Below are positions 1 through 64,000 of a stretch of DNA of 64,000 bases, in pieces. The translations under genes were made by a program, and so were the position numbers. Position 1 is the first letter of the stretch; each line of letters starts with the position of its first letter. The notes beneath the pieces are model-generated. The model saw only the letters and a program-made list of their open reading frames with translations. It had not been told where the DNA came from and did no database searches. Origin of the DNA: Takakia lepidozioides (Eukaryota > Plantae > Bryophyta). The stretch covers positions 57,598,001 to 57,662,000 of the forward strand of contig CM060734.1 of assembly GCA_030704615.1 (NCBI GenBank), written 5' to 3'.

Positions 1-1250
1 GTATAGTTCATGCAGGATTTCAACGCACGGACGGGGTTCGTATCCAGGGTATGGAACTCATGTACATGACAATCCCGTCACAGGGAATTGATTGGTGATG
101 TAATCAGTGGGAGAGAACATAGTAGCGTATCAAAATGTTGTACGCAAGAGAGACACCGCTGCCACCAAAATGTTTGAGAGGGAGAGAGAGGGGTTTTAAT
201 TGGTAACCCTATCCCCGCATGCACGCAGTAGTAGATTCTAAGTGTTTTAGTGGTGTTGGCATGCAGGCCAAGCCTTAAGTATAGAGAGTTGGCAAAAGGT
301 CATATCAAGTCCTTTGCCAGGTTCGGACAATATGTCTGTTAAGGTGAGGTGTCTCTATTTTTCCCTACCCTGTTAGTTCCAAGTATTGATCATTTTCTGT
401 GAAGCGGTTGTGTGATGCATTTTTATTGAATAGACCATGCTTTCAGTCACCGACAAAAGAAATTTGCTGGTCAATGTGACTGGCAGTCACGGTTATTGGA
501 TCACTGAGTTATTTCTTCAACATGAAAAAGTTGGTTGGTCGCTGTTGTGGATTGCTGCTGAAGTGATGTTTGTGGAGCTTGTTGCTTGTAGCCTGGTTTG
601 TGCAAGGCTGTGGTTGAAACTGTTGCTACCAATCTGCACACCGGTGGTATCACAGAAAAGTACAAGATCAGACTGCAGACATAACCACAATAAGGAGGTC
701 CTTTCGAAAGAGGATCAGGCAAATCCACCTTGGGTGAAAACAGAGCTAGCTACCATGGATGTTGCATGGATATCAGATTATGTCTCTAATTCTGGTGTGA
801 ACATTAGAGCTTCAGTGAACGTTCACGATGGGCGTCGAGGTTCTGGTGGGATTGACGAGTATGGGCAAAGGACAGAGTCTGGGCAAGCATGGGCTATGGA
901 GGAATGTGAGTGTCACCTACAATTGAAGGCAGCCTTGGCCGCCACAATTTCATCTAGTGTCTTCTGCAATGTGGTTGTTGGTATGTTTGGCGGTTTTTGT
1001 GTACATGAGGCAGAGAAAGAGCCTTTAATGACTCTAATACTATCTAATGCTATACAGGAACTCCTCGATAAGGACTGGCACAATCAAGTTCTCATGTTGT
1101 TGCAATTCACGTACACAGGTCAAGCAATGAGCATCGAACAACTCGGGCAGGAGTTATTCCCAAATCCTGGAGGCTGGGGGGGCGGTAGGTTTGAAAAGGT
1201 GAGACAACCATCCTTCAGGACATGAAAGAGCTTGTCAAGGAGGTTGTGAG
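1..1250 (+). mobile_element. Possible degenerate LINE remnant
   Basis: Near position 10 the sequence reads MQDFNARTG, resembling the GDFNAR motif of LINE APE endonucleases. The downstream ORF 437-1225 has no recognisable host-gene motif. Confidence 0.25.
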
Positions 1251-1703
1251 ACTAAAGCTGGCATCATAGTGTTTTGTGCATTACCAAGTTGTTTGAAAGA
1301 TGCTCGGAGTGTTGGTGTGTGGTCAAAAGCTGTGGCCACTTGTGGTGTTCACAGAGAAGTCCAAGATCACCTAGCTTCTTCACACATCCTTGCAGAAAGT
1401 CGGCCATTTGGTTTGAGAGTTGGGTGAAAGCACAGCTAGCTGGCATTGAACAGGGTCGAGCACAATCTGGTGATGGTCCTAATGGCGGTGTACAGAATGG
1501 AGCTCCAGGCCAAGCATACAATTGGTATTGCTTTGAGGATGATTCCAACTTTAACAACATGTAACTACTGGTCCAGCTTATTCTCAAAGTAAATGACTGC
1601 TGTAGAATGTCTATCAAGAAGCCTAAGATATCTTTCTTGGAAGTATGAATGAGCTTCGAGTTCAGTGTAATGGTTTGTGTCTAAGGGTTGTTAGCCATGT
1701 AGG

Positions 1704-4242
1704 ATGGCAGGGTTGAATGAGGCACAGCTGTTTGTTGGACATCAGACCATCAGCAGGGGTGATACCATCACCACTGCTTTAAAAAGAGGACCAAGAGCAG
1801 GAGTCAACAAGAACTCTTCTGGCTCTTCTGGACATTTGAGGGCACTATGTAAAGCAGGACGCCTGAAAGAGGCACTGCATATTCTGAACCAACGAGGCAT
1901 TCAAGGAGACGCCAGTAGTTATGTATGTCTCTTGCGGGAGTGCATCAACATCAAAGATCTAGCAGAAGGAAAGCGGGTGCATGCTCAGATCGTCCAAAGT
2001 GGATTCAAGCCAAACATCTTTGTATTTAACGCCCTTGTCAACATGTATGCCAAGTGTGGTAGTGTGGTGGATGCACGTCAAGTGTTTGACAATATGCTTG
2101 AACGAGATATGGTTACGTGGACTATTATGATAGGAGGATATGCGAAGCATGGATTTAGTAAGGAGGCTTTTGAGATTTATGAGAAGATGCAACAGGAAAG
2201 GGTGAAGCCCAACAAGGTCACGTTCGTTTGCATTCTCAATGCTTGTGCCCGCATGGGAGCCCTGGAAAAGGGCAAAGAGGTCCATGCTGAGATTGTCAAG
2301 GCTGGAATTATGTCATATATTAATTTGGACAATACCCTTGTGGACATGTATGCCAAATGTGGGAGTATGAAGAATGCATGTCAAGTGTTCGACAATATGG
2401 CTCAACGAGATGTGGTATCATGGAACTCCATGATTGCAGGATATGCTCAGCATGGGTGTGGTAGGGAGGCTTATGAGATCTATGAACAAATGAAACGGGA
2501 AGGGGTGACACCCAGTAGGGTGACTTTCATATGCGTTCTGAATGGCTGTGCCAATCTAGGAACCTTAGAAAAGGGCAAAGAGGTCCATGTGGACCTCATC
2601 AAAGCTGGAATTGCTTTAGATGTAAATTTGGAGACTTCCCTTGCCTACATGTATGCCAAATGTGGGAGCATGAACAGTGCTCAACAAGTTTTTGACAAAA
2701 TGACTAAGCGAAATGTGGTCTCATGGAATGCCATGATTTCAGGATATTCTCAGCTTGGGTGCGGGAGGGAGGCTGTCGAAATTTACAAGCGCATGCAACT
2801 GGAAGAGGTGGTACCTGACAAGGTCACGTTCACTTGTGTTCTCAAAGCATGTGCCAGCCTAGGAGCCCTGGAGAAGGGTAAGCTGGTCCATGCTGACATC
2901 AGCAAAAGTGGAATTGTGCCAGATATTACGATGGAGAATTCCCTTGTTGACATGTATGCCAAATGTGGGAATATAAGGGCTGCCCATCACGTGTTCGTCA
3001 ATATGGCTAAACGAGATGTGGTCTCATGGAGTGTAATGATCACAGGATATGCCCAGCATGGGTTGGGCAAGGAGGCTTTTGAGTTCTATGAGAAAATGCA
3101 ATGGGACAAGGTGCCTCCTGACAAAGTCACGTTCATCTGTGTGCTCAATGTGTGTGCCAGCCTAGGAGCCCTGGAGAAGGGCAAACAGGTCCATACTGAT
3201 GTCATCAAAGCTAGAATTGCATCAGATATCAATTTGGAGACTGCCCTTGTTGACATGTATGCCAAATGTGGGAGCTTGAATGATGCTCGTCAAGTGTTCA
3301 ACAACATGGCTCAACGAGATGCAGTGTCATGGAGTGCGATGATCGCAGGATGTGCCCATCATGGCTGTGGTAGGGAGGCCCTACATTTATTTGAGCAAAT
3401 GCAGCAGGAAGGATTGAAGCCAAATGCAATCACCTTTATTTCTCTTCTTTCTGCATGTAGCCATGCAGGCCTCATGGATGAAGGCTGTGATTACTTTGAT
3501 TCCATGAGTCGAGATCATGACCTCACTCCTACGGTTGAGCATTTCGGCTGCATGGTGGACCTTCTTGGCCGTGCAGGGCGATTGGATGAGGCGGAGAAGT
3601 TACTTACCAAAATGCCATTCAAACCAGGTGCTGAGGTGTGGACGGCCTTGCTTGGTGCCTGCAATGTTCATGGGGATCTGGAGCTAGCACAACGTGCAGC
3701 AAAAAGCTTTCTCGAGAGTGATCCCCACAATGCTGCAGCTTATGTGCTGCTATCAAACATCTATGCTGCAGCTGGCAGGTGGGACGATAAAGCAAAAGTG
3801 AGAAAAATGATGGAGGTCAGAGGTGTCAGAAAGGAGGCAGGGCACAGCTGCATTGAGGTTGACAACCAGGTACATCAGTTCACTGCAGAGGACAAATCGC
3901 ATTCACAATTTGAGGAAATCCATGCTGAGCTGAAGAGACTGTCTGAAGAGATGCAGGCGGCTGGGTATGTGCCTGACACTCGATTCATATTACATGACGT
4001 CGATGAAGAGGATAAGGAACTTTCCCTGTGCCTCCACAGTGAGAAGCTGGCGATCGCTTTTGGGCTCATCAGCAGCCCCCCTGGGACACCTATCCGGGTC
4101 ATCAAAAACCTTCGGGTGTGGTGACTGCCACACTGCCACCAAGTTCATCTCAAAGATGAAGGGGCGTGATGTTGTTGTGCGTGATTCCAACCGCTTTCAT
4201 CATTTCCAAAATGGGGTTTGTTCTTGCGGGGATTACTGGTGA
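1704..4242 (+). pseudogene. PLS-class PPR-DYW RNA-editing factor with a frameshifted DYW domain (pseudogene, truncated E+ variant or sequencing error)
   Basis: Intronless 806-aa ORF of P-L-S triplets, E domains, RKEAGHSCIEV and HSEKLA. It reads LRVW-stop at 4124, while CGDCH...[16 protein letters not shown] continues in another frame to 4242. Confidence 0.9.
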
Positions 4243-5788
4243 AACAATACATATGCCTACAAGAATGTGCCTGCTTCAAATATGAGGGCAGAGAATCTGT
4301 AATTAATTTTCCAAAACAGTGTAAACTTGAAAGAAGTGGCGGTCCATTATTTGACCTCAACCCCTAAATTTTACTTACACTTCTGTTATAGCAGGAGCAA
4401 GAGAGTCAGTACTCATTTGCCTTGAGATATTGCTACCTTAACCGCAACTTCAGTTTGTTTTACACAATGCTAGTAATGATTCACTTCAAAAGCAACTCTC
4501 CACATGTGTGGAAAGCCAAGACACCTGCGTTGAATACAGTAGCAAAAGTTGAACATTTAGCACTCTCTTTTCGCTCCCCTAATGTAAGTTATGACTTGCA
4601 TTTACTACACAGGCATGGGTGCTGCCCCATGGCCTGGGGTTCTGTTTAGGCATCTCTGGTGCTTTGCTCCTCGGTATTCCATTCAAACAAGGCAGGTAGC
4701 CATTGTATCAAACTACTTCCACACATTTAGTGAGCCCCTGAAGGTGATATCCACGATCAGTCCGAGTAGCAGGGGTGGGCAACACAAACCAAGAGGACTT
4801 ACAAGTCTTAATCATGAGATCAGGACTGACCAGGGATGGAGTTCCAGACGTCCTCAAGGTCTACCATGACAGTAGTTGGATGCACCAGCCGTTATTTGAG
4901 AAAAGCTTTTTAGTTAAGTTCACATCAACAGACAAGATCTCGAGATCATAGCAGGGCACCCTAGCATTTTCCTACTTCAACAGATGGGTAGGATTTTGTC
5001 TCATTCTTGGGGGTGGCAAATAAACATTCAGACACGAAGAAAAAATGGTCAGCATGTCTCTTGCAGATGAGAGGGCCTACTTACAACATACAGCAAGCAG
5101 TCTCCAGTGAACATTGGAGCTGCCCTCACAAAATATATACACAAACCCAAACCCGTGTACGGAGTAAGCAAACCCTTTCAGAGTACTACTCGAAACACAT
5201 TAATCACAACCCCATCAAAATACAGACTTCAATTTTCAGTCAAGAAAAGAAAGGGGATAAGAAGTGATGATAATATACTTCAAGACAGCCAAAGTTTTAG
5301 GGGGTCTTCAAGCTCAAGACCATATATTCGGTAGCAGGCCTACCAAATTTGATCGCCCAACAGTAAAATAGGAGTAACTATTTCAATCCATTGGCACGCA
5401 AGTCTCTACAGCGGGTGCAACAAGAGCATTCTGACTCGACCTCCACAAGAATCTCATACAAACCTAGCATCTCCTTCACTTCGCTGCTGTGAGCATTGAT
5501 AATAGACACCTTGGAAGTAAGGCATAGAAAACACGTCAGAAGGAGCACCTCCGTGCCCGCAAGCTACATTATTCCAAACTGCCCGTCTCCAGGCAAAAAA
5601 TAGTTCTTCCCACCACAGAAACTACGGCGCTTGTCCACAGTCTCTCATCTCTCTCTCCCCATTTGTCATCGAACTCCGCGGCTTACCTCCATCACTCTGC
5701 TATAATTTGCAGCTCCACTAATCACCTGGAGGCCAAGCACCACACACAATACTGCCTTCATCTCAAGAGTGCAGACCTCACAGTCTAC

Positions 5789-5956
5789 CTAGTCAAGTTC
5801 AAGCGTCAGTTCCTCGTCCCTCTTGGACACCAAGCCCATGATGAACGGGGCGGCGCGAATGACAACGATCCACAATCCCAGGATGGTGAGATGCTGCTTT
5901 AGCTGCTTGTACGCCTCGGCCTTGTCGGGCCTGCGGGCAAGTCCTCCCAGAAACAT
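5789..5956 (-). CDS. TOM6: Mitochondrial outer membrane translocase subunit TOM6 (55 aa)
   Basis: Manual translation gives MFLGGLARRPDKAEAYKQLKQHLTILGLWIVVIRAAPFIMGLVSKRDEELTLELD, matching the plant TOM6 pattern (PDKAEA.KQL..H...G.W...IRAAP). It is below the ORF-track length cutoff. Confidence 0.88.
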   Translation of the reverse strand: MFLGGLARRPDKAEAYKQLKQHLTILGLWIVVIRAAPFIMGLVSKRDEELTLELD

Positions 5957-6820
5957 AGCTCTCCTCTCCTCTTCCTCCCTTAAATCCGCGCTTCAGTCTC
6001 CACACCGCAACGCCCACAACCTGCAAAAGATTTGTGCAGAACTCCCGACACCCAGATCGCCCAAACCAGGTCAGAATCGCTGGCAAACTTGTACACAAAA
6101 GCAATCACAGGGTTTAAGCATAGAAACCCTAAAACCCAAACAGGGAAGAAGGCCGCTGTTGCCACGTCCACACCATCCATCTTTCTTTTCACATACCAAA
6201 TAAGAGCAAAGGAAAAATTCTCAGCTTCCTTTTTATTTTTATTTTTTCTGGTTCCTTGCATGACAAAAAAGTTTCAAACAATCCAACACCTCATTCTGTG
6301 GGTGGCCCAATTCAATCCATCCATCATTTTGCATTCCTTGCCTACATACTACCAAGGCTTTGGAAATTTCTTGTCAGTGAGATGAAAGTGTAAAGGAGTC
6401 CAGTAATTGCAATTGGCAATAATTTTTAACATACATCAGTGTGTGTTAGAGAGAGATCAGCGTCTCAATGGAAAATGGTACACTGGCATAGGATGTCCTC
6501 TTCATAGTTTGCAGTTGGAAACTGAGTCACTCGCAGAAGACCATCCCCTAAAATTTGAAATCCTCACAATGCAATTTTGTGGGGTGTCCCAGGGAGGATT
6601 TTTGTTTAGTCAGCATGCGTTAGAAACTTGTAATAAAGATTGTGCTACTCTTTCAGCAGGCCAGGAAGTTCTTTGGGCCCAATAACTACTACCTCTGCCA
6701 TTGTTGCTATCCCACCTATTGCGCAGCTGGTGGGCTCCAGAAACTGATCAAGAGGTCCATCCACAGCCTCAATAACCTACATCTCAAAGTGAAGTAGAGA
6801 AAGTATAGAGGATTGATATG

Positions 6821-8409
6821 TCATGGAGTGTGCCGGCGATTCATGTACCGAATGACAGCATCTTCAACCCTGCAACCCCATCCTCTCTGCGCAAGTAAAT
6901 TTCTTTAAACAGCATCTTTCTTCACTTGATCAAGACCACATGTCTTCACTCAAGTAAAATTAAAAACTCCCTATTTGCATTTCTGATGCAACAATGTGAT
7001 GAACCTGATCGCACCATCTTGTCTGGCACTTAACAAGTGTAAAATGTGAAGAGAGAGAAAAAGAAAGAAAGAAATACAACACCAAAGGAAAAAACCAAGT
7101 CAGAAAGGATCAACAAGAATCTGCTTTCTTACAGGATTCCCAGAGTCCGTCCAAATTGCGGTATTGACTGAGGATAGGTGTCTTTCAACAGTCATGTACA
7201 CAAACAGAGAATCAGCATACCAGGGTTGATGGTAGAAATCAGATCGCCGCTCTTTCTCGGAATTGCGGCTGGCATGCCCAACAACCATCTTGAGGTCACG
7301 GCTCTGAGAGGCAATGAGGCCATTGATGAACTCAGCAGGGAGCTGACAGAAGCCCAAGAAGAAGGCCCGTTAATTTTGCAAATTGAACTGGTGATAGAGT
7401 GATCAAACATGTCAATGTCTCTGTGATTTTCAATTGGCCAGGAAGGTGGTCATCTCCTTTTGTAAGGGGGAGGGCACATTTACCGCCACATCATAGCAGG
7501 CGTTGCCCACAGGATTCCTCCCTGAAAGCTTGATACGATGTTCAATATGAATGGGCTGTGGGGGTATGGAGCCTTTGGGCCACTGAGACAAACTTGATCC
7601 GCTCCTCGCCCACCTGTAGCAATAACTTGACCGTCCTGATGACAAGGCTCATCAGAACTCATTTTAGTGTACATAGAGGATTTTATCTTGTGAGGCGGCA
7701 GGCCACGTGCTGGCCTTCCATTCCCTCTATCTAGGATGCTATTGCTACACCTGTTGTTTTCGACACTGCACTGCAGGTAGAAAGCACTCACTACAAACTC
7801 GGTATCCCCCCTCCTCTTTATTTCGAACCCCTCGACATGGTTCACCGCCCGCGCTCCATCCCAGACGATACTGTGGTTGTCCGGATACAAACGTGGGTCC
7901 AGTTGTATCGTGATTCGCTTAAAGAAAGACGAAACTTGGGTAATGAAGGACTGGATCCCTGTCTTCTGGTTCAACCACACGACCCATTACCCGTAACGTC
8001 CAAGATGGTGGCTCTCCAGGATTCCGCAACTGCTCGTGCACATTGTTCAGGCCCTGGTTGCCATCCCCACCCGCGCTATGATTCTGTGTTTGATTAGCAT
8101 AAGTGTTAAACACATACATTCTCAGTGTGCTATTCACCGTTGGAGGTGACCGCACAACCTCCCGGACATCCAGCTTCTTGCGGGTAAAGCTTTATGAACC
8201 CGCGCCTCGAACTCCAACAGCTATGTGTTTATAGCAGACTCTGGGCACATCGCTGCAACTTTGGCAGGTATCATCGTTTCTGCTACCTTTTTTTTCTTCC
8301 TCCGCGCTGCAGGTGTTATCTCTGCGGCCTTGAATGCCGACGAGCTTGGCACTGGCGCGCTTGGCACAGCGCTACGCAGACAAGGGGATACATGCAGAAT
8401 CAAACTCAC
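6821..8409 (-). pseudogene. SWP73: SWI/SNF BAF60/SWP73 (SWIB/MDM2 family) pseudogene
   Basis: Motifs [82 protein letters not shown] and, after an intron, VEDAVIRYMNR. There is an in-frame TAG at ~8221 and several frameshifts; the SWIB core and 5' end are not recognisable. Confidence 0.85.
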
Positions 8410-9572
8410 CGGTCAGATCAACAAGCGGCTAGTCGCGTAATGCCTCCACCCTACTAAAAACTCTTAAGTAGAAAATTTCCTTAAAATATTATAAATAAAA
8501 GCCTCTCATTTTAAGATAATAGGGTCTTCAATGGGCACGTGCGATGTGGTCAATGGGCCCCGCGCACGGACGCCCGGCTCCCCAGCACCCGCCCGCCCCC
8601 CCGCCCAGCCCAGCCGCGGGCGCGGCTGCAACAACAGCGCCCGCGGCCCCGTCCGCCGCGCGGCCAGTGCCCCGCCCATGAGTCCGCTGCCTCCGGTCTG
8701 CCAGTCCGCCCGTCTGCCCGCCAGTCCGCTGGCCAGTCCCCTGCCATCCAGTCCGCTGACGGCGCAGGATCGCCACCGTCCATTCCCATAACCCATCCGA
8801 GCCCTCCATTTTTAGGGCTGCGAAAATAACAATGATCTTCCCACCAAATCCCAGCCGCTCTCTTTTTACGGCTGTTTGTTGTCCGATGTTGCGGTAGGCA
8901 TTCCCATGCACGCGACTGTTCCTCTTTTGCGCGCGATGTTCATGATGATGATGAAGCGTGTGCTTGACCATGAGAGGACTGTCTCGGCACTACAGCCACC
9001 ATCGTGCATATGCTTCCACTATTTTGCCTTCTTGTTGTGCTTTCGGGAACCTTCGTTTTATGGTTTGGTTCTATGTCATAAATATGGAAAATGCGGACAT
9101 CTGTCGTCGATAACGTCCTCTGCTTGTGATCCGTCATGATACGTTTAGCCCCTTCGTACTGCATCCTTCATGAGAGCCTTCACAAGTTTAGTTCGTTAAA
9201 GGAACCCATGGGTAACATGGGCGCGAAAATGGTGGAAGCGTATGCACATGGGGGCGTGTATTGCAGATTTCGTATCGGACGATGAGACTGTTTATGTGAC
9301 CAAGTATAGCGGCTTGCATCCGTCGTACATAAGTTGTGGAAAAGGGTGGAGAATCTGAAGAAACCCAGCTTTGTGATGGATCCACATGGTATTATATAAG
9401 GGATGGCAGCACAAAAAAACAATTCGAGTCGTCACGGAACACCATCCAGTCGTAAGGTCCTCAAACATCCACACGCACCTGCTGAATGCAGATGTCTGAG
9501 CCACGACGGGAGATGTCTAAGACAATTGCATCTACAAATGCGCGTGGATGTTTGAGGTCCGTTGTGTCGCGA

Positions 9573-9874
9573 GTCTGTTCACAGGGGGTTCGCCGGCCCG
9601 TCAGTGCTTTGGATATTCCCCTTCTCGCGTGCATAACAGTCATTTTGGAGGCGGTCTGTTGGAAGTCCGTCTGTTGGGATATCAGTCTGTTGCACTTGTG
9701 AATTTGTCAGTCTGTTGTGTCGGAGGTCTGTTGCACTAAGTCTGTTTGACTTCTTATTTTTCCTCCGGTCAGTCTTTTGGCTTGTTCTCCCGCCAGTCTG
9801 GCAAAACGTCCGTCTGCTGGACAGTTCTCCTCTATGGATATCAGTCTGTTGGACTGTGCATGCATCAGTCTGTT
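9573..9874 (+). repeat. Array of GTCTGTT motifs
   Basis: Nine exact same-orientation copies at 9573, 9654, 9669, 9685, 9710, 9726, 9740, 9844 and 9868, plus variants. Confidence 0.8.
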
Positions 9875-10537
9875 GTGCCGCGAGTATGTTCGCAATGGGT
9901 GTGTTCGACTTTCCTGTTCTCCCCTTACTCTCTTTTGTCTTCATTCCGCCGATAGGGAAGTGCCTCCAATATGAAGCCGCTTCGCCTCAGCAAAGCGAAT
10001 AGTCCGCTGGACTGGCCGTCCGGTGGACTCTCGGCCCGATGGAAAATGAGTCTGCTACACTTACGAGGACCGTGGATGAATTTAGTACGATGCGTTCGTT
10101 CGGTGGGCGTATTCAATGCGATGACGGCGGATAGTTGGCGCCTGTAAAATCGCGCCACGTTGGCAGTGCCATGTCTGCTTTCCCCCTTCTACTTCTACTT
10201 TCTTCTCATGTTCCCTGTGCGATCGACTCCATTCTCTTCGCGCCTGTTTCTTCGCACAGTTTTGCACAGTTTTGTTTTCCTCTTTGCGTTTCCATCACCG
10301 TAACGAAAGACGACCGTTCTTCCCCAGGTGTGGAGAGTCGCGGTGAGCCGCGAAGCGTCGCAAACACGCTCACTTTTGTAACAACTCGAAGTTCATCGGC
10401 TCGGTGAGGTTCTCATTTGCTGCGGTGGTTCCATTCCATTCTGTGTCCTCTTCTTGCTTAGGATGAGTCTTTTCATAGGACTTCTATCTGTCGCTCTGTT
10501 GCTCATTGTCCTTGCACCTTCGTTTCATTCTGCAGCA

Positions 10538-11539
10538 ATGGAGGATGCTTGTGAAAAGGGTGGAGCGGACTGGGTGGATTTTGTGCACCAAACCAGACTG
10601 AAGAAGGAGCGAAGGTACTGGTACTCACCAGACGAGTTTGATCATAAAATAGTGGAAGCATTTGTAGACCTCCGCGCCCAGAAGCCCAAAAACTCGAATC
10701 GGCAGAAGGACAAGCTCTTCTGTCGCTTATGTGAAGAGGTAATCAAGGACAAAATCCAACTAAATCGGCATTGTGTTGACACGGGTTGCAAGGAGACTGT
10801 TGCAATGATTCCACGGGATTTCAAGCCTTGGCCGATACTGAAAGAAATGTCGATTGTCGAAGAGGCCACAATGCGCTTGCGCGGATCAGTGCTTGACCCC
10901 CGCACTTTGGAATTAGACGAAGTGCGCGCACGGTATGGCGTCCATTGTGGTGGCCCGTCAATGGAGGATTTGCAAGTGCAGGGAATGCCGGACGCTCCCA
11001 GAAAACGTAAACTGAGTGATGGGGCCCAAAAAAAGGAGAGGCAAAAAAAAAAAAGGCTGCAAGGTCTGCTCGCGAGGCAAGGGCAAAATCCACGCAACAG
11101 ACTGAACCCTGTCCTGGGCGGCAGACCCACACCATCAGTACTGATACTGAAAGTGAATCTGCTCAGGGCTGGAAGGGTGACAAGTCCAGTGGACATTGAC
11201 TTGCCTGACCAGACTCGGCAGCAGACTCACACAAATATCGCGACCCATGCCATCGGTTTAGGGTCAAAACCAAAAACTCAACAGAGCACTGAAGGGCCAG
11301 TCTGCCCTGGCACATTGCGCCTCGTTGACTTTGGGCTTTTCCCACCAGAGTGCCCACCAATTGGGGATCCAGACTTCTTCCGTTATTTCTACAGAGTTGC
11401 CCAGTCAGGTCTGCTACGCACATTCATCCGACAGGCGGAACAGAACTGGTTGAACAGCTTTGAAGATGAAGATGACGATGATGAAGTAGAGGAGGTAATG
11501 GTCAGTCTGACCGCCCAGTCTGTTCTCTGTGTTGTTTGA
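10538..11539 (+). CDS. Unknown protein with a C2HC-like zinc finger, probably transposon-encoded and degenerate
   Basis: ATG at 10538 follows a likely 5'UTR intron acceptor (TGCAG). Motif FCRLCEEVIKDKIQLNRHCVDTGC, a basic NLS-like stretch (PRKRK), and an acidic tail. The A-run at ~11043-11054 may shift the frame. Confidence 0.4.
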   Translation: MEDACEKGGADWVDFVHQTRLKKERRYWYSPDEFDHKIVEAFVDLRAQKPKNSNRQKDKLFCRLCEEVIKDKIQLNRHCVDTGCKETVAMIPRDFKPWPILKEMSIVEEATMRLRGSVLDPRTLELDEVRARYGVHCGGPSMEDLQVQGMPDAPRKRKLSDGAQKKERQKKKRLQGLLARQGQNPRNRLNPVLGGRPTPSVLILKVNLLRAGRVTSPVDIDLPDQTRQQTHTNIATHAIGLGSKPKTQQSTEGPVCPGTLRLVDFGLFPPECPPIGDPDFFRYFYRVAQSGLLRTFIRQAEQNWLNSFEDEDDDDEVEEVMVSLTAQSVLCVV

Positions 11540-11656
11540 GTCCATCATCGGGGTCACGTTGTGTCGCGGCCCTTTGCCTTGAGGGCAGGGAGGTCGGGAC
11601 ACAAGAGGGGCTGCCCCTGTGGTGGGGGCAGTAGCAGCGATAGGTACAGGGGCTGA

Positions 11657-14026
11657 AGCACCCTTGAGTGCCCAAGGAAGCAAACAGATGACATTTGGGG
11701 GTATGTCCAGGCTTTCAATGTGCTGTTGCTCGAAGTCGCGGACATGGCAGAACCAGAAATGGTCTTCAACTTTGTGGCGGGACTGGCCCCGTGGGCCAGG
11801 CGGAAGTTGGAGGAGAAGCCACCCAAGACTTTGAATGAGGCAATTGAGAGGGCTGAATGTTTCTCGGATGTCCCTAGGGGTGAAAGACAAGGCCGTACGG
11901 AGCTGAACCACAAGAAGATTCGGCGGGAAGGTGACTCCTTCCGACCGGAAAAGAAGTGGGATAGGCCACGCGGCGAAAATGGCACGTGGAAATCAAAGGG
12001 AGGGCCTTCACACGTCAAGGCGGCACCCGGTGCTCCGAAAGGAAAAGCGGGTGGAGCGGCTTATGGCGGACAGAAGGCGACCTTTGATGGAGTGTGTTTC
12101 AATTGCGGGGAGCCCGGGCACATGGCCAAGAAGTGCACGAAGCCCCGGCAATTGAACATGACTCGGGCGACCACGGAGCTGTCGGAAGATACCATCAGTT
12201 GCTTGGTGGAAGCGGTGGTCGCCAGGACTTGCAAGGTAGGCAAATTTTCTTGTGAGTTGTATCAGGAAACTGGCGCCTTACGAAAAGGGAGTCAGTTATT
12301 GTTCGTGGATGGGATAATATCTGGAACTAATGTGTCGTTGTTGATGGACACAGGAGCGTCGCACTCCTTCATGACACCGGCAACGGCACAAAAGCTGGGA
12401 CTCCCGACAAGTGACGTGGGGGCCTCTATTGAGGTGCGTTCTGCCAAAGGAGAACCACAGTTGGCGACAAGGTTGGCGATTGATGTTCCTCTTCAACTGG
12501 GGAGTTGGGAGGGACGTGAGAACTTCACCATCTGCGAGATCGATGGAGTAGATCTCATTTTAGGGATGACCTTTTTGAGCAAATCCGGAGCGGTCATAGA
12601 TGGCCGCAAGAGAGTAGTCACGCTGCCATGTGGGAATGGTGGCGAGGTCTTACAAGTGTCGGAAACGCCCAAATCCGTGGGAGGGCGAATAAACCTTTTG
12701 TCAGCAAGGGAGTGGGCCGTGGAGGAGGCACACGAACCCCAGTTCTTGCTTTACATTAGAGAAGTGAAGGGAGAAGGCGATGGGGAGCCGAGCCCAGATT
12801 GGATCAAGGGGATTTTGGAAAAATACCAGGATGTGATGCCGGAGGATTTACCAAGCGGCTTGCCACCGCGAAGAGGAGTTGACCACAAGATTGAGGTGAT
12901 ACCGGGATCGGAACCGCCTGCCAAGGCGCCCTACCGGTTGAGCCACAGAGAGTTGGTCGAGCTGAAGACTCAGCTCAAGGATCTAATGTCAAAGGGGTAC
13001 ATCCGGCCGAGTAAGTCACCTTACGGAGCCCCGGTGCTATTTGCAGACAAGAAGGATGGGACGCTGCGGATGTGTGTCGATTACAGGGCTCTGAATAAGG
13101 TGACTATCAAAAACCGGTACCCTTTGCCAAGGATCGACGACCTCTTCGATCGGTTGGCAGGAGCGAAGTATTTCAGCCGGATCGACTTGCGCTCCGGCTA
13201 TCACCAAATTCGGGTGGCGGAAGGAGATGAGGAGAAGACCGCGTGCAGGACAAGGTATGGTTCATATGAGTTCTTGGTGATGCCTTTTGGGCTCACCAAT
13301 GCACCAGCAACATTTAGCACGCTGATGAATAGCCTTTTCCAGGAGTGGTTGGATGACTTTGTGATCGTGTACATCGACGACATCTTGGTGTACTCGAAAA
13401 CAAAGGAGGAGCACCTGGAGCACCTCAAAAGGGTGTTCCGAAAATTGCGAGAAGGGAAGCTGTATGCCAAAGCTTCAAAGTGCAAATTCGGGGTCACAAA
13501 AGTGGAGTTCCTAGGGCATGTGATTACACAGGATGGGATCAAAATGGATGACAGAAAGGTGAGGGCGATCTTGGACTGGGAGCCTCCGACTTCGGTCCCG
13601 GGAGTGCGATCCTTCCTAGGACTCGCCTCCTATTACCGGAAGTATGTGAGAAATTTCGCCAAGATCGCGGGGCCGCTGTCGGACCTTCTGTGTAAATCCA
13701 AAGTCTGGGTATGGAACACATTTTGTGGCCAAGCTTTTGCTGAATTGAAGCAGCGGATGACGGAAGCTCCAGTCTTGAAAATCCCGGAGTTCGATCGTCC
13801 GTTTGAGATTCATACAGATGCATCGGACTTCGCGATTGGGGGTGTTCTTATGCAAGATGGACGTCCAGTGGCTTACGAAAGTAAGAAACTAAATGAAGTG
13901 GAGCGACGGTGGCCGACGCACGAAAAAGAGATGAAGGCGGTGGTGCATTGCCTTGAGCTCTGGCGCCACTATGTTGGTTCCAACCCAGTGAAGGTGTTCA
14001 CGAACAATGTCACGGTGAAGTATTAG
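11657..14026 (+). mobile_element. Ty3/gypsy LTR-retrotransposon internal fragment (partial gag, protease, RT, partial RNase H)
   Basis: CCHC knuckle [14 protein letters not shown], protease [12 protein letters not shown] motifs [10 protein letters not shown] and VYIDDILVY, RNase [11 protein letters not shown]. It stops inside RNase H; no integrase or LTRs seen. Confidence 0.93.
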
Positions 14027-14082
14027 AATATAATTTGTTAACAGGGGTTAGTCCCCTCCGAAAGAATACATGCACGACGAGA

Positions 14083-15250
14083 ATGTCACCATGGATCTCT
14101 TTGCCCTTTTCCAGGGCTGCCAGGCTCGCGCATGCATTGCAAACACAAGCAAACATGACCCGGTCTGGCTTCACCTCTTCCAGCATCATTTGCTCATATA
14201 TCTCCAAAGCCTCCATCCTACACCCATTCTGAGCATAGCCTGTGATCATCACACTCCAGGACACCACATTTCGCTCAGCCATATTGTCGAACACTCCCTT
14301 TGCATCCTTCATGCTGCCACCTTTGGCATACATGTGCACGAGGGCAGTATTAAAAATGACATCTGGTACAATTCCCGCTTTGATGATGTCACCATGGACC
14401 TCTTTGCCCTTTTCAAGGGCTGCCACACTTGCACACGCATTGCAAACGCAAATGAACGTTACCCGGTTGGGCTTCACCCCTTCCCGAATCATTTGCTCAT
14501 ACATCTCCAAAGCCTGCATCCCACACCCATGCTGGGCATAACCTGCGATCATCGTACTCCAGGACACCACATTTCGTTCAGCCATATCGTCAAACACTTG
14601 CTTTGCATTCTTGATGCTCCCACTTTTGGCATACATGTCCACCAGGGTATGTTCAGAATGACATCTGGTATAATTCCCGCTTTGATGATGTCACCATGGA
14701 CCTCTTTGCCCTTTTCCAGCGCTGCCAGGCTTGCACATGCATTGCAAACGCAAACAAACGTGACCCGGTTGGGCTTCACCCCTTCCCGCATCATTAGCTC
14801 ATATGTTTCCAAAGCATTCCTGCCACACCCATGTTTGGTAAATCCTGCCATCATTATATTCCACGTGATTACAGCTCGTTCAGGCATTCTACTGAACACT
14901 TGGTGAGCATCCACGATGCTCCCGCACTTAACATACATGTTGACAAGGGTGCTGTGTAGAAAAACGTTTGGCTTGAATCCACTTTGGATAATGTGAGCAT
15001 GCACCTGCTTTCCAGCGTTCAAGTCTTTCATCTTGATGCACTTATGCAAGAGACAAACATAAGTATCTGAATCTGCTGCAATGCCTCCTTGGTCTAAAGT
15101 CTGTAGAGCCACTTGCAGTCGCCCTGCCTCACATAGCATCCTCACATGCCCAGAAGTGCCAGAAGAGGCATTGTGGACTCCCTCTCTTGGTCCTCTTTCA
15201 GAAGCTGTGGTCACGGTCGAGGTGCTTGAATTTATCAACTGTACAACCAT
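14083..15250 (-). pseudogene. PLS-class PPR pseudogene, 3'-truncated; close paralog of the gene at 62095-64000
   Basis: The N-terminus is nearly identical to the 62095 gene (GVHNASSGTSGHV.MLCEAGRL). There is a 1-nt frameshift at ~14650, and the repeats stop abruptly at ~14083 with no E or DYW domain. Confidence 0.88.
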
Positions 15251-16658
15251 TGCTGCTGCTTCCAGTTGACGCAGGTTTCTTATAGCTGTTCATCCACTGG
15301 GAATCATACGTAATATTGTGCATGAAATCCGGCCCTCTTGGATGAATCTGGACCCACACTCTATCCTTGATCCTTCAGCTATCCCTGCCTCTGCACCAAT
15401 CATGTACAGATCCTCACCTTGCTGCTATCAGCTGACAATGCCAGCCTAGATTTGGTCTAGCAAACACCCCAACCCTACTCATCACAAACTACTTCAATGC
15501 TGCATTCCTCCCAAGACATTAAGAATGTGCTTGGGAGAGAGAGGACGACAATTTCCAAGAAAGCTTTGCGATGCATCTTGTTGTCTGCTTCTCTCTGTAA
15601 TCTAACAGGCATTCACCTTTTGGCCTTGATTATCCCACCATTCATTGGGGCCTGAACAATATTCCTTCCAAAGCTTCTCCTCAACTCTGTTATCTGTTTT
15701 TGGATACTTTCCTGTAGCCACATGCAAGGTAACATGTCAAAATCACTCCAAGCCACCACAGGTCCACCCAACGAGCTAACTTGCACAATTCAACATTGAA
15801 AATTAGGGACGACTATGAAGAGGGCAAAATAGGCTGAAATGTGTGGAAGGTGCCCTCACCACACTGTCCTTGACTTTGTATCATGAAAGCATCTAGCTTT
15901 TCTTTCACCCACGGAGGATTCAGCCGACCATCAATCCAAAAGGACCTCTTGTGTGTGCTGCTTGTGTCTATGGTTTGGTGACCTCGGATAGGTCTGTGAG
16001 AACAACCACAATGCAGCTGAGCAGCCATAGACTTAAACATGGACAACCCTCTCAAGTACCTTGTTAACACCAGGAGAAATACCAAATCATGATACTGACT
16101 AGAAGAGCCCACAATTTCAGAAGTACATTCGTTTTCTGCTCAATTACGCAAAAGACAATTCCCAGCCTGGATCCGATGGCGCATACATACAACACATCGA
16201 CCCCAAAAAACGAAACCACCAAATGTTTCGTGTTATTACCTAATTTGAATGGCATTCCTGAAGGCGCCATAGCAACCATAGGAAAGGGACTCCGTAGTCT
16301 GCGCATTGCCAAGGAGGATGCCGATCAGCCTTCCAACTTTGTTTATCCCAAAACAACACACAAATCCCTCCCTTCCTGCTCCATCAGTTGGGATGCATGT
16401 TCAGGTTTCAACGATCGGGGTCCATCGTTGGGGCTTCTGCATTTTAAGCTACTTAGCGGATGGGTCGTGCGATTCCATCCGCCCATGTGTGTGGTGCCAC
16501 ATCCTTGGGTCCCACACGGCTCATCCGCTAACCGGATGATGCATCCCCTGCACACGGCCTAAACGACTGCGCCACCGCCAGCAATTCTTCCCAGAGAGCG
16601 AAGAGAGGAGAGAGAAGAAGGTTGCTTGGAGCACACTGAGCAATTGGCGAGGTGGGGG

Positions 16659-19600
16659 ATGGTGCTGGGCGTGCAGGAGCAACTGGGCAGCAGCATGACA
16701 GCACAGGCGCGCCTGGCGCGTATTGCGTCTCATATGCGAGCTGCAGAGGAGGTTGTGTCTGCTGCTGCCTTGTGAGCATGTGTAGAATTGATTGTGAGAG
16801 TGAAGGGTGTCGGTGGAGAGAGGGTGGATTGCGGACTGATTGTGGTCTATGCGGATGGCTACAAGGGCAGGACATGGTGGGGATCCAGAGGGAGGCGGCC
16901 CGGGCTCGTGGGGCAACGCCAGGATTCAAGGTAGCTGTGCTTGGCGCTGCGGGTGGCATTGGCCAGCCGTTATGCCTGCTGCTGAAGATGAATCCGTTGG
17001 TGTCTACCCTTCACTTGTATGATGTCTTCAACACTCCGGGCGTAACCGCTGACTTGAGCCACACCAACACCTCTACTGTGGTGCGCTTCTCTATTTCTCC
17101 AAGGCCATAGCATCATGATTACATTCATGTTGATGAAGTGCTTCATTAGATCAGTGGGAATTGCGGAGTAACAAGGGTGCGCAGTGTTTATGAAACAAGG
17201 TGCGAGGCTTCTTAGGCAACGATCAGTTGGCAGCAGCGTTGGAGGGGATGGATTTGGTTATAATTCCTGCCGGGGTTCCCAGGAAGCCGGGCATGACTCG
17301 TGACGACTTGTTCAAAATTAATGCTGGGATTGTGCGCATACTCATTGAAGGTGTTGCCAAGAACTGTCCCCGCGCAATCGTCAACATCATCAGCAACCCC
17401 GTCAACTCCACTGTGCCAATTGCAGCAGAGGTGCTAAAGCTGGCTGGCGTTTATGATCCAAAGCGGCTTTTGGGTGTCACTACTTTGGACGTTGTCCGAG
17501 CCAACACTTTCGTGGTGAGTAAACTGCGTGTTTTTGCATTGTCCTGCACCCCGAAGTGCCTGCGTCCTTCATCTACAGCACTTCACTCGTTTGATGTACG
17601 ATGAAAACCAACGTGTAGAACTAATCACAAGGGCATAGCATACCTCTATGCTGGCGGCCTGTGGGAATCCTGAGAGCATGTTATGGGTGGCATTCTTGGC
17701 AGAGCCAATGCTTCACCATTGGGCAAAGGTGGTGTCACTTGTGACCTGTGGTAAGAAACTGCGGACTATTATTGTCATCAGCCTAGGTTGAAAGACTTCA
17801 AGACACAAGCTTTCTCAAGCACATTTCCACCTGCTCTCACTCACCTGGCATTTGGTGTCTGGGTGATTTCTTCTTAGCATATTTAGGTTGAGGGCTGTAG
17901 TTTGGTAAAATTGTCTAGATGGTTACTCCCCTCACAAGGGGTAATTGAACTACAGCAGAGAGTTCACCACTATCAGATGGAGGCGACTCCTTCCAGTATC
18001 TGACGACAGTTTGACAGGGTTCCTGAGATGTGGACATGTTATAATCGGTGAGGCCAACTCTAGTGTAGACAAATGGAATTGGACTACAAGCTGTATGGAT
18101 TCCACTGGAACACTCTAGTCAAGCAACTACTAGTGTAAAGAGGCCATCAGCTACCTCTTGTCTGAACCTCTTGTCTTCTTGGGTTTTTTCCCTCAATGAG
18201 AGCCTTTTTCTCGTGTCCAAAGAACAAGCTTTCTGACATGATTTCTAGTCCAATGTACAGTTTCAGGCCCTAATGAATGCTTCTCTCTGAGTTTTGTGCA
18301 GGCGGAGGTGATTGGTGTGGATCCAAAGGTCGTTGATGTGCCAGTGGTAGGAGGGCATGCTGGCATAACTATTCTTCCAATTCTTTCTCAGGTTGGTCAG
18401 TCTTTGCTGTGTTGTCATTGTTCAGACATTTGCTTGTCTGCAGACCTTCAAGATTGTTCTTTGCTCATATTATCCTGATGACTTTATACACATGTCAACT
18501 TGTACTATATATGTATGCTGCTGGGGGAGGTGGAAGTGTTTGTGGTCCCTTTGGCCTTGTCTTACAGGGCTGACTAGTTTACATTTGATGCCAGGTAACA
18601 CCTCAATTTTCATTCACCAAAGCGGAGGTTGAATTTTTGACGAATCGGATCCAGCAGGGAGGCACAGAAGTGGTTGAGGTAGGCTGCTCTTGTTGATCAA
18701 ACTTTGACCCCCAAGACTCTAGCTGCAAGTGTATATGACAGTCTGTGCTGGTGAAAGCTGAAGTGCCTTGTTCTTGTTTGCTATGTGAGTGTACCAGGAA
18801 ATTTATCTGCGCAGTCAGAAGAGGTTTCCCTTGGTACTCCTTTTTCATTTTTCTTAGTGCTCATCAATATCACTGGGAGCCAAGACTATTTACATTTTTC
18901 AAAGTGACTTATAAGATGCCTTGACGTTTGTGCAGGCAAAGGCAGGGACAGGCTCTGCCACACTATCAATGGTGGGTACTTGACTGGCTATGTTACGTAC
19001 CGAATTGAGGACTTCTATTCCAGATGATATGATGCCCACAAATGTTTAGTTGTTGCTATAGTGATCCAGGGTGGTCTGTTTACATGTGAGAGATGGTTGC
19101 ACCTTACTGATATTGCTTTTGTTTGGGTGTCAGGCATATGCTGCTGCTAAGTTTGCAGAGTCCTGCCTTCGCGCTTTACAAGGGGAAGCTGGCATAGTGG
19201 AGTGTGCATTTGTTTCATCCCAGGTAGGACTGATTGTTGTTGGTACACTTCTTCCATTCACTCAATAGATAGTCATTTAGATCTGAACGTCATAATAAAC
19301 TGACTTTGAAACTTGTATTAGATGGTGGAAACTAACATACTACACATCTGATTTTCTCTCATGCACTAAAGGGAGAATTTTGGACCATTGTATACACACA
19401 ATCTTCCCTAATACATGTGGGTCCTTGAACAGGTGACAGAGTTACCTTTTTTCGCCACAAAGGTGAGACTTGGTCGCTCTGGAGTGGAGGAGATTTTTCC
19501 TTTGGGTCCTTTGAACAACTATGAAAGGTCAGTAATGCTGTTTGGCAATTGTTTTTGTCCAACCTTGATGCATTGTCTTATCTGGCTACACAAAGTCCAA

Positions 19601-19773
19601 CCGACATAGTTTTCCTGGGTTACTGTGAAGGTTTTGTGCAGTTTTACAACATTTCGACTGACCTCACTTGGCCATTGTTCTTTTGCAGGGAAGGGCTGGA
19701 GAAGTTGAAATTGGAACTGCGCGACAGTATTGATAAAGGCATCAGTTTTGTACAAAAATCAAAGTCTTCATAG
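16659..19773 (+). CDS. PMDH: Peroxisomal/glyoxysomal NAD-malate dehydrogenase
   Basis: Approximate exons: 16659 (or 16695)-16751, 16871-17080, 17200-17514, 18302-18391, 18595-18678, 18936-18971, 19134-19223, 19433-19528, 19689-19773, with GT-AG introns. Motifs [34 protein letters not shown] and PTS2-like RLARIASHM. Confidence 0.93.
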
Positions 19774-20158
19774 TGTGCCAAAAAAAATTATGGATGGCAG
19801 CCATGCCTGTAAAGTATGGCTATGTTCATCAGCATGTGGGGAATTTGACGTGTCGACTAGAGGGTTTGGCTAGTGGTGGATGTCAGTGTAATTTGATGGC
19901 TCAAGTTATCGTAGTCAACAGGCAGATTAAAAATTTCTGATTACAACAGCCAAGCTTTGGAATCTGATGTTTGGCTGGAAATCCTCAAATGGTCCCAGTA
20001 CTGAGGTCCATCTCAGGATTAAGATTCACTACAGATGCAAACAGTGGCATCAATGTATTGTGAATTGTGAATTGTTATGGCAGGGAGTGTTGGCTAGCAT
20101 CCCACAGCTGTAGTGTGCAGCCGAGTGTCACTCTTTTAGCGTCTCTCTCTGTTAGTCA

Positions 20159-20756
20159 GCCATGTCTGTTGCCATGAGATTGTCTGATGAAAATGAAGTT
20201 AGGCAGAAAACTTCCCTGAACTTGTTTCCAGTCAGTGACATGGGGGAGGACATCTTGGATGACCTCAGGGGTCTACCCACTCTCGGCACTAGACTGAAAT
20301 TTAAACTCAGGGCAGGAAGCCTACCTTTGAACAGCAAACAGAAGCAGAGAGGAAAGGGAGAGTGCAATTGCCCGTTGTGTGGGCAATCTGAAGACAGTAT
20401 TCATTTTCTGATACACTGTCCGGGGTTCTCTCACCAAAGAGACGCTCTCTTCAAATCTATCAAGGGAATTGTGCCTGTACCCTTGTTTACCAACTTTGAA
20501 AGTCTCCAGGCTGAGCCAAAAGCCCAGGCCCTCCTGAGGCCTAGTTTTTGGGCAAATCACACACAGCAGATTGATGCTTGTGTGAAGGGATTTCTAGAGG
20601 ATATCTGGAAAACCCGGATTTATTTTATATGAAGGTAAGTCTTACTACCAACATCAGCCCCTGACAGAGGTAGGTTCTGTCCCTTTTGTTCCCGCGCAAA
20701 CTGGGCGCGGGGTCAATGGCCACAAGGCTACGGCAAACAACGTCTTATGAGTACAA
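20159..20756 (+). mobile_element. 5'-truncated LINE, copy 1, with 15-bp target-site duplication
   Basis: C-terminal zinc finger CPLCGQSEDSIHFLIHC, then a 3'UTR ending TTATGAGTAC. TSD TCTCTCTGTTAGTCA at 20144-20158 and 20757-20771. Confidence 0.88.
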
Positions 20757-21445
20757 TCTCTCTGTTAGTCACAAGGCAGCTTGCAACAAAAGTATTCTTC
20801 ACAGCCAAGAACCTAAAGCATAGTAAGAATGCTCTGCACAACTGAACAAACGAGTAAACAAAAGCCATGTAGAAAACATCCAAGGTGACCCATCTTTTGG
20901 CTGGCACGCTTCTTAAGAGAAGGATAAGGATATCACAAGTTTCTCTCACAGTCATCTCTGCGTTTTCTGTTGTCGCACAACTTAATCCCCCAAACGTGTC
21001 ATTCTCTATCCAATTTATGCAAGCCACACTCTTTGCATGTGTAGACAAGATTAATTTGCTGCTGAATACCTAGTTTCCAAGTGTTTCTGCATTCACCGCT
21101 TACAGTTCAAGCTCTAACTTAAGTGATTAGCGGGAGTTTGATACCCCATCACATCGCTTGTCACGTTAAGTGCAGGGTGCAGATGCTGCATAAGACAAGT
21201 CTCCTCCGTTGCCATGGCGGATCTGATGCCCACTTCCTCCCCCTTGTCCATGCAGGGAGGGAGGTCCATTCTCAGCTCTAGTGAATGGAAGTGTGTCATT
21301 TGTGAATATGTTTCCTCTGGAGACAGAGGGACCGTTTGCTGTGACTCAAGGGACCTGAGTCGGGTCCAGTGGAGTCTTTCAGGTGCAGTAGAGCGGATAT
21401 AACCAGGTTGAGGATAGCTTCAAACCTGATCACTGGAAAGCAACA

Positions 21446-24400
21446 GTGCATATTGCGAAAATCCGAGGAGGAGCAGCCATGGTAAAAGTCCGAGAGGGAG
21501 CAGCCATGGCAGCGAGTACGATAGGTATGGCATTGTCCCGCAGCACCTCGGGCTGCCCTCACAAGCCTCCCCGATCCTACTCTTGCAAGTCCGGGGCTTT
21601 CCCAAGAGCTTCACAAAGGTGTCGAGTGTATACTCTGTCTGGGAGCTCTGTGCATTTTCCGAACCCCACTGCATTAGGATATGCTTCAAACAGTCTTAAT
21701 GCAATTGCAGAGCAGTGGCGATTCGTAGAGCAGGGCCACGTTCATGCACATGGGCATAAGGAAGGAGGCCACACATGTAAATGTCCAGAAAGCCAAATTG
21801 CAGACGCTGAGAACCTTTGTGACGAGTGTTTTGTAGACCCCAATCAATTGTGGGACAATACAGGCAGGAAGATGCATCCTAGAGAAGCAGATTTCAATCA
21901 CAAGAGTACCAATGAGGGACCACGGATTGATAGGTCTCAGAAACCTGCTCGGGTGGAGGCTGAATTGGAGAAACTCGATTCAGCTAGGGCCACATGTCCA
22001 AAAATTGTAACAACAGACGAGGAGAAGATTTGGAAGAAAGTTTTTTCAAACCCCTGTCAACTGTGGGAAAATCAAGGCAGAATATATCTTAAAGGACAAG
22101 AGATCAAGCACAATGGTTCCAACAACGGGCTATGGATTCTTGGCAACAAGAAACCTCTATGGGTAGGTGGTCAATTGAAAGCAGTGTCAGCAAAGTTGTG
22201 CGACTCAGGCACCCACGCCATAACGACCTCTTTTGAAAGATTTGGGGATGTGAGGACACTATGGAAGGCAGGACAACTGAAGGAGACTTGGCAGATTTTG
22301 AAGGAAGGAGGCGTTGTGGCAGACTCCAAAACTTATGTCTCTCTCTTGCAGCAGTGCATCAAAGTGAAAGGCCTAGCAGAGGGAAAGCAAGTGCATGCCC
22401 ATATTATCCAAAGTGGATTCAAACCAGACATCTTTCTACACAACACCCTCATCAACATGCATGCCAAGTGCGGGAGCATTGTGGATGCACGCCTAGTGTT
22501 TGACAAAATGCCTGAAAGAGGTTTGATCACGTGGAATATAATGATAGCAGGATATGCCAAGCACGGATACTGTAGGGAGGCCTTTGAAACCTATAAGCAA
22601 ATGATGCAGGAAGGGGTGAAGCCCAACAAGGTTACGTTTGCTTCCATATGCAATGCATGTGCCAGCCTGGATTCCCTGGAAAAGGGCAAGGAGGTCCATG
22701 CTCACATCATGAAAACTGGAACTGTACCAGATGTCATTCTGGACACTGCACTCATTAACATGTATGCCAAATGTGGGAGCATCAAGGATGCAAAAGGAGT
22801 GTTCGACAATATGGCGAGACGAGATGTGGTGTCATGGAATGCAATGATCACAGGGTATGCCCAGCATGGGTGTGGGATGGAGGCTTTAGAGACATATGAG
22901 CAAATGAAGCGGGAAGGGGTGGCCCCCAACCTGGTCACATTCATTTGTGTTCTCAAGGCCTGTGGCTTGGAAAAGGGGAAAGCGGTCCATGCTGACATCA
23001 TAAAAGCTGGAATTGTGCCAAATATCGTCTTAGACAATACCCTCGTGGATATGTATGCGAAATGTGGGAGCATCATGGATGCAAAGGTAGTGTTCGACAA
23101 TATGGCTGAACGAAATGTGGTGTCATGGAATGCGATGATCGGAGGATATGCCCAGCATGGGTGTGGGACGGAGGCCTTGGAGACCTATGAACAAATGATT
23201 CTGGAAGGGTTTAAGCCCAACCAGGTCACTTTCATTTGTGTTTGCAATGCGTGTGCTAGCCTTGCAGACCTGGAAAAGGCCAAAGAGGTCCATGCTGACA
23301 TTACGAAAACTGGAATTGTACCAGATATCGTTCTTCACAATTCCCTCATGAACATGTATGCCAAAAGTGGGAGCATTGATGATGCAAAGGTATTGTTTGA
23401 CAGTATAGCTAAACGAGATGTGGTTTCATGGAATGCTATGATTGCAGGATATGCCCAACATGGGTATGGGAAGGAGGCTTTGGAGGCATATGAGCAAATG
23501 TTACAGGAACGGGTCAAGCCCAACCAGGTCACGTTCGTTTGCATTTGCATTGCATGTGCGAGCTTAGCAGTCCTGCAGAAGTGCAAGGATGTCCACACGG
23601 ACATTATGAAAGCTGGAATTGTGCCAAATATTATCTTGGACACTACCCTTGTGGACATGTATGCCAAATGCGGGAGTGTCAAGGATGCAAGGAGACTGTT
23701 TGACAATATGGCTGAACGAGATGTGGTGTCCTGGAATGCAATGATCGCAGGATATGCCCAGCACGGGTGTGGGATGGAGGCTTTGGAGACCTACGAACAA
23801 ATGCTTCGTGAAGAGGTGGAGCCCAACCAGGCCACGTTTATCTCAGTTTGCAATGCATGTGCCAGCATGGCAGCCCTACAAAAGGGCAAAGAGGTTCATG
23901 CCAGCATAGTGAGAGCTGGAACTGTACCAAATATCAGTCTCGACAATACCCTGGTGGACATGTATGCCAAATGTGGGAGCATCCAGGATGCAAAGGGAGT
24001 CTTTGACAAAATGGCTGAACGAGATGTGGTCTCATGGAATGCAATGATCGCAGGATATGCCCAGCATGGCTGTCGTAGGGAGGCCCTGAAAGTGTTTGAA
24101 GGAATGCAAAAGGAAGGCTGGAAGCCGGACCATATCACCTTTGTATGTGTTCTCTCTGCATGTAGCCATGGGGGGCTAGTGGATGAAGGCAAACACTATT
24201 TTGATTCTCTGAGTCAAGATCATGGCCTGACCCCTACAGGTGAGCACTTTGGCTGCATCGTAGACCTTCTCGGTCGTGCAGGAAGACTGGATGAGGCAGA
24301 GGACTTTATCCACACAATGCCAATCAAATCAAACGTTAAGGTGTGGAAAGCCTTGCTTGGTGCGTGTAGGGTTCATGGCAATGTGGAGGTGGCAGAACGT

Positions 24401-24949
24401 GCGGCAAAATCTATCCTGCAGTGGGATCGACAGGAGGCTGCGACTTATGTGTTATTATCAAACATTTATGCCGCAGCTGGCAGGTGGGATGATACTGCAA
24501 AGGTGAGAAGAATGATGAAGGTCAGAGGTGTGAGAAAGGAGCCAGGTCGCTGCTGCATTGAGGTCGGCAATAGAGTCCATACATTTGTAGTGGATGACAA
24601 ATTGCATCCACACATTGAGAAAATCCATGTTGAGCTGAGGAGATTGTCTGGGCAGATGAAAGAGGCAGGGTACATTCCCGACATGCGCTTTGTATTGCAT
24701 GATATGGAGGAGGAACAAAAGAAATTTTCTCTTTGCAACCACAGTGAGAAGCTGGCCATTGCTTTTGGCCTGATCAGCACGGCCCCTGGGACACCTCTCC
24801 GTATTATCAAGAATCTCCGGGTGTGTGGTGACTGCCACACGGCTTCCAAGTTCATCTCAAAGATAGTTGGGCGAACAATGGTTGTACGGGACGCAAACCG
24901 GTTTCACCACTTCCAAGATGGGGTTTGTTCTTGTGGGGAGTACTGGTGA
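21446..24949 (+). CDS. PLS-class PPR protein with intact DYW-type deaminase ending EYW; probable organellar C-to-U editing factor
   Basis: 1167-aa intronless ORF with a Ser/Arg-rich N-terminus, P-L-S triplets, RKEPGRCCIEV, HSEKLA, CGDCH and CSCGEYW. The true start is probably an ATG near 21479 or 21506. Confidence 0.93.
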   Translation: MHIAKIRGGAAMVKVREGAAMAASTIGMALSRSTSGCPHKPPRSYSCKSGAFPRASQRCRVYTLSGSSVHFPNPTALGYASNSLNAIAEQWRFVEQGHVHAHGHKEGGHTCKCPESQIADAENLCDECFVDPNQLWDNTGRKMHPREADFNHKSTNEGPRIDRSQKPARVEAELEKLDSARATCPKIVTTDEEKIWKKVFSNPCQLWENQGRIYLKGQEIKHNGSNNGLWILGNKKPLWVGGQLKAVSAKLCDSGTHAITTSFERFGDVRTLWKAGQLKETWQILKEGGVVADSKTYVSLLQQCIKVKGLAEGKQVHAHIIQSGFKPDIFLHNTLINMHAKCGSIVDARLVFDKMPERGLITWNIMIAGYAKHGYCREAFETYKQMMQEGVKPNKVTFASICNACASLDSLEKGKEVHAHIMKTGTVPDVILDTALINMYAKCGSIKDAKGVFDNMARRDVVSWNAMITGYAQHGCGMEALETYEQMKREGVAPNLVTFICVLKACGLEKGKAVHADIIKAGIVPNIVLDNTLVDMYAKCGSIMDAKVVFDNMAERNVVSWNAMIGGYAQHGCGTEALETYEQMILEGFKPNQVTFICVCNACASLADLEKAKEVHADITKTGIVPDIVLHNSLMNMYAKSGSIDDAKVLFDSIAKRDVVSWNAMIAGYAQHGYGKEALEAYEQMLQERVKPNQVTFVCICIACASLAVLQKCKDVHTDIMKAGIVPNIILDTTLVDMYAKCGSVKDARRLFDNMAERDVVSWNAMIAGYAQHGCGMEALETYEQMLREEVEPNQATFISVCNACASMAALQKGKEVHASIVRAGTVPNISLDNTLVDMYAKCGSIQDAKGVFDKMAERDVVSWNAMIAGYAQHGCRREALKVFEGMQKEGWKPDHITFVCVLSACSHGGLVDEGKHYFDSLSQDHGLTPTGEHFGCIVDLLGRAGRLDEAEDFIHTMPIKSNVKVWKALLGACRVHGNVEVAERAAKSILQWDRQEAATYVLLSNIYAAAGRWDDTAKVRRMMKVRGVRKEPGRCCIEVGNRVHTFVVDDKLHPHIEKIHVELRRLSGQMKEAGYIPDMRFVLHDMEEEQKKFSLCNHSEKLAIAFGLISTAPGTPLRIIKNLRVCGDCHTASKFISKIVGRTMVVRDANRFHHFQDGVCSCGEYW

Positions 24950-25317
24950 AAGGATGTTTTCTTCAAGGTGTGACTGTCTTTCTTCCTTCGTTAGATCTCT
25001 GGAGCTGCTAGGTTCAGTCACAATTACTTGGGAATGTCGGCTTTGATGTACTGTTGACGGTATATCCTCTGGCATATCAACTGTCCAAGAGCCAATTGTG
25101 GGGTCTACTCACCACAAGGTGGGATCTCTACCGGAAATTGCATTTTGGTCTTGTGTAATTAATGCCAATGTGCTTACAGGAGGTAAATGTTGATGTGCAA
25201 AGTGGTCTAGATCATGTTTGGAAACAAGGTGGATGCCTGCATTGCTTCTTTAGGTCCAGATGTGGATGTCGTTGGACTGCACAGTTGTCGCGAAGAGAGA
25301 GTTGCGAGAAAGATAAC

Positions 25318-25484
25318 GTACTCACGAGACGTTGTTTGCTGTAGCCTTGTGGCCATAGACCCCGTGCCCAAACAGTGGGTGCAGCACTGGGACTTCCCGG
25401 GAGATCACCTGTCCCAATACTATTCCGGACCAAAGGTGCTTCACTTCAGAGTTCTGATTGGATCTTGTGGGTATGACCACACCA
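25318..25484 (-). mobile_element. 5S rRNA-derived retroposon (candidate SINE3-type) with LINE-derived 3' tail
   Basis: Minus strand 25484-25376 reads TGGTGTGGTCATACC..GATCCAATCAGAACTCTGAAGTGAAGCACCTTTGGTCCGGAATAGTATTGGGACAGGTGATCTCCCGGGAAGTCCCAGTGCTGCACCCA, i.e. 5S rRNA with a ~10-nt deletion. Positions 25370-25318 match the LINE tail at 20702-20754 (48/53). Confidence 0.85.
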
Positions 25485-26872
25485 CACAATGAGAGAGAGA
25501 ATGTACTCATAGCCACACAACGAGAAAGAGAGAGAGTATGTGTGTTACATAGCATGTCAACACTAGACAAGGAAATACTGAACACAATGTGTTGTGTTTA
25601 CATCTTTTTAACGACATCAGACATCCTAATTGAGGCACCATTAAACTGCCCCTAGCCAGATCTGCCTTCATATCTCCCTTTACATATTCTTACTGGAAAT
25701 TTAGGTGTTCTTATGGCAATCAAATACACACTAGGTAGGCCCTTCTCACAATTGAGTTTACCTCCTCACTTTGATAACCTAAGAAGCAGGAAGTGCACGA
25801 GTGTCTCCTTAAAGGCAACTCCTTTCCAGCTCATAGATCCTTCAAACCCATTCAGAGAAAAACAGCAAGAGTTTGTGTTCAAAACCAACACATACAAACA
25901 GATTTGAGGTTGGAGAGAGCTCAAAGCCTCAGTCCCTTAGTCTCTTGCCCTTATTATCATTCCCTGCAACAAATGAAGGTGAAGTGGCCTCACCTGGATC
26001 CATCACAGCCAACTAACAAACCAACAGGTGAGTGAGCCTTGTGTAACCCCAAGCTTAAACCACTTCACATTTGTTATCGATGTCATCCGCTTCCTGTGTA
26101 GTTTTTGGGGTGAATCCAAGGATGTTCCTTTAAAACTACCTGCTCCAGCTGAGGCTTGGATTATGTGGTACCATCTCAAGACTTGATAACAGAGGTAGTT
26201 TGAAGGTTTCAATGTCTACAAATGCTACAAATAGAGTCTGACATCAAATCAACTTCAAGGAAGTTCGTCCCTTGATTGGCTGGAGAGCGGTCTTAGACAT
26301 TGGTAATTCAATGAGGCGCTCTAGGAAGACAACCAAGGGTGGGACTTCAACTTGAAAGTTTCGGTAATAGGTTCTTCTGTTAGCAGACCAACATGCCCTC
26401 CCTCTGGAGCATGGGCTGAAATAGGTGCATGTTGTTAGCTGAGTTGTATACCTACTGCTGGCAGAAATGGCCGGAAGGACAGTTTTACCTGTCCTCTCTT
26501 TGTTAGTATGACCTGCTTTGATTTGGCATAAGTAACCAATTCCCAGGGAGGTTGACCATGTTCTCCATGGTTGTTCAAGTAACTTAATTGGCCTCCGATA
26601 TGAGATTGACTGTGTTGACTGACCCATTGTTCCCCAATGCATGTTAGATAATTGATTTGACTTGTGAAATCTCCATGTTCTCCTTGATAAAAGGTGAGTA
26701 TGCAACTGGCCATGTTGACTGACCCATTGTTCTAGGGCATGCTAGACAGAGCATACAACTGCCCCCAAGTGGTAGGGGGTTGGGTAAACGGCAGCCGCGT
26801 TACCCCGGTTATTAGCCCTAAGACCGTGTCAACTCTTGAAAGTGTCCACCTTCCAAACGAAAGGGGGTGAAG

Positions 26873-27183
26873 TTTTTTCTTTTCTTTTTTGGTGAAGGGA
26901 CACCATAAGTGTCGGTAAGAGGGTAAGAGGAAGGTGGTCCGCTGGTTACCATTCAGAGATCACGCTCCAAAGGAGCTGCAGGGAATGGCCCGCGTAGACA
27001 TATTCTAAAGAGGGAGAGGCCCCAAGCTCTCCAACTAAATCCAATGCACTACCTTACCTGAAGCAAAGTGCTTCAGGTCAAAACAAACAAAGACACGAGG
27101 TCATAAGGCCAGCATTTTGTCACGCAGGCATTTGGGTACTCCCATATCAAGTCCACCCAATGGCATTGGGCTTCCTAGAGGGC
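26873..27183 (-). mobile_element. Possible A-tailed retroposed element, unclassified
   Basis: The minus strand ends TCCCTTCACC plus an A-rich tail, like the SINE tail at ~28610. It has a perfect 10-bp hairpin ACCTGAAGCA-AAG-TGCTTCAGGT at ~27056-27078 and abuts (GA)n. Confidence 0.3.
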
Positions 27184-28263
27184 AGAGAGAGAGAGAGATC
27201 TTGCATTTCCTCTACTGACAGGGTGTCGGCTGAGTGTCTGTGGAGTGGGTAATCTTCAGATGTTCTCCAATTCCAATATCATGGGACCATACACATCTAA
27301 TTCGGTTCATATCAGTCTCTCTCTTTCTTTTTCCCATACTGCCTGTCCCCCATGCTGCTTTAGTCTTAAATTTTCATCTTTTCATTCCCAAGTGCACAAG
27401 CGAGACACCCTTGCATAATTATGATGACTAGGTTTCAGTCAAGGAATCATGAACATGTCAAATCAGTCAAAAGTTGTATGTGTTGTATTTTGAGTTGATG
27501 GCCTGTGGCTATACTGCAGATGAATCATGGATGGCGATTGTGTACATTCAGTACAGGTTTGGTCCTGCTGTGACCACCTATAGAAAGCCCCTGGTAATGC
27601 ATCTCCTCATACGTCATTTCCAGGTATGACACTGCAGAGAGGTTTGGCAATGCTTAGATTAAATCTTCTGTCCACAGATCTCATGCTCAATTGGTCTAAG
27701 GTGTAGGATACATGCTTAACAAATTGTTCTTTTGTGGATTCTGCTCGGTGTATGTTGCCCTCATCCATTACCAACTTCATGAGATTGGAACTAACTTGGA
27801 ATTTATGCAGTTTGTCTTTTGAGAAGGATTGGTGGTGTCTTGCATGACCACATTTTATCTGATGTATTGCGTTAAGGTGGTTCCTATACTTCCGAAGCAA
27901 ATGACAGTGATGACAGAGGAGCATGCCGGTATGTGCTTCCACCTCTTTTTCCCTCCTGTTCTCAAATATGATGAAAAAAGTACAGAAAACTTGTGACTAA
28001 TTGGAAGCAGAGATTGTTCAAGCGTGATGATTATCCATCACTTTTTACAAATCAAAGGATCCTTTCAGGAATATCTGTGATCATGTCAAATACTACCCCA
28101 AAGGTGCTTGTACCACTACGCGATATAATATGCAGTATACCTATGCCATCATAAATTGTTACAATTGTAGATGCAGTATTTAGACTATTATTCCAAGGTT
28201 ATTTTCTCTCGGTTCTTTCATTCCATTTCGGGATTTTCATTTGCTTTCAGAAAAAGAAACGAC

Positions 28264-28633
28264 CGCCTGTTTTTAGCTTAGTTGGATAGAGCACTGAGTG
28301 CCACCTAGGATGATTCTGGGTTCAAATCCTGCTACCTTCTCGGGTGTGGTATGATCTTCCCTTGGGCGGTATCCCTTGAGCTTTGTGCTCGGTGCCTAGT
28401 GGCGAGGTTACCAATGAAGGAGGGGGCCACAAGCAGCTTAAAAGCAACTATAGCTCAAGGGGTTGTCTAAGAGTCAGTGCTAATCGGCCAAGCATTTCTG
28501 ATCCTCGTCATGGAAGACCTCCGTGAGAGATTGAGTATCTCGTAATAGACAGTTGCATCTCCTCCTCTAAGGGGCCTGGTTTGTGACTGGTAGCTCCTGG
28601 GTGTTTCCCTTCAAAAAATGAAAAAATAAAAAA
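28264..28633 (+). mobile_element. tRNA-derived SINE
   Basis: Pol III A box TAGCTTAGTTGG (~28273) and B box GGTTCAAATCC (~28319). No intact acceptor stem; ~300-nt body ending GTTTCCCTTC plus an A-rich tail. Confidence 0.6.
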
Positions 28634-29073
28634 TCAATAATGTGAAGTTTAGCTCCCATTAATAAAACCACCAGCTCATTTGCCTTTTACAGAGTCAAAA
28701 CAATATTCAAAGGAATTGGAAAGTTTCATTTTTGTGTAGGTGTTTGCATTTTCACGAGCTTCAATATGCTTGTGTTTTGATTGTCTTAAGACAATCAATG
28801 CATTTGTTCCTCACTTGACCATAGACATGGTCTTGAAGACACAGACTTGCATTTCCTCAGGTGCCAGGCTGATGTTACATGCAAGGGAAAGGCCTTATAT
28901 GTTTGACAATCTGCCTAGGACGAGTATGTGTGAATTGCTTGGTTTATCAGGTTACATTTATACTTATGTGCTTTGTGCTATTGTATACTCCCTGCTTTTC
29001 TCAGGGGTGCCTGTAACACTGGCTGTCTGCCTATCCTTGCACTTGAGAGTGAGGTTGAATTGTTAAGCTGCAG

Positions 29074-29490
29074 ATGAATCATAGGGAGAGGGAAACTTCG
29101 AACAAACTGTGTTTCAGTAAGATGTGTGCTCTTACGGCGGCCTCTGCCAAACGTGGTCAAAAAGGTGTTAGCTTCTTTGTTTGTGAATTCTTGTGTGACA
29201 ATTGTCAAATTATCAACAAGGGTTTGCGGTATGAGCACAGTATATGGCTGAAATTGAAATGGAAGGGTTGCGTGAGCACGGAGGACCTTTTGTGGGTTGT
29301 TTACATGCCCACAGAGGGACCCCAGGTGCTCACTCAGACGAAGCCTACGAAGACCTATAAGTTGGACTGCGCTAAGTTCCTCACCAATGGTCAGGTGGTC
29401 TTACTAGGCGGTTTCAATGCCCGAGTGGGTAAAGGTCTTCATCAGGATGATACCATTGGGCCTTTTGGTGAGGACAAGCTGAATTCTATC
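29074..29490 (+). mobile_element. LINE APE-endonuclease fragment
   Basis: GQKGVSFFV...SIWLKL...VVYMP...VLLGGFNARVG...IGPFGE follows the APE motif order. It is cut off by AT-rich TE sequence. Confidence 0.75.
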
Positions 29491-29607
29491 GAATTTTTCA
29501 ACTTAAGAAATGTTTTTTACTTTTAAATATACTAAAGTGTTTTTCATGGTGATTTACACCCAAGGTAAAATTTTCATAAATTTGATATGATTTTTTGAAG
29601 ACATTAA

Positions 29608-30428
29608 CCCTTAAGTTCCCAAGCGACCTGAAACGGGTCACTTTGAATTTGCAGTTCGACCTAATTTTTGCAGATCTAATCTGATGGGGCCCACTCCTGA
29701 AGCTTTAGTGACAAGGGATTTGTCTCGAGTATGATGCAAAAAACAAAATTAAAAAAAACAAAAGCTACAACATACAAAAAATATCTTAGATCTCTCATTT
29801 CCGTTTTGGGGCCTGAAAAGGGCTTGTTGACCGCTGATGTGGCAGGTAACAAGCCCAAAACAGATTGCACTCCAAAGGCCATTTTTGGTAGAAAAATTAG
29901 CAATTTTGGAAAAAGCGCTTCACCTTGTTAGTGTGTGAGCATTACATACACACATCCACCATTGGCTTTTAAAAATTTTGTAGAAAAAAAAGTACTTCAG
30001 TTGGGGCACATTTTCTCTTGTCAATTTTGAGATTTCAACCCCCATGTAATTGCATGCATAGCAACCATAGGTGAAAAAATCAGTTGGACATGCAATTTAG
30101 TGGGGTCATAGCCACTCCACTATTGATTTGGAAATGGTGGGTCTTGGGGCAAGCAAAATTGGATAAAGCTAAGTTTTGATTTGGTCAAACCAATTTCTTT
30201 CTCACTTTTTCTTTGGGACCTGATATTTGAGGTCCGGGGGGCCAACGCTATAATCTCACAATTTGCAGGGTGGACTTGGCTCATTTTTTGGTATGTCATG
30301 CATAACTGAGCCCATTGCTATAAGGTTGGAATCTCCGGATAATTTTTGGAAGGTTTCTAGGGGCAATTTACTGCAGCTGGGTACCCAAAATTGGTAAAAA
30401 GTCAAAAAAGGGCTTGGGAACTTAAGGG
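29608..30428. mobile_element. Non-autonomous piggyBac-like DNA transposon (821 bp)
   Basis: Perfect 17-bp TIRs CCCTTAAGTTCCCAAGC / GCTTGGGAACTTAAGGG, flanked by TTAA at 29604-29607 and 30429-30432. No coding capacity. Confidence 0.78.
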
Positions 30429-30603
30429 TTAAGCTTAAGAAAACCATAATATTTCACTTTTAATGAGACAATTCTAAAATATTCAAGATTTATAGTAAAC
30501 ATATAGGTTCATCTATGAAAAATATTAAAAATTAATTTTCTCAAATTCAAGAGCTACAAATCGAAGTTTGACATTGAGAATTGCGTGGTCCTTTAGGGGT
30601 TAA

Positions 30604-31460
30604 TATGTAGAGCAGTTTCATTCGGGCCCTGATTCTAGAATGGTCCAGGAATTGGAGTGGGGCTTACATAGGAAGGGCACGTGTATTAAGGAATGAGACG
30701 AGGGGGTCCAGAAGAAGAAGGGAGGAATTAGCCAAATTTAGAATAAAGAGTCATGTAGGGTTCACATGTGTCCAAGGCCTTCTAGAAGGTTCCCACGGTC
30801 GGCATGCTTCTAAAAGGGTCCCAAGGAAGGGCCCCCGCCCTCTTACTACCTACTAAATTAATAAATAGTGGGCTTTGCAAAGGCAGGGCCCAAAATAAAA
30901 GCAACAAACATGAATCAATTAATCAATAGAAACCACAATATGTAATTATAAACTGTCTGGAAAAACTGCAGAGACATCATGGTGTTTGCTGGAAATATAC
31001 TTCAAATGATATACTTTATTTCACCATGACAATATACTCCAAAAAAGCATGACAATATAACAATTCTTCCAGACAGTTTATAACTACATATTGTGGTTTC
31101 TATTAATTAATTGATTCATGTTTGCTGTTTTTTTTTGGGGCCCTGCCTTTGTAGAGCCCACTATTTATTAATTCAGTAGGTAAGTAAGAGGGGGGGCCTC
31201 CCTTATATACCCTCTTAGGGCGGTGGACCCTCTAGAAGCCCGCCGACCCCGGGACTCTTCTAGAAGGCCCTGGACACATGTCAACCCTACAAGACTCCCT
31301 ATTCTAAATTTGGCTAATTCCTCCCTTCTTTTTTTGTACCCCCTCATATCATTCCTTAATACTCGTGCCCTTCCTACATAAGCGCCCCACTCTAATTCAT
31401 GGGCCACAGTAATTCCTGGACCACTCTAGAATCAGGGCCCGAATGAATCTGCTCTACGTA
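30604..31460. mobile_element. Foldback element with ~360-390-bp inverted arms
   Basis: Arms 30604-30962 and 31067-31460 are reverse complements with scattered mismatches and indels (TATGTAGAGCAG ... CTGCTCTACGTA), separated by a ~100-bp spacer. Confidence 0.88.
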
Positions 31461-33300
31461 TTTAACTCGCTTCCGGTACTGGTATATTTATTACAGAAAT
31501 AATACCTGCCAACCTACATCGCTATAGATTGGAAAACATAGTGCAACTGTTACTACCTACCAGCACGTCCGAATGGAAATGTGCTCCAATGTGGTGGTGA
31601 AGACCCCTATGTTATACTTCACAGAGAAAACACCCCACTACCCCAGACTTCCATAGTTAGTAAAGCTCTCAAAGATATGCAGCATGATAACCCGAATAGA
31701 AACTGCTTCTCTGAGCATTATCGACCTCCAAAATTGTCACACCTGCAATGCACAGGACCCACCCAATTCATGCCCTCTTACTCTTCAAAATGCACATTCT
31801 TCGACACTACTGCACCTCACATAATAAACTTGCCAACCTCTATAAATACCCCCTGCAAGGAATTCTTGCAATACACAGAGAACAATTTATGCATACTGCC
31901 TCTCATATATACCTTTCTGAACTTGGCCTGCACCCGCGTCACCAACATAGGAACCCTCCTAGTACGACCTAGAAATACAGCGCTTAACACCCGCTTCAAT
32001 ATCTCGTTTTAGCTTGAAACTACGCCTCAACCCCCAGCAGCTTAACCCCTGCAGCAGTCATACCCCACTTGAGTGATATATTGCTACCACCAAAAAGATG
32101 TTGTCACCCGAAAGCAGCACCACCCACTATACAAACTACTACTGAATGCTATAATCATATCAGATTAAATCACCCCATAAGTTGCCACTGCAAGCTCTAT
32201 CCACCACGTACTGCTTCAAGCATGTATACACTGTTAATGTAATATCACACCAGTATTGTCGGAAAAATAGCCAAAGACTATGATGAATTACCTCTGTCAT
32301 GTTACATCTGTCTGACTCACAGCATTAACTTAGCACTGGGAAAAGGTCCAACTACAGGCCAACCTCTGTGGGAGGATGTATATGTATATAACATTATCCG
32401 CCTCAAATGGCATCATTCTCTCATAGAGATAATGGGTCTGCAACCACAAAACATTCGGACATCGTGGTGTTGCCACCTGCTATATACCCACCTGACTGCT
32501 GCTGTAAGCCAATCTGGACATACGGCAGTACCAAAATACAGGCCCCTACTATTTTGATAACCTTTTTACACAATGTTTCCCCACATATGCACAAAGATCT
32601 CCTGACCTACATCAACAATGAGCAAAGAAACATGCCATCTACAGCTCACCTCCCAGATTATGTGCTGCATAGGTCCATAGATTTACTGCCCTCCGCAATA
32701 TATCATTTGCCATTGCACATTTGGAATCTGCACAGTTTAAAAATCCAATTAACATCCCAGTACCATGCTGAGTGCATACATGGTATGCTTGCTATAGCCA
32801 GAGAGAGATTATCACCCTGCTCCACACCATTCTGCAGAGGTATCAGAGTCTTTTGTCCTATCTCCAATCTGGAAACATACTTCACATGGCACCCTGCTCT
32901 AAGCAGGTGATACCCTTTACCTTGGCAGATGACTCCAAAAAAATGGACAATACTCAGAAGATCTTGCAAATCCCACAACAGTAGTTCACCTCCACAGTGC
33001 TGATAAACCTTATTGTAGAAACAAAGCCTGCCAACCTATATTGCTAAGAATCAAACACACAATGCAGCTGTCACTGCCTCTCTGCAGAGCATTATCCACT
33101 CCCAAAAAAGCCAAACGTGCAGTGCACAAGGCTCACCCATTTTCAGACCCTTTAACTCTTTAAAATGTACTAAGCGTTATGCATTTCCTCAGACTGAAAA
33201 TGTGATTTGTCCACTGCTGTGAACCTATGCACCTGGTTGTCGACCTCAATGCAGCCGTACCCTGCCTCCTTTCAGACACCTCTGTTCCCCATCATTCTTC

Positions 33301-35109
33301 TCACCTGCCAGCTGCAGCATACATGTTTGATAGGACCATGTAACCTGCAGCATTCTGTGGATCCAACTGGAGAGAATATTTTACTGCGCGTTCTGCTACC
33401 TCCAAATTTCCATGAATCCTGCATGCACCAAGCAGGGTCCCCCACACCCCAACATCTGGTTTGACTGGCATTTTGTTAATGAACTCCTCTGCCTCATACA
33501 GTCGCCCTGCACGGCCAAGAAGGTCAACCATGCAGCCAAAATGCTCCACCACAGGAGTGAGGCCATGATCTCGACTCATGGAATCAAAGTAATGACAACC
33601 TTCATCCACGAGGCCCACACGGCTACATGCAGAAAGAAGAGACATAAAAGTACTACTATCAGGCTTCAATCCTTCCTGCATCATTTTTCCAAATAGTTGG
33701 AGGGCCTCCCTACCACTCCCATGTTGAGCATATGCTGCGATCATGGCATTCCAAGAAACCGTGTCTCTTTTTGTCATGTCGTCAAACACGTGGCGTGCAT
33801 CCTTCACACTCCCACATTTGGCATACATGTCAACAAGGGCAGTCTCCAGATTCATATATGACCCAATTCCAGAGTCGATGATATCTGAATGGACCTCTTT
33901 GCCCTTTTCAAGGGCTCCTAGGCTGGAGCACGCGTTGAGAACGCAAATGAATGTGATTCTGTCTGGTATGACCTGTTTCCATCGCATTTGCTCATAGATC
34001 TTCAGAGCCTCCCAACCACACCCATGCTGACCATATCCTGTGATCATGGCGCTCCATGAGACAATATTTCGTTTTGCCATATTGTCAAATACTTGGCGCG
34101 CATCCTTCACACTCCCACATTTGGCGTACATGTCAACAAGGGCGGTCTGCAGAATGATATCTGGGGAGATTCCACTTTTGCTGATGTAAGTATGAAGCTC
34201 CTTGCCCTTCTCCAGAGCTCCTAGGCTTGCACACACAGTGACAATGCATGTGAACGTGATCCTATTGGGCTTCACCCCTTCCTGTTGCATTAGCTCATAG
34301 ATCTCAAACGCATCCTTACTACACCCATGCTGGGCATATCCAGCAATCATGGCATTCCATGAGACCACATTTCGTTTTGCCATATTGTCAAACACTAGAC
34401 ATGCATCCTTCATGCTCCCACATTTGGCATACATGTCAACCAGGGCAGTCTCCAGAATGACATCAGGAGCAATTCCAGCTTTCATAATGTCAGCATGCAC
34501 TTCTATGCCCTTTTCCAGGGCTCCTACACTGGCACATGCATTAAGAATGCAAAGGTACGTCACCCTGTCCGGGGCCACCCCTTCCCGTTGCATTTTCTCA
34601 TGGATCTTGAATGCCTCCCTACCACACCCATGCTTGGCATATCCTCCGATCATAATATTCCATGTAAACATATCTCGTTCAGACATTTTCTCAAACACTT
34701 GACGGGCATCCACAAGACTCCCGCACTTCGCATACATTTTGACAATTGTGTTGAGTAAAAAAATATTTGGCTCCAATCCACTTTGGATAATGTGGGCATG
34801 CACCAGCTTACCCTGTGCTAGATCTTGCATGTTGATGCACACCTGCAAAAGAGAGCTGTAAATACTGGTCTCTGGCCAAATGCCTTGTTGGTTCAGCATG
34901 TGTAGTCCCTCCTTTGGTCGTCCCTCTTTACACAATATCCTTGCATATGTGGAGAAAGAAGACTTCTCGTTGACTCCCTCTTTTCGCCCTCTGTCAATGG
35001 CAGTGGTCACAGTGGACATGCTTTCCCTGATACCAGTATATTGCGCAACGAGCAACTGTCTCTGACCCAACCCAAGCGTCCTGCATGACTCAAAACTTGC
35101 AGTTACCAC
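33301..35109 (-). CDS. PLS-class PPR protein truncated in the E domain, no DYW; possibly a pseudogene
   Basis: 602-aa ORF ending MYAAAGR-stop. An out-of-frame E+ remnant (RGV*KEAGYGCIEVDNQVHRF) follows down to ~33180. Closest in-window paralog is the 1704 gene. Confidence 0.85.
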   Translation of the reverse strand: MVTASFESCRTLGLGQRQLLVAQYTGIRESMSTVTTAIDRGRKEGVNEKSSFSTYARILCKEGRPKEGLHMLNQQGIWPETSIYSSLLQVCINMQDLAQGKLVHAHIIQSGLEPNIFLLNTIVKMYAKCGSLVDARQVFEKMSERDMFTWNIMIGGYAKHGCGREAFKIHEKMQREGVAPDRVTYLCILNACASVGALEKGIEVHADIMKAGIAPDVILETALVDMYAKCGSMKDACLVFDNMAKRNVVSWNAMIAGYAQHGCSKDAFEIYELMQQEGVKPNRITFTCIVTVCASLGALEKGKELHTYISKSGISPDIILQTALVDMYAKCGSVKDARQVFDNMAKRNIVSWSAMITGYGQHGCGWEALKIYEQMRWKQVIPDRITFICVLNACSSLGALEKGKEVHSDIIDSGIGSYMNLETALVDMYAKCGSVKDARHVFDDMTKRDTVSWNAMIAAYAQHGSGREALQLFGKMMQEGLKPDSSTFMSLLSACSRVGLVDEGCHYFDSMSRDHGLTPVVEHFGCMVDLLGRAGRLYEAEEFINKMPVKPDVGVWGTLLGACRIHGNLEVAERAVKYSLQLDPQNAAGYMVLSNMYAAAGR

Positions 35110-35860
35110 CCTATACTCATATATTATACCCCAGACATAGATGTCTTCATAAAAAACACACTTTTGCTACAAAGTAACACGACTGCAACACTACTACATA
35201 AATCTACTTTGGGAATAAACTACAGATTTGTATCTGTTTGAGGGACCTCTTGAACATTGGACCAAAACACCATATCAGCTTCACCAAGGATCACCGTCCA
35301 CTTTAACCTAGGAAGATGTGATTGGGTACTGGCAACAATTACCTCACCTTCTCATAGCTGTTGTTCCACCACTGCAAGGTATCGGACATCAACTCCTGCC
35401 AAAGCTGTGGTATGCTTATTACTTGGCCTGCATCCACACAACACCGAACATATATCTCCAGGACTCCTGAATTCCGTGTCATCGGATCCTCGTTGGCTGT
35501 CCGCTAGGGCTACGGCGTTCCGGGGCCAACTTTCCATTACCCCCGAAACTGGCTCCTGGAAGAGTCACATCCCGAGGGACAATGCCCAAACCGTTTGTCT
35601 TCACTCGCCACAACTCTTTGTGCCCTCATCGATCCCTCACAGGGATTCACAATCGAGAGACACCAGGTAATTGCGTGGCACATTTTGTGGTGACGAATCC
35701 TCTCTATCACAGACAAACCTCCAACTGCTTCAACCTATTCGAGCAAACTGTGGGAACTAGGTGGTATCACAAAGATTACCAGCTTTAGACTGGGGTTTTG
35801 TTACTGTTCCGAGTCAGAGAGGGAGTTGACGTGCAGGATGGACGTGCAGCCATTACTCCC

Positions 35861-36392
35861 TTTTTTTTTCCCAGACCGCGTGGGTGGGTCCAAAAGGACC
35901 CTTATTATTTTTTTGTTTTTTTGCAAAGCCCTTTTCAGGGGTCGCGGGAGCAGGAGGTGGTGTTCAAGCACCCCTCCTGCCCCTTGTAGCCAAGGTCATC
36001 TTTCGTACAGGGAGCGAGGGACCCCTTGTGAGGCTCTCCCGAACCTGTAGAGATGCCGCCATTTCCAACTCATCCGTTGCAACGTTAAATGATGCCAACG
36101 TCTGCGAGGCATTCGTCAGAGCCACGTCCATGGACGCCAACACATCGGAAGCCCGCTTCAGTAGGGCATCAAACCGTGCAAACAACTCCAACGCCCCTCT
36201 CAATGCAACATCAAGCACGTCCTTGTGAGCAACACTTGAGGCCATTTCCAAAGAGCGCAAGAGATTAATGGGGCCACCAAGGCCTCCCCTCTTTCTATAT
36301 GGATGGATGGATGCTGGATGGATGGCCGGTTACTGTTGTTGTGCCTAGAACGACACATCACCAGAACAAATATGGCAAATCAATTGGAACAC
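35861..36392 (-). repeat. Unclassified dispersed repeat, copy A (carries a 93-aa ORF, two hairpins and (GGAT)n)
   Basis: Core is nearly identical to 40580-41149; I saw one substitution. Hairpin GGGTCC-AAAA-GGACCC at 35886-35901. ORF 36245-35964. Confidence 0.85.
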
Positions 36393-36717
36393 AAATGAAC
36401 ACTAAAAGTTATACGATGCATCTCAGCAATGTGCGTGATGTGGCATGTACATGTCACCTTAGAAGCACTCCATCAGTCATGATTCTGACATGCAATCAGC
36501 AAAGCAAATCGGATGCTTCAGCAGTTGCTGCAGACATTCATTTCAAATTGTGGACTATCCCAGTGGCAGCTATAGCCAACCAACGGTGATATCAGAGATA
36601 GTAAGAAAGGATGTGCTTTGTTGGCCTTCCTCTACCCTCAAGTGAGGTCAGTATTATGAAGCCGGTATTTACTGAAAATGACATGGTGTGTTTGAATGGG
36701 GTCTTTTGACTGCAAGT

Positions 36718-39317
36718 AGACATCCAGGACCTTTTGGGATCACTGGCGGTGACCATGGTGGAAGCTTTACCAACCCTTCATGAACTGAATGATATGAGTG
36801 CGACCAAAATTCTTGAAAGAGAAGTGATGAGTGCTATGTGGCAATATATCTTGACATACAGACTAGCTGACGAAGAGAAGCTTGATGAAACCCCCATCTG
36901 GTAAAGGTGGCCTTGCTGGCTCTCACGTCCCTGCTTCCTGTTCTCACTCTTTTGTGTCACTCTCTTGCTCTGACTGGTGATAATTCCCAAACTCCCTGCT
37001 TTTATGGGATGCTTGAGGACTGAGCCATAAAACAATTCTACAGTCTTGTTAAGTACATCTTCCATTTTCCTTCTAAGACCCTGAATGTTTTAACTGACTC
37101 TCTCGATATTCTTATCCAGGGGTATGTTTGGTTCATCGGGTTATCCAAGTACTTGTAATTTCAAGGACTTTTTTTAGTTACTAAGGTATGGTTTGAGAGG
37201 GTTTTGGTCAGGATGGCCATTCAAAGAGTCTTTACAGTCACATTTGGTTGTCAGCTCATGAGCTGACCCTGCTTGGAAACCTGATGTCTTGGCGAGGGTT
37301 TGGTTCTGTTGTACATTTGCCAGATTAGGCAAGAAGTGGGGTTCTGAATAAGCAGCAATTATGACAGGTATGTAATGGATGAACTGGGGTCCGCACTTCG
37401 GCACAGCGATGCACCCAACTTCCGGGTTGCTCCCTTCATGTTCTTACCTGATGGCACACTTCAGTCTGCAATCAGGTTCTCTGTGTCCGTCTCCCTCTCT
37501 TCTTTAAACATCTCAAATGGCACTCCCTCTTAAGCTCTGATGTTTGGTGCTGCAAAAGTCCTTGATCTTGCAGAGGAAGGTAGATGTTGGTGTCTAGCGA
37601 AAAACAGGGGACACTTTGATCCTTGGTAGAATGTACTCATAAGAATGTGCCGTAGCCTTGTGGCCATTGACCCCGCACCCAGTTTGAGCGGAACTCAAAG
37701 GGACAGAAACTACCTTTGTCAGGGGCTGACGAAGGTAGTATCCTGGGCTTTTGGCTCAGCCAAAGCTGGTAAACAGAGGTACAGGAACAATTCCCTTGAT
37801 GGAATTGAAGAGGGTGTCTCTCTGGTGAGAGTACCCAGGACGATGAATCTGGAAGTGGATATTGTCTTCAGCTTGCCCGCAAACGGGCACTCCAAGCTAT
37901 GCTTTGCTCTACGATGCGTCTGTTTGCTGTTCAATGGTAGGCTACCCGCCCTGAGTTTGAATTTCAGTCCAACGCGAAGAGTGAGTAAACCCTTGAGGTC
38001 ATCCATGATGGCCTCACTCATGTCACATACTGGAAACAGGTTCAGGGAAATTATCTGCCCAACTTCATTTTCATCAGACAATTTCCTGGCAACAGACATG
38101 GCTTTGGAAACTTCAGTCTCTAAGTCAGATTAATCCAGCAGGGTCATGGCTTGTGGACTTAGATTCAGATCCTATAAATCTCCTCTACCCTCTTCCGCCA
38201 GGACTCAGCTTGTTTGACAGGGTGCTCCTGCTTCCAAGATATAGAGTCGATTAACTTAGGATATCTGGTATGAGTCGTACGTTGCAGCTGACCCCACCAT
38301 CTGACCTTGAATTCATTGTGTTAGGAGCTTAAGGGAGGAATGCCAAACTCACCCCGAACAGCCACATTAGCTGTTTTGAAGCATGCTGACATGCACTCCA
38401 CACAGCAGATGCGGACTCCAGGGTAGGCCTAATAGCGGGGCAAAGCATGGTTTTTTTTATTTCAGAGTTGATCTCTCTGAAGTGGAAAAATTTACGAAAT
38501 TTTTGATCCTTGGTAGAAAGTGAGAGAGAGCACTCGGCCCATAGCAGCTGGTAATATCGTGAGCTGACTTTGCTTTGGAATATCTAATTATGGCAGATTC
38601 TTTCTGCAGCTATTCATTGCTATGGCCTATCTGGGACCTAGAAAAAGGGTGTAGTCAGTGTGGTTTGTGCATCTCTATCTCAGTTGTGTCGTATTACTTT
38701 GTGCCTAAGCATTCGGGGTGCCAGACTGGCTCCAACCAACCTACAACATGGAAACACAGCTACCCGCTCTAATGGGCGCGTATTTGGAAAGAGAGGAGAT
38801 GGGACAAGACAATCTCTGGATTGTGAAACCGTGGAACATGGCACACACCATTGACAGTACTGTTGACAGGGAGCTTACCAGCACTGGTGCGACTGGTTAT
38901 TGGCCAAAAGTATATTGAGCAGCCTGCCCTCTACCAGGGGCGCAAGTTTTATCTGCGCTACGTCGTTTTGTTGAGGAGTGTGCAACCCTTGGAGATATTC
39001 CTCTATGATGTTTTCTGGGTACCAGTTGACCTCCCTCTGGCCTTTGATTCAGATGTGACTAAGCTACCTCCAATGTTGTTGCCAGTCCAAGATTTCAAAA
39101 CCACAGCATGAACAAATTCTGTCATGCTTTAGACGAGAGTAACACTTGGGACTTAAAGACCTTGTCAAAACCCCCTGGCTCAAATGAAGGCAAAGAAGGC
39201 AACGTGGGTCGAGAGTATCAATAACAAGAAGAGGGTAGTGGTGCAGGCTTGATTTTCAAACAACCACTACTGAAGAGAGCAGCCTTGCAGACTATGACAC
39301 TCATTTCACAGTTATGG
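36718..39317 (+). pseudogene. TTLL12: Tubulin-tyrosine ligase-like 12 (TTLL12) gene fragments
   Basis: Spliceable pieces AMWQYILTYRLADEEKLDETPIW | YVMDELGSALRHSDAPNFRVAPFMF | SYSLLWP ... NLWIVKPWNMA ... QKYIEQP..GRKFYLRYVVLLRS | DYDTHFTVM. Large internal deletions and a frameshift at ~38865. Confidence 0.8.
37632..38501 (-). mobile_element. 5'-truncated LINE, copy 2 (same family as 20159), with 17-bp TSD, inside a TTLL12 intron
   Basis: Shares LKFKLRAGSLPLNSKQ and the 3'UTR ending TTATGAGTACAT; also IRPTLESASAVW and NVAVRGEFGIPPL. TSD TTTGATCCTTGGTAGAA at 37615-37631 and 38502-38518. Confidence 0.88.
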
Positions 39318-40579
39318 TGAGTAACATCTTCAAGATCTCCATAATGTTCCCCTGCGTGTATAGTCTTGGTTACTAAGGTCCTGCAGCCTGTCCTCACGTT
39401 TTTGCCCTGTCTGAAGGGGGAAATGGCCTTGTGGCACTTATTGCATTGTACAATATGTTAGAAATTTGCTGCATGAAGGTACTGAAGTCGAAGTGGGAAG
39501 TTTGGGAGGTTTGCAATAATTGTGTTAACTAAGGGTAGGGCAGGATAGCTGATGTGGGGTGTCACCCTGGGACTTCTCCCAGTTCATAGATTATCCAACA
39601 TGGAGGTTTTTCCTACATATTTAAAATGATATACCTGTCCCAGAGTATGTCTTCAGATGCAAAATTACATTTCCACAGCCTTATTTGATGATATGTGACA
39701 CCCCAACAAGACACCCTGGAGCATCACAGAGTGAAGTGTCTTTCATCATATGTAGCCCCACACTGTGTTGCAGAAAGTATTGTCATCTAAGTTACATCCA
39801 AGAAAATCGATCTGATCTTTTTACTCAAAACAAACCAACCGTCCCTCTAACAGAGATGTTTCCAGTGAAGCCAAATTGATCTGTTTGTTTCCCCCTATTT
39901 TGTTTGCTATTGGTAAAAAAGAATTGACCATTATGTCATGACTGTTCAAATTTCCACCTAAAATTCCTTGTTCCTTGGGGTGATCATTGTGGAGTTGGGT
40001 TTTACGATAGGAAAATGAAAATTCTGCATCATCCATAACTACCATGTCTTTTGAGCCCAACCCTAAACTGGAAAGTGGGTATGATTGATTTGCTGAATTA
40101 TGGTAGCAGGCCGCTGAACTGGGTACTGATCTGCATGACGCCTCTTTTGCTCACGTAACAAATCAAAGACCCGGATCTTCCGGATCTTACCTATATGCCA
40201 AGAGCGAGGATTGTGCGAGCTGATAACATTCTACTGTCACCCAGTACGTCCCCAACTTCCCAAACCGAGAATTTTACTACCATATTCTACCCAACTTTGC
40301 AAATGAAAGCATCAACCAGACCGCTCATTATTTTCCATGGCAACCAAAAACTGAGTGATCTGTCGTCCTCCATATACTCTGGACCACTGAGAGAAATTAA
40401 AAGTGAAGAAGACAAATCATAAAGCAACTAAAAAGACCTGAGGAAGCGGGGAAAAACTTTTTATAAGATCAGACGGCCAACTTCTTTCACATCTTACTTT
40501 ACAAACACCTTCTTGCAGATCTGGACGAAGCCAGCTACAGGGTGGAGGCATGATACGGCAAACTCCTGTACAGATGGCC

Positions 40580-41149
40580 TTTTTTTGCCCAGACCGCGTG
40601 GGTGGGTCCAAAAGGACCCTTATTATTTTTTTGTTTTTTTGCAAAGCCCTTTTCAGGGGTCGCGGGAGCAGGAGGTGGTGTTCAAGCACCCCTCCTGCCC
40701 CTTGTAGCCAAGGTCATCTTTCGTACAGGGAGCGAGGGACCCCTTGTGAGGCTCTCCCGAACCTGTAGAGATGCCGCCATTTCCAACTCATCCGTTGCAA
40801 CGTTAAAAGATGCCAACGTCTGCGAGGCATTCGTCAGAGCCACGTCCATGGACGCCAACACATCGGAAGCCCGCTTCAGTAGGGCATCAAACCGTGCAAA
40901 CAACTCCAACGCCCCTCTCAATGCAACATCAAGCACGTCCTTGTGAGCAACACTTGAGGCCATTTCCAAAGAGCGCAAGAGATTAATGGGGCCACCAAGG
41001 CCTCCCCTCTTTCTATATGGATGGATGGATGGATGGTTACTCCTGGATGGATGAATTTACACTGGATGGATGGCTGGTTACTCCTGGATGGATGACCAGT
41101 TACTGTTGTTGTGCCTAGAACGATGTATATGGCAAATCAATTGGAACAC
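40580..41149 (-). repeat. Unclassified dispersed repeat, copy B
   Basis: Direct repeat of 35861-36392 with an expanded GGATGG/GGTTACT region. Confidence 0.85.
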
Positions 41150-41666
41150 GAAAGTCTCGCGTCTGGGCAAGTCTTTCCAGCTCCATACGAGGTACTGCAA
41201 GTATTGTGGTAGTTGAGAGCTATGGTGAAGCCTTATAGTTGGCCTACATAGTAGATATTAAAGCACTGCAGGCCGTGTTGTTTCTTCAAATTTTCTTGCT
41301 ACTGAATGATCAGGCAGACACCTGTGCAACTAAGTGAGCTTCCCAATGTCCATCTATTATGAACGCCTTTGTGAGCCACGGTACATAATCCTTGAAAGAA
41401 GACATTTACAAAGATACAAACAGAAGGAACGAATGGTCACACTTAGGAAGAATATCAACTGGAAAATGTCTATCTCACCTTTCTATCATATAACATCATA
41501 TGACGGTAATTATGGTAATCTGAAGAATGACAGATACTTTCCCTCCTCTTCAGTAGAATGTACCTCATGCCATTTGCTGCAAAGATTGGCTTGCCATAAC
41601 CTTACGGGCAGAAGGAGAGTAATTTTCATAGGCCAGCTATGAAGGACAAATACTACATACTCAGTA

Positions 41667-44600
41667 TCACCAAAGCAATGCTCGAGTGATAGAGCTAAAC
41701 TTCTCAACAGGTAAACACTGATCCAGCAGGACTGCTGCTTGGAAACAGTCAGCAGCTTGGGAGGCATGACCCTCTGCTTTATGCAGCAAGCCCATCTGGT
41801 ACCAGGCCTCCTCATGTGTAGGCTCTGCCTGCACTGCCTTGGACAAATAGCTGCGTGCTACTGGTAATGACTGCCTGTTACTTTGCTGACGCAGAAGTGC
41901 ACCCAACTTGACCTTGCTGTCCACATGTGCAGCATCTACTGCGAGTGCATTCTTGTAACATGCCATGGCTTCCTCAGGTTGCCCACGCACTTCATGTAGC
42001 AATCCTGCCCCATCCACAACATAATCGCGTAAAAACTTGGCACATATTCAAGATTTCCACAAGTCACAGTTGATCCTGCTATGGCTTGGATAGGATGCAT
42101 GACAATGAAACTAGTTTTACTTTGAACTCCCCAAACATTTTATGTTGCAATGATTGAGGACAGAATTCCAACTCGCGTTACCATTCTTTACGGAGCCTGG
42201 CCACAGATACACCTATGTTCTCTATAGAAATTCGACATTGAGGCTCGACCTTATAACAAAGGTTATCCACAACATTGCCTAGCTGAAGTACACATGAGAC
42301 CATACATGTATTGGTGTTTGCAAATGATTTGTTAGACATACAATGGCATGATTGTCACCTTACAAGCCTCTAATAGCCATTTCATTTATTGAACTCGTGT
42401 CAAGAATGAACGCCATGCAATTCAGTAAAAGCTTCTTGAGAGTGTTTCCTTTGAGAAGGGAGAGAGGGTTGGAGCCCAGTAAATGTCCAACTAGTGATCA
42501 GCCCAACGGCGAAGAATGTTGCATGCAAGAACCAACACATCCTCTGACTACAAGAACACCCAGAGGAGGGGATAGCTCACCAGTGGCATGCCAGGTGGTA
42601 GCTGAGAAAGTTTCCAGAGCCCTAGCCTTCTCCAGACATATTTCAGCATCAGACCATTGCTGTAGCTCAGTGTACACTCTTACAAGGTCTTGCCACACCT
42701 CCACCTCCTCCACTCTTTCTGTCAACTGCAACCCACCCAAAACACACTGTGCTTCTTTAAAGCAGCCATTCTGCACCATCTTGGAACAGTATAAGCTCAT
42801 CTAAAAGTACTGCCTTTCCAATGGGATCTGAGTTGTGGCATACATTTTCAGTTCGCGTCTCCCTCACCATGGCCAAAATTACAAACAGAGAAGTCCTAGA
42901 TCGAATAAGACTTGGACCTGGCTATCGGGCGATTGAGCACTTCCATGGTGCCCATGTAGAGATGCTTCCCCCACCTTGTCTCATTCACCACACTCAAACG
43001 ATCTTTGTATAGGAAATCTGATACAGCCTCCTGTCAGCTCGCAGTTGAGACTTTACGTAGACCATGAAGCATTAACTAGGGTTAGACTACTGGGACTTGG
43101 TGACAGTTTTGCAACACCTCCCCCAATGAGGAGGAACTTCAAGGGCACTGCACTTGCCCAGGATATATCCATAGCGAGCTTGAAGTCTAGTTGCATCTGC
43201 TAGTGACAAGACCAGTGCTCCCAGTCCACAAATAAGGCAATTCAAGTAACCTTGACTAACCTGTTTCCTCTGCCAACCACCAGCTTCAAAGCTCTTGCGC
43301 TCAGCTTGCACCAGCGCGAGTAAGAGATGATAGGTGTGAATAGCACGCAGTGGCTGCCCTAGAGCTAGCTGCACTTTGGCCTGTGTGCGCAGGAGCGGGC
43401 CTTGCTCCCATGGTCCCGTCTCCTCCAAGGCTCCTTCAAGCACCAGCTCTGCCTCAGAATGCCTTTCTTGTGCTGTCAACAGCAGTGCCAGAAAGCGCCA
43501 ACCCTGTAAACATGCTCCACCGCTGCGGTCAAGAGACAACTTTGCACAGTCAAGTGCTGCACTTAGTTGACGTTGCTCAGCATACTCCATACCCAGGTCA
43601 AAGATCACTTTTGGGTCTTCGCTGTCCAAAGCAGCAGCTTCCTACAGCCATAGGTGCACACAACACAACTCTGAAGTAAGAGAAATGAAATGAAATGGAA
43701 CTTTATAACGTAATAAGGATATAGAACTTTATAAGAGACGAAATACTCATGCAAATCTGAAAATGGAATACATGCGAATTGCAAACCCAACATCATCACA
43801 CTCCAAATCTTTACATGAAGAAAATGGTGAGATGTGCAACAGGACCTACTTGCAGTGCCTGGAGAGCATCCTGTTGCAGCTTCATCCTCTCTGAATCAGA
43901 TGATGCCACCTTGGTCTGGGCACTCAATGCTACACCTAAAACATGAAGTGCACTGCTTTTCAAGAACGCTAATTCCTCCTGTGCCAGATCAACTGCTCTC
44001 TGTGCAAAACCAGCTCCTTTGCTCGCAAACTCCACTTTGCCTGCACAGATTTTAGCTGCCAGCAACAGGGAGGGCACATCATTGGGCGTCTCTACTTGGC
44101 TGAGAGATTTGCACAGCAAATCAAGGGCCACGACATTGTCTGCTGCTCCACTGTAGCAGAGGGCCATGTTATACCAACGTTCCGATCTAGACAATATACC
44201 GGGCAAGAGCTCCTCATATTGGTGTGCCAACTCAGTACACTGCCCACTTACTGACAGAGCAAAGCTGAGGTGGTCCAGCACACTGGCATCAAATGCACTT
44301 TGGCGTGCATTTTTGCTGCAAAGAAGGAGCATAAGAAGCAAGATGGCCTCCTCTATGTTGTTTTTAGGCACATATGCACCATCTACTTGTGACCCAAAGC
44401 TTGGTGACGAGGCCTCCACACCTCCATACAGCAGCAGAACAGCAAACTCTTTCTGCATGCGCGCCCGGGACTCCACATCCAAATGCCAGGTGCTGAGCAG
44501 TGCACGTCGGTAAGCAGACATGCTATCTACAGTGAGGCCAGCTTGCAACAGCAGCTGAGGCAGTAGCTGCACTGCCTTGCCCACTATCTCAGCCACTTTG

Positions 44601-45786
44601 GTATCCCCCCATGCACTTGGCATACCCCCTGGCATTGCTGCCTCCATTGTGTCAAGCACATTCTTGCAGTCCTGTGCAGCCTCTGCAGATGTACAAATTG
44701 CGGATTGAGGTCCCTGTATGACTTATAACTCTCTCGCCAACATGAAAGGTGCTGGCGGAAATTTAATTTCAGGTTCATGTGAAGATTTTTACACAAATCT
44801 TAGAGGACAAATTATCTCTTCTATAGACATTTTGTTTGCAGTGTACGAAAGACTAGTTTCTCCTCCCTGACCTCTCAAACGAAAGGAAAAGGTTTCAAGA
44901 TGATTGCTTTGGTGTCTGTGTGAGGCTAAAAACAATGCCCCAACCATAACTAGGAAATAACAGCGGAGCAACAGACACCTGGGAGGCGGCCAAGTTTCTG
45001 GAGCGACTTGGCTTTCAGATAGATGGCTTCCAGCAGCAAGCTTGCAGCATGTAGGAAACTGGCGAGTGCCTCTTTTGAAGGCTTCCCTTTCTTGTACCGC
45101 ACCTTCTCCGATGCAAAGAATCGCATGCGTGAGACAAGAATAGTCAGGTCAATCCCTTCAAACGCCTGCAGAGCTCCTTCCACATTGCCTCTCTGGTACT
45201 CTAGACGTCCCAGCAATGCGCGTGCCTCCTGCATCTCCCCCAGGACTCCATTGACCAGCCATGATTCGAAGACAGGTCTGGACAACCTCTACTGGCCCAA
45301 TTCACAAAGCATTCTGTTATTTCCCAAGAAGAATTATATACATGCTCTCATGACAGATAGTTGAAGTATTTCCAGTGTTGTTGATGCTTAAACTTCCAGC
45401 TGATTGCAAGATTGGACAATTTTATCACTTTTTCACCCAATGGTAGAGATGAAGAACTATACAATGTGGGAAATGCAGTTGCACGATCATTGTTCCGCAA
45501 ACATTTTTTGCCTTGCCGGACAGTCGTACCACTCATGGACGCATTTCCTCGACCGGCTCCAGAATACAGTGCCACAGAGCATAGAACAACAGAGATTGAA
45601 GATCAGTACCTCGTTGTTAAGAGAAAGAGCCTCCCGGAGAGAGGTCTCAGCTTCCTCAATGTTGCCTTCATCCAACTTGGCCTCCCCCTCTTTGATTTTC
45701 GAAGAACGCTGTCTAGAGCCAAGCTCAACAACGGACACGGATCCTTTTTCATCAAACTTAAACTGATTGCTGCACGAACAAAGCAT
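41667..45786 (-). CDS. NPG1/NPGR-family calmodulin-binding TPR protein (TTC7-like), multi-exon
   Basis: MLCSCS.QFKF, DEGNIEEAETSLREALSLN, EARALLGRLEYQRGN, LLLEAIYLKAKSLQKLG, YVPKNNIEEAILLL, C-terminal AADCFQAA.LL...PVEKF. Confidence 0.9.
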
Positions 45787-46516
45787 GGCTGCTGTTTGCT
45801 GTCTTACTACATACTACATTTTCCTATACGTAGACAGAAAGATCCTCCACCGCCTCCGATTTGGCTCTCAAATACTAATAAAATCTGTGACAAGTGCAGC
45901 TAGATCTCAACAATGCGGAGTTCTGGGCACAGGCTGGAATTATTTGTGTCAGTTTCCAAGATACTTCGTTACAAGTTCACAGGGGCTCACAATTAGTGCT
46001 TAAACCACAAATGCAGCCAAGATAATGCTGATCCTAATTACAGTTCTTGCCTAAACTTACTGCTCACATTATCACAAATTTGTTTCTACAAAAGCTGTGT
46101 TATGAATTGTCACATGAACAAGATCATATACTCTACCTCAGCCTGATAAGGAGACGCAAATGAGAAACCGAGAAACTAGGATTGAGGATGACATTGACAG
46201 CGTTCCTGCAGCCAAATCCGAGAAGCTCTGCTGGATCCACATGGGATCTCTATTACCAGCCTGCAAATTGATCTGCCCCCACCTGTGCTTCACGTGACAA
46301 TCCATGAGCTGGCGGTGAACGAAAACTATAGATGAAAGATGCTGATGTCAGCAAAACATTCAACCAAGAACTTGTCTCGAGGAAGACGACAAATAACAAA
46401 TATGTCGGTCCTCCCGCTGCCAGATTTTTAGGTCTGTCCTGTGTGATCTTCATGCCTTGAATCTCTCTTGTGTTGTAGGTTGGAGCCTTAGGCTTGCTCA
46501 ATCCGGTGAGGGGGAG

Positions 46517-49500
46517 ATGGAATGCGTGCTGAGCGGTAATCAGATTAAGAGTTTCAACAGGGCTGTCAACTGTCTAGCACGCATTGGCAATGAATTACTG
46601 ATTCAAGCTAATCCAGATGAGGTATGCTTTCATTTACTTCACGCCAGCTTCGAGTTTTATATTCCTCCTTTACAGACATTGCGCCTGTTGTGGTTGTAAT
46701 CCCAGCACGATTGATATGTTATCGCTTGCCACCTGGTGTTCTTTGACGATAAATCATCGCCAATGGTTGAGCTGCGAGTTGCATCTGCACTAGACAATAC
46801 TTTAGAAGAAAGCCAAGAAGTTACAAGTTGTTCTGAAAGAGTAACGAAAGTATGCGTTGCAAGCGAGCATGCTATTCGAGTGGCTGTTCAGTTGAAAGAT
46901 TCATGGTAATGCAATAGTCCTGAAGTGAATGCATTTGATACTCGTCACAAATTGGATTGTTTGCAGCGGCCTTATCTATATGAGGCATTGCTATATTTTA
47001 AAGTGGTTTGGTCTTGAGCTGTTCTAAGGCCTGGTTTTGTACCCTTTCTGATAAATTCCAATAGATCTGGCACTCCTGAATTATCTTGATCAGAATGTGA
47101 GGGGTAAGTGCTAAAGCAGGATAGCTGATTTGCAGCTTACTTTGCGGACGCTAAATTCGTCATGGTCGGCCTTCATGGCTATCACTTTCAAGCGGTACTT
47201 CTTCGATTCTTTTCAAATCTCCTCACCAAACACTCGATGCAGTGTGCTGCTGAAGGTATTAGCAATAGCCCCTACAGCAGTCCTTGTACATGAGATGCAG
47301 AGTTTGAATGTTAATTAGATCACTGTTTGAATTAGGTTTTTGACTGGACTCTTAAACTGTTAGCATGCTTTTCTGCTGTGAAAGGCAATGTGCAATATAT
47401 CAGTCAACATTCCTGACAGGGCAATCAATATAAGCCGGGGGGTCTGGTAATTGATGCATAGTAGATATATGTGTGAAGGCTGTGTGTACAGTGTTTCGAA
47501 CGCCACCCGGGAGTATTGAACGATTGTCCATCAGCTTGCCTGACGAAGATGCAACAAAGCTACAGTGGACTCTAGAATGTCTGAATGGTATGGCTGCTCT
47601 TTCACATGTATGCATCCAGTCACCTCGGCCTAACAGTGAAAGGGATGCTGAGTTGCCATAGTAAATACAGAATGTCCCTTGTTGCTTACCAAGGTAGGGT
47701 GTCTTATGGTGGTTGCCTCATCGTGTCTATAAATGAGCCTGCTGAACGGTACTTTCAGTGGCTTTGTACAACAAACTAGTCGCGGCGATTTTCAAGTTTT
47801 GTTGTTATGTAGTATGTATCTTGTCTCTACCAATGTCGTAAGGGTTGTGTCTACAGTCAAGGTGAAACGCTATTGGTGAATTAGTTTTTGGACACAGAAT
47901 GATGTGATAGCAATTAGGACAGAAGTTTGCTCAACAAAATGCAACAATCCTTCAGTCTGTCAGAGAGAGGATATTGCAGAGAAGTTCTAACTATCAAGAA
48001 TGATGTAATGGACCCAGGTTAACTTTGCCTGTCCAGGCACTGAAGTCATTCATCTTTCCTCTTGGGCATGAAGTTGTGGAGTATCTGATCACGATGCAAA
48101 AGTTGCTACTCTCTCTGGGGTTCTTGTACTTTACAGTTCTGCAGAAGTAGAGAAGAAATGTTTGCAATCTTTGCTGAGGAAAGCATCGTCATAATTGCTT
48201 TCGTCGTCATGTCTGAGTCCAGGAATCAGGAAAACTTACTGGATCACATGCAACAATGAGGATGAGTTTCAGAATGTGTCATTGGATCGGAACAGTATCC
48301 CCAGCCATCTGGTGGTGAAGCCTCGTGATCTCAACAGATTGCTGGCGCATTTTCAATCCTCTCTTCATGAAATCACTATGATAGCCACAGAGCCAGTCTC
48401 CAGTCCAACTGGTACCGAGACAGAGGCAAAGGCTATTGAGCTGAGAAGCTACATTGACCCTTCAAAAGGTCAGGACTTCTGTGACCAAAGCTTATTCATT
48501 CTGAGTGCCTAGCCATGGATTTGCATACATGCATCTGATCTGGAGTATTCACAAAAACAAGTTGTCAGCATCATTCCTTAGTACTGGTGTCAAGGGTTAA
48601 AGGTAGGTGTGCCCTGCAGGAAAATGTCCCACCTCAAGTCAGACTAGCTGCAGCTTCTAAAACTTGAATTACATGATACCGTAAGAGGACGGACTTGTCA
48701 AATTCACTACTATGTGCAATGTGATCATCTGTACAAAACACACCAGTTTGTAGTGGTGCACTGCAGGGACATCTGATGGAACATTGCATACTCAGCTTTG
48801 TATTGATCCCGCTGAAGAGTTACTGGAGTATTCACACACTGGAGTTCCAGTTGATGTGACATTTAGTCTAAAAGAGGTTAAGGTAGACGAGGCCTTCAAG
48901 GGGGGGGGTATCTGAACCCACTTCTGCTTGAATCATTGCTTCAGATCTCCATTTTAGTTGTCTGGACAGTTTGTACATTGCAACTGACAGCCTGATGGTC
49001 TAGGTTGGATGAACTGCCAAGGGTAGTGGTCACCTCAGTCTGATCTGACTCTGGTGATGAGCGGATGGCTCATTTGAGCGTATTAGCTTCACACACTAGA
49101 AACTTCGTGAATGAACAGCTTATTTTCTAGACAGTGCTTACTATCCTTGTGCATCTCGCAGGCTTTTACGGCTTTCTGTGAAGGATCTGAGGCAAATATG
49201 CACATTTATTTTGAGAAAGCTGGCAAGTATGTTAGCTTTCCTCTCTTGAAGCTAGAAGGTCTATACAATGTTGTTGTCCAAGGAGGCCATTTATTACAAG
49301 GGTAGCATGTGTTCATATAGGGATGATCTTTTGCTCCTTTTGTTCTAAGAATGCAGATCGAGTTTATGATATTCTCTCTTTGAGTCTATATTCAACTCTC
49401 TCCTCTTTCCCCATCCAGAAGGTGGCAATAACATTACAGTGCAAAACTAAGGAGCAACATGGCTAACACTGCTTCATCCACCAGTACCTTTGATGCTTAC

Positions 49501-50887
49501 AGCCCCATAATACCACAAGTCTTTGGTGCTGACCATGGCTTTGGCTGAGGGATTTTGCGTCTGACTGCATGGTCTGATTCTTTCCTTTCTGAAGCTAATG
49601 TTGTGTAGTACTGAGCAGGCCTATGCTACTGGCACCAAGGTTTGGACTGGATGATGCGGCACATTCCGACCTCGATGCTACTCTCCTTCTAGCAACTATG
49701 CTGAGCTCCCAGTTGCATGCCAATGAGAGCACAGCACAAGTTCCCCGCGCTGGCAACAGCATGGGTGCGGCTGCCCACAGCAATGAAAGGGGGTCGCACA
49801 GGCTTGCCCATGCAAACAGTTCTGGCCAGAGAGGCAATGCGAGTGGAGACTCAACAACAAGATCTGGACAACAATCTGATGGGACTGTCATCTGGTCTGA
49901 GCTATCTGGTTCGTTACAAAGCTTAACCTTTTTTATTGCTACACCAGTCAGTGAATGAAATAGTCATGAAGGATGGGGACCTGCATTGATGTCAAGGTTG
50001 GACACCTTGGTTCCAGTTGGTCATCGGTGTCACTTCAAGGCATGTTTTTTGTCATTTTCTGAAGTAGAATGTCTTCCACAACCTATCTCCAAGTTACCAA
50101 CGTGTATGTTAATTGGGGTCTAGTACACTAACCTACAGAATAGATTCTTGTCCCCACATCCTTTGCATGAGTTCCGCAAGGTAATGAGTGGACATGTAGA
50201 GTTCACTTGCTCTGTTATGTACTTGTCTAAATGAACCTTCAGCGGAATTATGATTTGGCTAGGAGGAAGTGGGGGAAGAACAACTGGCAGCCGGGCCAGA
50301 CCTGCCCCAGTGGACAGCGGCAATGCCAGTGAAGAGGTTGTCTTACAAAGACACTCAACAAGCAATGTGCCAAGAGGATCGCAACATGGATCAGACCAAG
50401 GGTCCCCTGTTGCTGGGGGAGTGTTTAATGGGCAGGGTTTGCATCATCATGAGACTGCAAATATGGAGCAGACACCTGGGCAACACCCAGGTATGTGCCG
50501 TGCTGTGCTGTGGTTTTGTAATTAGGTGATGCATAATGTTGGTTAAATTGTTCATGGTCCGCTCTTAGGGAGCAGTACCCTGGGAGAGTGGAAACAGTCA
50601 GATATTGCTTTGCTGCCCTATCACCAGTTGGCATCAATATGTGAATGCTTTATGACAGCCACATGCTATTTAGGTGCAATCTAAAGTAGGAGTCTGCGAT
50701 GAACCATCTCAAAATGAAGAGAGACTTGGCCTGGCCCACTGATGATGAAGAAAAATGTTTCTTATGTTGGTCACCAGGGGGAAGACTGCCGATGAGGCAA
50801 GATGTGCCAGTCAAGAATTTGAATGACTGGGAAGGTGTGAACTCCGAAGATGATGATGATGATGAATACTGTGTACCTACGACTTGA
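46517..50887 (+). CDS. RAD9: 9-1-1 checkpoint clamp subunit RAD9, multi-exon
   Basis: MECVLSGNQIKSFNRAVNCLARIGNEL, LRTLNSSWSAF, KTYWITCN, LHTQLCIDP.EE, VDVTFSLKE.KAF..FCE, FEKAG.PMLLAP, DATLLLATM, and an acidic C-terminal tail. Confidence 0.9.
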
Positions 50888-53088
50888 CCAGATAGGAGGG
50901 GACCATAACGACCAACTTTGCATGGCCAAACCCTTCCAAAGCAGATCAACAAATATCAAAGGCCATGAATTAGTGGTGGTTGTGGAAAGAGCATACGTTC
51001 TGTATCTGCCTTGCAGATCACAACCTTTCTCCCAGTAGACATGTTGCCAGGGAGTCGACCTATATTCCATGTCCTTTCTCTTCATCTCAGCACTGTCAAG
51101 CAAGATGGAAGCTCTGAAAGGAATTTCGACTCCGGATTTGTGGCTTCTCTTTTGTTTTGGTGAGGATAAGAAACTAATGGATGTCAAAAACCTTTTCGTC
51201 GCAATCACAGCCTGTGATGCATATTGTCACTACAGGGCTACCACACTGTCAAAGCTTCGCAGGTGGCAGTAGTCAGCTGAACTGGATTTTGAAGTGAACT
51301 AGGGGGGGCAGCCATGACCGTTCAAACACAAACCAAGGTTGATGTTTGCTGGGTTACTACAACAATGGCTGCCCAAGTGCTGCCCCCGTCATGTAAGCCC
51401 TCCTACCCTGACAGTCAAACAGATAACCGATGAAGGTTACACATTCTGTAGAGAGTTCAGAGTTCATCAGATGTGTTCCCGTGTCACAAACAGGAACAAC
51501 ACAGGAACCACTCCAAGCAGAAGTGGTGAATTTCTGTCCAGGGAGTGACTGGTCCTGTCACCTCGTTTTCAACTGTATCTCAGAAGTGGACCAAGGTTGA
51601 CCGGTGTCATGGAATGTGATTCAGACTTGAAACGTCCAGGAATACACAACAACAGAAATAAAGTGATTCCAGAGGCCTCAATTGTGTGGAGTTGCAATTG
51701 TACACCTAGGTGAAGATAGTATGCATTTGCAGTGCCCTGCCTGAAAGCAATGACCTGGGAGGTTGTATTATATTATCCCTGCAAACATCCATACTTCGAG
51801 ACACCCAAAGCTGGTTGAATCTGGGTAAGAGCCTCAGCTCTGTGTGTGAATGTTGTGGACCGTAGAAAGGATTCCAAAACCACTGCAGATGCCATGACAA
51901 GCAGCCCAGGAAGAGTAGGGAGCTTGCAAAATCCACGTAGAGGACCTCAGAAACCATTCTATGTGAGTTGCATTCTCAGGGATTCCATCAACAAAGACTG
52001 ACAAGTTAGTTCATGCATAAAGACATTTCGTTTCTTATGGGAATTATTGTCTCTAAAAACTGGCAGCTTCAGTAGTGGAAGTGGAAGCCTAGAAGGTGCC
52101 AAGAGACACTGGGGTATGGGGCTGGCCCTCGTGCCTCCATGCTTCTGGGAAGGGAGGGATTCAACTCTTGAATCTTGGTTTGCTTTGGTTTTGCCACCAG
52201 AAGTGAAGTTGTTGGTGAGAGTTGATTTGGCGACATGGAGAGCTTGCTTGACTATCCTCTTCTATTCTCGGATTCTAGTTCCAGCGCGCAGGCGATGGTG
52301 GATCTTGACGGGCGGGCAGGCGATTGCCGCATGGCCTTACAAGTTTGTACTCTTGCTGTCGTCTTAATTATTGTCATCAATTCCTTTCCTGAACTTCTGA
52401 TTTCGGAACATGCGCCTCAATATCTTTGTCTAGAAATATTTAACAATGCTTGGAAGAATCGTCCAGACAGCGGCCATTAGTAATGCTTGAAGTTCTTTAC
52501 TAACGCACGGTTTATCTGACTTTTCTACCAACTTAGAGAATGGCATAAGAGACCCTGGTGAAGCTTCGGCTAGGAACTTGAACTTGATAGAGTTTGATCG
52601 TGCTTGCGCTACGTAGAAAAATAAAGGGATCTCCGTAGGTGTGTAATTTTGAGTGGTCCCGATCAGAAACATGCTTCGGGCGCGCTTGAGAATGTCGTGA
52701 CACAGTTTTAATGCTACTCTTGCAACAGGTGACATCTGAATGCAGTCCGCACATTTGAGTTTCTGGAATTCTTCATGTTTTAAGCTCCTTACCTTTTCCA
52801 TATACACATGGACGAGTTCGGGGATCCAAAGTCTAGAAGCTTTCTGCAGGCACTAAGCAAACTAATGAATCTTTTGAGAGATCGTTTGAGAGATCGTCAC
52901 GACATAAAGTTGCAGCTGTTCCCAAGTGTGAATCGCTTCTCGCAGAGCTCAAGAGGTTTTGAATCTTAAAGTGACCATGGTTTGTTTGAAACCATGGCAC
53001 TACTGACCCCTTCTCTGTCTCTTTTCCTCTAATATCTGTCAACCGCGTTTTGTCTGTGTCCGTCTCACTTCCTATGCCTGGACGTTAA

Positions 53089-54256
53089 ATGGCAATTTCT
53101 ATTCGTAAGGTAGTGCTTAGAAAAATCAGAATCTTGAGCTGTTGATACACTCCAACGGGATGGCAGCTATCAGATAAGGAGTTGGAACAGAAAGTGAAGG
53201 AGACGCCTCTCTGGGAGCTGTCCCCTGACAGGAAATTCATATCCAGGACATTTGTCGCCAAAAACTTTGCGGAAGGTCCGAGTGACTCTGTACTTCAATC
53301 CTTGCTGTCTGTTACAACGTGAATTAATTAGAGTCTTTCTTGTTTGGAATCCATGACTAGTTCTGTATATACAGTGGCTCACATGGGATTTATGCGCCAG
53401 TGCATGCCGGGATGATAGATGGAGAGCTGTTGTTCTTTAATCACGTGACTAAAATAAATGAAATATACATCTTCCCATTGTTTTTTACCCCTGACTTGGT
53501 AAGATGGTTTATGAGGCAGACGTTGCAGCTCTTGTTGTTGTTTTTGTTCCAGTTCTAATGTAATCGGAGTACTGTTCTTGTGTTTTTAGTCCTGTCATTG
53601 TTGACAAGAGGTGACTTGATAAAACTGCTTGGCCAGCAGGATTGAAGTTTTTCAATGCAGTGGCTCAACTAGCAGAGGAGGAAGGCCATCATCCCGTATG
53701 TCCTTCCTTGGCACAAAAATTTCTTGGTTGTAATTGGGACACAAACTTATCAAAGGGGATCTTTCTGCTCATCACAGCCTCCGTTTATTGTTGTGCAATT
53801 GCCTCTGAGAGCAGCTCCCAGTAAATCCTTAGTGCCTCATTAACCTTCTCTACCATTAGGCAGTTAACATTACACTTTTAGTTACTCTCTCGGGTGAGGT
53901 ACAGAGGCACTCGGATCTGTAGAACTGCGGAAAGAAAGAAGGCACTTTTCAATGTCTACGCAAGAAATGAAATGGAAATGGAACTAAGAAGAATGAAACC
54001 ATATTTTAACGTCCATGGAACGAGAAAGAGAGAGGGGTGCATATTCTCCCTTTTCTGTGAGTTGGCGTATTTGTCTCTCTTTATTCTGGGGCAGGACCTG
54101 CATTTGACAGAATATCGAACTGTAAGGGTGGTGCTATCCACGCACTCACTGCAAAGCCTGTCGCTCCTTGACTTCACTTTAGCGGCACGAATCGACAAGA
54201 TTAATGTGGAGTACTCGCCAAAATGGTTAAAGAATAATCCTATGCCTTCCTCGTGA
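53089..54256 (+). CDS. Pterin-4a-carbinolamine dehydratase (PCD/PhhB family), copy 1, ~116 aa
   Basis: Exons 53089-53109 (tentative), 53167-53275, 53637/53640-53695 and 54095-54256. Full motif EEEGHHPDLHLTEY-x9-H-x8-D. Confidence 0.82.
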
Positions 54257-55075
54257 GTCATGATCCTTTCCCAGCTGCCCCTCCTTTCTATCCTCCCTCC
54301 TGTTGGGGATTGTGTCAACTGTGGTGCAACTGATCTTCATAGTTGGACCGCCTGGGTTGCTCTGTCACCAACTTCAAACACAGCTGCAAATTATGGCTCT
54401 TAGCCTGTTTTGTAGATTTTGAGGTTAGAGTACCGTGACTATATCATAGATATCTGGCAAGCATGTCAGCAGAGGATCATCTGTCGGTGCAGCTCTGAGA
54501 AAAGATGTAAAGTGAGGGGTACAACTAGATCTCCAATAATTTCCAGGGTTGTTTGTATACTGAAATTTAATCAAGATGTGCTCAGCAGAAAACCATATGG
54601 ATACATTGAGTACCTAATACGTGTCACTTATGTGTCAAGTTACGAATCATAGATGTATATCTGTGTGAAACACTCTTTGCAGAAATCGGGTGTCAAAAAC
54701 ATTTTGTAGAGCAGTCAAGAAGTGCCATAAAGGATTAGTTCTTGTTGCTTTGTTAGAAGCATTCCATACCGACCCCGGCTGGTTTCTGTCATATCCTAGT
54801 TAAGACTGCAGATATAATTTGCTACAGCTCTGCTGTTTTCAGCATAAGCAGAAGCAGAAGGTCCAAACTTATGCAAGTGGATGGGTGAATAAATTAGGAC
54901 CCCAAGGCGTGGAATCATCTACCCTTGAAAGGCGAATGCTGTTAGGATCAGGCCTCCATGGGCACAACTCCCATATAAGGCCGTCTCTCTTCTAACGTTC
55001 ATCTCTATTCAAGCCCATTCTTTCGGCTGACAGATCTTCTTAGCAGGTGCATCGACGGGGAACAAGTGTGTCCTG

Positions 55076-57384
55076 ATGGCGATCATGACATGTTTTCAGT
55101 GGAGCATGAAACAGGTAAACCATGACATCCTACGGCGTAAGCAGACGCAAATGCTGCATTATCAAACGTGCATTGAAATTTTTTTATGAGAAGTGTCGAT
55201 CGCTATGGGCGCAGCCCTCCAATTTGCAAACACTGTGTTGTTCCTTTGTAGGCAACGTATACTGATAAACCAAAATCTACCTGTACGCATCATAACGGTA
55301 TCTCCAGCTTAGAGCAGGTGGTTTTCTTTTCCTGCAGAAGGAGATGAAGATGACGCGAAATATACGAGTGAATCAACACCTGAAGGCCATAAAGGTGTTG
55401 AGGCACTTAAGGTGGGGTGGCCGCAATTGGTACCAGATGCGGAGTTGGAACAGAGAATGCAGAAGGTTCCTTTCTGGAAGCTTTCGTCGAACAGAAGATT
55501 CATATCCAGGACATTTGTTGCAAAGAACTTCGGCGAGGGTAGGTACCCACACTCTTGAATCTAAACAGAATTAGTCCAAGTTAGATTTATATTCAGTTTG
55601 TACCTATTTTTCCTGATGAGTCGACGATACCGTAACTATCAACTTCATTATCAGATGAAAGCAAAAAGTAACAGCGAGTGGCTTTCTATGTTGCCCATCT
55701 TCTTCCTGTATCTCCCTGCTCAGTCTCCTATTTAGCTTTCGGTTCATATAGTATTGCCTCTCGTTTTCACGCCTGGCTTTGGTGGTTGTGTTGAAGGAAC
55801 CTGTGCTTGTGCCGTTTTCTGGGTGAACAGGAATCAAGTTCTTCAAGGCAGTCGCGCAGCTAGCCGAGGAGGAAGGACATCATCCTGTATGGCGTCTTTT
55901 CCCCACTCAATATCCGAGTGATTTGGAATTTTACACATTTCAACCTGAAGCCTCCCACGTAATGTACATCCGAAACATCCATTATTTCCAACGTTTGGCC
56001 CAGAAGGGCAATGTTTGACAAAGAGACAACCCAGTAAAGAGGGCTTAAGTTATTGTGCCCAGGACTTTGCCCACAGAGTGAGGGCGGTTGAATAGAAACT
56101 TTCGAGAGATCACTTTGTGGTTGAATGTGCCCTCGATATTCCAAGGTGCTCAAAATTGTAACAGCTAGGACCAACCTCTAGGATGCATGACTCCGTTGAC
56201 TGCCCCCGAGCACTGACCAAGCCAAGATGTGAGTTTTTCATACCAACATTTCCTTTGTCCGTATTGTAAGTACCGATTGGCCATTGGCTCTATCATGTGA
56301 ATGGCAGTTGAACTATGACCACCCGTTCTAGAGCATGAGCGTTTAGTCATTGGAAAGACCCACACCTTAAACATCCTTGTAGGCTCATTTTTGACCCAAC
56401 AACCTCATGAACTTGTGTGAGGTTGAGTTTTACTCGATCTCTCAAAAGGCACCTAAGACAATAAGGGCCACTTCACTAGGGACCAAGACAAAGAGATGGT
56501 GGGACCGAGAAGTGCCACGCTTGGGCTGGTCGTGGTCCGGAGGCAAAGAGCTTGGGCCCGCTATCAGGAGGGCTCCTTTTCCTTGGTCTGGACCAAGAAG
56601 TTTCGCGCCAAAAGTATGGTGCCATTGAAGCATATTGGCGCTTTGGTCTTTGGGCTTGGTCCCTGGTTGTTAAAAGCCCTTGGGACCAATTTTCGGCCAT
56701 CGACCATAAGAATGCTCCATTTTCCGTTGGTCTGGTCTGGTCCTATTGTAAAGTGGCCCTAACTGTAGGGTAAGGCCCCTGCCCGCGGGCATTCCACGAT
56801 TTTAACGCCCTCGGCAGCCACCCCTTGAAATCGGGGAATGCCCGCGGGGCATGGGCCTACCCTGCGTGAAGCACCGCTTAGAAAATTCGACACGGGTCCT
56901 TTTGTAAGCACCCTAGGGCGGTTACGTTTGTGTAAGCACGTAAGCACCCTAGGGCGCGTTATATTTGTTGAAGCACCCAGCCACGCTGTTACAAGGCCCA
57001 TAACGGGAATAAGCGCCCTCAAAATACAAAGCGAATTTTCGACCGGTGCTTTACGAGGGAGGCAATAGTGTTCTCTTTTTTTCTTTTCTTTTTAGTCTTC
57101 TAAAAGTGACTGAAGGTCGCGTGTGGGGACAGGACCTGCATTTGACAAATGTGAGAACTGTGACAGTGGTGCTCTCCACACAACCACTGCGAGGCCTCTC
57201 TCGCCTCGATTTCACCATGGCGGATCGCATTGGACTGATCGACGTACAGTATTCCCCCAAGTGGTTGCGCGAGAATCTTGTCACCCCCTTGTCAGTAGTC
57301 TGCGACCGCCCCTTTCACCCTTTCCCCCACCCCCCTCAATTTTGGTATGATTGTCATCTTCTTAGCTGTGCTCCGATGTGTTGA
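55076..57384 (+). CDS. PCD-like tandem paralog, copy 2, diverged
   Basis: Homologous exons 55338-55538, 55831-55886 (AEEEGHHP) and 57133-57384. STH has become STQ and Y has become V. The 5' exons (55076-55114, 55252-55297) are tentative because they need a 40-nt intron. Confidence 0.65.
56465..56759. mobile_element. Tourist-like (PIF/Harbinger) MITE
   Basis: TIRs GGGCCACTTCAC / GTAAAGTGGCCC with TAA on both sides and internal GACCA/TGGTC repeats. Confidence 0.82.
56767..56863. repeat. GC-rich ~39-bp inverted repeat (hairpin)
   Basis: 56767-56805 pairs with 56825-56863 around a 19-nt loop. Confidence 0.8.
56860..57059. mobile_element. Small MITE with imperfect ~28-bp TIRs
   Basis: CCCTGCGTGAAGCACCG..GAAAATTCG / CGAATTTTC..CGGTGCTTTACGAGGG, with internal AAGCAC repeats. 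Confidence 0.55.
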
Positions 57385-57993
57385 AATGAAATGAAGCACC
57401 ATTCCAATTTCTTCTGAGTATAGTATGTAACAACACGATCAGAAACAAGTGCTTTTCCTCTGATCGTGGAGTTATGGCCCTTACAGCTAATCCTGGTTGG
57501 TATACTTGTGCATGGCATAAGACCTTCCCACAATGAACCGATCTTGTTGGACTTTCCTGAATGCATTGAACCAGTAATAAGGAGCAGATATCTGGACAAA
57601 TTCCGGTGCACCAGGTACCTCTGAAGCTCAAACTTGCAATGCAGTTAGCAATCAAGCTAACCCTCACAAAACTTGCAGCAAAGAATCATTTCTTTTCAGA
57701 GTTCAAGCCAGAAATCAAGCCAAATGGCTCAAGCTGTCTTGAGGAACTTTTTGAAGCTCTAGGGGATTTCCCATTGGAGTGTGTATCCTGGAAATTGTGC
57801 TGTAAATACCTTGTCTTTGAAGCACAATATCTTCAGTAAGTAGCACACTTCTCTTCAGCTAGACAAACCCTTTGAAGGAGTATCAAGGTCATCTGCATTG
57901 TGATGATGAAGATCAGAACACTAATTCTTAGCTATAACCCTTCCAAACCACAGGCCTCTTCACTCTTGCAGGTCCTCTGAAAGTGATCGCACT

Positions 57994-58335
57994 GTGCCCT
58001 CAACAGATGTGTTACCATCGACACTGCTCCATTCATTGTTCTGCGTCTTTGTTGTGGCGGGCAAGAAAGGCCTCACTGCTCATGATGCAGTTGCCAAAAT
58101 GAAAGAGCGCAGCCTGCCTGGCTTGAAAGAAAAGAGTATACAAAACGGACCACAGTGTGTGCAAGTAGCCAAGGCTATTCGTAGCAATGAGGACTTCACT
58201 CAAATTGACGAGCTTGGAAAATATGCGTTGCGCAAATCTCTGTTGAAAGGTCTACGCCAAGGGACAATAGACGCCACAAGCTATTTTGAGCAGAGAAGGC
58301 TTGAGGTATCTTTGCTTGAAAAGTATTCTCTGTAA
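57994..58335 (+). other. Isolated HARE-HTH-like (HB1/ASXL) coding fragment
   Basis: STLLHSLFCVFVVAGKKGLTAHDAVAKMKERSLPGL...VAKAIRSNEDFTQIDELGKYALR resembles the winged HTH of plant RINGLET/HB1 proteins. No gene context found. Confidence 0.45.
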
Positions 58336-58743
58336 TACACACTACAATAAGAGACACTGAAATGGTGCTACAAAGAGCAACACATTCTAAAAGAGCTGTT
58401 GATGGACATCACGCAACAAATGAACACTTGCTTGTCTTAATCTATGGGACTAATCACCAAGAAATTTTATGTACAAAAATGTACAGCCAATTCACTAAGA
58501 ATCCAACCTTATTCAAGCTGATGAGGTGCCAGACATAGCCCTAGCCCACAATCAGTCATCCATCTTCGGATGACAAACAAGATCCGGCCCATTTCCATAA
58601 TCATAGAGACAACGATCATAATGAAGGTCTTTCATATTGAATCCTTCTCCTTAAGTAGCTGTGCTGAACCTAACAAATATATTTCAAACACTTGCCATGA
58701 CTTCGGCTGGCTTCCCCACTTTGACTATGGCCCTGCTACTTGG

Positions 58744-59847
58744 TCAGGCCTCACTATTTGCTGCTTGAGCTTTTTCAGCACGGGCAGTACTTCGCTGCTG
58801 AAACTTGTAAGAAATCTCAAACACAGTCCCTGCCAGTGAATCAACATACACTGTGAAGCTGGGTTCTTGTGAACTGACATCGCAGCATTTTCCTCAGAAA
58901 GATAGTGCCCTGGATTAGAAGTGATCTACTCATGAAATCTGCACTCTGTAAGCTCAATTGGAAATCATTCCAAGCAGTACGGAAGTTGGTGGAGGTGGGT
59001 TAAGGTCGCATACCAGCAACAATCACAATCACAAGAATGTTGCCCAGTTGTTTTATCCTATGGACTGTGCCCTTGGTTGAATGGAATTGAGAGAGATCAG
59101 GATCAGCGTGGAGAAGCTGCAGAGTCCAAGAGCCGCACATGAGAACCACATGACAATCACAAAAATGTCCAATATGTCATCAAAACTGTCAAGACCACCC
59201 AGAATGTGCCCAAGACTCAGCCATTGAGTAGACAGGTAAGTAAATTCATGGCCATACCCTTACCTACTTGCCCATCTGAAAGAGCCCCAACCATGTTCTC
59301 AGGACCTTCCTACCAAACGCTTCGAAGGATCTCAGAAGCATCAGAGTAAAGGACTTTCGATGACTGCTATAGAAATTGGAGATCTTGATCCAAAGAAAGA
59401 AGCTTCGAGGATTGCACAGTAGCTACTACCATGCGATAAGCCATCCCCACAAAGTCCTCAACCCTAACTCTACCGATCGAGAGCATGCAACAACTCCACT
59501 GCATTACACCGACTTGTACTTCATGACCTAAAAGTGAATGCCTTCAACAGTCTGTCACAGTGAGGGCAGGAAAAATGGGATCTATTTGCAACAGCGTGGA
59601 CGGCAGATGGCTAGGAAGAGGTTCAGAGCACACATAACTAACGAAGAAGAGTGAATAAAACTATGTTCCGTATGCCTTAGCACCGAAGCAAGACCAGAGA
59701 GGTAAAGATGGAGATGGATGAGGATACCTCCTTCTCTCTCGCGCCAAGCTCTGCAGCCAGGCGGGGCTTTGCAGTAGAAATCGACCGGGCTCCAGCATGG
59801 CCCTGTCCCCAAACACGGCCAGCCACAGCCCGCGCCACACTCTGCAT
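58744..59847 (-). CDS. Candidate two-exon mitochondrial microprotein (56-59 aa)
   Basis: Exon 1 (59847-59728) MQSVARAVAGRVWGQGHAGARSISTAKPRLAAELGAREKE ends at a GT donor in phase 0. Exon 2 (~58803-58744) reads (FQQ)RSTARAEKAQAANSEA-stop. There is a (GA)n-rich 5'UTR. Confidence 0.45.
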
Positions 59848-60230
59848 CTCTACCCTTTTTCGCAAAACCTGCTCGACTGTACTCTCTCTCTCTCTCTCTT
59901 CCCCACCACACCACCTCTTTTTGTGGTCTCTCTCCCTCTCTCTCTTCACTAGTTTCTCTAATAAGCCAATCGCTCGCTAATAACTCGTAAGTTAGCTTAC
60001 AAAACAAGTGCTGCTGTATTCACCGCTTGTGCGCTGCGCAACTGCCACTCCTCCACAAATGCACTAATGCCAAGTGACAGTCTTGTAACCCTATTTTCCA
60101 AGCCTTATTTCGCAAACTAAATTTGTGGATTTTCCATGTGACAATGCCCTCCACATTCAGATTTTGTGTTGCTCTCTCAAAATTTGAGACCAGTGTTGTG
60201 TGGGTATGTAGGTATGTAGTTTTAGACATA

Positions 60231-60618
60231 CAGTCGACCCTGCTTTAATGTTAGGCCTCTAGAGTATGAATTTTCTAACAGATAGCCAGGTATCACATAT
60301 AACTGGAAAGCAGGGCGAATTTTCATAAGTCAACATTTACAAGAGGCACAGTAAACCAGGTCATGCCAATGAAAGATAACATTTATTCATTGAGTAGGTT
60401 GAAAATATGAGAGAATATCGATTTGTTGACAAGTAGAATGCCTAACTTAGCTAAAATCACTTCCTTCTAGATTGCTAAGAACTTCACAAGACAAGCACTA
60501 GTTTCCCCACTTAATACTCTTGAAATGGTTTCTAGTATATTTTTGTGCAGAGTCTAAAAACCATAACATTTAGAGTGAAATAACACATAAGCAGGTAACA
60601 GTAAAACAGGGTTGATTG
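60231..60618. mobile_element. Tc1/mariner-pogo-like MITE
   Basis: TA|CAGTCGACCCTGCTTTA ... TAAAACAGGGTTGATTG|TA; imperfect TIRs with TA TSD. Confidence 0.7.
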
Positions 60619-60699
60619 TACCTGGTAATATGTTATGGTAAAAATGTATATCCTCCGCGTCAAGGTAATTTACTAATTTTTATATTTTAATTTTTAATT

Positions 60700-60850
60700 T
60701 TTAATTTACTATTTTATTGTTTTTATTGTTTTTATAGGAAACCTGGGGCGACAGCCCACAATTCAGGCCCTTGAGGAGGGGGGAAAATAACCCCCTTTCG
60801 TTTATGGGGCGACATATTGTGCACTTCCCAGCTGAGCTACCAGCCGATGT
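60700..60850 (-). mobile_element. Short tRNA-derived SINE
   Basis: Minus-strand A box TAGCTCAGCTGG, degenerate B box GGTTATTTTCCC, and an end of CCAGGTTTCCT plus (ATAAAAAC)n. Confidence 0.55.
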
Positions 60851-62094
60851 GCTTTTGATATATCTTACCCCCGTCCACAAAGGTTATTTTTTCGAATCCC
60901 TATGTAGCTTACTATATATCCACCCTTTTTAATTCCTGGACCATCCTCTAATGGACAGGGCCACGCAAACTTGGGGGGCTTATTTCCTATATGCTTACTT
61001 TACCCCAAAACTTCCACTCAAGGAAACGAGAATCCCTACCCTTCGCGCAACAATGGAGAATCGCACCACGGCTGCATACAAATCCTTCTGATGACTGTGC
61101 CCTCACAGCCAAAGGAGGAGCAGCTATGCTTCCCTTCCTCTCATTATTCACATAAATTATCCCTTGGTTGGTGTAATTTTATTGATATTAACTGAACCAA
61201 CATGAAGGACCAAAAGCTTCGTTTTTGGGATGTTGGACGGTTTCAAGAGAAAGAGAAAAAGACCTCACTTTTCTTGAAGGGGATTTCAGGAGAGTTTTTC
61301 GGCTTGTTTGAGATTGGCAGCTCAAGTAGTTACTGAGAGCGCTGGGAGTCACACCGATAGGGACCTGCTTCAGTGGACACTAGCAGTATCGCTTATTTTT
61401 GCATGAAACAATGCTCGGTTGTTCATACATGCTCCCAAATCTGGTCTCCAACTGTAGCAATTGTGTTCTGAAGTGGGTGCACTCTGTCCCCCAACCTTGA
61501 ACTCCAACATGCACAAAGTTCAAACCGATGTTATAGTGTGAGGGAGTCAAGCCGAACAATCAATAACAACGTACCCATTTCCTTACAATTGCTATATGAA
61601 CTTTCAAGCAGCCACCATGGGATTGGATCTTGGTGGGTTAAGGCTAGTTTTTGACAATATTCATGCAAGTTCGTCAAGGGCTCCATCCAAAGCCGCACCA
61701 CAAGAAACAAACAAACATGTCCAAATGTAAGATGCTGAACAAACTTGTGCACAGGGCTGGCCCTCTCATCAAGCTCATTGAAATTCGCATTCACTTCCAT
61801 CTGCAAGCTTTGGAGAAGCTCCACCACCCAAACCCAGAACTAGGACAGCACTCTGATTTCCATCCACTGTCACCAGAATCCGTAAAATATCACCCCTTCA
61901 GTCAAGTGCAATTATGGGCTGACTTCCCACCTATGCCGGGTAGACCCCACTATCATTTCCCGTGGATATGCCACAGGAAATGCACTCAACAGTACATCAT
62001 GGTCAATACTCTCAGGAAATGGTGGATGATCTGAGTAACTACACATATCAATGAATGAAGCAAGAAACTCGCATCTTTCCAAGAAAACATCCTT

Positions 62095-64000
62095 TCACCA
62101 GTAATCCCCACAAGAACAAATCCCATCTTCAAAGTGGTGAAAGCGGTTAGCGTCCCGTAAAACAATTGCTCGGCCAACAATCTTTGAGATGAATTTGGTG
62201 GAGGTGTGGCAGTCACCACACACTCGAAGATTCTTAATCAGACGGAGAGGCGTCCTAGGGGTCGTGCTGATCAGCCCAAAACCAATGGCCAGCTTCTCAC
62301 TGTGGTGGCAAAGAGAAATTTCCTTTTCCTCCTCCCCGACATCATGCAATACAAAGCGCGTGTCAGGCACATACCCCGCCTCCTTCATCTGCCCAGACAA
62401 TCTTCTCAGCTCAGCATGGATTTCCTTAATTCTGGGATGCAACTTGTCATCTCCAACGAAGGTGTGCACCCTGTTGCCAACCTCAATGCAGCAGCGACCT
62501 GGCTCCTTTCTAACCCCTCTGACCTTCATCATTCTTCTCACCTTTGCAGTATCATCCCACCTGCCAGCTGCAGCATAGATGTTTGACAGCAACACATAAG
62601 TCGCCGCATCCTGTTCATCCCACTTGAGGATAGATGTTGCCGCACGTTCAGCAATCTCCACATTGCCATGGATTCTGCAGGCACCAAGCAAGGCCTTCCA
62701 CACCACAACATCTGGATTGATTGGCATCTTATTGATCAGATCCACTGCCTCATCCAGTTGTCCCGCACGTCCAAGAAGGTCCACCATACAGCCAAAGTGC
62801 TTTACTGTTGGAGTGACACCATGATCTTGACTCAGGGAATCAAAGTAGCGTCTTCCTTCATTCAGAAGGCCAGTGTGGCTGCATGCAGAGAGAACACATA
62901 TAAAGGTGACACTGTCCGGCTTCAGACCGTTCTTTTGCATTCCTTCAAATAGTTGCAGGACATCCCTATGACAACCATGCTGTGCATATCCTGCAATCAT
63001 CGCACTCCACGACACGAAATCTCGTTCAGCCATACTGCCGAACACTCCCTTCGCATCCTCCATGCATCCACATTTGGCATACATGTCCACCAGGGCATTG
63101 TTCAGAATGACATCGGGTACAATTCCAGCTCTGACGATGTCACCATGGACCTCTTTGCCCTTTTCCAGAGCTGCCAGGCTTGCACACGCATTGCAAATGC
63201 ACACAAACGTGATGTGGTTGGGCTTCACCCCTTCCCCCATCATTGTCTCATAGGTCTCCAAAGCCTCTGCCCCGCGTCCCTGCTGTGCATACCCTGCAAT
63301 CATCGCGTTCCACGACACCACATTTCGTTCAGCCATATTGTTGAACACTGCCTTCGCATCCTTAATGCACCCACATTTGGCATACATGTCCACAAGGGCA
63401 GTGTTCAGAAAGACATTTGGTACAATTCCAGCTTTGACGATGTCACCATGGACCTCTTTACCCTTTTCCAGGGCTCCCAGGCTTGCACACGCATTGCAAA
63501 CACAAACAAACGTGATCTGGTTGGGCTTCACCCCTTCGCGCGTCATTTGCTCATAGGTCTCCAAAGCATTCGTACCACACCCATGCTTGGTAAATCCTGC
63601 CAACATTATATTCCACGTGATCAAAGATCGTTCAGGCATTCTGTTGAACACTTGGTGAGCATCCATGATGCTCCCGCACTTAACATACATGTTGACAAGG
63701 GTGTTCAGTAGGAAAACATTTGGCGTGAATCCACTTTGGATAATGTGAGTGTGCACCTGCTTTCCAGCTTCCAGGCCTTTCATCTTGATGCACTTATGCA
63801 AGAGACAGACATACGTATCTGAATCTGCTGAAGTGCCTCCTTGGTTTAAAGTCTGTAGAGCCTCTTTCAGTCTGCCTGCCTCACAAAGCATCTTCACATG
63901 CCCAGAAGTGCCAGAAGAGGCATTGTGGACTCCCTCTTTTGATCCTCTTCCAGAAGCTGTGGTCATGGTTGAGGTGCCTGATTTTATCAACTGTGCCGCT
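62095..64000 (-). CDS. PLS-class PPR-DYW RNA-editing factor, intact; the 5' end may lie beyond the window
   Basis: P-L-S triplets, RKEPGRCCIEV, HSEKLA, CGDCH and CSCGDYW. The frame stays open to the window edge. Confidence 0.93.
   Translation of the reverse strand, partial: AAQLIKSGTSTMTTASGRGSKEGVHNASSGTSGHVKMLCEAGRLKEALQTLNQGGTSADSDTYVCLLHKCIKMKGLEAGKQVHTHIIQSGFTPNVFLLNTLVNMYVKCGSIMDAHQVFNRMPERSLITWNIMLAGFTKHGCGTNALETYEQMTREGVKPNQITFVCVCNACASLGALEKGKEVHGDIVKAGIVPNVFLNTALVDMYAKCGCIKDAKAVFNNMAERNVVSWNAMIAGYAQQGRGAEALETYETMMGEGVKPNHITFVCICNACASLAALEKGKEVHGDIVRAGIVPDVILNNALVDMYAKCGCMEDAKGVFGSMAERDFVSWSAMIAGYAQHGCHRDVLQLFEGMQKNGLKPDSVTFICVLSACSHTGLLNEGRRYFDSLSQDHGVTPTVKHFGCMVDLLGRAGQLDEAVDLINKMPINPDVVVWKALLGACRIHGNVEIAERAATSILKWDEQDAATYVLLSNIYAAAGRWDDTAKVRRMMKVRGVRKEPGRCCIEVGNRVHTFVGDDKLHPRIKEIHAELRRLSGQMKEAGYVPDTRFVLHDVGEEEKEISLCHHSEKLAIGFGLISTTPRTPLRLIKNLRVCGDCHTSTKFISKIVGRAIVLRDANRFHHFEDGICSCGDYW

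Follow-up and report, generated by a model that had tools for sequence, protein, structure and literature searches.

Takakia lepidozioides (Bryophyta) harbours, at 25318-25484 on the minus strand of the stretch analysed here, an old and dead retrocopy that was made by a LINE and joins a 5S rRNA sequence to a LINE tail in the architecture of a SINE3 element. The stretch, hereafter called the window, comprises 64,000 nucleotides of the forward strand (contig CM060734.1 of assembly GCA_030704615.1, positions 57,598,001 to 57,662,000). The design is the one that the original prediction had proposed: a full 5S head that lies in sense and is joined, by a short linker, to the last 53 nt of a LINE residing in the same window. 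The architecture of the element, its partner LINE and the mode of insertion, the point at which the LINE homology breaks off, the low copy number and the decay are established by the analysis. That we are dealing with a SINE3-type retroposon copy, composed of a 5S head and a LINE recognition tail and belonging to a propagating family, has in our judgement an even chance. All described plant SINEs that we know of have tRNA-derived heads.

Head, linker and tail

The head is 109 nt long (25376-25484, minus strand) and extends from 5S +1 to the 5S 3' end. It matches the Rfam covariance model 5S_rRNA (RF00001) over model positions 1-120 with 42.8 bits and an E value of 1.6e-05, the gathering score of this model being 38 bits. 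The presumed 5S copy of about 109 nt, starting at +1 on the minus strand, is thus real. It is the sole Rfam match of the 64-kb window and also the sole one that a permissive threshold yields in 19500-27500. About 11 model positions are missing, which corresponds to an internal deletion of about 10 nt. Its position can be looked at in two ways. The Rfam alignment places it in loop C. Logan contigs of the organism, in which the region is represented by four DNA runs from a single sample and by two runs that are probably RNA, tell a different story. When two of the DNA runs and the two RNA runs were aligned on 25100-25700 at 80% likeness, the organism's 5S-like contigs ran gap-free from 25373-25382 to 25469, and all of them ended there. 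Since they cross loop C without a gap and stop at 25469, the deletion likelier lies just 3' of 5S nt 15. Judged from these alignments, the missing 10 nt or so were more likely lost between 25470 and 25469, upstream of box A, rather than in loop C.

The region of box A, IE and box C is decayed but still recognisable, with IE and box C being best conserved, and the head thus appears to keep the internal Pol III promoter region. Compared with the organism's 5S-like contigs it shows 8-15 differences per 70-97 nt, roughly 11%. A run of four T is absent from the element by direct reading, which implies that a transcript started from the 5S promoter would read through into the tail. The head is followed by TTT only, and no Pol III terminator is found within 230 nt beyond the element.

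Between head and tail a spacer of about 5 nt had been noticed; direct reading of the minus strand identifies it as CTGTT at 25371-25375. It is either untemplated or a junction sequence. The 3' end of the 5S sequence shares a CCCA microhomology with the LINE sequence just upstream of the breakpoint.

The tail (25318-25370, minus strand) corresponds to the last 53 nt of the LINE 3' UTR and ends with GAGTAC, as seen in alignments and contigs. The claimed identity of 48/53 with the LINE end at 20702-20754 is reproduced by the alignment (90.6%, E 1.5e-15), and the same tail, which had been reported for a second LINE near 37632, is indeed found there as a third copy at 37628-37740. A pattern made from the 32-nt core of the tail hits two sites only, 25318-25370 and 20702-20754, with 0.00 expected by chance. 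The small stem-loop postulated for the tail (GGCC/ACAA/GGCU) fared less uniformly. The hairpin UGGCC/ACAA/GGCUA is present in the minimum-energy fold of all three tails; its stability, however, does not exceed that of shuffled sequences (z from -0.5 to +0.2 for the three tails). As the hairpin sequence is invariant in the three tails, there is no covariation to count. Folding of the whole 5S/tail element likewise gave nothing better than shuffles. In total, the element measures 167 nt, or about 180 nt if the terminal TC-rich run is included, and it has no coding function of its own.

The partner LINE and the target site

The LINE that provided the tail is represented in the window by two copies. 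Copy A lies on the plus strand at 20144-20771 including its target site duplications (TSDs), as defined by alignment, open reading frame and repeats; it is truncated at its 5' end and about 600 nt long (20158-20756). It contains the end of ORF2 (20162-20632) with a Cys-His knuckle of the type C-x2-C-x7-H-x4-C and a 3' UTR of 122 nt with the terminus GAGTACAA. A direct repeat of 14-15 nt, TCTCTCTGTTAGTC(A), which begins with a TC run, bounds the copy at 20144-20157 and 20757-20770 and indicates insertion by target-primed reverse transcription. Copy B (37628-38103, minus strand) shares 81-85% identity with copy A; its reading frame is broken, it has suffered an internal deletion, and it has the same 3' tail.

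In a search of 1.8 billion representative proteins the reading frame of copy A matched the extreme C-termini of proteins of 990-1480 amino acids that carry Exo_endo_phos (APE) and RVT_1 domains. The reverse transcriptase of these relatives resembles both the R2 and the L1 (LINE-1) enzymes in PDB. The APE domain, however, tells us that the partner LINE is not R2-like. By the sequence criteria just mentioned, it is a genuine APE-type LINE with a Cys-His C-terminus of ORF2. At two loci of another species that encode relatives of the LINE reading frame (L001 and L002), the tail is absent.

Copies A and B share their first nucleotide (20158 and 38103, respectively; AGCCATG...) despite differing flanks. 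This common start lies 4-5 nt before the ATG that opens the terminal reading frame of 156 amino acids. Either a 3' segment of about 600 nt was copied as a unit, or there is a preferred point of 5' truncation.

The genomic contigs complement this picture. Some 3000 contigs of DNA run X1 align to the tail, and the largest class of their loose ends begins right behind 25370. Reverse-complementing the consensus of these ends gives the LINE sequence ahead of the tail in copy A. It follows that the LINE homology stops exactly at 25370, and also that almost every tail in the genome is part of a LINE and not of a 5S fusion. The loose ends before 25318 and 25327 reveal the terminus of the LINE family as TATGAGTAC-ATT-(CT)n, i.e., GAGTAC-ATT-(CT)n, a simple repeat without poly(A). 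Contig joints that jump back from 25370 to 25318 represent tails in tandem. Thousands of tails with a break at 25370, their shared terminus and their tandems, taken together, mark the tail as a unit that is used by the LINE machinery. The family leaves very many extremely short 3' fragments as well as tail-to-tail tandems, and copy A sits at a TC-run target. These observations suggest priming assisted by microsatellites and a preference of the LINE for its own termini.

The 5' edge of the element is disturbed by a secondary insertion (25482-25520, minus strand), which was recognised by reading and by 18 nt of 94% identity to the end of copy A. A fragment of 23 nt (25490-25512) adjoins the head upstream. 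It consists of the last 10 nt of the LINE, ATT, (CT)5 and an A, and is flanked by the 8-nt direct repeat TTGTGTGG at 25513-25520 and 25482-25489. In our view, this is a LINE copy with an extreme 5' truncation that was inserted later, at the edge of the head.

Once these 23 nt are removed, the 9-mer TCTTTCTCG (25521-25529, minus strand), a 9-nt word shared by both ends and the candidate 5' copy of a TSD, sits 5 nt before the 5S start. A second TCTTTCTCG is found 4 nt past the terminal GAGTAC: the stretch 25305-25317 on the minus strand comprises GTTA, a decayed LINE terminus, and then the candidate 3' copy of the TSD (25305-25313). The word is TC-rich and of low complexity, and a shared word of 9 nt was reached in 29/2000 shuffles. 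The TCTTTCTCG pair is a probable TSD around the whole unit. The boundary of the element mirrors that of LINE copy A: GAGTAC, 2-4 nt and then a repeat led by TC. The likeness suggests that the RNA paired via its (CU)n end with a TC-rich target and that this pairing served as the primer.

Copy number, transcripts and neighbourhood

The head is covered by about 6-12 contigs per DNA run, some of which are true 5S rDNA. A few collapsed 5S rDNA contigs would also give the high summed depth that is seen on the head. An abundant SINE the element is not; for that, its head is too low in copy number.

Single positions of the head are informative in this respect. Four reference alleles of DNA run X3 (25410, 25411, 25459 and 25466) show a depth of about 73, which equals that of the contig of this locus, and one locus therefore carries these alleles. 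At 25417, 25429 and 25437 the reference alleles reach about 126, the sum of this locus and one contig of about 53, and at 25404 about 242, which amounts to about three copies. The deletion point is crossed in run X1 by three contigs whose depths add up to 165, single-copy sequence having a depth of about 70. These X1 contigs and the X3 depth at 25404 are compatible with a few siblings that share the diagnostic changes.

The only other junction-bearing contig shown stems from run X1 (record 3; 263 nt, 24 mismatches and 12 gap letters). It spans 25318-25592, i.e., tail, head and upstream flank, and appears to share the flanks of the element. Another X1 contig (record 1) spans 25121-25347 with 22 mismatches. 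Taken together, the two contigs, one with the upstream and the other with the downstream flank, resemble a duplicated version of the entire segment, diverged by about 9-10%, and not a transposed copy. Close relatives among the contigs thus number a handful at best, and for none of them can an unrelated locus be demonstrated.

Searches outside the genome were negative. The 87-aa frame that runs through the element had no candidate sibling for its 5S and tail part in the protein collection. A metagenome scan for the 5S box C motif followed by the tail core at a distance of 20-50 nt found nothing, and neither did a scan for the tail core alone. An empty paralogous site was not seen in the 64-kb window, because the PPR gene copies are homologous only as far as the stop codon. 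The upstream flank itself (25541-25700) is a mid-copy repeat with about 12-18 contigs per DNA run at 80-90% likeness and a summed depth 20-70x the single-copy level; it is also present in the RNA runs.

The runs X5 and X7, which come from different studies, are probable poly(A)-type RNA runs. Each contains one contig on the element, with 0 and 1 mismatch, respectively, that matches only from 25343 to 25430/25435 and then continues into 139 and 400 nt of unlike sequence. The depth of both runs is zero on 25100-25288, which fits RNA rather than DNA. On the plus strand a pyrimidine-rich run is followed by an acceptor AG at 25343-25344, and a donor GT lies at 25436-25437 (AAG|GT). The simplest reading of these RNA contigs and splice signals is that splicing of a plus-strand transcript includes 25345-25435 as a 91-nt exon, antisense to the element and made up of the antisense tail, the linker and the 3' part of the 5S sequence. 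This candidate exon possibly belongs to the 3' UTR of the DYW-PPR gene ending at 24949, beyond which position 24968 could serve as a 3' UTR donor. The junction-spanning RNA contigs, then, fit a spliced antisense exon and not a Pol III transcript, and a short transcript of the sense strand was not seen in these poly(A)-type runs.

The neighbourhood is rich in DYW-type PPR genes and fragments, which are clustered at 1704-4124 (+), 14070-15250, 21446-24949 (+), 33301-35109 (-) and 62095-63990 (-). Four DYW-type PPR genes are counted in the 64 kb. Genes and fragments occur in both orientations, are mutually 70-80% identical and show an internal periodicity of 303 nt (101 aa, the P-L-S triplet). 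The DYW domain of the gene at 1704-4124 is truncated and covers 52/93 profile positions. For the neighbouring PPR protein an exact look-up yielded no entry, and the best homologues in a protein homology search, from Diphasiastrum and others, were 52-54% identical. Between the PPR genes lie Ty3/Gypsy-type polyprotein reading frames (10454-14026, +) with zinc knuckle, aspartyl protease, reverse transcriptase and RNase H. A reading frame at 16652-17110 (+) contains the N-terminal NAD-binding domain of lactate/malate dehydrogenase (E 7.7e-13) and is probably one MDH exon just upstream of LINE copy A. Two direct repeats of 300 nt (35862-36161 and 40580-40879), 99% identical and 4.7 kb apart, may represent the two LTRs of a young LTR element with LINE copy B inside it.

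Origin of the element and known systems

How could such an element arise? We infer an origin by template switching, transcription by Pol III and propagation as a family. The reverse transcriptase of the APE-type LINE would take the last 53 nt of the LINE RNA, with the small hairpin and the end GAGTAC-ATT-(TC)n, as its first template for target-primed reverse transcription. It would then continue onto a 5S RNA by template switching, and the product would be a 5S head, CTGTT and the LINE tail in one orientation. A unit of this kind would keep the internal Pol III promoter of 5S without the 5S terminator, and its transcript would run into the tail. The LINE machinery might recognise the transcribed tail and mobilise the unit again, in the fashion of SINE3. 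The copy described here would be a member of a small lineage and would have inserted long ago into a TC-rich target, a probable TSD of 9 nt being the result. After insertion, it would have decayed by about 10% and lost about 10 nt of its head. It was probably duplicated together with its flanks, its 5' edge seems to have been struck by the 23-nt LINE-end insertion, and part of it now seems to be used as an antisense exon. That the locus is, in this precise sense, a copy of one 5S-headed SINE mobilised via the hairpin and the (TC)n tail of a stringent-type LINE is a tentative view, to which we would assign slightly less than an even chance.

The same architecture could result from one single insertion. 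The reverse transcriptase would have jumped from the LINE RNA, 53 nt from its end, onto cellular 5S rRNA, and the product would never have re-inserted; the element would then be the plant counterpart of the mammalian U6/L1 and 5S/L1 chimeric retrocopies. Known chimeras are built in precisely this way, with a complete small RNA copied in sense, the 3' end of a LINE behind it and some additional nucleotides where the two meet, and such chimeras are described as unique events that do not propagate themselves (bioRxiv 10.1101/2025.02.02.635956). In this genome the LINE is extremely abundant, with numerous tail tandems and very short fragments of the tail; the head has few copies; and the sole other contig with the junction appears to share the flanks. 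All this fits a non-propagating chimera. The mammalian 5S/L1 chimeras, however, are mostly antisense and truncated, whereas the 5S sequence described here is sense and full-length. Moreover, the breakpoint retains just the terminal segment that bears the hairpin, as selection for mobilisation would. On balance, the single event is quite conceivable, if somewhat doubtful.

To assume two unrelated events, i.e., a solitary 5S pseudogene and a later insertion of a 53-nt, 5'-truncated LINE end directly downstream, is less attractive. Of course, very short 5'-truncated LINE ends are common in the genome, often beside other elements, and one of them, of 23 nt, even sits at the other edge of the same 5S head. 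Yet a solitary full-length 5S copy outside the array requires retroposition anyway, and the LINE fragment would need to have landed within 5 nt of the exact 5S 3' end and in the same orientation. Also, no TSD was detected around the 53-nt tail by itself; the 9-mer encloses head and tail jointly. We consider this sequence of events improbable. That the element might be a functional or orphon 5S gene, or else derive from a Cassandra-like TRIM as a solo LTR or a fragment, is still harder to defend and deserves hardly any credence. Cassandra has to be mentioned as the known 5S-bearing transposable element of land plants (PMC10886601, PMC10946416). It is excluded here by the single 5S match in 64 kb and by a head that is followed by a LINE tail instead of an LTR arrangement. 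An LTR context, which would have pointed to a Cassandra-like element, was looked for, and no LTR-type direct repeats were found within 2 kb on either side. A working 5S gene is excluded because the sequence is solitary, lacks about 10 nt, barely exceeds the Rfam threshold, deviates by about 11% from the abundant 5S and has no terminator. A tRNA-derived head was also rejected, as there is no tRNA in the 64-kb window; nor was a tRNA SINE with the LINE tail seen there.

A propagating SINE3-type element, the reading outlined above, has to be compared with what is known elsewhere. SINE3 elements are 5S-derived SINEs, the zebrafish SINE3 among them (Kapitonov and Jurka 2003, as cited in PMC5786205 and PMC10946416). 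Like these, the element in Takakia has a 5S head that starts at +1 and includes the promoter region, has its tail from a partner LINE, is short and does not code for protein. SINE3 families, in contrast, are known from animals only, have many copies of constant structure and usually possess a body between head and tail; here, only 5 nt separate head and tail, copies are very few, and a land plant is the host. In animals, SINE3 families arose independently several times (PMC10886601), and template switching during LINE insertion is an accepted route by which elements of this type are born (PMC3272025; bioRxiv 10.1101/2025.02.02.635956).

HaSE3 of Helicoverpa armigera is a case in point. It too combines a 5S head with a LINE 3' end that terminates in a simple repeat without poly(A), is low in copy number when compared with the tRNA SINEs of its genome, and is proposed to have originated from a template switch onto 5S rRNA (PMC3272025). 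It differs in that its body and tail are common with a tRNA-derived SINE and in that its partner is an RTE element (PMC3272025). The U6/L1 chimeric retrocopies (Buzdin et al. 2003, as cited in PMC3272025) and their 5S/L1 relatives likewise place a small RNA 5' of a truncated LINE 3' end within one insertion, by template switching; they differ by variable LINE breakpoints, poly(A) ends and the absence of propagation (bioRxiv 10.1101/2025.02.02.635956). The partner LINE in Takakia, as opposed to the RTE of HaSE3, is characterised by APE, reverse transcriptase and a C-terminal Cys-His motif.

For the tail, the eel provides a parallel, since the UnaL2 reverse transcriptase reportedly recognises a shared tail of hairpin and repeat. 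The 'stringent' LINE-SINE pair UnaSINE1/UnaL2 (Kajikawa and Okada 2002, as cited in PMC5786205) resembles ours in the common 3' tail of about 50-60 nt, with a small hairpin, a short tandem repeat and no poly(A). UnaSINE1 differs by its tRNA head and its eel host, and recognition of the tail by the plant LINE is putative.

Cassandra, a TRIM (Kalendar et al. 2008, as described in PMC10886601), shares with the element the status of a plant retroelement that bears a 5S-derived Pol III promoter sequence. In Cassandra, however, the 5S sequence resides in two LTRs, and PBS, PPT and 5-bp TSDs are present; these are absent at 25318-25484. A review of 2024 states that, as far as its authors are aware, plants have no SINEs of 5S origin and points to Cassandra instead (PMC10946416). 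The supposition that a plant 5S SINE had not been described agrees with this review, and we found none in the searchable literature. The 5S segment of Cassandra has been proposed to stem from a SINE3 insertion (PMC10946416, PMC10886601).

A plant case would extend a known kind of element, SINE3, to another kingdom; the kind itself would not be new. If independent chimeras were at work instead, LINE template switching onto 5S rRNA would be documented in plants, which is of narrower interest. Verification of a 5S SINE and its partner LINE in a land plant outside the seed plants, by contrast, would close the gap noted by the review of 2024 and demonstrate that the 5S route to the birth of SINEs exists in plants. 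The simple pair of head-linker-tail element and LINE would then also offer a test case for the choice of templates by a plant LINE that ends with a hairpin and (TC)n. If the SINE3 reading is true, Takakia would possess the first SINE3 family of a land plant and, at the same time, a living example of the type of element that is proposed to have seeded the 5S segment in the LTRs of Cassandra.
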